Source: Raillietiella orientalis (Eukaryota). From it: a stretch of 64,000 nucleotides of DNA. Positions 1 to 64,000 of this stretch are shown here, one piece after another. Where the stretch lies: positions 6,262,001 to 6,326,000 of the forward strand of contig JAYWIR010000002.1 of NCBI GenBank assembly GCA_036172245.1, read 5' to 3'. Both the position numbers and the translations under genes were made by a program. The notes under the pieces were generated by a model. The model worked only from the letters and a program-made list of their open reading frames with translations, was not told the DNA's origin and did no database searches. Positions within the stretch are counted from its first letter, which is position 1, and each line of letters opens with the position of its first letter.

Positions 1-3000
1 TTCCTGAGGTAAAAACCACTTTCACTGCCTTCCCCATGGTGACTCATGCAAGATACGAGGTGGCTTTAGAACCCTGGGCTCCAATAAATCTGGAATAACG
101 TTGCGGGGGGAGAGACGTGTAGGGGCCGCGAAGCGACCCGAGGTCCGCCTGGAAGTGGGGGCGATGCGTGGCGGCCTACGGCGAGCGTCCGGTCGGCTGT
201 TTCGTGAGCGGTTGGGAGCCGCACGACGTCAGTCAGGATGTGTCTCTCCTTTCCCTTCGTAACCCCCCCCCCCCACCTTCCTCTCCCTCCCGCTCCCCCT
301 CTCCCTGGGACTGCAGTGCCCGGCGATAAAGAGGTTGACTCACGCGTGCGGTTGAAAGATTTTCCCGAGCTCCGTTTTCACCAGTTTGTCGGTCGCTGCC
401 CGCCCGCAGACGCAAGAGCGTCCCCGAAGGCAAAGGGAGGGGGGGGGGGAAAGGAAACGGAGGCTTGTCTTTTCTCTTGAAGAAGAAAGAAAATCCTCCT
501 TCCGCTGGGGTTTTCTGGGAAGCCGCCCGGCGCGCGCGCCGTTCGGTGTTTCTGCGCGAAACCACCGCCGTTCCGCGAGCTGCTGCTGTTTTTCTTTTCT
601 TCTTCTTTTGGTGGGGAGGAGGGGGGGGGGGGTGGAAGTCGAATGCCTGCTGCAGCTGCCGCCTTTGAAGCTCACCCGCTCTGGGGCTCGGAAAAACCGG
701 CTGCGGACTCCGGGAATCGCGCGGGAGGCGGCAGCCCCCGCGGAAGTTTCCCAGATCCCGTCGCTCGTGACACGGTTGCAGGCGACGTCGAGAAGCAAAG
801 GTGGCCGCCGGCGCGTCCCCGGTGCTACGCTTCTCCTCCGGAGAGGCGCGACCCCGCAGGTTTCCCTGCTGCCGGTAGGAGCCCCGGCGGCGCCGCGGAA
901 GGAAGTCGCCGCTGCTGCACCTGCGATCCCCCTGCCAGGTGCGCACCGGGAAGAGCGCTCCCCGTGCTCTCCTCCCCCTTCCTTCCCCGAAGAGTGGACC
1001 GGAGGGAGACGCCATCTGCCCCCGCTCTCCGGTGGTCGTTCATTTCGGTCGTCGCATGCGTGCTGCAGGGTGTGGCACGGAAGCCGAGGGGGAGGGAGGG
1101 AGGAGCGACGTCGGAGTCCCGCCGCCTCCCTGACGAGTGACCAAGCAGCGAAAGCGCGGGAAGGACGGCGGTGTGGTCGCTCCGCGAGCTGGCGCTGCTG
1201 CTGCCGCCGCCGCCGCCGCGCCTGCTTCCACGGATGACCCCTGGACGCCTCCCTCCACAAGATCAGCGCAGGCCTCGCGCCCAAGCAGGACGTGTTTCGT
1301 GCGTGCGTGCGTGCGTTGCGAACCGAGGGAAGGTGGATGGACGCTCCAGGGGGCTGGCCGACAAAGTAGGTCTGGCAAGTGGTCAGAGGTGAAGGACCCC
1401 AGCAACCCCACGAGGGGCGGCGGACAGCGGCGTTTGGAAAGAGCCCGGGTGCGCTTTCCAAACGCCTCACGGGGGGCGCGGAGATACCGCGAGGCGGCGG
1501 CAGCCGCAGCGGCATCGAAAGTGAGAGTGCGCTCTTTCGCGCGCGCGGAACGGGGAGGAGGAAGGGGGGGGGAAGGGGGAAGCGTCCGTGGAAAAAACCT
1601 CAGCTTTCCCTCCTCGTCTGCGGCGACCTTCGCGGCAGAGCGCCGTGACTTTCCCGTGCGGGGGCCAATGGCGAAGGCGAGTCGACTAATCGGAAGACTC
1701 CGTTTCGGTTGGCGAGGCGCTACGGCAAACGCCGGGGAGAGGGTCCAGCTGCCGCAGCCGCAGCCGCGGGGTGGGGCCCTCCGAAGGTGATGCGAAGGGC
1801 AAAGTCCACTCCCCTCCCCCTCCGCTCTGCTCCTCCCCGCAACGACGTCACTGTTTAACGCACCCCCTTTCTTTTCGCCTTCCAGCCACGCAGACGGCGC
1901 TCCTGACGGACTGCTGCCGCGGCCTGCCATGTACGTCCAGAGTCAACATCACCAAGAAGGCGGCGGCGACTCGGTCAGCATCCCACTGTGCCACACGAAG
2001 ACTCGGTGCGCCAGGTGAGAGCGTCCCTCCTAGTCGCCTGCATCGCTGCTGACTGCTGACCTGGCGCAGGAGTCGGGGTGGAACGCTTGCAGTCCCTTCG
2101 TTCACGTGACTCCTACTGAGTGGAAGGGGACGGCGCGCGCGCGCCTAAGCAGAGATTCCGCTATGCTCCGAGCCGCTCTGCGGGGGGCATCCTGCCGTCC
2201 CTCCTGGGGAAGGGCAGAGGGGATGCAGGAGCGCCGGCCTCTCCTTCTCTCCCCGCGAGAGGGTTTCCGGACACAGTGCATCGGTCCCCAGAGGGGCGGC
2301 GCTCGCGCGCGTCGCAGGCAAGAGTCGTCCCGCGCGGATGCGCCGCGGCGGCCTCAGGTCGCCATGGCGCCTCCCTTCCATGTTTTGCGACCCGCTGTCC
2401 TCCCCTCGAGATGGTCCACTGCCACCCACCAAGTGAGCCACGGTTTGCCTGGGTCGCGTGCCTGTGCGTGAGTGCGCACCACCGCCGCCAATAAGCCGTC
2501 TTTCCCTCCATCTCCACGCCATCTCGGGCGCGGCTGGATGCGTAGAGGGAGTGGCGGCGAAGGGAGGCCCGCGCTTCTCTCTTCCCCTGCTCCGCGACCT
2601 ACGAGACAGCGGTTCAGAGGGAGGGAGGGAGGGAGGGAGGAGAGGAAAGCGCACGCGCGTGATCAGCCTACGCCCGCCGCATCGCACGCAGGTCGTCGCC
2701 GCAGAGCCACGTTTGCTGGCTTCCCGTGCAACCGTGTTCCGTGTGATGGCGGCCGCGACCCTCGCCTGGACGTTGCTGGGAAGCCCATCCTGCCTCCCTC
2801 GCCCATCCCCTCGTGCGTAGGTGACAGTGCCGGTCCCCGGTGGCCCCGAAGGTGGTAGCGCGAGCGCTCACACCCCCTGCCTCCCGTCAACTCCACCAGT
2901 GCGGATCGTGACGGGGTATCGCGCGATCAGCGAAGAGTGTTCTGTGTTGACGTCAGCGGCTGCCGCCGCCGCAGCCACCGTTCCGCACTGCCTCTTCGTG

Positions 3001-3207
3001 CTCATCCGTCAGGCGGCGCCGACGACGCTGCCCTTGCAAGCAGCCACTGCACGCTCGCTGCAGACCCGGAGAGCGGCCGTGAGCTTCGTGGTGCCCCTAG
3101 GGGTCTCTCACTGCTCCCAGGCCGCCCGTCCCCCGCGAGCCGTCACTATTGCGAAGACACCGTGCTTTCTGTGCTTCCACCTGTGCGTGTGCGTGTTGTT
3201 CTGCAAG

Positions 3208-5378
3208 GATAGAAAAGACGGCAGCGGCAGCGGTGGCGACCAAGACGGCGAGGACTCGTGGTTCGGGTCCCGCAATTCAAGCGCCCGGGAGCTCAAGTCT
3301 TCCTGTGTTGCTTCCAGCGCTCCCCAAGTAGATGGCGGCGCCCGGCGCCCGAAGGGACGGCCTCAGAAGAGCGAGCGCGCCCCTTCCCCCTCCTCCTCTC
3401 CGCAGCGGAGCTGGCTCCGGGGGATGCTGCGGTGCTTCCGACCTGTCTGGGCGCTGCTAGCGAGGCCATCCTCCAGCTGCAAAGGTGCGTGCGCTTCCCA
3501 TCCTCCCCCGGGGGTGAGGATGGATGGGGACGAAGACCGCGTTTCCCGAAGGAGGCTTTTCAGATTGGTGGGAGGTGCCTTTCGAGCTCATCACGGACCT
3601 GCGGTGGCTGGGATCGGGTGCGCAGGGGTCCGTCTTCGAAGCCAGGCTGTTTGGGCACCCCGTGGCCGTCAAAAAGGTCAACGACGTCCGGGAGACGGAC
3701 CTCAAGCACCTGCGGAAGCTGAACCACCCGAACATCATCTCCTTCCGGTACAGTTCCGGCGTGTTTTTCCCTTCCTTTCGCTCGTGAGCTCCGCCCCAAG
3801 CGCCGTTCTTATAGAGGCGTGTGCGTCCAGCCTCCCTGCTACTGCGTCATCATGGAGTTCTGCCCTTTTGGTTCCCTGTTCTCTTACCTGGGCCGGTGCC
3901 AGAATCTGGACACCTCCCTGACGGTCGCCTGGCTCAAGCAGATCGCCTCCGGCATGGCCTACCTGCACCAGCACCACATCATCCACCGCGACCTGAAAAG
4001 TCCCAAGTAAGAGGGCGAGGTTCTTCCAACAGTCCCTCCCCAAACAGAACGTCATCCTTCTCCTTCCCTTCCTCCCGCCTCCCTTCATCATGCTGCTGCT
4101 GCCCCCCCCCTTGCCCCGGCCCTACGCTGCCTGCTCCGCTCGTCCCGTGTTTCTCCTCTCCAGCATCCTCATCGCGCAGGGGAAGCTCTTGAAGATCAGC
4201 GACTTCGGCACCAGCCGCCAGTGGGACGAAGTGAGCGCTCACATGAGCTTCGCCGGCACGGTGGCGTGGATGGCGCCAGAGGTCATCCGGCACGACCCGT
4301 GTTCGGAGAAAGTGGACGTTTGGTGAGTGTGGCACGACGCGGAACGCGCGCGCTTTCCCCTCCCTTCCCGGTTTCCTCGATCCCAAGCCGCCACTCCCAT
4401 TTTTTCCCCTCCCTCCCCGAGAGAAGGACACAGAGAGAAAGCGGACAACCATCCCACAGGTCCTTCGGCGTGGTGCTCTGGGAGGTTCTCACCTGCGAGG
4501 TTCCGTACAGGAATGTAGACTCGTCTGCCGTCATGTGGGGGGTGGGCAACGACTCCCTATGTCTTCCTTTGCCCGTGGGCTGCCCCGACGGACTCGCCCT
4601 GCTGCTGACCCAGTGTTGGAGCTCCAAACCCCGCAACCGACCGTCCTTCCGGCAGATACTCGTCCACCTGGACCTCGCCGCTCCCGAGCTGCTCGGCATC
4701 CCGGAAGAAGATTATGCGTGTCTTCAGGACCGCTGGCGCCAGGAGGTGCGCGGGCACTTCCAGCAGTTCGCCAGCCGGGAGTCCACGCGCCAGGGGGACA
4801 GCGCGGAGGAGGACCTCTTCCGCCGGCGCCTGGACGAGCTGCGCCACACGCGCCGGCTCTATGAGACCCGCGCCGCCAAGCTGTCGCGCTTGTATCAGGA
4901 GTTCCGCTCTCTCTTCCGGCACCTGCGCCACCGGGAGAAGCAGCTGCAGAGGCGCGAGCAGCAGCACCAGCAGCATGGAGCTAGGGCGAGCTTCAGGCGT
5001 GCCCGGGTCATGAGGAAGGTCGCCTCCAAGCTACCCTGCAGTAGGACTTCCTCCTCGGACCGCGCTCCCGACTTCCTTTCCACCGAAAGTCCCGGCGAGT
5101 GCCGCCCTAGCCTCAGGCACTCATCCACGCAGACCGACGCCACGGACGCCAACAGGAACCTGGTCCTTAAGAGGGCGCTGGAGGGTAACAGAAGCCTCGA
5201 CATGCTCGGCTTCTCGAGGGCCCTATCGTCCCACCGCCGGCGGGTCACTATGTGCCGCAGGCCGTCCCACCCGCGCAGAGCGAGAGTGGACCGCTTGCCC
5301 CCGAGTTCGGACGACGAGGACAGCTCGACACCCAAGAGCGCCGCCGTCGGCAAGGAACCTCCCGCTCCTCGCACATAG
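3208..5378 (+). CDS. MAP3K12/13-like: Dual leucine zipper kinase (MAP3K12/MAP3K13, DLK/LZK/wallenda family). Exons 3208-3484, 3564-3747, 3815-4006, 4164-4322, 4460-5378; start codon and upstream exon(s) not resolved
   Basis: Phase-consistent GT-AG splicing joins: [17 protein letters not shown] (DLK pre-kinase motif), [105 protein letters not shown], then a zipper region (RRLDELRH...[10 protein letters not shown]). Stop TAG at 5376-5378. Confidence 0.93.
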
Positions 5379-6091
5379 CGGTGCGTCTGCGTTCCCAGAA
5401 GGAGCTCTGATGCTGGCGGCAGTCGGGAAGGAGGAGGAGGAGGGACCAAAGTCCCATTTCCGGGGGCCAGACCGGGATGGTAGCAGCACAAGGATCCCCA
5501 TTTCCCGGACCTTCCCCTCCCCCTTCCCCTCTTCTGTGCAAAGAAGAGACCGACAGAGGTCGCCCGTGTTCTTCCCTCCCCCCCTCCCCCAGGCGCGATG
5601 CGCACCTCCCTCTCCTCACAGCGTTTCCTCCCTTTTTTTTTTATATATATATAGGAGGGGAGGTTGTGATGGCTACTTCAAAGAGGGATCTTTCTTTCTC
5701 TGTCGCCGCGCAGCACGTGCGCAGCCGCAGCAGTGGAGCCTCCGTATCGAAGGAGGAGAGAGGAGCGGCGGCGGCGCAGGCCGAAGGTGAAGACTTCGTG
5801 CCGCCTTCTGCAGTGATGCGACCTTGGCGCTGCCGCCGTCGCCTCGGGCGTAGGATTCGGCACGCGCACCCACTCCATCGCCTCGCGAAAGCTCTCCCCC
5901 GTTCTGCCCCCACCATCGATCCGCAGGAGTCGCCGCTCGCCGACTCTCGTCCGCCTTGGCGAACGCCCTGGCCGATACACGAAAAAGAAGGGGCAGCGCG
6001 CGCGACGTCACGCAGGGGTGTCTTTTTTCCCCCCTCCCGTTTAACTTTCGTTCCTTTTTTCTCCTGTACCGTCGACTTGCCGAATGTTCCA

Positions 6092-6097
6092 AATAAA
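6092..6097 (+). promoter_or_regulatory. Candidate polyadenylation signal of the MAP3K gene
   Basis: First AATAAA I see downstream of the stop codon (~710 nt), in otherwise GC-rich sequence. Confidence 0.4.
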
Positions 6098-7749
6098 GGA
6101 GACTTCATCAGCGTATGTTGGAAGGGAAGTTTGCATCCGGGAGAGGCTGCTACCCCCATGGTTCTCCTGCTAACCTCGTCCTGGTTCCCCCCCCCGTCCG
6201 GCTCCCGGCGAGCCTCCCTTGCGGGCGGGTGATCAGGAGGTGCCATCCTCCCAGCATTCTTTCGTGGGATGGAGGGACCCTTCTTTCGCCGCCCCTGTCT
6301 TTCGGAAAGGGTGCACGCTGGGTGGGGGGAGGAAGGGGGAAAGGCCCCTTTACTTCTCCAGGGAGCGAGAGGGCAGCGTGTGTCCCCGCCAGAACCCCCA
6401 TCCTCTTCTTGAGCCACTCTTTCGAATAAGAGGTACGTGGAAGGGTTCGCGGGAAAAGGGCCTGCCCCGCCACTTTCTCGAAACCTGGGCAACGCCGAGC
6501 GCGCCTATCTCAGCGACATTCGACGCCCCGCGAGCCAAGTCGCACCATGGACCCGCACGCGAACGGGGTGCGTCGTCGTAATGGCGACCAACCGTACCTG
6601 CGGTGTCTCCACGTGGGCGTCTTCGTGACTCCCCACGTGCTTCGCTGCTGCAGTGCAGCTTCCTTCTCTCAACGCGCTTGCGGAGGCACTCGTCGCTACC
6701 TCCGAACCTCACGCTTGACCACGCACGGGCACCTCCATCACTGCTCTCCGCACAGTCTGAGGCATGGAGGTGAAATTGAGGAGGAGGGGAGGAGGGATTG
6801 ATAGTCTGTTCGGAGCCTCTCTCTGTCGCACTCGTTTCCCTCGCAGCTGCCTGGTGGGTTGCGCATCCTCGGTTGCCCGTTTCGCCAAGAGGATTTCCCA
6901 GCAGGCGAAGATCGAGGGGACTTCCAGGCTCCAGAGCGCTGATGCAGGGCGGTGCGGACACGCCCCCGCGCCCAGTTTGACACGACGGCGGACCTTTGCG
7001 CGGGGTGCTGTATTCCCACCAAGCGCCAGCGCGCCTTTGTAGCCGGCCCCTGGTTGGTGCGGTGCTTCCGGTGGCGGCTGCCGCCCATGGTCGTCCGCCA
7101 CTAAGGAGGCGATCCCAGCGGCGAGTTGATGGTAAGTTCGTTCTTGCCCGACGGGCCACGTGGGTTGCGGCCCGCTTCGCGGATCGTAGAGGATGAGCAA
7201 AGCGGCGGTCCACCACCATCCGCGAAACGCCGGCCGTGGGGGTGCCTTTCGGGGGCCGGCGTAATGGGGGTCTGCGAGGCAGAGCCTGCCTTCCCCCGAC
7301 CGGGAAGCAGCAGCAGCCCCAGGAGGGGGGAGAGAGAGCGGGCCACGCCCATGCTTGCAGAAAAGGCGCCACCTTTTCGGTTATCTTTCGCGCACGGCGT
7401 GCCAAGGGCTCGGCTCCCCCAGCTTCGCGCGCGTCCTCCTTCGGGGCAGACGCGCGCGTGCGGTTTTCAGGGAGAGCAAGGGGGTGGGCGGACTCGGCGA
7501 CGGCCGCCGCGTGGACTCGCACGCTCGGCAGAGAGGGAAGGACACGCCCGGTTTCCATCCACACCCGCGTGGTCGCGCGCTCGAGGAGCCTCCGTCCGGC
7601 TTCGCTCTTCCCGTCCTCCTCCTCCTGACCTCTGCGGAGTGCGCGCCTCGGAAACGCTCGTGACCAGGCAACCGCGCCCAACCCGATCCTCGGCGAGCGA
7701 ACCGCCGAAAACGCAGGTGGGTGCCCGCACGAGCCCCGCTCGGCGCCCA

Positions 7750-8050
7750 GGAAGGAAGGGTCGTGCGCACCCGGGCTCGGGGCCCGAGTCCCCCAAGGGG
7801 CGCTTAGAGACAGCCCCGGGACGGAGGGAGTTTTCGGATCCCAAGCGAAAGCCGCCCGCAGCGAGGTCGGCCCGCTCCGAGTCTGCTGCGAGCGAGGAGG
7901 TGGAACGGCAGGTTCGCGCGGATCATCCCGTGATCGAGATGACTCGCCTGCGTCCCCACGCGAGGATGGTCTTCCTGATGCGCCATTGGGGGATTTCCTT
8001 TCTTTACAGTGGTCGACGAGCGAGTGTTGGACTGATGCCTTCCCCCCCCC
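7750..8050 (-). mobile_element. Possible decayed L1/Tx1 LINE fragment (zf-RVT region)
   Basis: Minus-frame HLDHGMIRANLPFHLLARSRLGAGRPRCGR loosely resembles the W..l...LPt...C..C start of zf-RVT. Weak match; boundaries approximate. Confidence 0.25.
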
Positions 8051-9679
8051 CCCCCAGCGAAAGAGCGCCCGACCCGCCAGAGGTCAACCCCGGCGGCGGC
8101 TCCGCGGTCCAGGGCGCACTTGCTCGCCGCTGTCGAGGCGAACAGCCGATTCCCCCTCCTTCCGGTGGCGCGGAGACGAAAATCCGCCGCGGGCGTAGCG
8201 GCTCGTGCGGGAGGGACGGGGTGGGGGGCGGGGTTTCCGGGCTGCAGGTGCGCGGGGAGTCGCAGGGCGGCACCTGCGATGCGTGGCGGCGCATCCGGCG
8301 CTCGCAAGTGTCCTGCCTGCTCCTTGCACGCGCTCGCGTCAGGGCGGGGCGTTCCGGATCGCGGCGCGCGACGGCGGTGGCAATGGCGGTTCCCCGCTCC
8401 TCCCGTGGTGCGGGGGAGGGGGGGGGGGTAGGTTTCTTCGCGACCTCGACTTTCGGATTTTCCCTCTTCTTCCAGCCTGGGGCCACGCTGCGTGTAGCGG
8501 CCGCGAGGGTGCGGTGCCTCGTCCACTTCCGACCGTCCTGCCGGGGCTGCCGCCGCACTGCTGTCCGGGAGGCACCTGGCGGTTCTCCGCTGCTTCGCCT
8601 GAAGAACGCCGCTCCGGGCTGTTTCCCGCGGCACTCCCTCCCCGTGGGTTGCTTGTCTTCTTCCTCCGAAGCATTCTAGTAGCTTACTCTCCTCGCCTTC
8701 CCTCGTCTGACCGCCGGCTCGCCTTCCGCAGCAGCGCCAGGCGGAAGGAGGGGCTGCGTGCCGTCCGCCCAACGCTTCGGGCAGTGACGTCGGGGCGCCA
8801 TCTGTTGGCTGCTACGCGAGAGGGACGCTCGTCCGGAAGCGATCCCTAAGAACGTCCGACCCGCTCGCTAAAGGGGCGTACCTCTCTTAGGCACGCGCGC
8901 TTCCCCGCGGCTGCCGGCGGGCCTCCACGGCAGCGGAGATTTTTATGCTCGCTGCGCGGATTGCGTTGCGTGCGGGCGTTCCGTGCGCGGTCTGCGTGTG
9001 GAGAGCTGCCAGCATCCCCCCGCTGAGGCCGGCTCCCTTGCGCTCCGGAAGAGCGCGGCGGCGTGTCGAGGAAAGAAAGAGGCCTCCAGGACCCCCTCCT
9101 TCCCTCGCCGATGCGGCGCCACCGTCTCCGCGTCGAACGCTTCGGTTGGGCGCTATCCGGGACGCCGTGGACGCGCGCGTTCCGCGAGAGTCTCTCAGGA
9201 CGTCATGTGTGTGAAAACTGCGAGGTTTGTCAGCGAGACTGGTGACGTCATTCCACCGCGTTGGGGGGGGGGGGATTCCCTGCACGCCTGGCGACCGTTC
9301 TCGCAGACGATGTGGCGGGCGCCGGCCCGTGCCAGAGCTACCCGGACCGAACGGGTCCTGCTCGCGTCATCCCTTTCGTCCCGCGGTTCCCGGTTGGGAT
9401 CCTCTGGAGCAGACCTCGAGAACCAAGCTGCTTTCCAAAGAAGCGTTTCCCGCGGGCTGGGCTGCTTTCGAGGGACCCTCGGATCGCGCAAGCGTGCGCC
9501 GGGCTTGCCTTCAAGCGGCGAATAACAGAGAACCAGATTGCTATGGACAACGGGAGTCGCGTGCGTCGGTAAATAAGATCAAATAAAACAGGAAGCCCGA
9601 TTTCGGGATTGCGACTCTTTACGTACGCCGATCCTTAAAAAAAAAAAAAAAAAGTACTCTTTTGTACGGCGCCTTCACC

Positions 9680-10130
9680 GGTACGCGGAACCCTTTGCGA
9701 AAGTGAACTGAAGGTGGCCGCCGCTCCACACCGGCGGCAGCTCCGATGAAACTTCATCTCGGGATTTCCCGGCACACGACACGAAAGGGTTCGCCGAGAC
9801 TGACCGGAAATCCCCCCGCCCCGCAGATCCGTGCCTTGCTTTTCGTTTCTTCAGAGATGAGGAAGGGATCGACGCAAACGAATCCACAAGCGGTTTGCGC
9901 GCGAAAAACACTCGGCAGCCATGCGGCGGGGTCGGCGCCATGTACGAATCGGTTTGTAGCACAAGCGGAACGCCCACGCTGCTCAAGAAGGCACGTCGCC
10001 CGGCTATGGGTGGATGGGGAGGAACCCTACGGACCTCAGGCTGTAAAAAAAATCATGACCAAGAATCAAAGAGCCTTGCTGTTCTCGGGTCCCTAGATCA
10101 TCGCAGTTCTAGGGAAGGAGCCGCACTTAA
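9680..10130 (-). mobile_element. Possible decayed L1/Tx1 LINE fragment (post-RT thumb region)
   Basis: Minus-strand FLSSVGVPLVLQT...YMAPTPP...IPSSSLKKRKAR.(frameshift).GAGG resembles the LS..GR..l...Y...P.....L..pk..GGlG tract of L1/Tx1 ORF2. Confidence 0.3.
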
Positions 10131-10456
10131 AACCCTATCGCTAGAAGAAGAAAGAAGAAAGCATGAAAGTCAAGAGGGCGCCCGTTTCACTTTGAAAAAG
10201 TAAAAAAAAAAAAAGAAAAAAAGGAGGGAGGGAAGGGGGAAACGACGACAAAAAAACTTGGGATGGAACACGCCGCACATAAACAGGGCGCCTCGAGGCA
10301 CGCACACTCACGCGTCGATACTCCTTGCATATCAGCAACCTTCCCACAGTTCGGGTGTTTTGCAAAATGGCCTCCTCTCTGTATACATTCGCTCGCTCGC
10401 GCGCGTTTTTGTACGAGCATTTGCAGTCAAGTAAACGAAAAAATTAAACGACTTCT

Positions 10457-10462
10457 TTTATT
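10457..10462 (-). promoter_or_regulatory. Candidate polyadenylation signal of FAM135-like gene
   Basis: TTTATT on + (AATAAA on -), ~160 nt past the stop codon. Confidence 0.5.
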
Positions 10463-10618
10463 CAAGTACGCTCATCACATTTTTTTTTTTTTTCTTCTTC
10501 CTTTTCAGCAAGGTCTCTGAGTACTCGAAAATGCTACAAAAATAATCTCAGGCGTTGACTGGTAGGAGTGAAAGATTTTGCGGGGAATATAAATCTGCAG
10601 AAGTTCCTCCGGAGCAGG

Positions 10619-13600
10619 TCATACAAAATACTGCAAGCCGGTCACCAAAAGAAACTTCTCGATAAATAATTCCGAATCCAGTACGGCGATATGTGCTGCG
10701 CGACCTATGAGGGAGTTGGCAGTGGTAGGGAGGGAGTAATAAACGTCGTAACGCAACAAGTTAACTCTGGTGTTCCTTTTTATGGGTTGGAGGATGAGGT
10801 CTACCATCTGACGATAGGCCAGCCCCAACGCAGAGTTGTCTTTACTACCTTCGCAGCACAACTCGATGCGCGCGGAGTGCAGGGGCACGTACCTATCTTG
10901 CGCGGAGCCGAACAACAGAATGTTTCGAAAGCGATGCAGCTGCGAAGTGGCCGCCAGCCGATAGAGGAACGCGTCGCTGGCGTTGGGAGCATCTCGCAGC
11001 ATGAGCTGCAGGAGGGACATGGAACGCTTCAGCTTCTGCATGACCCAAAGACCTGTCGACACCAGCTGGCTCGAGTTGTACAAAGTGCCCAAGTGAGGCC
11101 CTGACAAGGACAGATAGGTGTGGAGCTTATCCAAAAGAAAGACCATGTCGGGATGGGCGATGGCCGCCCGGACCAGTATCGCTCCCAAGGAATGGCCGAT
11201 GAAGCTGATACGCGACGGTTTCAGCTCGCGCTCGCAGTCGATGATCTCCGCGACCAGGCGGTTGGACATGTCTTCCAAGGAAGCGAACGTGTCCTCCTCA
11301 TTGCAGTCCGACATCAGGAACTGCAAGTTGGAAGAGGGGAGGGCAATTTCCAAATACGCCCGCAGGAGGCGTAGGTCACCGCTATTTCCGTCCAAACCGT
11401 GAACGCATATCACTAGGTGAACGCCCCTGCTGATCCAGTCGAGAGGCATCTCGCCGGCGTTAAAGTACGGAAGAGAACAAGTCTGGCGAGGTAAATCACT
11501 GTACAAGCGGAAGGGGATGTTTCGTCGGACACGCTCTTTCGCTTTATGGAACTGTTCTATCAAGCTTGCCTCCGCAACAGAAAACGGATGGATGGGATCG
11601 GTGCCTCGGGGTTCCTCGTCATTGCACACGTAGGGGTTTTTATAAAACCTGTGGTCAAAACATTGAGGTTTCATCTGCCCTGGTCTCATCTCTTGGGCCT
11701 TTGTACGCACGTTGACAGAATGCACACGATGCACTTGTGCTTCCGCGGTCTCATGGAAATTATCCCTGTATTCAAGAGGTGGAGGAACATCCACGGACTC
11801 GGAGATCCTTCGGGATATCTCACAGGTCGAGATCCCGGGGTCTTTCTGCTCGGTATCCAAATGCATTTTTGAAAAGCGGGGTTTTCGGCTTAGGTACCGG
11901 GGTTCTTCACCAACGCAACCAACTAAATTTGGCATCGATTTGCTACTGGACGGCATTTTCCGATTCCAAGATTCGCTATCTAAGTTGAGGTGGGCCAGCA
12001 TATGCTGGGTCGCAGATAGGGAGCGGTTGGAGTCAACGAGACGGTAGCTAAGCAGCACTACATCTTCGTGATTCCTAGGAATCCCGTTTGGCAGCACTTC
12101 TCCTTGGAGTTTGTCACTGCTGACAGCATAGCTTCGCCCTTTGATACCCAACTGCTTGGGAGAGAGGCATGCAGATGTAATTCCCAACCACTGCGTTGCA
12201 CCTGCCACTGACATTTTCAAGCAGCGACTTGGTCCCCCAGAAATCGAGTTGCAGCGCACATTTGCATGGATTGGTTTACTGAGAAGGGAAAGAGAGATTC
12301 TCCAAGATGCTTCATCAGTGTACCTGGTCTCCGGTTTCTCTCTTGTCAACGATCGACGACAGGCGAATTTGCCTACTTCTTGGTATTGATCCTCAAAAAT
12401 AAGAGGAAGAGTGTCTCCCGTACCGTCCAAAAGCATGCACTCGACTGGCAATGGAGGCAACATGGCTAAATAAGTTGAGCGGCGCACTTGTTCAGCAAAT
12501 TTGAAGTGTCCGAGGCCATGACCGTCGAATCCACCACAGAGGGCAGAACGGGGATTATCTTCAGTAAAAAAGCCCTCAGCAAATCTGCTCACCTAGAAAA
12601 CCATTTACAAAATCCAAAGTTTTACCGACTCCGATCTAACCCTCAAATCATGGTGCTGTTGAGCCAAATAAGTTTTAATGACATCTTGCCCGACAAATGT
12701 ATCTACAAATTTGCGCCATGCCAATAGATTGGAAGAGCCTAAGCATGTCAAGGAAGCGCTGCTCAGTTCCACAAGTTCTTCTTCTGTTGCACATCCCTGA
12801 GCTCTCTGGAGAAGCTGGCTCAACTCATTGCTAAAATCGCGCTGATTCGGTGGACAACGTAGCCAGGGTTTCAAAAGAGCTGTGAACTGCTGTTCTACTG
12901 TCTGTAAGCCTTCACCAGTAATCAAGAGAATGGTGCTCAGATTATTCAACGTCTGCAAACCCTGTGACAAACGTAATGGACCACCTACAGAATGGGGAAT
13001 CTATGTCACAGGTATCTTTAGGGCTCATAATTCATGTGCACCTGACTGCCAAAGAGCATATTTTCCATGGTTGGTAAATCAACAGGAGGAATGAGCCAAT
13101 TCAGTTTGCTGGGCTTTGGCCTGAAATGTCATAAATTAATCAAAGTTCTCTGATCTTTAAATCTCCATTTTACTCACCTCACAATACCCTGAGATCCCTT
13201 CCTATAAGATCAGCATTCAGAAATATCTTTTACATCAAAGCCCCACACATATGCACATCATATGCAACTTACATGATGTAAGGCTCCTGCAAAGCTAACA
13301 ACATCCCATGGATGGAAAGTGACACAGCACACATGTGAAAGTAATCAAAGAGCACAGGCAGGTGATAATGTAGAGCAAAACTTGGATTAAGATGCAAACT
13401 TAGTGTGCGGGAGGCCACACATGCTAGAGAAGGGGGGTCATCTGCTAGATACTCAGAAAACCAAAGCTCAAGAACCAATTCTAATCCACACCTTTCAATA
13501 CTCTCATTAACCTGAAACACTGTGAGTTCTAGTACATCTGGCATCACTCACCTTGGAGCTGTCAACCAACAATTGCACTTGAAAACATGCTAAATCATCA

Positions 13601-16600
13601 ATATCGGCAGCTTCATTGCAATAAAGCACAAGACAAGGTCTACACAATACCCAGCCATCCACTGAACTGGCTTTAGAAAAATGATTATCTGGAAATGAAA
13701 ACATGTCACTTAGAAATGTCATGTCACTGACAGCCTCTTAGAAAGAACACGTCAACAAGATGGAATGATGAACAAATATAGCAAGCACACTCTAAGTAGT
13801 AAACAGTATGATGACAATTTACGTTATCGAGTTTTCCATTACATATGAAAAAGAATTCACCTATCTTCACTTTCAAACTCCTTGTATATGATATACAGCA
13901 AAAAAAATCAAAGCTTTGAAAGAAAAAAAAAAATTTGAACTGATATGATACCTTGTACATAATACGATTTGAGCCCTCAAGTGAAAAAGAGTATACATAA
14001 TTCAGAAGCACCTTGTTTTTCAAATTGCTGCCATGCAAAATCAGGGTGTTCCTTATTCAAGGATTTCATTTAGGAAAATTCATGTGTGATCAACTTGCAT
14101 GCCCTGTGACAAGTGAATACAGAGGACAAAATTAATCACATAAATGCAAGCATCCAATGGAGCAGAGATATGGCATGCACACCTTCAATTATGTTGGTAC
14201 TGCCGAATTCTAAAATTTCATTTTCATCCAATTTCCCCCTAAATGGAGGGACTACGGAATTTAAATAAACGTGGCAATTTATAATCAACTGAAACAAATG
14301 TTTAAAAAAGAGTGGAATTTTTTCATTTAAATTACTAAAATTAATATTTCTTGTAGCTGCCATGGAAAATCAGAAAGAAAAAAAACAATAGAAGGTGAGG
14401 TTTCCAATGATTGATGTCCACCTAATTCCTCAAACAAAATACATCATACCACAAACATTCAAAACGCTGAAAAGTATGAAATTTAAAAAACTCTTGAAAA
14501 TTAAACAATGAGACTATAGAGTGAATGCCAAGAATAGTTTCCACTTGATTCAAAAATGGCAAACTTTAGTATCATAGATAGTAAAAAACAGAAAGGGAAC
14601 TCATAATACATATAAGAATATGTATGCACAATGATGCAACAAACTTACACAAAGCCTCTTGTATGTACGTATACCCAACACGATGAAAAATTTTTCGGAA
14701 CATGAAACATTCATTTGCAAATTAGTAAACTGGGCAAGAGATGTCATAAATCAACAGATTCCTAAATCAGATACATTTCATAAGGGAATTCGAAAAACTC
14801 TTCTAAAATACGGTCAACTTAAAGTATAAGTAACTATTTAAATATGTATAAGAAAAATGGAAAAATTCAAACTACAGAAAGTTTTTACTCCAATCAGATC
14901 CTAATAACTTAATAGTGTTTTGAAGTGAAATTGAGGCATTTTCTGTGGAAAACTTTCGTAACACAAAATCAAATCAACTCCCAAAAGTCAATGCAAACGG
15001 AAATTCTCTAAGGAAATAAAAATAAGTGATGCATGTAAATCATTAAAATAATAGACACCAAATTGGAAAACAAATGTTCTAATGGACAAAGATCATACCT
15101 ACAGGATTACAAACACATCTTTAAAATAAAACCTTAATACACAGTTGGATAACTTTTGCTCTGGTACTCAGCTGTTCCTCCAGTCAATACGTTTATAGCG
15201 AATACTTGATGCTCTCAGAGGCTCAAAGATAAACAAACATTAAATTGAAGGCTCATAATTCAGATACTCGAATGACACTTTTCGAACAGGTGCACAAGCA
15301 GAAAATATCAAAATTGCAAATGCAAGAAGTGTTGAAGTAAACATCTGCTAAGAAATCATCCAATTCATCCAATCTCAGAGTACTTTGTAACTGAGATTTT
15401 AAAGAGCTAACTTCCTACTTCACAAAAGCATCATTTACTATAGACATCCGAAACCACAGAATTGCAAAGGTTTTTATTCCTTATCATCAATTGCAAAATC
15501 CGTAAATACAATTCATTCTGAGATGCTCCTAAATGAAATTATTCATCCTCTTCATTCTAGCTTTGGTAAATTAAATTTCGAATTATTCGCTCCAATTTAA
15601 AACATCTATATAGCTGTCTATCAAAACACAATAGATTCTTAGCAATGAGCAGTACGGATCAAGTGTTGCTTACACAATTACTTCTGTCCTTGCCAATAGA
15701 TGTTGCATCTCCCTCTCTCCACAACTGTGCAAATAAACTTCAAGAATGATGACCTGCCTTAAAAGAACTGAAAAGAAAGTACTGTACAGAATACCAACAC
15801 TCTATAATGGAGGGATGCAAAAAATCTCTTGTGCAGCTCAAAAACTCAAGCAGGAGCCATACTAACATGGTTACAGAACAAAGATTTTTCCCATAGATAT
15901 ACAACTGTTCATCATTAATCACTTCACCACAAGGTATTATCAGTCTCCAGAATTGTCAGTAGTAAAGACACGATGGAGCTCAGGAAAGTATGCATATATG
16001 AGACATCTTTTCTGCAATGACACATAAGTTCATACCCCTATGCAAAAACATTAGCTTATAAGCTTGCATCTCATGCCACCCCTCTAAACAAAGGGAGCAT
16101 AATAAAGATATGATTGTAGTAACAGAAATAACAGGCAGATATAGTGGCTAGTTTGCAGAGACGCTTATATATAACATAGTTTTTAAATTATTTAAACAGA
16201 AATGGAAGCAAACAGAGAAGATGAAGAAAACAAAACAGCCAAGCTTCATAGCTTGGCTGATTAACGTACTCTTATCAAAGAGTATGTTAACAGAAGTTAT
16301 ACTACATGCTGTGATGGGAAATATCACAGAGGAAAGAAGGAAAATCCAAGATTGATGACCACACTGTGGTTACTCATAAGCTGCATGTACAAAAACAAAA
16401 CAGAAAGTGTTTGCATAGAAAATAAGTAATGTCAGACTTGGGAAATGAATAGCCATATGCTTTCAACATCATTCACTCATAACAGCCACAAAGAAACTGT
16501 ACGTGAAAAGAAGCACCAAGTTCTATCAGACTCATCTTCACAACATAATTCGACAATCACACAAAATATGATTTTGTAGTTTATCTCTTTTTTTTGTAAT

Positions 16601-19600
16601 CCTTCGTGAATAGACATGTGAATTTCACTTAAAAACAAACGATATTTATCTTTTACTGTTTTTTTTTCAATGAAAATGGAATGCGTATTTGTTTCAGTAA
16701 AAATTTCTCGACTAATCCATAAATTTGTCGAATTAATCGAATTTCTCGATTAACTTGACAAAACTCTTAAGCCTCAAACAAAATTCCATGACTTATGGTC
16801 CTCTAAACCACCTTGTACAGAATCTGGGTTTAATATCAACTACTGAAAAGGTGCAATGCATTCACAGAACCTTAGATTTTACCAGGCAACCTTAGATCTA
16901 ATTTCTGATCTGCATCAAAATTTGTTTTGGATCTTTATTTCAGGAAGATGGATGCATCTGAACGTATCAGTTCTGGAGAGAATAAAAAGAATATCTAGAT
17001 ATCTTTTCTGCAAAATATAGACATCATAAATTGCATTACAATAGGTCTCCCCAAACTGATTTTTCAAATTTAATAAAATATAGAATAGAAACCATCTTTT
17101 CTTGCTAAATTTAATCATGAAAAACTATGATTTCAGACATGTAATTAATAGAAGACCATAATGCAAAGGATAACTCTTGCAATCATTTGCTTAGTTGCCA
17201 CATAATCCATGAAACCTGTATCAATCGCTTTTACCTATATGTTAGACTGATTTTTATCCATGGTATAAAATAGTATTTCTAAGTTGAATCCTCCATTTAA
17301 GCAAGAGAATATCTTATTTTTTTGGAATACTAAATGTGATCCCTGTACTTTGGAATTTCTATTCCCCTTTTCAAATGCATTACCATATTAATTTTAGCAA
17401 GTCTTATACTTGACATACTCTGCAGTCCACTTCATTGCACCTCAAACCTTCATTGCATTTCACCTATCAGGAACTCAAACTCATATTCCTTCTTCTCATG
17501 CATTCCTACCTACTTGTACATTTAGCAAAGGAAGAGCTCAAACTTTTTTGCATTGCTTTTGGATTCCAGAATTCGTTTCCATCCTGATAAAATATCTGTA
17601 CGCTCTAGATTTTCATCTTTATTCTATCATTAGATCAAGTGTGATCAACAAAAATCCAGAAACTTGAAATGTGATATGATCACATGCATGCCAGATCTAA
17701 AATAAAACTGCTGTAAAGCAGTTTAAAAATTACTATACATGTACACAATCACAGAAACACAAAACAACGGACATAAAAACTTTGAAAAGAAAACTTAGAG
17801 TCTGGAAATTGTGGTGGCTGCTAAATCACAAAACAAGCAACTATGACATTCCCTGCCAGGAATCCAATCTGCCAACATCCCTTAAAATCAATAAATACAT
17901 GCAAGTTGAACTCAAGAAACTCCTGAAGTAAAACATGAAAGCAATAACTTTAAATGCGACAAAAATTCAAACCATCTACAAATGAATTAATCAATACACT
18001 TTCATCAATATAGAAAATTTACTTGCCACACACAAAAGTTAACTTTTCTTGCCAAATCTCTGGCTCATTTACTCTGCTATTATTTGCTCTCCATCTGTTC
18101 ACTTGAGATACATTTGATAAATGCTTCAAAAATATCGTATGATACTATTGGCTAATTTATATAATTAAATAATAAAAGGTACAAAATGTATTGCACATAA
18201 CATTTTCATATGGTATTATTTAGTGGCATTAGTTACTCAAAGTTAAAGACTTTTAAATGAAACAAATACATGATGTCTGTTACTTTCCAAAGCACAGGAA
18301 CTCAAATGGAAGCAGCATATATCAAATACAAAATTAATTACTTCCATAGGATTCGGACTTATTTTTGTTTTAACTGCTCAAAAAGTGAGCACAAATATAC
18401 ATATATGTGTGTATTGGAGTAGCACATAAACATATATCACATATAGTATTTATGCTAATTAAAGCAATTCATCTTCTCTGATTTCTGCTGACAGTTCTTT
18501 ATTAAAAAAATTAAAATCATTATTCCTAGGGCACTACATAAAAATTACAAATGATAAAATCAAATCAATTTCCATTGAATTAGTTTCCAATTTCACGAAT
18601 TAATTTTTATTCTTAAAAATGCCAGAAAAATTTGTAACAAAATAGAATTTTCTATAATGCATAGAAACCTTTTCAAATAAGGAATACATCCGCATAAAAA
18701 TCCTATAATTGGTCACAAAGCGCATGCTTTGTGACCAATTGTGACATTCATCAGACTTTGTGATATTGCTTTGTGACATTCATCAGATCAGTAATGCTCA
18801 TAAGATCAGTAGCTGCTAAGAGTCCTTAGGGCATTATCATCATCAAAATAGAAAATAAAGAAAGCATCAATAAATGCTTAATAGCACTGTTTCCTCTGCT
18901 TGCAATTTAACATAAAAGACTATTGCCTTGAAGTGTGTGTTCCACCAGTAATTACTTCACAATACTTGTAAGTTCAGAAATATAGTGCCTATGATAACAA
19001 AAATCTAGGCATATACATGAAAACCTATTGATGAAAAAAAAAAAAAAAAAAAATCAATTGAAAGCCCTAGCCACTAAAGTTCCAACCAAACTGAATGTGA
19101 ATTCATTTTCAGCATTATGATTAGTATTATGATTAGCTTATTAGAAATTAAACTATCAATGTCAGAAACAAATGACTGTGCTTTTAAAATATTTAGGAAT
19201 CAAGCTTTCTAAGTAAGCAGTACTCACAGGAATTTCACTAGACTTCTATCTTTCCTAAAAAAAACACCATCATACAGGGGTGCAGTGTATGCTTCATTCT
19301 TGCCAATTAAAAGCATCTGTTTCAGATAGCAAATGAATATTAAAATTATGCATCATAGCAATGTGACACTTGACAATAGTACTGCATGTCAATGTTCTTA
19401 TTTCAATTCAAGTGACAACAAATATTCATTCATCCTACTGGCTAGCAATTCCAGTTAAAAAAACTAAACGAAAAGAACTTTAAAACAAACCAATAGATCA
19501 ATTAAATTCATTTTCTCTTCATCCCCATTCCTTTTCACCTCAATATTTGAATCAACTTTTGGAATATGTATTAAATTAAGTTTTCCTTTTAAAAGATCCT

Positions 19601-19982
19601 GATTTTTTCAATTAACAAACTTCAATAAAGTTTCGATTATAACCATTTAGAATGAATTCATGATTTGTGATTCAAAGGCTAGTGATTAACCAAACTCTCA
19701 CGTCATGACAGCTTACATCTGATTTCAATAGTCATTAAGTACACAAACGCGTGTTGTTTACACGTAAACTTGCCTTTCGTTTTAAGAATTGCTTCAATTT
19801 TGTCTGTTGTTTTTGATGAGGTTTTCATACTAGCCCTAATTTGATAGATGCTGGGGGAAAATGATTTAATAGATAATACCAAACGAAGAAGGAATCGCAT
19901 CTTACCCTCTTTGGAACAGGTCAATATTAAAGAACTTGTGGAAATACACGTAGAATTCCAGCAATGCTTGAAGGTCACCCAT
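10619..19982 (-). CDS. FAM135: FAM135 family protein with C-terminal DUF676 lipase-like alpha/beta-hydrolase domain. Coding exons 19982-19906, 19850-19774, 13688-13552, 13511-13273, 13201-13178, 13120-13042, 12961-12641 (acceptor uncertain, alternative 12984), 12592-10619; ~975 aa
   Basis: N-terminus [132 protein letters not shown]; C-terminal ANSLIGRAAHIAVLDSELFIEKF. Exon phases add to an intact frame of 2928 nt. Confidence 0.93.
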
Positions 19983-20131
19983 TAATGGCAAGATGAAGCG
20001 TTATAGTCAAATCTGTGATAAAAAGTTAAAACGAACTCATTTAGGGAATGGTACTTCAATAAGGTGGATGGCAACTGATGGCAACTCATGTTATTTTTAA
20101 TTAAGTATAATCCTGTAATCTAATTCCTTAC

Positions 20132-20208
20132 CTGTACAAAGAGATCACAGCATAATTCAGAATTTCCACGTTAATTTTCAAATCCCTTTGATGGACTCAA
20201 GGAGATAA
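20132..20208 (-). other. Probable non-coding 5' UTR exon of FAM135-like gene
   Basis: Acceptor ccttttgcag and strong donor CAG|gtaagg. The ATG-containing exon has its own acceptor (tttatcacag, exon start 20012), which implies an upstream exon. Confidence 0.55.
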
Positions 20209-20899
20209 CTGCAAAAGGATGCATAACACAACTATTTCGAAAATCGAAAAACTAAAACTCAATGGAAACTGTTATTTTCGTTTTCTGTATAAACAGGCTT
20301 ATGATTGCAGGCTGTTCGAATACGAGTAAATACCGATACTTTGCTGTTTCCATCCCTTTAAGTGGCCAAAATAAAAATCTTTCCAAATAAAATAACACAC
20401 TAGGAGTGCACATAAGATTTACGATTTTGCAAGTTTTCATATACTCAAGAGCATTGTTTAGATTGCACCTAAAAAATCACAGTCTTATTCCATTAGAAGC
20501 GAACAAATTTCTTTTGAAATTTAATACTTCAAATATTGAGAATTGCCAAGCGCAAACATGTTTTCCTATTGCACAATTTTTTCCCTTAAGAAGAGACACT
20601 ATGAAATCAGAAGTTCTCTTTAATAACCCTTAAGCAAGATTAAACAAATAAAAATAAATAAATCAAATACAATAATAATCCATCCAGGGGATAAAATAGC
20701 TAGCAAATAGAAAAACTAAAACTTTGGGCCAATTGAAGAACATACGTGTTTCAAAATCTATTTTGAATTAACCTGAAATCCTAAAACTATACTACATAGC
20801 ATATGATTACTTGATTATTTATATACTTGAATCTATACTTTTTTGTATGAATGGGGACCGAACTTCAGGACAACTTAGGATTAGGATTCTCGAAACTTC

Positions 20900-23800
20900 G
20901 AAAAAGACTCACTTCATTGGAGGCAATTAAGAGATAGTGGGTCAAACGGAGCAGTTTGTAAAATTTTACTTTGATTTCCAGACCCTCATAAACAAATAAT
21001 AAGAAAATCCTTTAAAATTAGGACATTGCAACCAGTTTTGGATAGGTATACTTGCTAATGACCTATATTCTAAACAACTTTTAGATTGCCATGTTTTCAA
21101 AAATTTCATCACAGATTTTATGAATTATTTGAAGTCAGGTGCTTCACTGTTTTGAGATTTATGTCTCCTAATATTCTCCAGCATGTTATTAAGATGAATC
21201 CTTGAAAATAATTTTAAGAGACAGAGATAATACAATTTCATTTGCTAATAGCACACAAGTGGGAAAATGCAACTGCAAGAATACAAAGGAGGGAATTTAT
21301 GATCACACTGAATTGTTTAGAAAATAAGAAAGAAATAAGACTTTCATATCTTTAAATCATTAGTGATCCAAGGAAATTGACGAATTTCAGTTTAGGGAAT
21401 GTTTGAAATATAAAATTGCTTTGGAAGATCTGTTAGAAATCTTAGCCAGACGAATCCCTAAAACAACACACACGTCCATTTAGAAATGAACCAATAAAGA
21501 AAATGCACACAAAATACTTAAAACAGCGTATACGTCCTTGAAGATCCACATACAACTGTAAATATTCCAATAGAAATGTGCATAATTCTTGAATATCTGG
21601 TTCGTCTTTAATAATCACCTAAAAGGAAAGATTTGACGCATTCGATTTCTTTATGGATGAAGAACACCGAGAATACTAATCACTAAATACGATGAAATTA
21701 GCAATTTCATTAGTATATATACCACACGTAGCATATTCTTGATAAATAATTAAATGCAAACGTGCCATTCTGGTATTTTGCAAATACGCATATATAGACG
21801 CATTTATATTATATTGCATCCACACTTTAATACATAATACATTACAGCTACAGTTGTAATGTGTAATCGAGTATGCTTCTGAACTTGGCTTTCTGAAATA
21901 AAAATAAAATCGATCTATGAATGAGGAATGAATATACCTTTGTAGGGATAACATTGATACACTATTGCATGCATATTATATACACACATCTACTTTAGAA
22001 AAGTTAATTGTGTGTGTAGGTAAGCTATGTACAATTTTCGGTAGCACATACAAAAATTGACAACAACAGAGGTAAAACGATTCATCAGAAAAAAGTTGAA
22101 ATAATGTTCACCGCGATCATATTCGCGAATCTTTAAGGAATGAATGTATTTCAAATAATATTAAAACTTGTTTGTAAAACAAATAATACTTCTCTATCAA
22201 GTTTCTTAATAAGGAACTTTCTTAGAAAAGTTTCAACTTGCATAAAAATAACTTCATGCGTTGTAAGAAGCCAGTGATTTCGATGACTTTTTCAATCTGA
22301 TTGACAAAGCAAAAAATGAATTGATAATCGAAAGATGTTTAAATGTAATTTCGAAAGGAACTCTTTGCATAATACGAAATACGTATTGAATCGCCGAGTT
22401 CCAAATTGAATTCGTTTTCAATTTAATATCTTGAAGTTTGTTTTTTTTTCTCTACAAGCAGACCCTGCACAAAGAACGAATCTTCGGTAAATGCTTTATT
22501 TTGCTTATATTGCGCATTGCCAAGTCATTAGCTGTATGTGCAATATTGAGAGCTGAGTATTGCAGTTTAATTACTTTTCGATATTTTACATGTATGATGG
22601 TATTAAGTTTGAAATTTCATATTTAGGTGTGGAGTATTTTCATATCTACTCATGCTGTTCGAAGGTCCATTTCCAGTTATGATTTCCAAGATCTTTAGAT
22701 ACTGATTTGCAACAAAATTCAGTGTTTGTCCTAATGATAAACTCAATATATGAAAATAATAAGCTATTTTACTATCTTAAACCCAGTATTTTATATCTTC
22801 CAAGCACCCTTTCATCTCAGGTTTGCGCAAAAAGAATGGAAGAAAAATTCTGGGCTCGTTCATTTAGTAAGCAGTAATATCATTCTTGCTTGTAAATGCA
22901 TCTTGTTTCTCTAGTCAACGTTTTGTTCCATCTCAACATAGATTAACAGGGACGGCTAAAATTCAAGAGGAGAGTGCCACCAGAATATAATTTATCAAGG
23001 AAATCGGGAATCTTCACGGACTTATTGCAAAATGCTTTAAATGTGCATTATGTCAGACTTCGGCTTCTGTTTCAGCTGCCGAGCACATCTCCAAAATAGA
23101 GAGACGACAAGAAACACGCGCATTCAAAACATTAAGCTTTAAATACTTCTAGGACGTTTTTTTTTTTGGGTGTGTGTGTATGTGTGTCGTCAATTTCATG
23201 ATGGGATACCTGATTTCAGTGCATTGCTGATGGTAATTCCTGAGATGACAAAGATACGCATCGATAGTATAAATAAAAATAGCTTACCTCTTTTCCACGT
23301 TCTGTTTTTTTTTTTTTTTCCTTCTACTCGCCCATCAATCGTATTAATTCTCGATAGATTCAAGTGTGTATAAAGGAACTTGAAGTGGCATTGTTTTGCT
23401 CAGTGTTAGGCATTGTACGGAACCTTGCGGAAGCGTTTGTTCCTGCTGCTGAACACTTAAGAGTGCCATAAGAACGGGTGTCTTGTTTTGGCATGTGTTA
23501 ACTTCCGAATACTTAAGCTCGTGTTCTGTTAAGCAGGTGTGATATTCAGGGAAGACGATTGTACATAATGAACTTTTTTTAAAAATAATAATAATAATAA
23601 TAACTTGTGCTGTACGATCAATAGTTGCATAGTCAAAGTTGCCTTCAGTGATTAAAAGTCGTAGCTTTGCTGTGTTCACTAAAGGTTGAGACGTGTGTGA
23701 AAGCGCTCCAATTATCTCTTTTGCAATCGAGTTTATGAAAACAAACTTTATGGTGAATGCAGTGTGAAATTTTAATTCCAAAATCTGGTCCAGATTTGAA

Positions 23801-24300
23801 ATGTGCTTGGAAAAGATGACCCCATCTGTTGAATGTGTTATGAATTAAATAAAGATTCTTTATGTTGTGTTTGCAAGTGGACCTGCAGATAGTTTCGAAA
23901 ATAGTGTGTCAGATTTGTTATTTATTTGAATTAGATATGTCTTTTCTTTTCATATAGGTTTGCGTTTTTTCTTTAATCATTAATCCATTTGTGATCTCAG
24001 TTTTTCTAATGAATTTAATGAAAGCCCACTAAAAGAACGTATATCCAATTCAAAGCAGTAACATATTGTTCATCGACCATATTGAAAAATAGAGCTAAAA
24101 CATATACTTTGGTAAATGTGTTGATAACCATGTATCAAGTGCCCCATTTGCGTTATGCTAAGCTGAAACAAATAAACATTTGTCATTTTGTTATGTAGAA
24201 ATTATTTCATGCCACGTTATGTTATAAAGAAATGAATTAGACTAGTGACTGAAAGATGAAATGGTATTTCTTATGATTGTTACAACATAATTAAAATTCG
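20900..24300. promoter_or_regulatory. Interval containing the divergent promoter(s) and 5' UTRs of FAM135-like (-) and RPRD1-like (+)
   Basis: Head-to-head genes with ATGs at 19982 and 24346, both ATG exons preceded by splice acceptors. The interval is AT-rich but retains many CpGs, unlike the flanking gene bodies. TSS positions not determined. Confidence 0.5.
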
Positions 24301-24345
24301 CCTTGAAATTCGAGTTCATCTTATTCATTTAATGTAGGGTGTAAT

Positions 24346-25590
24346 ATGTCAAGCTTTAGTGAGGCTGCTTTAGAGAAAAAGTTACATGAGTTAAATAATT
24401 CCCAACAAAGCATACAGACTTTATCATTGTGGTTAATTCATCATAGAAAACATTACAATAACATTGTAAAAGTATGGTTCAAGCAGCTTTTGACAGGTAG
24501 GTAGTTAAAGAAAGCTTGTATTTCCATTTCTATTTGCTTCAGATGGTTTTGCTATCTGTTTTAGTGAAACCAGAAAAAAAACTGACATTTCTCTATTTGG
24601 CCAATGATGTGATCCAGAATAGCAAAAAAAAAGGTCCTGAATTTGGGAAAGAATTTGCTCAGTGCCTGAAAAAAGTTTTTGATCATATTGGAAAACTGCA
24701 TCCTGATGAAAAAACAACTCATGGAATTTTGCGTTTGATGCAGATTTGGGAAGAAAGAAACATCTATGATGAACCTATTATTTCTGATTTCAAGAGTATT
24801 TGGTCTCGTCACATGGGTAGTACTCCTGACTCGCAAAGTCGTACTCGGTTTGCTGATGAAGCAACCTCTGAAGCAGAAACACCCAGCAAGAAGGCGAAGT
24901 TGGATCGACATGAGATTAAAGAGGCTAAGGTGCATTCTACGGATCCGGAAGTCACTGTGGTTTTATCACCTAGTTCACCTTCAGATGAGCCTCCCGAACC
25001 AGAAGAGCTCATCCAACTGTTAAGAGTAATTACATCAATTGTCTTGGATAGTTTCATATACCTCTTTGATAGGAATTGCAGAGTGCAGCATCTGGAGATG
25101 CAGCAACTCGGGAACGTATATTTCAGTTTCCCCCTGAAATTTCAGATGCATCTCTATTATCAAAGTTACAAGGTGACTATATCTAATGGCTGTTGCCATT
25201 TCATTTTTGATTTTCAGATAAGAATACAGCAGAGTCTCTTCTTCAGCAAGTGAATGAAGCTCTGGCAATTTTAGTAGCTTATAATGGACGGCTAGTTGCT
25301 GAACTTGAAGATCGTATGAAATTAGAAAAGATGTTAAAGGCATATACAAAAATGCAGCAGGATCTGTTGATACAGGCAGAACAGCGTTTAGAGGTATTCA
25401 TTGTATTGTTAAGGCTTAATCTCATTTGGATTTTATGCAGGAATATAAAGAGAAGCTTCATCATGTGTGTCAAGTACACCAGGAATTACGCAATCATCTC
25501 CAGAGTCTACCAGATCTTACTAAACTACCTGATGTTACTGGAGGACTGCGTCCTCTCCCATCCGCAGGTGATCTGTTCAGCTTGAGTTAG
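24346..25590 (+). CDS. RPRD1B: Regulation of nuclear pre-mRNA domain-containing protein 1 (RPRD1A/B, CREPT; CID + coiled coil). Exons 24346-24496, 24565-25025, 25073-25172, 25218-25393, 25441-25590; 345 aa
   Basis: MSSFSEAALEKKLHELNNSQQSIQTLSLWLIHHRKH; KLTFLYLANDVIQNSKKKGPEF; IWEERNIY; LQSAASGDAATRERI; YNGRLVAELEDR; C-terminal SLPDLTKLPDVTGGLRPLPSAGDLFS. All introns are GT-AG and phase-consistent. Confidence 0.95.
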
Positions 25591-25648
25591 AATGCAGTGT
25601 AACTCTATTACTCTGGTGTTTATGCAGCAGATAAAAGATTTTCATCTA

Positions 25649-25654
25649 AATAAA
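25649..25654 (+). promoter_or_regulatory. Candidate polyadenylation signal of RPRD1-like gene
   Basis: AATAAA ~60 nt after the TAG, followed by a T/GT-rich tract (tttgtttttgtgg). Confidence 0.55.
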
Positions 25655-27749
25655 ACATTTATCTTTGTTTTTGTGGTTCAGGGATTAATCCCAGAATAAT
25701 AGCAGTGTTAATCAAATGTATCCCCATGCTTCATCAAAGCTGCATTTTATTTGTGAGCCTTGATGATACTGAGTTCTGCTGTCTGCTAGTTTTTTGCATG
25801 ATTACAAGTCAGTAGTTGCTATCTGACATTATTTTATTCAGACTTAAAGATGTAATGTGTTCTTAATACGTAGTGCATAAGTAATCATGTCATAAGAAAA
25901 AAAAACACCTGTTGTACAAACGTTTATAATTGTTTAGAACTCATCTTCAATTTTTCAATAATACAGTTCGTGTGTAACCAGTCATCAATTGTTTGACCCA
26001 AATGAAAAGATAGCATCCTATGAAGGGAGAAGTGGAAATATGAAAAGTCATGACCTATGGTATCTTTTTCTCCTTGTTCCAAACCATGTAAATTAACACT
26101 TTTGGCGTTGAGGGAGCATTTGGAAGGAAGTAATGCATTTTATACATAAAAAAAAAAAAAAAAGATTCGTGATGCTGCTTGGTTTTGGTATATCATAGAA
26201 ACACTCAATATTTGTCAGTGATGCTGAAGAAGGTGGGATCCTATGGTCTTCCCTTCAAGGAAGGTTTTCTTCTTTCCCTTCAGTAATGAAATGCTGTCGA
26301 GAAATCAATGAAATAACGTAAAATAATTCAATCAATTTTAACAGATGTGAATTCGGCTACAATGAAAATGTTTTCTCTAATGATGTGACTCAATCAGTAG
26401 TAGTCTGAAGCAAAATTATGAAAATGAGATTCATTCTGGTTTGCAACGAGAATTTGAGATTTTTATGTTCTCAAATCGAAGGAAGCATTTAAATTGTTCA
26501 GTTTACTGAATGTGGAGTTTACCATGTCAAGCCTCTGTGCTTTGTTTTGCCAAATGAGTCGTTGGCTAAGGAAAATGTTGAGAAAAACTAGCTCACCATG
26601 AACATGCTAAAGAAAAGCAGAAATAAAACCTTCTGCGATAAAATATCCATCTAGTGAAAGTTGAAAATCTTTGTTCAGTCCGAGTCTAAAGATGCACCAT
26701 CAAATGGAAATCTGAAAATTTTTGTTGAGTTAAAAATTTTACTTTTACTCCTGAGAAATTCTACAGCATTTATGTTCCAAGATCCAGCCATTAATCAGGC
26801 CTTTTTATGTTACATTTTCAATGGTTGACATCACTTTATTGAATAGTTAATTCATTTTCGATGGCTAGTAAGTAAACCTCAGTTCAGTTTTCGTGTTGGG
26901 TAGCTCGAAATTTAATGCCAGTATTGGGGTGTGAGTTGTAAGGGCTGAATACTTATGTTACGAAATCCATACGTTATGACAAATAAATGCATTCAATTGT
27001 ATGAGGAATGTTGAATCCCATGCTTCATGTAAGCGATATCATCAATATGCCAAAGAACTGTTTTGCGACTCATGAATTATTTAAAAAAAAAAAATTCCAT
27101 TTCCAAATATGCATTTGTGGGTGAAACTCGATCATCTGGATTCGGAAGCCACGATGTCCCCACGATGAGCGTTTCGTGCCACAATGAGTTTTCCATAATG
27201 GAAAATCCATTGTGCCTTTCTGGTAGGCGTGGCTTCGTGTGCACCATTCTTTTGCCCTCAAGATGTATGCTGCGTGGCTCTTACTGAAACTTCATCGGAT
27301 GCTAATTACACAAATCCATCCAGACGATCCAAAATGTATGATGGGAGCATTTTATCGACAATAAAGCGATGCTTGAAATAAGTTTGTTCCTACGTCGATT
27401 CCCTCATTGCCTGTGTTCTCTGTCCACTTTTTCCTCCCCCCTCCAAAAGGTTCTCATAGAGTAATTTTATCCACAGTTTAGAAAATGATGGATTTTTCGC
27501 TTTCATTCTCAGATTGTTAAGGAAAGATGGCACCGTCTACACGTCCAATGCAACCGACCTTTGTCTTTTGCTACGTGAAATTTGCTTTACTGCATGATGC
27601 ATTTCCGTGGTGATGGCACTTTCATGCATCAGGCAACGGTTGCCTTAGTAACGCGGATAGTCACAACCTTGATCTTCAGGAATCACACGGGGGAGCAGCC
27701 ACTTCGACAGCACTGGTCGTAGTCGTGAAAGGAAGAAGGAAAGAAAGAT

Positions 27750-30700
27750 AAGATCAACTACAGATTTGCCAGCCAAAACTTTCATTCTGAAGAGCCTTGA
27801 AATAAATCTTTTTACGGACGTTTCGTTGCTATGCAAAAATATTGATCCTTTTTTCAGAAAATGGGTGAGATGGAACTGCAATCGAATCGGTCTTGGGAAC
27901 CCGTAGCGATCCTGCCTATAAGCGTTCCCGAATCGCAGTATTGATTCGAAAGCGAAGCTTTGGCTCCAGAATTTTTCCTACAAATGGTAAATAGCTCTTA
28001 GGGTGTTGTGCTCCATAGGTGTATTCAGATAGGCGTGAACTACGCCTCTCGGGTGACCACTCAAAGGTTTCCAGTCCCATCGACCATTCAAAAGGTCGAT
28101 GAGGCTTGAACTGTATCTTTGTGGTCTGTCTTTTGCAATCGAATTCTCCCATGAGTCTCGAATAAGAGTTAATTTGCACTTGCAAATTCTCTAAGGTTAC
28201 TTGCTGAGATCAAAATAACTCCAATGTGGATCGGCTCCCACCTTATCTCAGCAACCTTTAACGCGGAGGAAAGATATGAAGAGATGTATTCCAAACTATT
28301 TGTACATTCTTTCATTTTCTTTTTTTTTGAAAATGATTTTTCCTTAGCACTCGATGAAACGATACTGAGTGGGAATTCCTAGTTGACTTTTTTTTTTTTT
28401 TTTTTATCACGCTTGAAGCGGATGCTCTTTTCCTGCCAGCTGGAACACCCATGCTAATTTTATCATCAAGTGTTCTTCATTATTATGAAATTTTTAACGA
28501 TTAAGTGAAAGAATCGTCAGAAGACCCAACAAATAATTGCAAGATTGTGCCCATCGAGAATCTTTGTGTGTGTGTGTGAGAAAGAGAGAGAGAGAGAGAG
28601 AGGGAGGGAGAGACTTTGCTCGCATGGTGTTTCTGAATTTGAGGCGCTCGTGGATCTTAGGATGATCCCCGTGAGATAATGCCAAAAAGGATTTTCCTGG
28701 AGGACTATTTGTCGCGCGTATTCTTCCCGAAAGCAATTCTAGCTCGAATCCAGCCTCACTGGCTTCGTTCAGGGACTGCAGGAAGCAGGAGAAACCTGTG
28801 TGCGGTTACCTCTCCGATCACTTTCTGGCAGGTACATTCGACGGCAGGAGAGCGTGCAGAGGAACCGCAGACGTCGGAACAGTTTCGCAAAGCCAGACGT
28901 CACTCGCGAGGGAAGCATCCGAAAATAACTGAATCCCTTTTTTCTTTCACTCCATGGGTCAGTGGATTCTTGAGGAGAATTCTACAAATCCATAACCTCA
29001 ACAGGAATCCCCGGTCCAAGGGAACATCCACTCCACGACCTCGCGAGATCTTAGATGAAGCTGTTTTCCACTGAAAGACTGGGGACCCTTCATTTTGGGG
29101 ACTATTGCGTTCCTTCGCTGCCAAGAACTAGGGATTTGCACATGATCGGGAAAGCGCATCACTTGAGGAGACTCCGCGGCACTTTACAGATGATTTCTAA
29201 AGCTGCCCGGGTTCCTCCGCACTTCAAAGCACCAGTAGAGGGAAGGTCAGGTGCAGTCGTATCATCTCATATTCCGGCCCAAAGTCCGCTGGAACTGTTT
29301 TCCGAAAACAAACAACCCCTCGGGACATGTGATTTTGCACCCCCCCTCCCCGTCCCTTGATGTACCAACGAGAATTCTCACAGATCACCTGCGCTGTCTC
29401 TGGGCGCGACTGTCCCTCGTTGAAACCGTTGAAGCGCACTGTGCTCTCACGTGTGATTCCATTTGTACTTTGGGAATGCCTTGAGGGGTACGGTCTCCGT
29501 AGGCTCCAAACAAGTAGGAGCACACTGTTTGGACAAACAAGGTGCAGTCGAGGCGCAGGGACCTATTAGGACGAAAATCTAATCTTCGCGGACACTCGAT
29601 CAGTGGCGCTGGACGGAGTGAGAGCTGTGAGTGAAATCTTGATCTAACTCGAACCACGGAGACTCCAGTTGCGTTGAAGAGTTCGGCACGAGAGGGTCAC
29701 AGGTACACCGAATCCCACGCCTTCCGTACCAAACACACCGCATTTCTCCGAAGAGCAGCAGCCGAGGGCGCGCTTTTTCCGCAGTGGAACAAAGTTGCCT
29801 ACCACTAAGCGACGAGTAATTAAGAACTCCTTCTTCATTAAAGAAAAACGATTGCAATGGATCAATTTATTCTTCTTATCAAATAATATTTATAAATTGT
29901 TATGTTTTCCAAAATTTTCTCGTTCCAATTATGTATGCATCATACCAAAACTATACAAAGTGCAGAAAACTATACAAACTATCAAATAGAATACAGTTTT
30001 TGCATCATACAAAAACTGTACAAACTATTCAATGTGTAGAAACTATACAACTTCCAGCAATCCATCACAGTCAAGTGAAGAATTATTTAGATATGTTTCC
30101 CATATTTGAGATTCTTATTTCTGAGGCGCTTCCTATATACGAGCAATATAAAATTCGTAGATTTGTATGGAGCCAACATTTTGCATGACCCAGCTTATTG
30201 CTAAAATTCTTCTCCTTGATCTTCATAATCACAAGCAGGAGCTGATGACGGCGTGCTCGATAGGCCACTACAAACACTTACCTGATCACAGTGATCTATT
30301 TCAGGAAGTAGAGGAAGCGCTCCTTTGCCTTTCGCCGAAGAACGAAAAATTCTTCGCTTACGAATCTCTCCTCAAGAGTTTTCCAAGTGATTAAGGGCTG
30401 CACACGCATAACGTTTTTTGGCTCCGAGAACGTTCTTCTGTAAAGCTCGTTCGTATATGGGAATCCTCGGTCGAATCAACTTGGCTGTGAAATTTTCGCT
30501 CAAACCAGCACGAAGCTCTTGCGATGCTTTTTACTTAATTTTCGTCCCGGTTCACGGGCTCTTTTCTTGGCATTCTCGAAAAGAGGAGATTTTGTTCCTT
30601 CCCAGTGCTCGCCTCCCGCCTTTCAGAGTCAACAATTTTCATAGCTGCATAATTCAGATCTTCTTGCCAAGCAGAATCAAATATCCATTCATCTGATTAG

Positions 30701-32450
30701 ATGAAAACCTTTTTTTTTCCTCTCCAGCCAAAAGAGACAAAAGAGCCTTCTTTGCTGCCTGATGAACGCCAAGAGCTCTTTGGTGCTTTTTGAAATTCCT
30801 CGTGAGCTCGCAACGCATACTTCTTTGCATCAAAGAGTTTGTTTCTTCCAGTTCTCCACACGAGAAATATAACTTTTCGTGGAACCTTGTCAGCCGGGGA
30901 TCAAAAATCTGGACTGCCCTATGCTCGGAGGAAATCAGAACCACTTCACCGTTTGGAATTACGGAACCCCAGCAGCGGTGGTCCCTAAATTCTCAGTTAC
31001 AAAGCGAGGAGGCAGCGATAAGAAGAGTGAAGCGAGCGGCGTGATGGAAAAGAATGCGATTTTGACGTGCAAATTAGCTGAGAGGGGCCACTGCTTGCCA
31101 GTAAGTCAGGTAGACAACGTGGAACGTGGAAATTCAATACAGGGGCGGAGGGAATCGATACGCTTCAGGGATCACGGTGTCACAGCATTATTGAAAAGAT
31201 GGCGGTACGCAGCTTCCGAAGCACTGGAGTAACCAACTTACCAAGGAACGCGAGTGAGCTAGAAATCATGTCACAGCACAGCAAGCACAGCATTCAGGAT
31301 CCACGGGTGCAACCAGTATTGGCTGTCGTCTGGATTGAAATGCCAAGCAAATGCTTCACTGATGCTTTTAGAATGACATGCATTATTTACAAAGTCTCTG
31401 CCTTTTTTCTTTGGAGGGAGGTTCACTAAAAGCGACGTTCCTGAGTGTTTATGATGAGATAAAGCTGACGAGATTTGGGAAGTGTTTTCCTTGCTTGCAG
31501 GCAAATGATTCTGAGGAGTCTCAGAAGGGAGGCAGCAAGTTGACATCAGGCTTGCATTCGTAAACTGGCAAGGTATTTTTGGATACGGCTCTTGTTGCTT
31601 CCAAATTATCTTCAATTCCAAACAAGGAAAAGTCAATTGAAGATGGAGAACCAGTATACACTGTTTGCTACTTCTTATCCAAAGACTTTGCAGATGGATA
31701 TTTTAGAATACTGAATGGATCCAAATATTTATTACACGAAGTGCTTGGGCTACAATCTTCACTACTAGAGGTATGAAAACTTGATGATACACCAGAATCA
31801 GAAATCTTGAGAAATGGGTGACATTAAGCACTGAGAGGAACAGTTCACACGTGCTTCTGATGGCGTAAATGCATGTCTGAATTCCTTCTTCGAAGTAGTT
31901 CCTGCAAGCAACCAACCATTCATAGTTTGATTAAGAGTTTTAAAACCAGAATTTCATCAGTTGCGCCTAATCCTGATTTGTGGGATAGCTGATTAACATC
32001 ATCATATTCTTCAAGATTTTCTGGAAGGTATGTAACCGTCTGATTTCCCGATGCCATCCATATTCTACTCATGTCTGCTTTTTCCCAACTGTGAATAGCA
32101 GCTTTTAGAACTTCTTTTTTTTGATGCCTTTGGCATTTTTCTGCGTCAATTCCATTAACAGTTTAGTGTCAACTATTCCAGTCTCCACCATGTTTTGCAT
32201 TTCTTGGAACCCCCTATGCATGCATCAGAGCCAGGATTGCCCACGAACCAAGGCTGACCAGTTGTTGTGTAACGAACATATCAACTTGCCTGTGGGGTTG
32301 GGTCAGCTTTGATTGCAAAGAGCATGGAAGATCTTCAAGTGCTTTATCCGATCTGATTTTTTTCAGCTCTTCAGCATTTTGTTCGAGTTTATGTTTCCAA
32401 ATGGATGGATGGCGAGAACTTCTCCGCTCATTCCTGGCAGGGAATCCCCG
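27750..32450 (-). mobile_element. Heavily decayed, near full-length L1/Tx1-clade LINE (putative ORF1 remnant, APE endonuclease, RT, zf-RVT)
   Basis: Minus-strand motifs in canonical order across stops and frameshifts: KPDVNLL (~31540) and KRIDS (~31160) endonuclease-like; LAGEEKKRF linker (~30720); KGALPLLPE then AYRARRHQLLLVIMKIKEKNFSNKL (~30330-30190, cf. NYRPISLLNVDYKILAKILANRL); SVRED*IFVL (~29590, cf. YADD); FQWKTASSKISR..VPLDRG (~29075-29005); HPKSYLPFVGKILEPKL (~28000). Confidence 0.55.
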
Positions 32451-33779
32451 ATCCGGAAGAGGCGACGGGTTCGAAGGTAAACGCTGCATGCCGCAAGACC
32501 GAACTGACTGGGTTGGCTGAAGCATTTCCTATCACAGGAAGAACGGTGAGTAAGCAGAGAGGAAAGGAGAGGGAAAGACTGGTCGTGGATGCTTGAAATC
32601 GTGTGTTTCCAGGAAAGCGGAACTTTTCACAGCAAACACTGCTTGTGGCCAAAGAGTTTCCACGCGCCAGGGTCTCGTGGAGGGGAAGCGATCCCAGCGC
32701 TGGGCCGCATGACCACTTGCGGCGCCGCTTTCGGAGAGCTCATGGAGTCGGAAGTAGGGAGTAGTCGGCGAGGCCATCACCAGCCAGCTTGCGTTCCTTG
32801 AGTACTCGCGCTGTTCCAGAGAAGTTCCGCCGACGCGGCTGGGAAGTCAGGTTGAAAATCGGTCCCCCCGCTTTCGTTTTCTGGAGGCGCTGGCCGCCTG
32901 AGGAGCGGGTTCGAGGCAAGGGGTCATCGGTTCGGTCGATCGGAAAGAGAGATGCACCACGCACGGAGGAAGAGTCGTGAGGGTGAGGCAAGCTTCCGTG
33001 TCGGCAAAATGGTCGCTGCTTGTCCGCACTTCTCCCGCAACCCCGAGGACACCCCACGGGTCAGGCACCAATGAGCAGAGCAGCCCCACCTCCGAGTAGT
33101 CAAAACACCGCAGTAAAGGCGCAGCCCAAACGCGCTCGCGCAAACGGTGCCGGCGCCATATGTGCACCATGCATGAACAATCAGAGGGACGGCGACCGGG
33201 AGCACGCGCCACAGAATCACGCGGGAATCTCCGTGAAAACCGAACAACCGGGTTCAGGAGATGAGCTGTCTGGGAAACGGAGAAGGTGGGAAGCAGGTTC
33301 CAGGCTGAGCTGCGGAGAGCGAGGTCCCCGCGGAGCGACGGATGAACTCGTCGGTGTGGGAGTTTGTCCCGTGGCGCTGCCGGAGCCGTCCTCGCCGCGG
33401 AAGACCACTTGCGACTCCTACGTTTCGCAGGTCATCTCAATGGCCGCAAAGAGTTGTTGCTCTCGCGGGAGCCAAGCTCTGCGGCCTCCCTCCAGTTGCA
33501 GACTCCCCTTCCCCCGACCCTTCCTCCCGTTTCCGCTCCTGTAGAGGAGGTTCGCACTCCTTCGTGGCGTTGCTCCCGAAACACGTCGAAGAGGCCGCTG
33601 CAACTGCCCCACGCATCGCAAAAGAGGGGCTTCGCATTCCTCGCTGGGCACCTTCGGCTGCAGCGCGGGGATGAGGGATGACCATCGTTCACAGATTCCT
33701 TTTTTCCGGCTGCTCTCTCTGCTTTCTCGCCAAGTGTGGAAGAGCCGTCCGCCTCCTTGTAGGAGGGGGAAGAGACTCA

Positions 33780-34270
33780 CGAAGATCTTTGACGCTGCCT
33801 CACTTCACCCGAGGATGCGTGTCAACTCTTCCAGGTACAGGAACCACCCTATGAATCCAGGAAAGATACGGAGGAAGGAGTCCTTTCCTCTCACGTTTGG
33901 GAGGAAACCACCTCTTCCTGATTATCTCTGGAGGGACCCCCCAGAAAAGATCCGTTCCCTGCCTCCTTCTCTTCTAGAGAGAATCCCCCGAAGGGACGCT
34001 CCCCAGTTTCTCTTAAGGGAGCTTGCTGACACTCTGGGGAGGCGATCCTCCGGAGGGGTGTATATATCAACCAGCTCCATGGTGAGACTCCATTTTCACA
34101 ACTCGAGGGGGGTCCCGAAGAAAACCGGCACTCCCTGGTTCCTGAAAGGAACTCCAGGGTCAAATTCTGTTCCCAGAGACCAGCCAATGGAGTCATCCTG
34201 GGGTTTGCTGCTTCCACCAGTGACGCCACACCTGAAGCCCATATGGTCAACCAGCGCCATCCTATAGGGG
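33780..34270 (-). mobile_element. Decayed L1/Tx1 ORF2 fragment (end of RT / thumb)
   Basis: Minus frame VPFRNQGVPVFFGTP (cf. PFKYLGVP) followed by SLQR*SGRGGFLPNVR (cf. l..p...GGlglpdlr). Confidence 0.35.
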
Positions 34271-35219
34271 GGACTCGAAACCTATGATGCAACCTCCGTT
34301 CATGGCGTCGATCCATGCCTCCGGACTGGATTCGAACCCGCGATGCCTCCCTCTGCTCATTAGCGCTGTGCACGAGGGAGCAGCCGGTCTCTTTTGGTCA
34401 CCTGCCGTTTGTTCCTCGAGGAGGGCAGCATCTCCGCGGCTTCTTTCAGAACTCGCAGACGAGACGTGCGGTAACCTGGGAAGACCGAGATCGCCGCTCT
34501 ACCTACGATGCTGATGAATAAAGGCAACTCTGCCCCCCTTCCCCCCACTGCCCAGCGGCGGCCGAAGCCGAGAGCTGGCATCCCACGTTCATCTTCGCAC
34601 TCTCCGCTTCGCATCTCGGAACCGGGCGGGAAGAGGACACGTTCCCTTCAGGAAGGCGGTGCGGAGGGTCTCGGGAACGTCGGATCCAAGAGCCTGAAGC
34701 TGCTTCCCAGAGGACGTAGCCTCAGGAGATGGCGTTCCTTCTCGCGCGAACTCTTCGGGCGAGCAAGGGCGTACGCGGGCTCCGAAGCAGCGATTCACCC
34801 ACAATCATGCCGAACCGTATCGTACCGTACGCATTCGGATGGCTGCGTCACTTCACTTTCCCCAATACGGCCTGATCTGATTCTCTTCCGGGAGCCATTT
34901 TTAACGAAGGGAAGCAGACAGGCAGACGACCCACGGCGGCCCCGTCCGACGTCCTCGACCAACCGCTCGCTGATTGCCACTCGGGCATTCCGCCCTTAAT
35001 GGAGACGCGCACTGGCAGGGAATAATCCGATCGCACACGGGAGGCTGCAAGAGGAGAAAGAAGGAGGCTGTGCGAATGGCAGGGGCCTGATTTCTCGAAA
35101 CGGACGGAGGCACCTGCGGCACTTGGGCTTTGGGCCGAACAGCATCCGTCTCTCGGGAAACGGCTCTTCCTCCACGGGGGGAACGAAGGCGGAACAAAGC
35201 AAGGAGGACGCAAAGCGAG

Positions 35220-35760
35220 GTGAAGTGAAATGAACTGAAAGGAAATAAAACAAATACACGGAATAAATAAAATAAAACAGAACAAACAAACAAACTAACC
35301 AATGAAATGAATAAATGAATAAATAAGCGGATAAATAAAAAAAGGTGAGGCAAAGTAAAATAAAAGGCAAGATAAGATAAAAAAATAAGATAAGATAAAA
35401 TAAATAAAATGAGATAAGGAGAGGTAAAATAAAATAAAAAAAAGATAAGATGAAATAAAACTATTAAAGGATATAATATATTATATAATTTCCTTCCGCT
35501 ATAAGATAATATATTATATTACTTCCTTTCCTTTTATTTTATTTTATTACATTTCATTTTCTTTTATTTTACTTCATCTTATCTTTGATTTTATTTTATT
35601 TTACCTCATCTTATTTTATCTATTTTATTTCATCCCACCATGTTTCTTTTACCTTACCTTGTCATGCTTTATTTATTTGCTTATTTACTTTATCGATCAT
35701 AACATAACACAACAGAACAGCACATAACATAACAGAATAGAATAGAACAGAATAGAAGGT
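35220..35760. repeat. AT-rich pentamer-based low-complexity tract with inverted (foldback) arrangement
   Basis: An A-rich AAAAT/AAGAT arm (~35220-35465), a central TA-rich spacer, a T-rich ATTTT/ATCTT arm (~35525-35695), then (AACAT/AATAG)n. Confidence 0.8.
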
Positions 35761-36499
35761 GAAGTGGCAGCTGCACATCCGTGCTGCGCACCGCCAGCCG
35801 CAGGCGGGCCGAGCGGAGGGTTTCGGTCAGCGCCGGCTTCGGGATGGCCCAGGACGCAGCAGTGGTTTCGCGGGATCGATGATGATGACCCTCTCTTCAG
35901 CTCTGGGAGTCGGCAATTCTCCCTTTGCCTTTCCCTTTCTCTTTATGGCTCCGGCGATGCTCGCCGCCTTCCAAACAAGTTCTTCGACGGACGAGAGGAA
36001 GGGAAAAGTCCCGGCAAACTCGTTTGATGCGGCACCGACTCTTTCCCGTCCGCGAGCACGATGATCTCATTAGGTCGAAAACTTCGAGTTGAAGAGGAGC
36101 CCCGTTGAAGTTTCCCGGCCTCCTCCCGCCGATTTCATTCATCATTAGCGGTGGGGGCAGGGACAAGTTGGGAGACGCGACGAAAGTTCTTTTTAACCCG
36201 CGTAGGGGAGGCCGAGCTCCGAACGGCACGACGAAAAGGAAATGCGGCCACGGTAACTTCCGGAATGGACATCGGAAATTACCATCGGGAAGCGTCGGAA
36301 GCTCGTCGTCCGAAAGTAATCCGATCAGTTACGGGAAACTGATTTCCCGGACCGGGAGGGCGGTGCGGAGAGTCCTCTGACGCAAACGGAGCAAAATGAC
36401 AACAACAACAACGACGACGACGACGGCGACGACGAAAAGAATAACAGTGACGTCTCGTTGAAAGCGGAGCCGCGCACGTGCTGCAGGCCGCGACATCCG

Positions 36500-39300
36500 C
36501 GCGAGGCATCGGACGTCGTGGGTTCGAATCCTCCTTTACCCCCCCGTACAGAGGAGATGGGCGCCGAGTCGGATGCGTAGCAGGTTTCGAGTCTTCCCGC
36601 TAGATGACGATGGGGCGGCAACCCAGGCTTCGGGCGGGAGGCAGGGGAACACGGACGTTGACCAGCAGCAGCCGGGAATCTGGGGGTGGATGGAAGAAGC
36701 CACTTCGGGGTCGCCCTGCCCGCTTCACGCTCGCCTCGGGTGAGCGGCTGCGGTGCCGTCGTCGTCCAGCCATGCCCCTTTCCCAGGACCAACGAGGTGA
36801 AGGACAAGGAGGAGGTGGGCGCGGCTCTGCTTCGGTCTGGAAGACTCTAGCACCTTGCGCATACCGCAGTTACGATAGCCACAACCGCTTGCCAGCGGGG
36901 TTTTTGGTGGGGCCACAGGATGGTGCGCAGAGAGTCACCTATTGGTCCGAATGAGTGCTGCTCACTAACAAGTAGGGGTGAGGTAACGGAGACGGACCAC
37001 CAAACAGCCGACAAGGGTCCGAACTAGGGTTCACTGCCGGGCATGGGTCTCGCAGGCTCGTAAATGAGGATCAGAAGGCGAGCAGCTCATCAACGAGAAG
37101 GGCTCACTCAACAGACGACGAGTCGAAGGATGGTCATCTGAGAGATGGTGGGCGGGCTGCATGACAACCGAAACTCAACAAGCCCTTTCTTCCTCCCCCC
37201 ATGCAGCGGAGCGCCAACGTTCAGGAGCACGGGCGGTCACGTGTCCGGACCTGTCGCCAGCTGCAACACTGCGAATCGTCGGCCGAGGCTCCTGGACCCC
37301 ATGGTAACGCAGCTCAGAGAGGACTGGTGCTTCATTTCGCCGCTGAGGAGGCATCGCACCAGTGCGGATGCGCGCCGCCGGACACCAGGGGGAGAGAGGA
37401 GAACATTGGCATCCGGAAACACCAGGCACTGCGACGGTGTTGCGAGGCAGCTGGGACACGACAGCGAGGTGCGTTCCGCGCTGGACCCGACCTTTGAGGG
37501 CGACGGTCCGAACCTGTTCGGGGTCCTTCCCGCCCCGTCTCCCTGAAGTCCTGCTCGCCTCCAGGGAAAGGCTGATGCTCCCGAACTTCGTCCACGTGGA
37601 CGGGCAGTCTGATCCGTTCTCTTCCATCCTTCTCCCCCGCCTTCTCTAGCGCGCGCCACGCTCCCCAGGGCGGCGGCGGAGTTTACGCTCTCCTCATCTG
37701 GACCTCAGCGCTATGCTGGCGTATTGGGACGACCCCTGCTTTCCTGCGCTGCCTGCCATCTTCTTCCGCTTCCCGATGCCGGACTGCACCCCTCCTGCGG
37801 GCAAACGGATTTGAGGAAAACGCGCGGAGGCGCGTTTTTTTTTTCTTCTTTTCCCACCGCGACCTCCCGTTTCAATCCAGATGAGAGAGGGAGCAATTGG
37901 TCCATCCCCGCGCGTCCCTCATCGCGTGCCTGAGCCCCGAGGAGCGATCCGGAGTCCTTGAGCCTTGCCGCTCTGATGAGAGTTTAGGAGGGACTCGCTG
38001 CCATCCATCTCTTCTGAGCCATTAGGGGATGATCAGGACCTGATCGCCAGCGCATCAGCGATAATCGAATCATCCGCAATCCCTGAATCGAATCTCGCCT
38101 GGCTCATTAGCAGTTGCTGAGCATGAGGAGAGGAAGAAGAGAGAAGAGGAGGAGGAGGGAGGGAGGGAGGAGGAGGAAATGCAGCGAGAGATCTCGAAGC
38201 GAACGAAGGGGAGCAATGCCTCTGGGTGGACGCCACGGGGGAAGCAAAAGACCCCGGAGTCCGCTTGCATCGCCTCGCTTGCTGATGTTCAGCTCCCTCT
38301 CCCGCTTTCCCCTCCTCCCCGCAGGAATTCACGGTCGTGTTCCCCGTGGCAACGGCAGGGAGGGGGAGCAACCCGAAGGAGTTCCTCCGGACTCGCTGAT
38401 CCCGGGAAGGACGTTGCCTTCTTTGCATCCGGGTGGAATCCTCCTGAGAAGACAAACCCGAATGCTGCGAGCCGAAGAGGACGCTCAGGGCGGAGGACAA
38501 GGCGCCACCCCCAGGTCCATGGAGCTCCTCATCCCCCAACTACTGACCTCCCTGCGTAGAGGCCAGGGGCCACGCTCCTCAGGTGTCAGGGTGGACCAGA
38601 CATCAGTCATGGACACAGCACCTTCCAGCCCGCCGTTTCCTGCTCCCGGGCGCCTTCACCCTCTCCCTTTCTCTTCGCCCCCAGTCATCGGATAGCGGGG
38701 TGGGAAGAAGCCGATGAGTTGGACGGCTCGAATGGAGAAGAGGGCACCCGGCCAGAAGCGTTCCTGGAAGGGAACGCGGGAATTCGGCGGTGCCTCAGGG
38801 CAGTAGACTGGACCGTTCCCACGGGTTCTCCGGGGATCCTCCGAGATGGATGCGGATCGCAACGGATCCTCTCAACCCACGGCTCGGGAGCGACCGGATC
38901 TCCTTGGCAAAAAAGGCATGGCCTGCCATCCCGTAGCACGTGGAATGGCGACATGCTTCGTCGCGAGGAAGACCGACGGCAAGATGGCGACAGCAAGATA
39001 GCGGCGCATGGTTGGCGCAGGGGAAGGCGGAAGCCGGCGCCGATCAGGAAGCCCAGGCTCCTGCAAGTTTTTTCCGGGAATCTCAGGAAAGATTATCCGC
39101 CACCTTCGTCTGTCTACGGAGCAATGCCCGGAGCATCTAATCCCTGGCCACGACTCCCTACTCCAGCCCTCCGGTGCGCAGCGGGCATGCAACCCTTGTC
39201 ATCCCCTCCTGCCGCTGTGCGATGTCCCTCTTCGCTCCAGTGCGAAGAGGGGTCTCAGGGCGTTCGGAGCAGCCGCGCGATGTGCCCCAGGGAGCGAACT
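36500..39300 (+). mobile_element. Possible decayed L1/Tx1 ORF2 relic
   Basis: Ordered weak motifs: ARRRTPGGERRT (~37370, linker), APRSPGRR (~37655, cf. KSPGPDG), GIHGRVPRGNGREGEQPEGVPPDSL (~38325-38400, cf. NG....RG.RQG.PLS), HLIPGHDSLLQPSG (~39135-39175). Boundaries approximate. Confidence 0.35.
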
Positions 39301-42300
39301 CAAGCGGTCCAGTAGGTCACCAATGGAGAGCCTCTTCAAGCGCCGAGAATGGCGCCAGTGTCGGGGGAAGGAACACTATGCTGCAGTCGTAGCAGCGGCG
39401 CGCATTGAGGTGAGCTGCTGGCTAGGAAGAGAAACTGCCACTGCTGGCATTGCTGACCAGAAGTACGGAAAAAGCAGCAAGGAAAAGAAGGGGGCAGAGG
39501 AATTGAGGTAGGAAGGAGGGGAGAAGAACTGCAGTGTGATCGGACGATGGTCCACTTCTTCAGTTGTCTCCCGCTGACCGTCTTTTGCACCTGTGAGCAG
39601 CAGCCTTCTCCACGAGAGTGACTGCCATCCAAAGGGGTTTTTTGATCCCCCCTCCTCGTGCGATGTGCGGCCCCGAGTTCAAATCCCTCATCCAATCTGG
39701 GTCTCGAGTCAACCTAGGTCCTGAGCGAACACGGGGATTCATTCCTCCTCGTTTTGCCCCTTCCAACGACTCAGACCTTCGAAATCCTCGCCTTGAAACC
39801 GATCCGTTCCACCCCCATCGTCTTCTCCATTTACTACTCTCCCCAGTTAAACCCTATGTTGAGTGTCGAGTCCCTTTGTTAAAGGTTCTTTATGACGGCT
39901 GACTTTTGAAGGTCATCCAGAAGTGACCAGAAAAAGTGACCCGGTATGTCCTGGAGGCAGAAATCACTTTTGTGAGCAGGTCGCAAAAAGTGTGCAGGGG
40001 GTGGTGAACAGAACGACTTCTTCGCCCGCCTGTGCCTCTTAGGGGAGCGTGGCGTCCGTCTTACGGGCCGGCTGCATGGAGAGGGAATTTCGGGATGCCC
40101 AGAGGGATGGGAAGCAACAAAAAAACTAACGCGTGAATAGAGGCGAGGTGGGGATGGTGGAAGGAGAATCACGGGGGAGGGTGCAGCAACCTCCACGAGC
40201 AGGAACGCGCCAGTCGGGACGGCCTGTTGGATGTGCACGCAGGAAAAATCGCTGCAGGGCGGCGTGCGGCTTGGCCGGTTTTCGATAGCCCCCCGAAGAT
40301 GGTTGCAGCCCTCGGCTGCAGCAGCAGAGGACCAGTGCTGCTGCGGGGACGGCAGAAGCGCTCGCTTGAGCGCCGCTTGCCAGTGCCATCTAGTGCGCTT
40401 CGCCGAAAGTCGTCGCCGGACCAACCAAGTTACGGGTTCTTCAGTGGCTCTCCGAACGAGGTCGCCGCTGCTTCATGAGCTTTGGGGACTTAGTACAGGT
40501 TGTACGGTACGGATGCGCGCACCCCCCTGAGGTCCGGAACGACGGACGCTTCGTGAAGCGTCGTCCCAAAGCCCCCTCGTTGCGGTTCCTGTGGTTCCTG
40601 AAAGGCGCACCTGGATGGCGGATGCTGCAACCCCGCGTTTCTCTCGGTTGACCGGACGGATGCCGATGGGACCTCTCGTCCATCTTTTCTGCACTCCGCT
40701 CGTCTCTACCCTTGCAAGGGGAGCTCCCTGTGTCGGCGGGAAGAAGAAGAGTCACCATGGAGACACGGATGCATTCCGCGAGAGCTTTTGCGATCCGGAA
40801 TCCATTCCAGAAGCTGGAAATGCTTTCCGAAGACCCGGATGAAATGATTGACGATGACGATCGCGAGCAAGAAAAACGAAAAGCCGCGTTCATTCCCTCC
40901 CCTGGACAGCTCCAGGACGAGCTCAGGGGGAGAAATGCGGAGGAAGAAGGAGCCAAGGATGCCACCTGCGGATCCATCCGATCCTGCCGCAAGAGGCAGT
41001 TGCTAGAGAGCTCGCTCGCAATGGAGGCCGTGCGCACGAGGAGGAGAGGGGGCTGACTGCACCACCCCCTAGGCCTCCGCCCGGCCTGCCCATCCGCGGA
41101 GGGGTCGCCTGTCTCTCGCTCTCACACCGCGAGGAGGCGTTTCGAGCCGCGAGCGCGCCGTGTGCTACTTTGTAACACAATGTTATGCGCCGCAGGTGCG
41201 AGAGCACGCGCGTTTCGTCGCGGACTGCTCAACAATGCGAGCAGGACGGAAGGGGAGGGAGGTGAGATAGGGGGTAGGGGAGAAGAGCCCCTAGCAGGAC
41301 CCAGCAACGGGTGCTACCAGTTCGCCCCTGCCACTCGTGGGGCCCCCGGACAGGCTGCCGCCCTCGCCCCGAGGGGAGTGACGGAGCTCGTGGTCTTCTG
41401 CGGGGCGGGAAGGAAACGGTGGGAGAAGTGGTCTTCTGCGTGGCCTTTCCTCTCAGAGGGTGAGGTCGTCGCGCGAGAGACGGCTCCTCGGAAGGGCGCC
41501 GCCGCAGGTCCCTGTTGCGTCACCGGCGGGAACTCAAGTCGTAGGCCATGTCCACCCAGAAGACACCTCCCCTGCTCTCGTGGAGGAAGAGCCGCTGGGC
41601 GCCTCCGGTCACGTGCAGACCCGCCGGGAGGTGAGTGGGAGGACAGACCCCTGACCCCCATCAGGGAGCGCCTCAGTGACCTCCACCGTTGCCGGAGGCT
41701 CGCAGCCACCGCGCTCCCTCGGGGTTCAATGGCGGGAATGAGCAGAAGCGCATGATGCGGACACAAACGAACGGGGACGACGAGAAGGGGGGGGGAGGGG
41801 AGGAGCGGCGAAGATTTACGGTTCCCTGGAACTGGCGGTCTCCGCCGGGAGGCTGCAGGGAGGGCGATTTCCGGTCCATTTAGGGAAGATGCAATTAAGC
41901 GGCGCGGATGCCGGTGGCGGCGGCGCGTGCCTACGGACTGGAGCTCACGTAGTCAAGAGGGAGGGGGGGAAGGCAGGGGAGGGCTTTCCCCTTGAATCAG
42001 CCTCCCGACCCGCGTTCACCACTGGGGGGGAGGGGCTCATAGACGACGCGTGGCAGAGCGCAGGTGGGTGGAGAGGGCAATCTCAGCTTCCTTGATCAGC
42101 AGTGGGGAGGCTCGTGCCCTTTCTGTCCGACTGCTGCCGCTCCATGGGCAACAACTCGCCCGAGGGGTGAAAAACCAAAAGAGGCAGGGGTGGGTGAAGC
42201 AAAGATGCTCCCTCCCTTCTCTTCTCTCTCTCTTCGCTGAGTATTCGCCTGCCTTCCTTCATTGCTGGCATCCCCTCGCGGCCTTGCCCCGAAGATTTGC

Positions 42301-42334
42301 GTATTCTCTCCAAGGAGACGCCGGCATGTTAGGA

Positions 42335-42745
42335 AATGACCATGATGGGGAGGAGTGGGAGGAGCGTGGCGACGACGATGATGAGAGTGCTGTTGTTGAC
42401 GACGGCGATGACGATGACCATGATGACGATAATGATGATGATCAGGAGGAGGAGGAGGAGGAGGAGGAGGAGGAGGAGGAGGGAGAGGAGGGGGAGGAAG
42501 AAGAGGAGAAAGAAGAGGAGGAGGAGGTCGCTTCTGATGACGATAAAGGAGCGTCATCATCATCATCATCTTGGTGATGAAAACGAGGAGCGGGAGGAGC
42601 ATGATGATGTTGGTATAATGGTGATGGTAGTTGTCAGCTGGCTGAGGAGGAAAAGTCTCCGAGGCGCTTCTCAAGTCTCCCCAAGAAGGAGGAGGCTGCT
42701 GACCGCGGTGGAGACCTACGAGGAGGACAAGGACGACGAGGAAGA
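42335..42745 (+). repeat. GAT/GAC/GAG triplet-rich low-complexity tract including a (GAG)n run
   Basis: Long run of GGA/GAG triplets at ~42444-42526. Reads as poly-D/E in one frame, but that frame closes at 42577. Confidence 0.8.
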
Positions 42746-45700
42746 ACGGTGGGTTTACCTCGTGAACACCAGGGTTGTCCATCTTCCCTGAGGGCGCAGC
42801 GGGGGTAAAACCCTCCAAGGCTTGCCGCGCCATTCACTCGAGTGAAGTCAGTCGACTGACCTCACTCGGGTGACATCGTTCGGCTGGATCCGCAGGTCTT
42901 CCGAGAGCAGCGGCAGCGCCGGAGGGAATGACCAAGACTCAGTGATCCCTATCTGCGCGCTTCCACGTCTTCCGCTCCTGCCTTTCCCGGGAGCAGCAGC
43001 TGTGGCAGGAAGGTTGACCGCCAGAGGGAAGGGCTGCTCCAGGAGAGAGAGCGCGGCTCTTCGTCGAGAGGAACGCGTCACGGATGGGGAATAGGGACCA
43101 GTATGGCATCATCCAGTCCGGAAGAACTCGTGCAAACGCCTTCTTCCTACACGGGCATATGGGTCCCTCTTCCTCATCCTCCTGCATTTCGGGAGTCGTC
43201 CGCGTCAGAAGGGGCGCTTGCGTTCTCCAAGGTTCAGCCTTCGATCCCTGCGAATTCCAGGCTGAACGGTCAACTGGGTGTCCATGCCAGCCAGATGCTA
43301 AATGCTGTTTGCGGAGGGTGGGACTCGGGGAGACTACACTCCCTTCGCTGCGCATTTTCCAGGACACCCTGCATTCCACAGCATCCTTCGTCTGCGACGC
43401 TGGCCACAGTCGGGGCCAAGGAGAGGTCGCGCACGCACCTGCCTGGGTTTCCTGTCCAAGGTAACGGGTGGCAGCACCTTCCGGACGAACCCGAGGTCTT
43501 CGAAGAGGACCTCTGCTGCGTTCCTCTACCCCCGAAAAGGAGCGTCGGCGGCCACAGCCACACCCTCTTCGTCGCCAGGAGCGATCCTCTTGAGGGATTC
43601 TCGCCGGGGAAGGGGGGGCGGGGGGGAAACCACCTCGGTCCGTCTCTCCGTTCTCTGCCAGCCTATACCCGCTGTCCCGGAGAAGCTCGCGTATATCAAC
43701 TTTGCCCCATCCCTAGCGGAAGATCATCCTTATCATCCTTCCCGGAGGAAAGCCCGGGATGTTCCGGAGGAGTTTTCGGGACGACTGGAAGAATGGCCTC
43801 GCGCACCCGGCAACCTCGCATCCGTTCGACGACTCGCTGCTCCGCGGCTGCCAGCAGATCCTCGTGCTCGCCGGAGGCATTCGTCCCGCCGAGAGGGGAA
43901 GTCCAGAAGCCCAGTTGCCCGGAGCGGTCATCTCTCAGCGGGCAGCCTCGCCCCAGCTGGGATCCAGAGACTTTTCCGGGCAGGGGTGTTGCTCTTCGGG
44001 CGCATCCGACCGAGGTACTTGGGCGCTTCCAAAATTTGGGCGGGAGATTGCAGCAACTCCCGCAAAGTCTGAACCGGTGATTCAATTGCGCCTCAGGAGC
44101 CAGAAAAAAAAAAAAAAAAAGGAAGAAAAGGAAAAGGAGGGGCAGGGAAGGAAGCAGTTTCTTCGGAAGGGACTGCAGAATGATGCAGGATCGCCCTTCG
44201 TGCTGCGCGATTTTCCGCCGAGTTATCGTCCGTCTGCATGAGCGCAAATCCGTAACTCCTCGCTGGGGGGTCATCTGCATTGCGCACTTGACAGGCAAGC
44301 CGTGGAATTTGCTTTAAGGCACGGCCAGGTGACGTTGAGAGGGACGGGTGGCATTTTCTGCGGAGGAGGAGGCTGCGCTCAGGCTATTCGGAAATCAATC
44401 TTCCAGTCGCGAAGAGAGAAAGCGAAGAAAGCGGAGAATTGTTTTTGCAAGAAAATGGCGGCGGAGAAGTCCGTGGAAAGTTCCGCAACATTCGACCCAT
44501 CGTTGGGGCAATTAGGGGAGGGGGTTCCTCTGAGCGCGGCGCATCTGCATGGCACTTGCGAAAGGGGAGTGCTTTGGGGTACAGTAGCAGCGGGATTTGA
44601 CGTCACCCCTAACCACTCCCGTGGCGCTGCTTTCGTTGCAGAAACAATACACATTGTGGAGCGCGAGTGGTTACATGGATATTCAAACTGTACTGTACAC
44701 ATTGGAAGCATCTCTGAGACACCTGGAATTCCCAAAATAAAATCACAATCCGGACCGGGAGGCGGATGACGCTTTTATTTGCGAATTCCTCGCACTTGTG
44801 GAACGTCCAATGCAATAATCTGCGATTCGGTGAAGAAGGATACGAGTGCATTTCAATGAACACCATCTGGATAAACACAAATGTTGGTGTACACGGTGTT
44901 TGCTCACGAGTTTATTTTATAGGCGAATCGATCGATCCTCATTTTTTCCTATCAGAGTGCTCGAAAGATGCAGAGGTGAGATAAGAGCATTTCTCGTACC
45001 TTTAATCATCCGCACGTAATGCTATCCATTCAGTGCCAGATCACTCATTACACGGAGATATGCATTATGAATTTGAACCTTTATAATTTATCAAATGCCG
45101 CTTCATTATAATGGGAAGGCGATATTTATACGGCACCTGACACTCAGGCAAGATGAAGATGCAATTGCAATGTATTAGTTATGATTACATCCTGGCTCGG
45201 AGCGGTCAAGCCAGAAGGCAGGTCGGCGAATCTGCGAGAGCGCTTTTTTATCCGTCTGGAGCAAGGCATTTCTAAAATGGCTGAAGACATGGAAACCGTC
45301 CTTTCGAAACACCGTCAACACATGCCCCTTCTTAAAAAATCGACTCTTTTCAGTAAGAACTTCCGAGTGCCTGAAATGAAAGAGATTCATCCGGCAAGGT
45401 GAAGCAAGAGCTCCTCCTGAAAAGGGACGTAAAGGCACAGAGTGCATCATCCCCTTCTGTGTGTTTTAGCGGTGCGATTGCCTGTCTTATCAAGAATCGC
45501 AAAGATTGATTAGCAGTTCCGCTATGTCGAAATCCAGAGACTCAGAATTCATTCAGCATTAGCAAGCCGATCTCAGCAACAGCTTTCCAAAGGTCATCTT
45601 AGCCTTCCTGGAAGCATTTCTAGACGTCCGCAATGAACGGAGGATCAGCGTGTATCCGAACTCGCGTCCGAAATTCAGAAGACGTGGGTATGGAATGCAG

Positions 45701-47141
45701 GACCAAGGGTTACTTAGAAGTGATTGGATGGGTGCAGTGTCTGCCACGCCCTTCCGGTCGGGCTCACCGATAAGCGCTCAGATGGCGACACGCATCCAGC
45801 TTCAGTTTGCAGGCTGGAGATGGGATCCAGCTTTTTCCTCAGGAGTCTACAGCGATACAGAGCAAGCAGTTCTCTTGCTTAGGGCGGGTCAAAGGCCAGC
45901 AGAGTCGCAACCTCCGATGGAGGATTTTAGGAGCCTTTTTCGGACAAGAGAAATTCGTCAAAATTCGCTCTTGTGGACCCGTTTTTCTTACTTTTCTTAC
46001 AGCGGACGGACAGGTGAGATCTACAGCAGTGCCTGCCGATATTCCCACAAGTTGGGCGTCTCTCCGGGAGCGCCGCGATCGTCTCGCCCTCTGATGCGGG
46101 CAGGAGCCCTCCCAGTTCGGTTGCAAAGGCTGGGCACATCTCGGGCCGGAAGAAGCGCTTGGCAGAAAGCGATGGCCTCCTCCGAACTGGCGTCCGATCA
46201 CTCTGATGAACTCGGTCGTCCAGTTATTCTCGAAGCTGTGGGTCGCGAGACTAGGACGGATCGCAGAGTCCGTGGTCAGTCCGAAGCAATCCTATGCTGT
46301 TCATGGGCGGTCCATGAATGTGAACCTACCTTTCGCACGCATCTGGTTCCAGTTTCAGGAAGCATTGTGCTGGATGGTCGCGCAGCAGAGAGAGCTGCTG
46401 CCGACTCCAAGCTCAAGTGCCGACAGCCAGGGGAAAAGCCTTGGCGGGTGGCAGTTGATCTGCATAGAGCGCTCGATTACGTATAACACGGACTTCCTCT
46501 GGAGCGCCTCGGACTCCCAACGCACCTCCTTGTCTCCTGGAACTCCTCCTAGCACCACAATTTAATGAATTTTTCATCCAACATCTACTTCCAATTGATG
46601 CTGAAGGCGCACACGCTAGCGCACACGCTAATGCTGGCCAACCTGCCCAGCCTCTGCCCGTGCAAGCCTTCCGTGTCAGTCTACGTGAACGACCTGCTTC
46701 TCCTGCTGTCCATGTCCACCCCGGCAGCAAAACTCGAAGATTTCTTCGAGCTGATACGTTGGAGAGCAAGCATGAGAGACAACAGAACGCAATGCATGGT
46801 CGTACCGATGGATGCCTCATAGGAGGGGCAGGCCGACGAGATCCGCCTAAGAATCTACAGAGTCAGGTACTTCAGGTACCCTGGCGTACCGTTGGGCGAC
46901 TACTGAGCTGTAGAAGAGTCGTCGGCCTGCTTTCAGAAGGCAAAGATAGCTCCTAACCCGTTCCTCGACGAAAGTCCGTCTTGCAGGGTTGGGACTCCAT
47001 CAGGAACACCTTCGTTGTTCCCTTCTCCACCTCTTGTTTTTTGTTTGCCCTCTCCCTTATTCGGTAAGGATACAAGCGCAGCGCCTCCTGAGAATAGCCT
47101 TGTGGAACGCTGCAAGGTCCTGAATCCAACTAAAAGACTTG

Positions 47142-48372
47142 ATGGCACCGCGCCAGGACACTGGCTTGGTCATCCTGATCATTCACAGGATCGGACTGCA
47201 GATGCAGTTCCGACTTCTGACTGTTTGTGGAAAATTGTGGATTTGGCACTGGTGTCGTCCGGCACGTCACATCCTCCGGCGATACGCTGCAAGCGCAGGA
47301 CTCCTTTCGCTGCCGCCTCGCAGGCGACACAGGGTAGATGGATCTGGTTATCCCCAGAGGCATCTGCCCTCACTTCTGATAGCTCACCCGTGAATCTCCT
47401 GCCGCCCGAAGAACTGGGATGCCTGGCGGCCGGAGGCACGGGAATCCTGAGGGGTCACTCTGAAAGCGCGTCCAGAGGAATGACGACCGCTGCCCCATGC
47501 CACAAACGTGTATGTAAACTCCTCCAGAAACTCCTATGCAAGCCTCTGGGCGACCTCCTGCAGGATGGACGAAGTGGTCTCGAATACCCGTCTCGCTCCT
47601 TGACGCAAAACTTTGTCTGCCCCGAGGGCAAGCAGTAACAACAGCCCGCCGGCGGGGTGGGAGTTGTCCTGCAACATCGCAGGAGTCGAGAAACTCCTCG
47701 ACGGCTGCGAGACGAGCGAGTTGGTGAACGCCGCCACTCCTCGTTCCCGGGAGAAGAAGCTCCTCCAGTGGAGGGACCTGCTCTATGCGCTCCTCGAGGG
47801 ACCGACGCCGGTCCCTTCTTTGTGCGCGGACACTTCTGAGCTTTCGCTCCGTTGGAAACCACAGGATGTTCTGCTGTTTCCGCACTGGGGGGCTTCCAGT
47901 GCAACCGATGCAAGCACCTCGTTTCCGGAGAGCTGCCTCCTGTTGCCGAACTGCTGTCCCCTCACCTCCTGCTGGACTGCAGCGCCCCGGAGGACACGTG
48001 GCGGAGAATTGCTTCGACGCTTCGCCACCTGGAGGACCCCCTCGCTTCGGACTTGCTGCGGCGCTTCTTCGCGCAAGGCGGACTGAAGACGGGCGCTGGG
48101 ATCGCAACGATCTGTTGCCTCCGCGCCATAGCGACAGTCCGCGTTGTGGTGGAGTCTCGTTGGCAGCGAAGGGAGGCCACCAGCATGGCAGCCGCCTTGA
48201 TGAGGACGGCTGCAAAGTGGCTTCATCTGCCAAAAGTTGTGAGGGAGATCGCCTCCATAACAGCCGCTTCTAAGTCTTTAGTTTTATTCTTCTTTCTAAG
48301 AAGAATAAAACTAAAGACTACTGTCCCTGCTTTCCCGTGTTATTTCATTTATTTATTGTCTCCCCCACCGTT
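47142..48372 (+). repeat. Left arm of ~1.23 kb near-perfect inverted repeat (partner 58868-60098)
   Basis: Position x maps to 107240-x with no indel. Translations in several frames are identical between arms (e.g. ORFs 47613..48086+ and 59154..59627-). Confidence 0.97.
48273..48319. repeat. Perfect 22-bp stem / 3-nt loop palindrome containing AATAAA on both strands
   Basis: agtctttagttttattcttctt-tct-aagaagaataaaactaaagact. Confidence 0.95.
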
Positions 48373-48489
48373 CCCTACTTCCTTAGGAGCCGCCCCTGTG
48401 CCTGTGTCACTGCAAAGAGATTTTTTGTTTTTCCTGGCATCTCTTGTACTCAGGGTATGTTTTCCCCTTATTTGTGGTTTATTTTTTAC

Positions 48490-49600
48490 ATAAAAACCCG
48501 GAGCGACCGGGTACAAGCTTCCTTCGAACGGACAAAAGGCGAACGAGCGATAGTTCCTTTCTGCCCCTTTTTCCACGGGAAGGAGGACTGCGTCACCATC
48601 CGTGTACCGAAGAACGCCCAACCCGCCCCCGTCTTGGGAAGGCAGTCAAAGAGAGGTCTGGTTGTTCAGGGACCTCTCTTACAGCAGGACCGCAGCAAAC
48701 GTGCATTGTTTGCGCAGGGTCCAGTCTCGCCCGCACTTCCTAGTTTGCTGCCCGTGGAGAAGAATTCGGGGACCACGCAGCAGGAAACAACAACAACAAC
48801 AACAAAAGAAATGGGTTGTGTGGGGAAGGAAAAAGTTCGTTAGGGAGGGGTTCTGGAGCCTTCCCTGCATCTCCTTGGAGATGTGCGCAAGCTCTTCTTT
48901 CATCTTCTTTTGTAGGCGGATACACGCCGGAGGCTCTTCTCACCCAGGTTGCGATGAGGGAGGTGATCTTTCTGTCGCTTCCGCTTTGATACGCGCTGCT
49001 TCGATGCCACGGGCGCAGCTCGAGATTGCGTTTTCGGGAGCGCACCAGCATGCACTCGATGCGCTCAGCGTTCCCAGAGTCAGCTGCCGCAGAATGTCTC
49101 CCAGGTAGAGGGCACTTGCGCACGCAAGCGTCGGTGCGCACGTGCAGTCCATCCTCGATGCATTCCGCTCTTGCGGGGCAGGTCCACTCCCACGGTGAGG
49201 CAGAGGGAGGTACGCCCGCTGTTTCGTAGCACGGAGCGAGCTGCCCGGTTACGGAGACGCATCCGGCCCGTGCCCGAAGGAGGAATGCCATCTGCTCCCG
49301 GGGGGAGTAGCTCTGGGGAGAGGGGCGGATCAACAGTCAGGCTCACATGGTCCGAGAAGTTTTGCCCGGTTCCCCATTGCGGGGTTGCGGAGCAAATTTT
49401 TCGCAGGTGGATACCGGACCCCGACTGCTGTGACGACCGGAAGACGTCAAAGAAGGGAGTGGTAATGGGGAACGACGCCCCGTTTTTGCACGTGCTTCGC
49501 CGTCTCGCACGGAACAGCAGACCGCGTTCCAAGCTCCACGAGCGCTCTCCGGGTTAGCGCAGGGGCAGCACTGAGTTCAAGAATCGGCTCAGAGATGGCC
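48490..49600 (-). mobile_element. Decayed L1/Tx1 RT N-terminal fragment
   Basis: Minus strand TRKCGRDW (cf. KSPGPDG), then GDAVLLPVEKGAERNYRSFAFC (~48600-48530, cf. a.i.LIPK.KG....NYRPISLC). Upstream boundary is a guess. Confidence 0.5.
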
Positions 49601-51149
49601 TTCCCTCTCTCCTCGAATTCCAAAGCAACTGGTTTCCCGGAACTTCCTGCGACAACCGGGGTCTGAGGATCGAGGTGCTTTTATGGAGAGAAACGGCTCC
49701 CCGATGAAGACAGTTCCGTGTTCTCGAGGTATCTGTGAACGAGAAAAGTCATGGTTGAAGCAAAGAGAGGAAGGAAGGGAAGAGGAGAAGAAGGAGGAGG
49801 AAACGGGGGGGGGGGGGAAACGAAAAACAGGGAAACAAAAACAAAAACGAAACCCAAAATAAACAATCTGACGAGGAGTGCTGCAGACATGGATCACCTC
49901 AGCAACATCTGTCTCTGCGTTTATGTCTCTTGAAATCTCTTTTCTCCGATTCCTTTCCTTTCCAATTATGATCCTTGGTTGCATTACCGTCCTCGGCTGG
50001 AATAGTCGCAATCGCGTATCGCAGCTTCCGGGTAACGGCTCCAGACAAGAGCTCCGCGCTCGCACAAATCTGTTGTTAAGCAGCGCGAGCGGTTTTCGAA
50101 ACGCCGTATTAAAAGTCGAAACGCAAAAACCGAATGTTAATCGACAGAGCAAACAAAAAGAGGAGGAGATCGGGAAGAGGGCGATTTTTCTTTTCTGATT
50201 TCCTCACTTCAATTCAACGCGCACGCCGCCCAGTCCGGAGTCCCTCACCAGCCGAAGGGGGGGTGGGGGAATCGGATCGAGGTGGGGGCGCAGCCATCGA
50301 CGGAAGGGAAACGGAAGCGGAAAAGTGGGTCAGCCCCCCAGGCGAAACAAAAGTTGCTCGCTTCCCTGTGCCCCCGGGATCCTAGGAGAAATTCTCGCAG
50401 GAGTCCATTCACGGGTGTCATGGAATGCGATTATCATTTGTCAGAAACAGATTGTAACTCCTAATAGCCTTTATCCGGAGGTATTAATTCCGCTTTTTTG
50501 TTGTTGTTCTGGAAGCTGGAAGAAGAAAGGAAAAAAATGCGTGATGACACGCGGTACAGTGGCTGTTTTTTTGTTTTTGTTTGCTTTCCAGAAGGAAAGA
50601 AAAAAAAGAAAATCCGACCGCTTCCCCAGCCATTTTACTTCATAAAGTTTTTGAGGGACCGATGGGGCGGGAAGTAGAGAAGCAGCGAACGCGAATGCAT
50701 TTCGCGATACGCCAAACGCACACGTGCACGCATACACACACACACATAGGGAGAGCGCTAATGTGGCGGAAGCACATGAGCGCGACATTCTGAGATTCAC
50801 CAGTGGTCTGTGTCTTGGCCCGGGAAGCGCGTCCACGATGATCCCGACTGCGAAAACTATGAATAAATTCACGGTTTTTGCAGTCAGGGAAGAGCCGGGG
50901 AGGAAGCGAACCTGGGTACGTGTTTCTCACATGGGGAGCGTTTCGTGTATGCAAATGTATTCAGCGCAGGGCCAAAGGATGGGAGGAGGGGGAGCTGGCA
51001 AGACGAACTCTGCTTCCCGGGATCTTTGCGGGATGCGGTCCGTTCGCCCGCCGTTCCTCAGCCACCTCTGAGCCGCGGACCTGTTCCGCGATGACATCCT
51101 TCAGCGCGTCACTTCCACGTTCCTCTCGGGATCGTCCCGAGGCGCGTCG

Positions 51150-54100
51150 GGAATCAAGAACGGTAGGTCCCCGTGGGGAAGCTTGCAGGAGACCGTTCCT
51201 GGGACTGCTGCTGCTTGGCGATGGCGGTGACAATTTTCCTCTTCCGCGAAGGGAACTTTGGGCCGGAGCAACAGGGAGCGGGCAAGGGAAACACGAAACA
51301 ACCGACAAGAGGAGGCCTCCGGCTGATGACTTTGCAAGAACCGACCATTAAGATTACGACGAAGACATGGAGTAGTGATACGATCACCTCATGCACCACG
51401 AGACCTGTGTGCTCTTCCTCCACCTTCCGTTTTCTTCACCACGGAGGTTCGAAATACGAGACGAGTACCTAATCCCGCGTACGCCACGGGTGTTCCATAC
51501 TCGGAATGGACTCGGAGTGGACGTTGGGCGGGATGGTCGTCGGCCGCTGCACAGCACGTCGGTTCTCTGCTCCTGGTGGCCGTCCTGCAGAGGTCACGTG
51601 CACGGTCTCAGCGCCTGTAGCGCCTCGATCCTGCGACCAGTTCGCAGCCCCTGGCGGTGGAAGCCGGTCGATTGTTGCGGGAGAACCGAAAAGCGAGAAA
51701 CTTGGAAAGGAACCGCTCTGGCAACGGGAAGCCGCCAAGATGGCGATGCTTTACGCCCTCAGGGAAATTTCTCGAGGGACATAATCAATCGTCGGGAAGC
51801 CTCCGCTAAGCAGACGCGAGCGGGCGCGCCTCGGTTGGCGGGTCTTTCCGACACGCTTCCTGTACGCGTCCATCACCGTTCGGAGCCGGTGCCGAAGGGG
51901 ATCTGCAACGCAGGAGCAGCCACGCGACCTGGAAGCGAAAGGGCGCTCATCTCTGCGGTCGGCAGAAATGAGTCTGAACCACGCAGCCTCCGTATCCAGT
52001 GTGGACGGAGGTGGTTCTGCTGGACATGCAGAAGGCCCCAAGGAAGAACGAGCTGAACCCTCCGGGAGGCCCGAGGGAGGGGAAAATGAATCGTGCCGCG
52101 CCCCACCCCACCCTCTTCTTTGCCATGACCTCTTCCTCGCCTCCCGCCCAGCGCGCACGTAGCAGACTTGTGTTCATCGACGAGCCGACTCACCCGACTG
52201 GGGAGCTCCACGACGCAGCTGTCACCAGGTGCGCTGTCGCCGTCTGGACGGGAGCCCGGCAGAACTGCCGCACTGTTGCCGAAAGCGAGGGGAGGAAGAC
52301 CGGCTCGAGGCACGGGAGTAGACCTACCCTATGCGTTTAGTGTCTGTCTGAGACGTGCTGATCGTCAGCACGCCCAGGTGCTCCCTGGCGCTCCCACAAG
52401 CCTCGGAATCGCAGCTGGATTCCGGAGAGACCCGCGGCGCGCGCTGGCGAAATGGCAGCGCGCCGATAGCGAAGGGCGGGAGGGCAGGTCGTGAGCGCGT
52501 CCCTTTCGACGGCGCTCAGGGAGGAGGGGCTGTTCGTCTGTTCCACTTGCCACAGTGGCGAATCGTCTCACAGGTGCGGCGTATCTTCTCTTCCGTCCTC
52601 CGGAGTGCGCCAGCGAGCGGCGCGGTCGACGGACCGCTGCATTTCGATCCCACCATTCACCGTCAGCTGCAGCCAGCACTCCCCTGTTTTGTAGGTTCGC
52701 CGTGGGAGGGAGCCACCCCTGGGTCCGTGTGCGCGTCGCGGAGCAATTGGGCGCGTTGCTCACGACCGGGAGTGCCGGTAAGCGAGTTTCCTCGAGTTGG
52801 CCCGACGGCGGTCGCGTGCACAGGGCGGCGCGGCACGTGTGCACCCTCCTGGCGTCTGACGGTGCTCGAACACGGCTGTTTGTTTCTGGTGACAACGGAA
52901 CGCCGTTTCGTAACGGCCCGAAGTCCAGCAGCGAGCCACCGCCGTCGAATGTGCCTCCGGCCTCAGACAGGGTGAGCACGTGCCTCGCTCACCTTTTTCC
53001 AATTCCTTCCTCTCTTGACCAGGCCAGCTTTCAAGCATTCGCCTAGGTTGACAGGGATCAGTGAAAACGCGGAGGCGTCTGGAAGGAGTCTTCCCAGCAT
53101 CCCTCAAAAACACTGCTATCGATCGCTTAGGGTGAGTCTCCTCTATGGCCCTAAGCACCTCGATCCTAGATTATGGCGCGATTTCTTTTCCAGGGTACAC
53201 CGCGAGTTTCTCAAGGACTCCAGGTGTCCTCTCTTGCATCAGCGGGGCGAAAATTAGATGAACAGCGTGGAAGGTGACCTGGCGCCGCATGGCGGCAAAC
53301 TCATCGCTCAATGGGAAACGCCTCGGCTGGACAACGAAGCTACGCCCAAGGACCCGCAAGGGGTACATCAAGTAGCTCGGGCTTCCCCAAGAAAATGCCA
53401 AGATCCTCAGCTTCCTATGGGAGGTCTCCACCCTCCCTCATCGGTGCAAGATAATGCATCTTGCTGGTGCACTGTGACTTCCTTGAGAAAGAGGAGCGTT
53501 GCCATGTCATTTTCTTCTCCTATCCTCCCTCTTTTCCTCTTTCTCCCTTCCTCTTCTTTCCTTCTGTTTGTGGCGAAGACTTCTTCCTCTTCCCTCCTCT
53601 TTCCATCCTACTCCTCTTCCTCCTCCTTTCCTCTTATTCTTTCTCTTCCTCTTATTATTCCCCTAATATTATTCCCCTCATCCTATTCTTCCTTTCCTCC
53701 TGTTCTCTTCCTCTTCTCCCATCCCTTCCTCCCACTTCCTCCTCCTCCTTCTTTCCTCCTCTCTTCCTCGTTTTTTCGTCTTCCTCCTCCTCTTCCTCCG
53801 TCTTTCCTTCCTCCTCCCTTCCTTCCCTTTCCTCTTCACTTCGTCCTCTTCTTTTGCTCCTGTTGTTTTCTTCTTCTCCGATCCTTTCCTCGTTTTTTTC
53901 TCTTCCTCCCTTCCTCCTCCTCCTCCATCTTTCCTTCTTGCTTCCTCATCCTTCCTTCCTTCTTCCTCTTTTCCACCTCCCTTCCTCATTTCCACTCTTG
54001 CTCCTCCGCAGTGGCAACGGCCCCCAAAGAATGCATCCCACTGTGCAACTGCGTGGATCCTCCCACACGTGCTGCTGGGACGCACCGGAGATTGAATCGG

Positions 54101-54570
54101 AGTGTGGAGGCGCATTCTGCTCGGAGAGGCCTTCGCGTTTTCGAACTTCCCTGTCGCCTCCTCGCTGGGGATCTTCTCCCGCGCAGGGCTCCTCGAGGGA
54201 CCGACGCCGGTCCCTTCTTTGTGCGCGGACACTTCTGAGCTGGCCGAGTTTTCGCGGGGGCGTCCCGGCGAGCGCCCACTCGTGAGCGCGAGAAGGCCGC
54301 GGGGTCTCCCGGTCCGGGAAGCAGGGCGGTGCACTGAAGGGAGTCTGAAGGCGACTGGCTCGCGGGAACCTGCGGGCGCATCCCATCCTTCCCTGCTCGA
54401 GACAGACCCCTGGGAGTCATCTCCACTGCCCGGGTTCATTCCACCTTCCGATCGCTCCTCCATTTTCTGGCCCTCTGCGCTCTTTCCCCTCCGCGCCTCC
54501 CGATTTCTGTACCCACTGAGAGTGGGTAGATGCGAACGTCATCCTTACTGAGCGAGCTTTATTTAAAATG
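51150..54570 (+). mobile_element. Decayed L1/Tx1 ORF2 relic interrupted by a pyrimidine tract
   Basis: LLLGDGGDNF (~51210, cf. GDFN); ASGAVDGPLHFDPTIHRQLQPAL (~52610-52680, cf. KSPGPDG...f...l.p.L); YRSLRVSLLYG..LWRDFF (~53117-53190, cf. KYLGV); zf-RVT entry region at ~54160-54250 homologous to 47765-47845. Confidence 0.55.
53510..54005 (+). repeat. ~500-bp polypyrimidine (CTT/CCT) low-complexity tract
   Basis: Almost exclusively C/T on +. The overlapping long ORFs (S/L/F/P-rich on +, K/R/E-rich on -) are compositional artefacts. Confidence 0.9.
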
Positions 54571-56299
54571 GATGTCTAGGGGATGAGGAAGCAGCTCTTT
54601 GAGCTCGCACGAGCAGCAACCGGCTGAAGCGCTTCTATGGTTTCCCTCTTTGGTTGCTTTAAATCCGTGTCTTCAGACTCTCGTGCTTGCAATCTCGAAG
54701 ACTGACAGAGGACTTGGGGGTGAAGGGACATGGCTGCCTGACGGTCACCCGGATCCGTGACCGCCGTTCTCCTCCATCTGCTACCGTGGTGGTGGTGGTG
54801 GGGTCCATCTTTCTGCTGCGCCGCCAGTGGGCGTCGGGAGATTGCCAAAGGGAACAACAGTGGGGAAGGGGGGAAGCTTCGCGTCTATCCCTTCCATCGG
54901 AGCAGGATGCAGCGGGCGTTGGCGCCTCTGCGGTGATCGGGCAGCATTCCCAGGCCCTCCCCCGCGCCAGAGGAGGACCGCACGAGCCTAGCAGCGACAA
55001 AACTGCGGGAAACAAGAAAAGGGCGATCAGCGCGGCCGAGCGCGGGTCTCCCCGCGTGCTTCCTTCTCGCAGCTGGGGCCGCTCGCCGTTGGAGGCTGAG
55101 TGGGGTAGCGGCCGCGCAGTACTTCGCGAGCTCCTGGGCGTCCCCGCGCTGCCCACGGGACCCGATCGGAGCTTGCGCGCGCGCGCTCTTGCCGCTACAG
55201 ATGTGCGGGCGTGTAAATCTCTGGCGTCACGCGCCGCGGGAGAGTTCATCTCGGGGAGTCGACCTCAGAACACGTGATGCCGGGAGAACGCGCCTCCCTG
55301 CTCTCCAGCTCGCTCTAGGAGCCTCTTCCAGCGGAATCCGTCCTACCCGCGTTCCCTTTCGGTGACCCGATCGCTCCTGGTTCGATCCATCATTCGGTAT
55401 TAAACTTTTCCTCCCACACGAGGAGGATCATCGTGTCCAGGCTTCCCGGGAGCGAGCAGGGACTCGCGCGCGGGGCGGCACGCAGCGGTTATCCCTGTGA
55501 ATGATAAAAACGTGCCCCCTCCGGACCGGCGGCGGGCAGCTCGCGTGGAAATTAATTACGCGGGAATCAAAGTTTCGGGAAGTCGGAATAATCTCCGGGA
55601 AGCGTTCCCGAATAATTACGATAATAAACGCTATCGACGCGCGCGTTCCCGTTCCGGCATCGGCGGAGAGGCGACACGCAATGAGCGATCTGTTATCATC
55701 TTTTCTGGAAATCATCGGGAAACATCCTGGAGTAATTTCTTCCTAATTGCATTTTCCCTCTTATCGCCCAGCGCATCCTCGGGATTTCGGTAGTAAAAGC
55801 GCGGATCCGCCGGGATGTGCGCGCGTTGCCCGGTCCCATATTTCTTCTTGGAGGACGGGTCCCGGATGAAGGCAGCAGAGCAGCGCGAGAGCCGAGACGT
55901 TTCTCCCGGAGGTCCCCCCTTTATCTGGGGGGAATAAATATGTCCAGGGGAGATCTGGAATGGAAGACGCGGATTCTGCATTGAAAAACCAAAAGAAAAA
56001 GAAAAAACAAAAAACAAAAGGAGAGGAGGAAGTCAGTGGGGGTGCCCGCATTCCAGGGTTGCCCCTTCGATCTGAGCCTGTTTCGATCGATGGAGGGTTC
56101 CTCTGCAACTTCTCGCATAATGGAATCTCCGGGACGATGGACAGCTCCGTACTACCCGATTCTTCGAGGTGCCCGCGAGAGGGGTGGACCGGCCGACTGC
56201 GTCTACTTTCGTCCTCTCGGAGGACCGGTGCAGCCGCTAGAGCAAGAGGAACCGGGAACGAGCTGCTGCTCTGTACACGCCAAGCCCTTTGCCCTAAAC

Positions 56300-57200
56300 C
56301 TCCCGCCCACCCCTCCATCACCATCCGCCGGTTGCCTTTGGCATGCGGCCCGCATGCCGGTCGGATGCAGCCGGCGACGTCGCTCTCGTCCCACGCATGG
56401 CAACGGCTCCTCGTATGCAATCTGCACTCAACTCTCGAACTGTCCCTTCTTTTGAACTCTCTTCCCGTGGTGTTCGTCTGCAGGGAAGCCCTCCCGTGCA
56501 CGGCTAGCAGGGCCTCCTTCTTCCGTTTTCTTCCTTCCTGCCAGATTTCGTGGACTCTTCGGAAAACATTGCCATGGGTGAGGGCGAGACGACAGCTGCC
56601 CCTGCTTCCTCCACCGCGGATGAGCTGTCCCGTGCAGTCTTGCCTTTGGCTGAGTCGCGGCGCCAGGTGCACGCAAGAGAAGCTGGAGGTACGCACCCGC
56701 AGGATGCCGAATCAAACGACAAGACCAAGAAGGGGTCAGCGGAAGTTCGAAGCAGTCGAGTCGTCACCTCCTTTGAATATTCTCGGGCTGTCAACCCGTG
56801 CCGCCACTGCTGCTCGCAGTCGACTTGCCCCTTCCGGCTGAGACTCCCTGCCCCCGCGATGCGAGCGAGATGAGCGTTCAGCTGCCCTCCCTCGGGCGAT
56901 CGCCTAGAAGTGACCACCGCCGCCTCACCCCGTTCGCCACCCCGTCTTCGTTTCAGCACGCTTCTTGGCTTCAGCCTCGCCCAGACTTTCGCCTGGGGGC
57001 CGGGGGACGAAGAGCAGAAGGAACGGTGCGCACACCGAGGTCAGATGTCTCGTTTAGCGAACGCCCGATTACCAGGTTCAAAAAGGGCATGGGCGTGGCG
57101 GTCAGCATCGCAGGGTGACCAGGGGTGAGAAGGAGGCGATGACGACGAACCGAGAGAGTGCGATAGCCGCTGCTAGGCTGCAGAGTCCACAACTAAAAAA
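56300..57200 (-). mobile_element. Possible decayed L1/Tx1 3' fragment (zf-RVT)
   Basis: Minus frame VFRRVHEIW...KEALLAVHGRASLQT...SRVECRLHTRSRCHAWDE loosely resembles zf-RVT. Confidence 0.3.
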
Positions 57201-58867
57201 TTTCGATTTCGCCGGAAGACGGTGGCCTTGAGAAGGAATGGCTTCACTTCCTCCGACCTTCCACTTCGCGAGATGCGATCGACTTCCGGGTTTCCAGGAC
57301 CTCTGGCCACTTCCCTGCTTCCTTCTCCTCTCCTAGAGAGAGGAGGGGAGGGGGGGAGGGAGAACGCTGCGGAAAGACGCGTGGTTGCCTGGTTCATCGG
57401 CAGAGCAGGAAGGAATACGGAAATCGCGCATCCTGGGCATCCCAACTGTTTCCCGCTGCCAGGGGGAGGCGCGGAGGCAGGAGTCGGCAGGGAGCGATCG
57501 ACGCGGGAATCAGGAGATGGCGACGAAGAAACGGCCATTCGGAAAAAAAAAAAGAAGGTGGAGGGAGGAGACGAGCAGAAGGAGAACGCCGAACGACTCA
57601 AGGTCCTTTCGACCAGCTTAGTCGGCGGCAGCAGCGCTATTTCTTCGCTCACCCTTTGGCAGATCTCCGGGAGAGAATGGGAGGAGAGCTCAGGTGCGCG
57701 CAAAAATCGGGAGGGAGTAGGAAAAAGCCCCGTGGAGAGTAGGAGATCGCTGTGGCAGGAAAAAATTCGACTCTGTCGGGGATCGGCGGGCGCGACGTCC
57801 CCAGGGGCGTGCAAAGCGGCCCTCGATCTCTTACCCGAGGGTTTTCTCTTCCTCCGAGCCGAGAGGGCACTCTGAAGCGGGAGGCAGCTCCTCTCCCCGT
57901 CGGCATAGCTCCGGCGGCAATGGCGCTTTGCAGAGGAGGCGCGCGGGTGCCGGGAGGAACGCGTGCTTGCGTTCGTTCTCCGACCCGTGGACCTACTTCT
58001 GGAAGTTGCGTCATGTGAGAGATCTCCCACTCCCTTTTCTTTTTTTTTTTTTGGTCTATGTCAAGTAGTAGCGAAGTAGTCGTTGGGAAAAGGGCTTTTT
58101 TTCCCGAGACGGTTGCCTTGCCAACCGGGTGCCGAAGGGTGACACCCGTGAAACTGGAGAAATCGTTGTCAGTGCCGCGCGGACGTCAAGAAGAAAAATG
58201 GTCGAGATGTGTATCTTAATATTGTGATCCATCATGCCCTGGATCCACCGCAGGAGGGTATATCTCCGATCCTGGAATGCGATCGGCTCTTTCAGTTCGG
58301 AAGCGAAGGCACGATCCAAGAAATCCGTTTCCCCAGAAACGCGAGATGATCATCGGCACAGCGGTTCGTTTCCTCCGATCGCCCTTCCCTCCGACGAAGC
58401 TCCCTGCGAATCTTCTCCCCATCCGCGCTACCCTGTTTGCCGACATCTCGACTCCGTCCTGGTACCGACGGTTCTTCGTCCATGCTGCCGTCGTTCGTGA
58501 TCCAGCGGCTCGACAGCGCGAGGAGCCGCCTGGATGCCCCCCTACCAGTCCCCGTTTCCGTGGTTTCCTGTTCTGTGTGGCCTTCTAAGGAGCTTCTCCG
58601 AAATTTCCTGTTGTCTCGCGCATTTTTTTGCTTCCTCTCGATCAGCTACCCCAATATCTGCTTATATGTACATGTACACACACACATGCACACTTTATAT
58701 ATTTATATGTCTCCGGCATCAGCATATAAATGTGCGGGCGGGTGTGTTTTTACCCGGTGACCCCGGGACGTCTATTGAAAAAAAAATAAACCACAAGTTA
58801 GAGGGGGATGGCATCTCCTGAATACAAGAGATGCCCCCTTACAGACCGACTTCTAAAAAAAATAGGA

Positions 58868-60098
58868 AACGGTGGGGGAGACAATAAATAAATGAAATAA
58901 CACGGGAAAGCAGGGACAGTAGTCTTTAGTTTTATTCTTCTTAGAAAGAAGAATAAAACTAAAGACTTAGAAGCGGCTGTTATGGAGGCGATCTCCATCA
59001 CAACTTCTGGCAGATGGAGCCACTTTGCAGCCGTCCTCATCAAGGCGGCTGCCATGCTGGTGGCCTCCCTTCGCTGCCAACGAGACTCCACCACAACGCG
59101 GACTGTCGCTATGGCGCGGAGGCAACAGATCGTTGCGATCCCAGCGCCCGTCTTCAGTCCGCCTTGCGCGAAGAAGCGCCGCAGCAAGTCCGAAGCGAGG
59201 GGGTCCTCCAGGTGGCGAAGCGTCGAAGCAATTCTCCGCCACGTGTCCTCCGGGGCGCTGCAGTCCAGCAGGAGGTGAGGGGACAGCAGTTCGGCAACAG
59301 GAGGCAGCTCTCCGGAAACGAGGTGCTTGCATCGGTTGCACTGGAAGCCCCCCAGTGCGGAAACAGCAGAACATCCTGTGGTTTCCAACGGAGCGAAAGC
59401 TCAGAAGTGTCCGCGCACAAAGAAGGGACCGGCGTCGGTCCCTCGAGGAGCGCATAGAGCAGGTCCCTCCACTGGAGGAGCTTCTTCTCCCGGGAACGAG
59501 GAGTGGCGGCGTTCACCAACTCGCTCGTCTCGCAGCCGTCGAGGAGTTTCTCGACTCCTGCGATGTTGCAGGACAACTCCCACCCCGCCGGCGGGCTGTT
59601 GTTACTGCTTGCCCTCGGGGCAGACAAAGTTTTGCGTCAAGGAGCGAGACGGGTATTCGAGACCACTTCGTCCATCCTGCAGGAGGTCGCCCAGAGGCTT
59701 GCATAGGAGTTTCTGGAGGAGTTTACATACACGTTTGTGGCATGGGGCAGCGGTCGTCATTCCTCTGGACGCGCTTTCAGAGTGACCCCTCAGGATTCCC
59801 GTGCCTCCGGCCGCCAGGCATCCCAGTTCTTCGGGCGGCAGGAGATTCACGGGTGAGCTATCAGAAGTGAGGGCAGATGCCTCTGGGGATAACCAGATCC
59901 ATCTACCCTGTGTCGCCTGCGAGGCGGCAGCGAAAGGAGTCCTGCGCTTGCAGCGTATCGCCGGAGGATGTGACGTGCCGGACGACACCAGTGCCAAATC
60001 CACAATTTTCCACAAACGGTCAGAAGTCGGAACTGCATCTGCAGTCCGATCCTGTGAATGATCAGGATGACCAAGCCAGCGTCTTGGCGCGGTGCCAT
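58868..60098 (-). mobile_element. Right arm of the inverted repeat: 5'-truncated decayed LINE 3' end, near-identical to 47142-48372
   Basis: Reverse complement of the left arm, with the same frameshifts and stops. Includes the zf-RVT motif CNRC..HLLLDC and the hairpin at 58921-58967. Looser homology continues to ~60138 and ~58845. Confidence 0.9.
58921..58967. repeat. Second copy of the perfect 22-bp hairpin
   Basis: agtctttagttttattcttctt-aga-aagaagaataaaactaaagact. Confidence 0.95.
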
Positions 60099-60449
60099 AG
60101 AGTGTTTAGTCGGATCTGGGGCTTTGCAGCGCCTCACGGGAGGGTGGGAAGGGGAGGATGCAAAGATGAGTTATTTGTTTTCACCTAAACCATCAGAATC
60201 CTAGCCGAGTGCTTTGCTCAGCCCTCAGCAGCGCTCTCCTTTTCTCGTCTTGTCCCTCCCTAAATCTTTCTATATGTTTCGGTGTGCGTAAAAAAGTCAG
60301 AGCCATTTCCCACATCAGATGGAATTCCTTGAAAAGCTGCTGTCATGGTCATCAGAATTTTCTATTAAAAACAAAAAAAACTGATATATAAAAGGAAAAA
60401 AAAAATCATCATAGAACACGAAGGTCTTGTGGTTTCTCACTTTTACTCC

Positions 60450-61700
60450 GGAAGCGAATGGCGTGCTGAACACCTTGGGAGGTCGATAGATCATATCATA
60501 TGAGTTCTTGGGACTTGATAGGTTGCGAGGAGGGCCTCACAACTCTCCGTCAAGAAGTCGGACCGAAAGTGGTGCCATCTTTTGCTCTCATCCTATGCTT
60601 CCCGATTGTTCGGAATTTTCTGCGACGGTCCATGGAATACAGAAGGGCATCTGTTCCCTTTCCAGAGCAATACGTGTTTGCGGGCTACGTGCGAGATACT
60701 CTCTTCCTGGAGGTTCTCCGGGAACTCCATCAGTTCGAGAACCGCCGGGGTGCGCTGCTGGGTTTCGTGAAGCGCAGGTGCGGAGGTAGCCAACGAGGTT
60801 TTAGCGTGATCCCCATCGCGGAGGCAGACCGGCGAACAAACACTTACTTCGAGACAGGGAGAGCTCTCCGGGATCCAGGAACCTCAAATGCCACTTCAAT
60901 CCTCCGGCACGTCAATCAGCTTTGCTTCCCCGGCGCCTACGCCCGCTATTTGGAAAGCTCGTCTCAAAGGTGACCATCTAAGCATGCATAAGAAATGGAA
61001 CCTTCATCGGCGGAATCTTCTCGGAGGAGGTTTTCGCTTGCTCTTGTTGCTTGCCCCACCCGCCACAGCGAAGATCAGATCGCCACAGGCAGCGCGTTCG
61101 CGCTCTCTCACCTCCTCGAAGGAAATCTACACCCGGATGCACCTCGACTCTGGATTCAGGATCGAAAACAGAACGGAGGCATGAGGCGCGTTCTTCTTCG
61201 ATCCTGTTGTGCACAAGCCTCTACCCGAGGATACGGCGAACTCGGGATCGGAGGCGCGAGCACGCGCGCGCGCAGTGAAACACGTGGCACCTCGCGCCAA
61301 GCAGCGTTGCTTTCCGGGCTTGGTCTCCGCGGACCTGCCGCCGACGGAATGTCGCCTGATTTCGCGAGGAGGCACTTCCGCCGGAGGGATACGCCTCCGG
61401 AGCTCCTCTCCTACCACTTCGATCTGTCCTCTTCCGGAAGGGAGGGCAGGCGGCCCCGGAATCGTCCTCCGGTCCAGAAGCACGGTGTGCCGGAAGCAAT
61501 CTTTGAGCGCCGCCTCACGTCGGGCGTGGGAGTCAGCCACATCGCTGCCGGCAGATACTGCAGAGCTGCTGAATCCATCCATTATGCATTTCGCGATGCA
61601 GCACGACGGTTTCCGACCACAATCACAGTGGACTGGATGATGGATCGAATGCCTTCCACTTGCACTCGAAATGGGGGAGTGGAAGGGGAGGGGAGGAGAA
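60450..61700 (+). mobile_element. Possible decayed L1/Tx1 ORF2 C-terminal half
   Basis: EYRRASVPFPEQYV...RRGALLGFVKRRCGG (thumb-like), then DTPPELLSYHFDL and GRYCRAAESIHYAFRD (~61550-61600, cf. C..C...ESi.Haf..C). Confidence 0.4.
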
Positions 61701-62599
61701 AGAAATCTTTGCGCGGGAGGAAAGAGGCTGCTCGGCAAAGCGCTGCAGAGATTTCCTCCCAAATCGCTCTCTCCCCTGCACACGCAATCCCGGGAGAGCG
61801 GTGTGGGTCGAGCGTGGGTGAAACGATCGATCCGAAGTGCGGATGCTGCGTCGGGAGTGCTGGTAGCAAACCGAACCTTCTTGGTGATGCTTTCCTGTGT
61901 GCCCGCACGCTTACACTTTTCCGGCGGACGTCCAGGTTCGCCTGCACCTTGGCCCTCTTCAGGTGTGGTCCGCGCTCCAATTAACCTGCTTAGAGGTCGA
62001 AGAGATCCTCTGCGCCCCGCTGCCGGCGGCGTGAGCGGCTTGTCTGCTCTGCAGGAAGAAAGGCGCTTGACACGAATGTGCCCAGAGCTGACCTCCCTCC
62101 TTCCACGGATCGGTCCGCACTCACAGGGACTGCCCTCTCCGGTGGCGGAGCTCGTGTGGAACAGAGAGGGAGGGAAGGAGCGATATTAAACGAATGAGGA
62201 TATAAAAGAATAGTCGGACCGGTTCCTCGGTGCATGGCATGATTCCCAAGGACACGACTCGGGTAGGAGAGCGACGGTGGAGGCTGGGTGGATGGGCGGG
62301 TGGGAGGCGTGCGCTCGTCGGCAGCGGCCGCGATCACCCGAAAGCTGTACTGAACCTCGCCTCCCGGATTGTGGCCATCCTGTTCGGCTTCGCATGCAGG
62401 AGACGGCAGTCGCAAACGGCTTTCCGAGGCAATGGTCACGTCCCTCCTCTCGACGGCTGCCGGTGGCAGAGGGTCGTCAGCAAGGAGGCGAGCAGCAAAC
62501 TGGAAAAGAGATGCAGTCCTGCGGGGAGGCATCGACACTGCCCCGGTGGAGCCGCTTTCCTCCCTGGCCCAGTCTTTCCGCACCAGAAGCACGTGCTGA

Positions 62600-63880
62600 G
62601 AGGTGTCTTCCTCCCCCTCCTGTTTTCCCACATGAGGTGAACCCCTTTGGTCAGTCTCTCCGCTGTGCCGTGGCAAAGTTTCCTCGCTTCCGGAGACGGA
62701 CCAGCGCGCCGACAAGGCAGCAGCGTTCTGGATGAAAAGGGCATCGGCGTCCTCTAGGGAGGGCCGGTATCTCGAAGTTTCCAAGAAGGATGACGAGAAA
62801 CTTCGCCCACCGTCTGTGCGAGCTCAGAGTCAAATGTCGGTACCGACTTCGCGCCTGCACAAAGAGACGGTCATTCGTGACCGGAGGGCAAACAGGAAAG
62901 GGGACACTTTCTCGCGTCCCCACTGTGAACGGTCCTTGCACAAAAGGGCCAGCGCCTTGCTTCGGATCTGGGACCGAACTTGTACTGGTTCCCGCGGCCG
63001 ATCCTCGGCAGTGCCTCTGGTCCCCTCTAGCGACGAAGAAGCGAGAGGAGACCCACGGACGGGATCCCCGACTCCAAGGGGGTATGCTGGGAGGGGACCA
63101 TCCTACGCATTTGGTGGAGGGGAGTCCGTTTCTCTCACATTTGGGAGGGAACCCCGAAGGGGTTCGAATTCCTCCCCGGACCTGATTCGAATCCACGACG
63201 CTTGGCGCTTCCGCGGGCGGAGACCGCAGCCACACGGCCGCCAATGTTTCTTCGGCGGAATTTGCTCTGCGCGTTCCACCACACCGACCAAAGTTCCCAT
63301 CTGGGCCGGAGGACTCTCCCACCGGGGTTCCGCTGAGCAGGCGTCCGGGAGATCTCTCCTCCCATCCGTCTTACCAACTCCTGGAAGACTTCCCTCCTTT
63401 CTCCCCCCTTCCTCTTCCTGCGTTCCCCCCGCGTCCTAGAAGGGACGCAGCCGGCGGCAGCGTATCCAGAGATTTACTGCGAGCCGATCAGCTCGTTGCC
63501 TCGCGCGGGAAAGAAATGACCCTCCGAACGATGAAGTGAAAGTGGATGACGGCGTCTCCCGAGGCGGCGACGACAGCGCTCTCCTGGAAGGGAGAGCTCC
63601 CATCCAGGAGAAAGCCGAAGGAAAATTCTTCAAAACACTTTCGAGGAATTCGATTTCGCTTCCAGATTTGCTCCGAGACGACTCCGCGCTTTCTTAGTAG
63701 GGGCGTTAAGAGCCTTCCCCTATTAGGTTCCCGCAGGAGGAACATCTGTTTCTGGAAGAATGTCTCGCTGTCTTCGGATTCTGTGTACAAACCACTCGCG
63801 CTCCCTCCGTCTCCAGCCTCGCCCGTCTTCCGGCGCACAAAGCGACCGCTGAATCCTAATGAAACGGGGCTTTGATATCA
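62600..63880 (+). mobile_element. Decayed L1/Tx1 RT relic
   Basis: KETVIRDRRANRKGDTFSRP (cf. I....K.GD....WRP); LRIWDRTCTGSRGRSS (cf. Q.g...GRsi); LTFGREPRRGSNSSPDL (~63135-63185, cf. RGVRQGCPLSPLL); SKHFRGIRF (cf. KYLGI); CFWKNVSLS (cf. WK...LS). Confidence 0.55.
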
Positions 63881-64000
63881 CGTCAGCGAATGGAATCCGA
63901 ATTGCTTTCCATCGGCGCTTCCCTCTCCTCTTCCCTCTCCCTCCTTTCTTCCTTTGCTTTCCTCCCCTCCTTTTTTCTTTCCTTTTTTTTTGCTTTTCTC

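Follow-up and report, generated by a model that had tools for sequence, protein, structure and literature searches.

The locus

Why should two fragments of dead LINEs, lying in inverted orientation in the genome of Raillietiella orientalis, be almost identical when the rest of their family is ~70% identical to them? An earlier note on this DNA saw in them old relics homogenised by repeated gene conversion and, beyond that, a special palindrome or hairpin-RNA locus. We analysed the window, a stretch of 64,000 nucleotides (contig JAYWIR010000002.1, positions 6,262,001 to 6,326,000), together with other copies of the family in the assembly. The answer that we consider probable, judged from the sequence, is that two old LINE insertions were later homogenised by cis-templated conversion from a nearby copy, without crossover.

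47142..48372, + strand: left arm, comprising the thumb, C-terminal domain and 3' UTR start of a dead L1-type LINE ORF2
58868..60098, - strand: right arm, a dead and 5'-truncated member of the same LINE family that differs from the left arm by 6 substitutions
47223..48222, + strand: perfect core of 1000 bp (partner 59018-60017)
48373..58867, no strand: 10.5-kb spacer, with no Pfam match in the scanned ORFs and no Rfam match

The arms are reverse complements in ungapped register and differ at 6 of 1231 sites (47156, 47160, 47222, 48223, 48233, and 48243), with 10,495 bp between them. The inverted pair without indels around a spacer of ~10.5 kb, the six or seven substitutions near the arm ends, and the identical central kilobase that the earlier note described were thus all recovered. 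The differences cluster at the edges: under uniform placement of six differences, a perfect run of the core's length has P = 0.0003. The core may represent the most recent conversion tract. With blastn, the match widens to 47108-48380 and 60131-58860 (1273 bp, 98.6%) and is the sole self-match >60 bp within the window. At >99% identity, the inverted arms have the form of a flip/flop or palindrome locus.

Identity of the LINE

46185..47141, + strand: RT-domain relic with frameshifts and stops, present in the left copy only (tblastn E 5e-100)
48273..48319, + strand: private hairpin with a 22-bp stem (z -7.8), formed by a ~17-nt inverted insertion just past the ORF2 stop

On sequence grounds, both arms are assigned to the 3' parts of dead L1-type (L1/Tx1) LINEs. 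The left copy runs on upstream into the RT domain, where a tblastn alignment with a nearly intact relative found in this genome spans 46185-48259, with E values down to 5e-100 (46185-47366). This relative matches Pfam RVT_1 at 6.5e-21, whereas the RT relic itself scores 0.0097, below the family cut-off. Of the reading of the arms as the thumb, zf-RVT, and 3' end of an L1/Tx1 ORF2, the LINE identity held. The Pfam zf-RVT domain (PF13966) was matched in neither the arm nor the relative; a CxxC...HLLLDC...W motif was seen by eye. No Pfam match to an AP endonuclease was found in the relative, whose locus begins mid-ORF. Database relatives, with only 22-31% identity to the family, carry endonuclease (PF03372), RT, and often zf-RVT domains. 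In the YADD-type RT motif of the relative, the C-terminal Cys/His motif, the 5' truncation, and the conserved 3' end, the family resembles L1-clade (L1/Tx1) elements. The private hairpin is common to both arms (58921-58967 in the right arm) and absent from the other 43 copies displayed. An atlas search of 45563-46183 returned unnamed clusters only.

Edges and termini of the two copies

48373..48516, + strand: the left copy's own 3' tail, ~69% identical to the right tail and ending in the family's conserved terminal motif
58748..58867, - strand: 3' tail of the right copy, with a terminal motif of its own; left-copy homology stops at the element end
60099..60139, - strand: the right copy's 5' stub, left unconverted; LINE homology runs to the truncation point, which is approximate

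Homology continues past both ends of the arms at about the 70% that the earlier note had seen. At the outer edge it is at family level (75% over 51 columns), and the last ~40 bp of the RT relic match the right copy at that level only; at the inner edge it is 69% over 112 columns, with a gap of ~31 bp. Chance-level flank similarity, which would have told against conversion, was not found at the inner edge: the extension there scores 42, and shuffled sequences reach 4 at most. Flank extension was not above the null in several other pairs.

The terminal motif of the family closes each copy, decayed differently in the two, and the DNA beyond is unrelated. Separate decayed termini with unrelated DNA beyond were also seen in L006/L023, L010/L019, L011/L128, L114/L117/L118, and the C10 and C2-outer pairs. 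Since the 3' termini of the arms have decayed separately and their flanks are unrelated, gene conversion of old insertions is favoured over a fresh duplication or retrocopy. At the 5' edge, the partner ranks only 11th and 6th of 45 copies. For each focal 3' tail, the closest match is the other one (first of 60 and first of 57; 69%, with 64-66% for the runner-up), a result that an old local duplication would produce as well. When the ends were checked by eye for target-site duplications, also as a sign of a past inversion, none was convincing; the right copy alone offered a candidate, which is C-rich and weak.

Homogenisation among neighbouring copies

The survey set comprised 73 family copies, aligned in a faster mode; most of the 40 added copies were chosen for sharing a contig with another. 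An exact tract of at least 100 bp was found in 16/30 same-contig pairs <200 kb apart, where pairs inside trios are not independent, in 2/26 pairs at 200-500 kb, in 1/24 at 0.5-1 Mb, and in none of 66 beyond 1 Mb or of 2482 cross-contig pairs. Four pairs had been chosen since equal search scores hinted at identity, and leaving out the three of these under 200 kb gives 13/27. Inversion is not needed: below 200 kb, 9/15 inverted and 7/15 direct pairs have a tract. Partners lie up to 213 kb apart, homogenised neighbours occur on at least nine contigs, and pair identities range without a break from 77 to 100%, falling as the distance grows. Exact matches <40 bp showed no local enrichment.

Within the focal neighbourhood, the copies are mosaics. 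L003, at +185 kb, is 71% identical to the arm over 47280-47790 and 93% over 47800-48240 (Fisher 1e-17), where the best copy from another contig reaches 76%. L016 is similarly divided (75% vs 93%, P 3e-5); the test was not significant for L005 (P 0.18), and L004 is without a local partner. Third and fourth partners are involved, up to ~210 kb away. In a tree of 69 of the 73 copies, 22/29 well-supported clades, counted by hand from the printout, are single-contig, and the six C2 copies at 6.10-6.49 Mb, which are all copies within ~210 kb of the locus, form one clade (100/98). Matches ≥150 bp long and ≥90% identical number 13/161 inside three blocks of 184-200 kb and 0/246 between blocks. Two unselected 200-kb blocks (400 kb) hold eight local pairs at 90% or above, four of them at 95% or above.

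Within the core, the partner is 100% identical, against a median of 71% for the 72 other copies. A count of copies across the genome, suggested by the earlier note, did not find many near-identical ones: the best non-partner is 75% identical, among 40 scored of 1686 candidates. With this value and the 0/2482 cross-contig pairs, we rejected a young, possibly non-autonomous, mobile element. Loss of mismatch repair was not supported as a cause, as MutS_V matches are present on seven contigs and MutL matches on three (domain matches only). The genome also has a Spo11-type domain match.

Converted tracts lean GC-ward. In tests that take sites as independent, the ratio of strong-to-weak to weak-to-strong changes is 67:24 for private differences within tracts and 690:449 for shared changes (P 0.014 vs private); unpartnered copies have 3763:1824 (P 1e-5 vs shared). 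GC content is 59.3% in partnered clusters vs 57.3% (P 0.007).

The spacer and other local duplications

53798..54589, + strand: ~800-bp two-copy segment; the second copy (G000:C2:6326150-6326945) is direct, 98% identical, and 10.35 kb away
54188..54241, + strand: 54-bp patch within the non-LINE DNA of the spacer, an exact match to arm bases 47789-47842

A gene or RNA was not detected in the spacer, in a Pfam scan of 61 window ORFs, which could miss spliced genes, and an Rfam scan of 43000-64000. The 54-bp patch has bases specific to the arm, which are lacking in the neighbours L003 and L005. The non-simple part of the ~800-bp segment has no further copy in the genome. C39 carries a ~8.1-kb inverted local duplication (6.9 + 1.2 kb; 99.8 and 98.7%), and a partial Piwi-domain duplicate is another. 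Since local DNA duplications occur here, some near-identical pairs are duplications, including L129/L130 and probably L124/L125. Upstream, the latter pair (709 kb apart) is also alike in non-LINE sequence; a segment may have been moved or duplicated.

Weighing the explanations

It is unlikely that one arm is simply a recent local duplication of the other, pasted where there was no earlier homologous copy. Local copy-paste is real here, as the C39 duplication, the 800-bp spacer unit, and the 54-bp patch attest; however, beyond the stretch of identity both focal copies continue as diverged LINE sequence that stays in register and ceases to match exactly where the element ends, and their mismatches are concentrated at the edges. 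Still less credible is an RNA route, whether local trans retrotransposition of a relic or conversion templated by LINE cDNA or transcript. For Ty and Tf2, cDNA-mediated conversion has been described (PMC6598467), the young related subfamily L075/L078 (98.4% across contigs) points to recent RT activity, and one partner is often more 5'-truncated than the other. Nevertheless, the pairs differ at precisely the 3' terminus, where a fresh retrocopy has to match, and non-LINE DNA is also copied locally; a cDNA that stops at a few hundred kb would, in addition, be unexpected.

We regard as very improbable a hairpin-RNA locus (endo-siRNA source or ADAR substrate) or a flip-flop locus whose identity is kept for function. 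In a read-through transcript, the convergent arms could pair into dsRNA of ~1.2 kb; Piwi-domain matches occur on four contigs and adenosine-deaminase-domain matches on two, and 8/10 pairs <30 kb apart at 90% identity or more are inverted. This skew is small, and would be expected if deletion removes close direct repeats. Moreover, direct pairs are homogenised as often as inverted ones, partners are as distant as 213 kb, and the spacer lacks an Rfam or Pfam feature in the regions scanned. The observed pattern does not need a hairpin-RNA or flip-flop role, and the special locus of the earlier note was not supported, given homogenisation on at least nine contigs and in both orientations. An assembly or polishing artefact seems the most remote of these explanations: collapse of near-identical repeats could raise 98-99% to 100%, but 70% cannot become 99% that way. 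Against it also stand the continuum of identities that decays with distance, the 66 transitions and 35 transversions among private differences, and the six fixed differences and distinct flanks that the arms retain.

Conversion between old neighbours agrees with partners too alike for the age of the family, tract-like mosaicism, and decay with distance in cis. With the best other scored copy at 75%, graded edges, and separate decayed 3' termini, the earlier note's reading of repeatedly converted old relics appears sound. Two independent and ancient LINE insertions, 10.5 kb apart and facing tail to tail, would first have decayed. Breaks in one copy would have been repaired more than once by homologous recombination with the same-chromosome neighbour as template, each event overwriting ~1 kb without crossover and the outermost 40-140 bp staying unconverted. 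The conversion route would be DNA break repair; the distance limit would stem from a homology search confined in cis to a few hundred kb, at the scale of loops or domains; mismatch resolution would be GC-biased, and the focal pair would be neutral. Because local copying of this kind also connects neighbours at many other places in the genome, the locus would be an example of a common process and not a special RNA gene; frequent cis-restricted templated repair genome-wide appears to be the best reading.

Wider meaning

The focal locus is ordinary for its genome, and the wider pattern matters more. It is possible, and we suggest it only tentatively, that templated repair is unusually active here, GC-biased, and restricted to cis (~200-300 kb), overwriting repeats already at least 20% diverged with MutS/MutL genes present. 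If so, age signals of TEs would be lost under this regime, repeats across the genome would cluster by chromosomal neighbourhood, and repeat-rich DNA around AT-rich gene islands would owe its high GC content partly to it; sequence alone would hold a fossil map of homology-search domains. By rough extrapolation, eight pairs at 90% or more per 400 kb correspond to thousands of pairs in 210 Mb, so that repeat-divergence dating would be badly distorted; substrates for inversion and deletion would be continually renewed from dead elements. One assembly would then offer many natural donor-acceptor pairs, from which one could estimate how far germline ectopic repair reaches, how long its tracts are, how much mismatch it tolerates, and how strongly it is biased towards GC, and test whether pairs stay within the borders of chromatin domains.

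Comparison with known systems

A comparable genome-wide case was not found in the literature as represented by titles and abstract starts, with subscription papers mostly outside the search. Judged against that literature only, the process is a known one, conversion between neighbouring Alu copies, at an unusually large scale. For neighbouring Alu elements, non-allelic conversion has a reported range of ~10 kb (Aleshin & Zhi 2010, cited in PMC8230782 and PMC6598467). As there, dispersed retroposon copies are homogenised in cis at a rate that falls with distance; unlike there, perfect tracts of 0.7-1.6 kb commonly reach out to ~200 kb, the copies are dead LINE relics ~30% from the rest of their family, and neighbourhood clades extend to 0.4-0.9 Mb. 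Ectopic conversion of human Y-chromosome LTRs (PMC4921805) involves tracts of 14-450 bp at most (mean 99) at two hotspots; the patchwork from several donors and the preference for intra-chromosomal donors are alike, whereas the tracts here are kb-scale and on many contigs. The Saccharomyces chromosome XIV flip/flop locus (PMC9731477), whose arms bear sporulation genes and for which both orientations are documented, also has inverted, continually homogenised arms around a unique spacer, there of tens of kb; the present arms consist of dead LINEs, and homogenisation extends to direct pairs. Finally, a cohesin loop-extrusion-guided RAD51 search within a domain, shown in mammalian cell reporters (PMC12701822), predicts that cis donors at up to hundreds of kb are used preferentially, and the distance scale observed here agrees with this prediction; the two may be linked.

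The inverted pair and its edges

Self-BLAST of the window (G000:C2:6262001-6326000), in an assembly of 210 Mb and 491 contigs, returned a sole long repeat, 47108-48380 against 60131-58860 (1273 bp, 98.6%). The inverted pair had been accurately described before: its arms, 47142-48372 and 58868-60098, differ by 6 substitutions in 1231 bp with zero indels, around a perfect core at 47223-48222, a run with P=0.0003 if differences were placed uniformly. The claimed graded edges also held once flanks were included, as the match fades gradually beyond both ends with no sharp stop. LINE reverse transcriptase (RT) motifs were seen in translation upstream of the left arm. Near-intact relatives in the same genome (RVT_1 match at 6.5e-21) align by tblastn to 46185-48259, and in the right copy their alignment starts only at ~60107 and runs inward. 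Together with database relatives at 22-31% identity, which are endonuclease-RT proteins and in many cases carry zf-RVT, they identify both arms by sequence as dead L1-type (L1 or Tx1) relics, the right one 5′-truncated, as the earlier note had supposed of their LINE origin.

Probable conversion rather than duplication

Among the 40 scored of 1686 candidates in the genome, nothing but the partner was above 75% identity to the arm, and the core has a median identity of 71% to 72 other family copies. At the 5′ edge the partner ranked 11th and 6th of 45; in the 3′ tail it ranked first, at 69%. The family terminal motif closes both copies, decayed differently in each, and the DNA beyond it is unrelated. 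A new retrocopy should match at the terminus, where the focal copies differ, and a DNA duplication would have no reason to stop at the element terminus, yet homology stops there. Both arms carry a private ~17-nt inverted insertion 3′ of the stop codon that is present in 0/43 other displayed copies, and which therefore had a single origin and was then copied. The separate termini, unrelated flanks, ~70% edges and common insertion support the gene conversion proposed earlier over recent duplication. A core without mismatches, flanked by shoulders at 97-98% and edges at ~70%, would imply more than one conversion episode.

Homogenised neighbours across the genome

Contrary to the earlier suggestion, the locus is not special, since the same homogenisation links neighbours on many contigs. 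Further pairs, first hinted by equal search scores, were confirmed on contigs C18, C10, C69, C24, C48 and C41, and two nested inverted LINE-relic pairs lie a short way to the right of the window (G000:C2:6334915-6357553; 1063 bp at 98.5%, 1658 bp at 99.9%). Our sample comprised 73 family copies, most additions being selected for a contig shared with another copy; 28 of the 73 have a partner sharing an exact tract of at least 100 bp. Such tracts occur in 16/30 same-contig pairs <200 kb apart (13/27 without three pairs picked on the score hint; inverted 9/15, direct 7/15), in 2/26 at 200-500 kb, 1/24 at 0.5-1 Mb and 0/66 beyond 1 Mb, and in none of 2482 pairs across contigs. In many pairs a core of 0.7-1.6 kb is perfect and mismatches sit at the edges; some have scattered mismatches, and flank extension is absent in several.

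Single-contig clades make up 22/29 of the well-supported clades in a tree of 69 copies (4 were omitted for their short length, and the bootstrap had not entirely converged), where the six copies lying between 6.10 and 6.49 Mb on C2 all form one clade (support 100/98). Along its length, identity to the arm leaps from 71% to 93% in family copy L003, 185 kb off (Fisher 1e-17), and shifts from 75% to 93% in L016; the mosaic contrast in L005 was not significant. The top three matches of L008 are C24 neighbours (77-79%), and no close partner was found for L004. Among three compared blocks, two chosen blind (C1, C5) plus the C2 block, matches reached 90% in 13/161 within blocks vs 0/246 between blocks.

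Some of the near-identical pairs counted are duplications, since local copy-paste is also present. The spacer holds an 800-bp segment that includes 54 bp copied exactly from the arm and has a single other copy, 10 kb off; C39 carries an inverted duplication of ~8.1 kb (6.9+1.2 kb, 99.8/98.7%) ~110 kb apart (G000:C39:653647-661761 / 767565-776863); and on C38 a Piwi-domain gene region is partly duplicated, inverted, at 99%, ~36 kb apart (G000:C38:1646385-1647428 / 1681001-1683542).

The members of a direct C1 pair (1.7 kb, 98.7%, 709 kb apart; G000:C1:1112881-1114586 / 1822192-1823898) also have non-LINE DNA in common upstream of the LINE relic, and the start of the pair may resemble a DNA-transposon end. 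L075 (C105) and L078 (C91) represent a related LINE subfamily that is young: although on different contigs, they are 98.4% identical, and they have long open frames.

Mechanism and alternative readings

A break would arise in one repeat copy and most likely be repaired, with no crossover, by recombining with a homologous copy that the search locates in cis; conversion and local duplication would both be compatible with such templated repair from a nearby donor. MutS and MutL domains were found in the genome. The few-hundred-kb scale may resemble the domain-limited homology search that the accessible part of PMC12701822 reports in mammalian cells. Differences private to one partner are AT-biased (67:24 strong-to-weak : weak-to-strong, equilibrium GC 0.39), changes shared by partners less so (690:449, 0.53), and unpartnered copies are intermediate (0.45); these spectra, whose sites are not independent, fit GC-biased conversion. 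The pairs may either have co-evolved since youth or been overwritten once diverged.

It could be argued that a hairpin-RNA function keeps the arms identical, as Piwi and deaminase domains are found in the genome and 8/10 pairs <30 kb apart are inverted. However, homogenisation also affects pairs in direct orientation and partners far apart, and such a function is therefore not required to explain identity. Apart from conversion itself, occasional crossover could possibly invert the spacer, by analogy with the yeast flip/flop region as far as it is described in the accessible part of PMC9731477.

Other features of the window

Three open reading frames stand out:
4011-5378, ORF with a tyrosine-kinase-type domain fragment, likely one exon of a spliced gene
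10622-12592, minus strand, uninterrupted FAM135-like ORF
24501-25253, CID-domain ORF

For the FAM135-like host gene, two of the three best matches are ostracod proteins (61-63%), with insects next, which indicates no more than an animal source, probably an arthropod. An AT-rich island at 12000-30000 (30-46% GC, lowest at 30-33% at 14-22 kb) lies within DNA of 55-66% GC. CpG observed/expected over the whole window is 0.95, and methylation-driven decay has thus left no footprint. At 35357-35757 lies a cluster of degenerate arrays built on three distinct pentanucleotide units. A 307-codon open frame at 45563-46486 continues into the LINE RT relic; it had no Pfam match, and its Atlas matches were unnamed clusters only.

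Relation to known systems

No comparable case was found in the part of the literature covered. According to the accessible parts of the sources, conversion is established between Alu neighbours within about 10 kb (PMC8230782, PMC6598467) and between Y-linked LTRs, with tracts of at most 450 bp (PMC4921805). The process proposed here is already known; gauged against that literature, it apparently reaches further, has larger tracts and is more prevalent among old relics.
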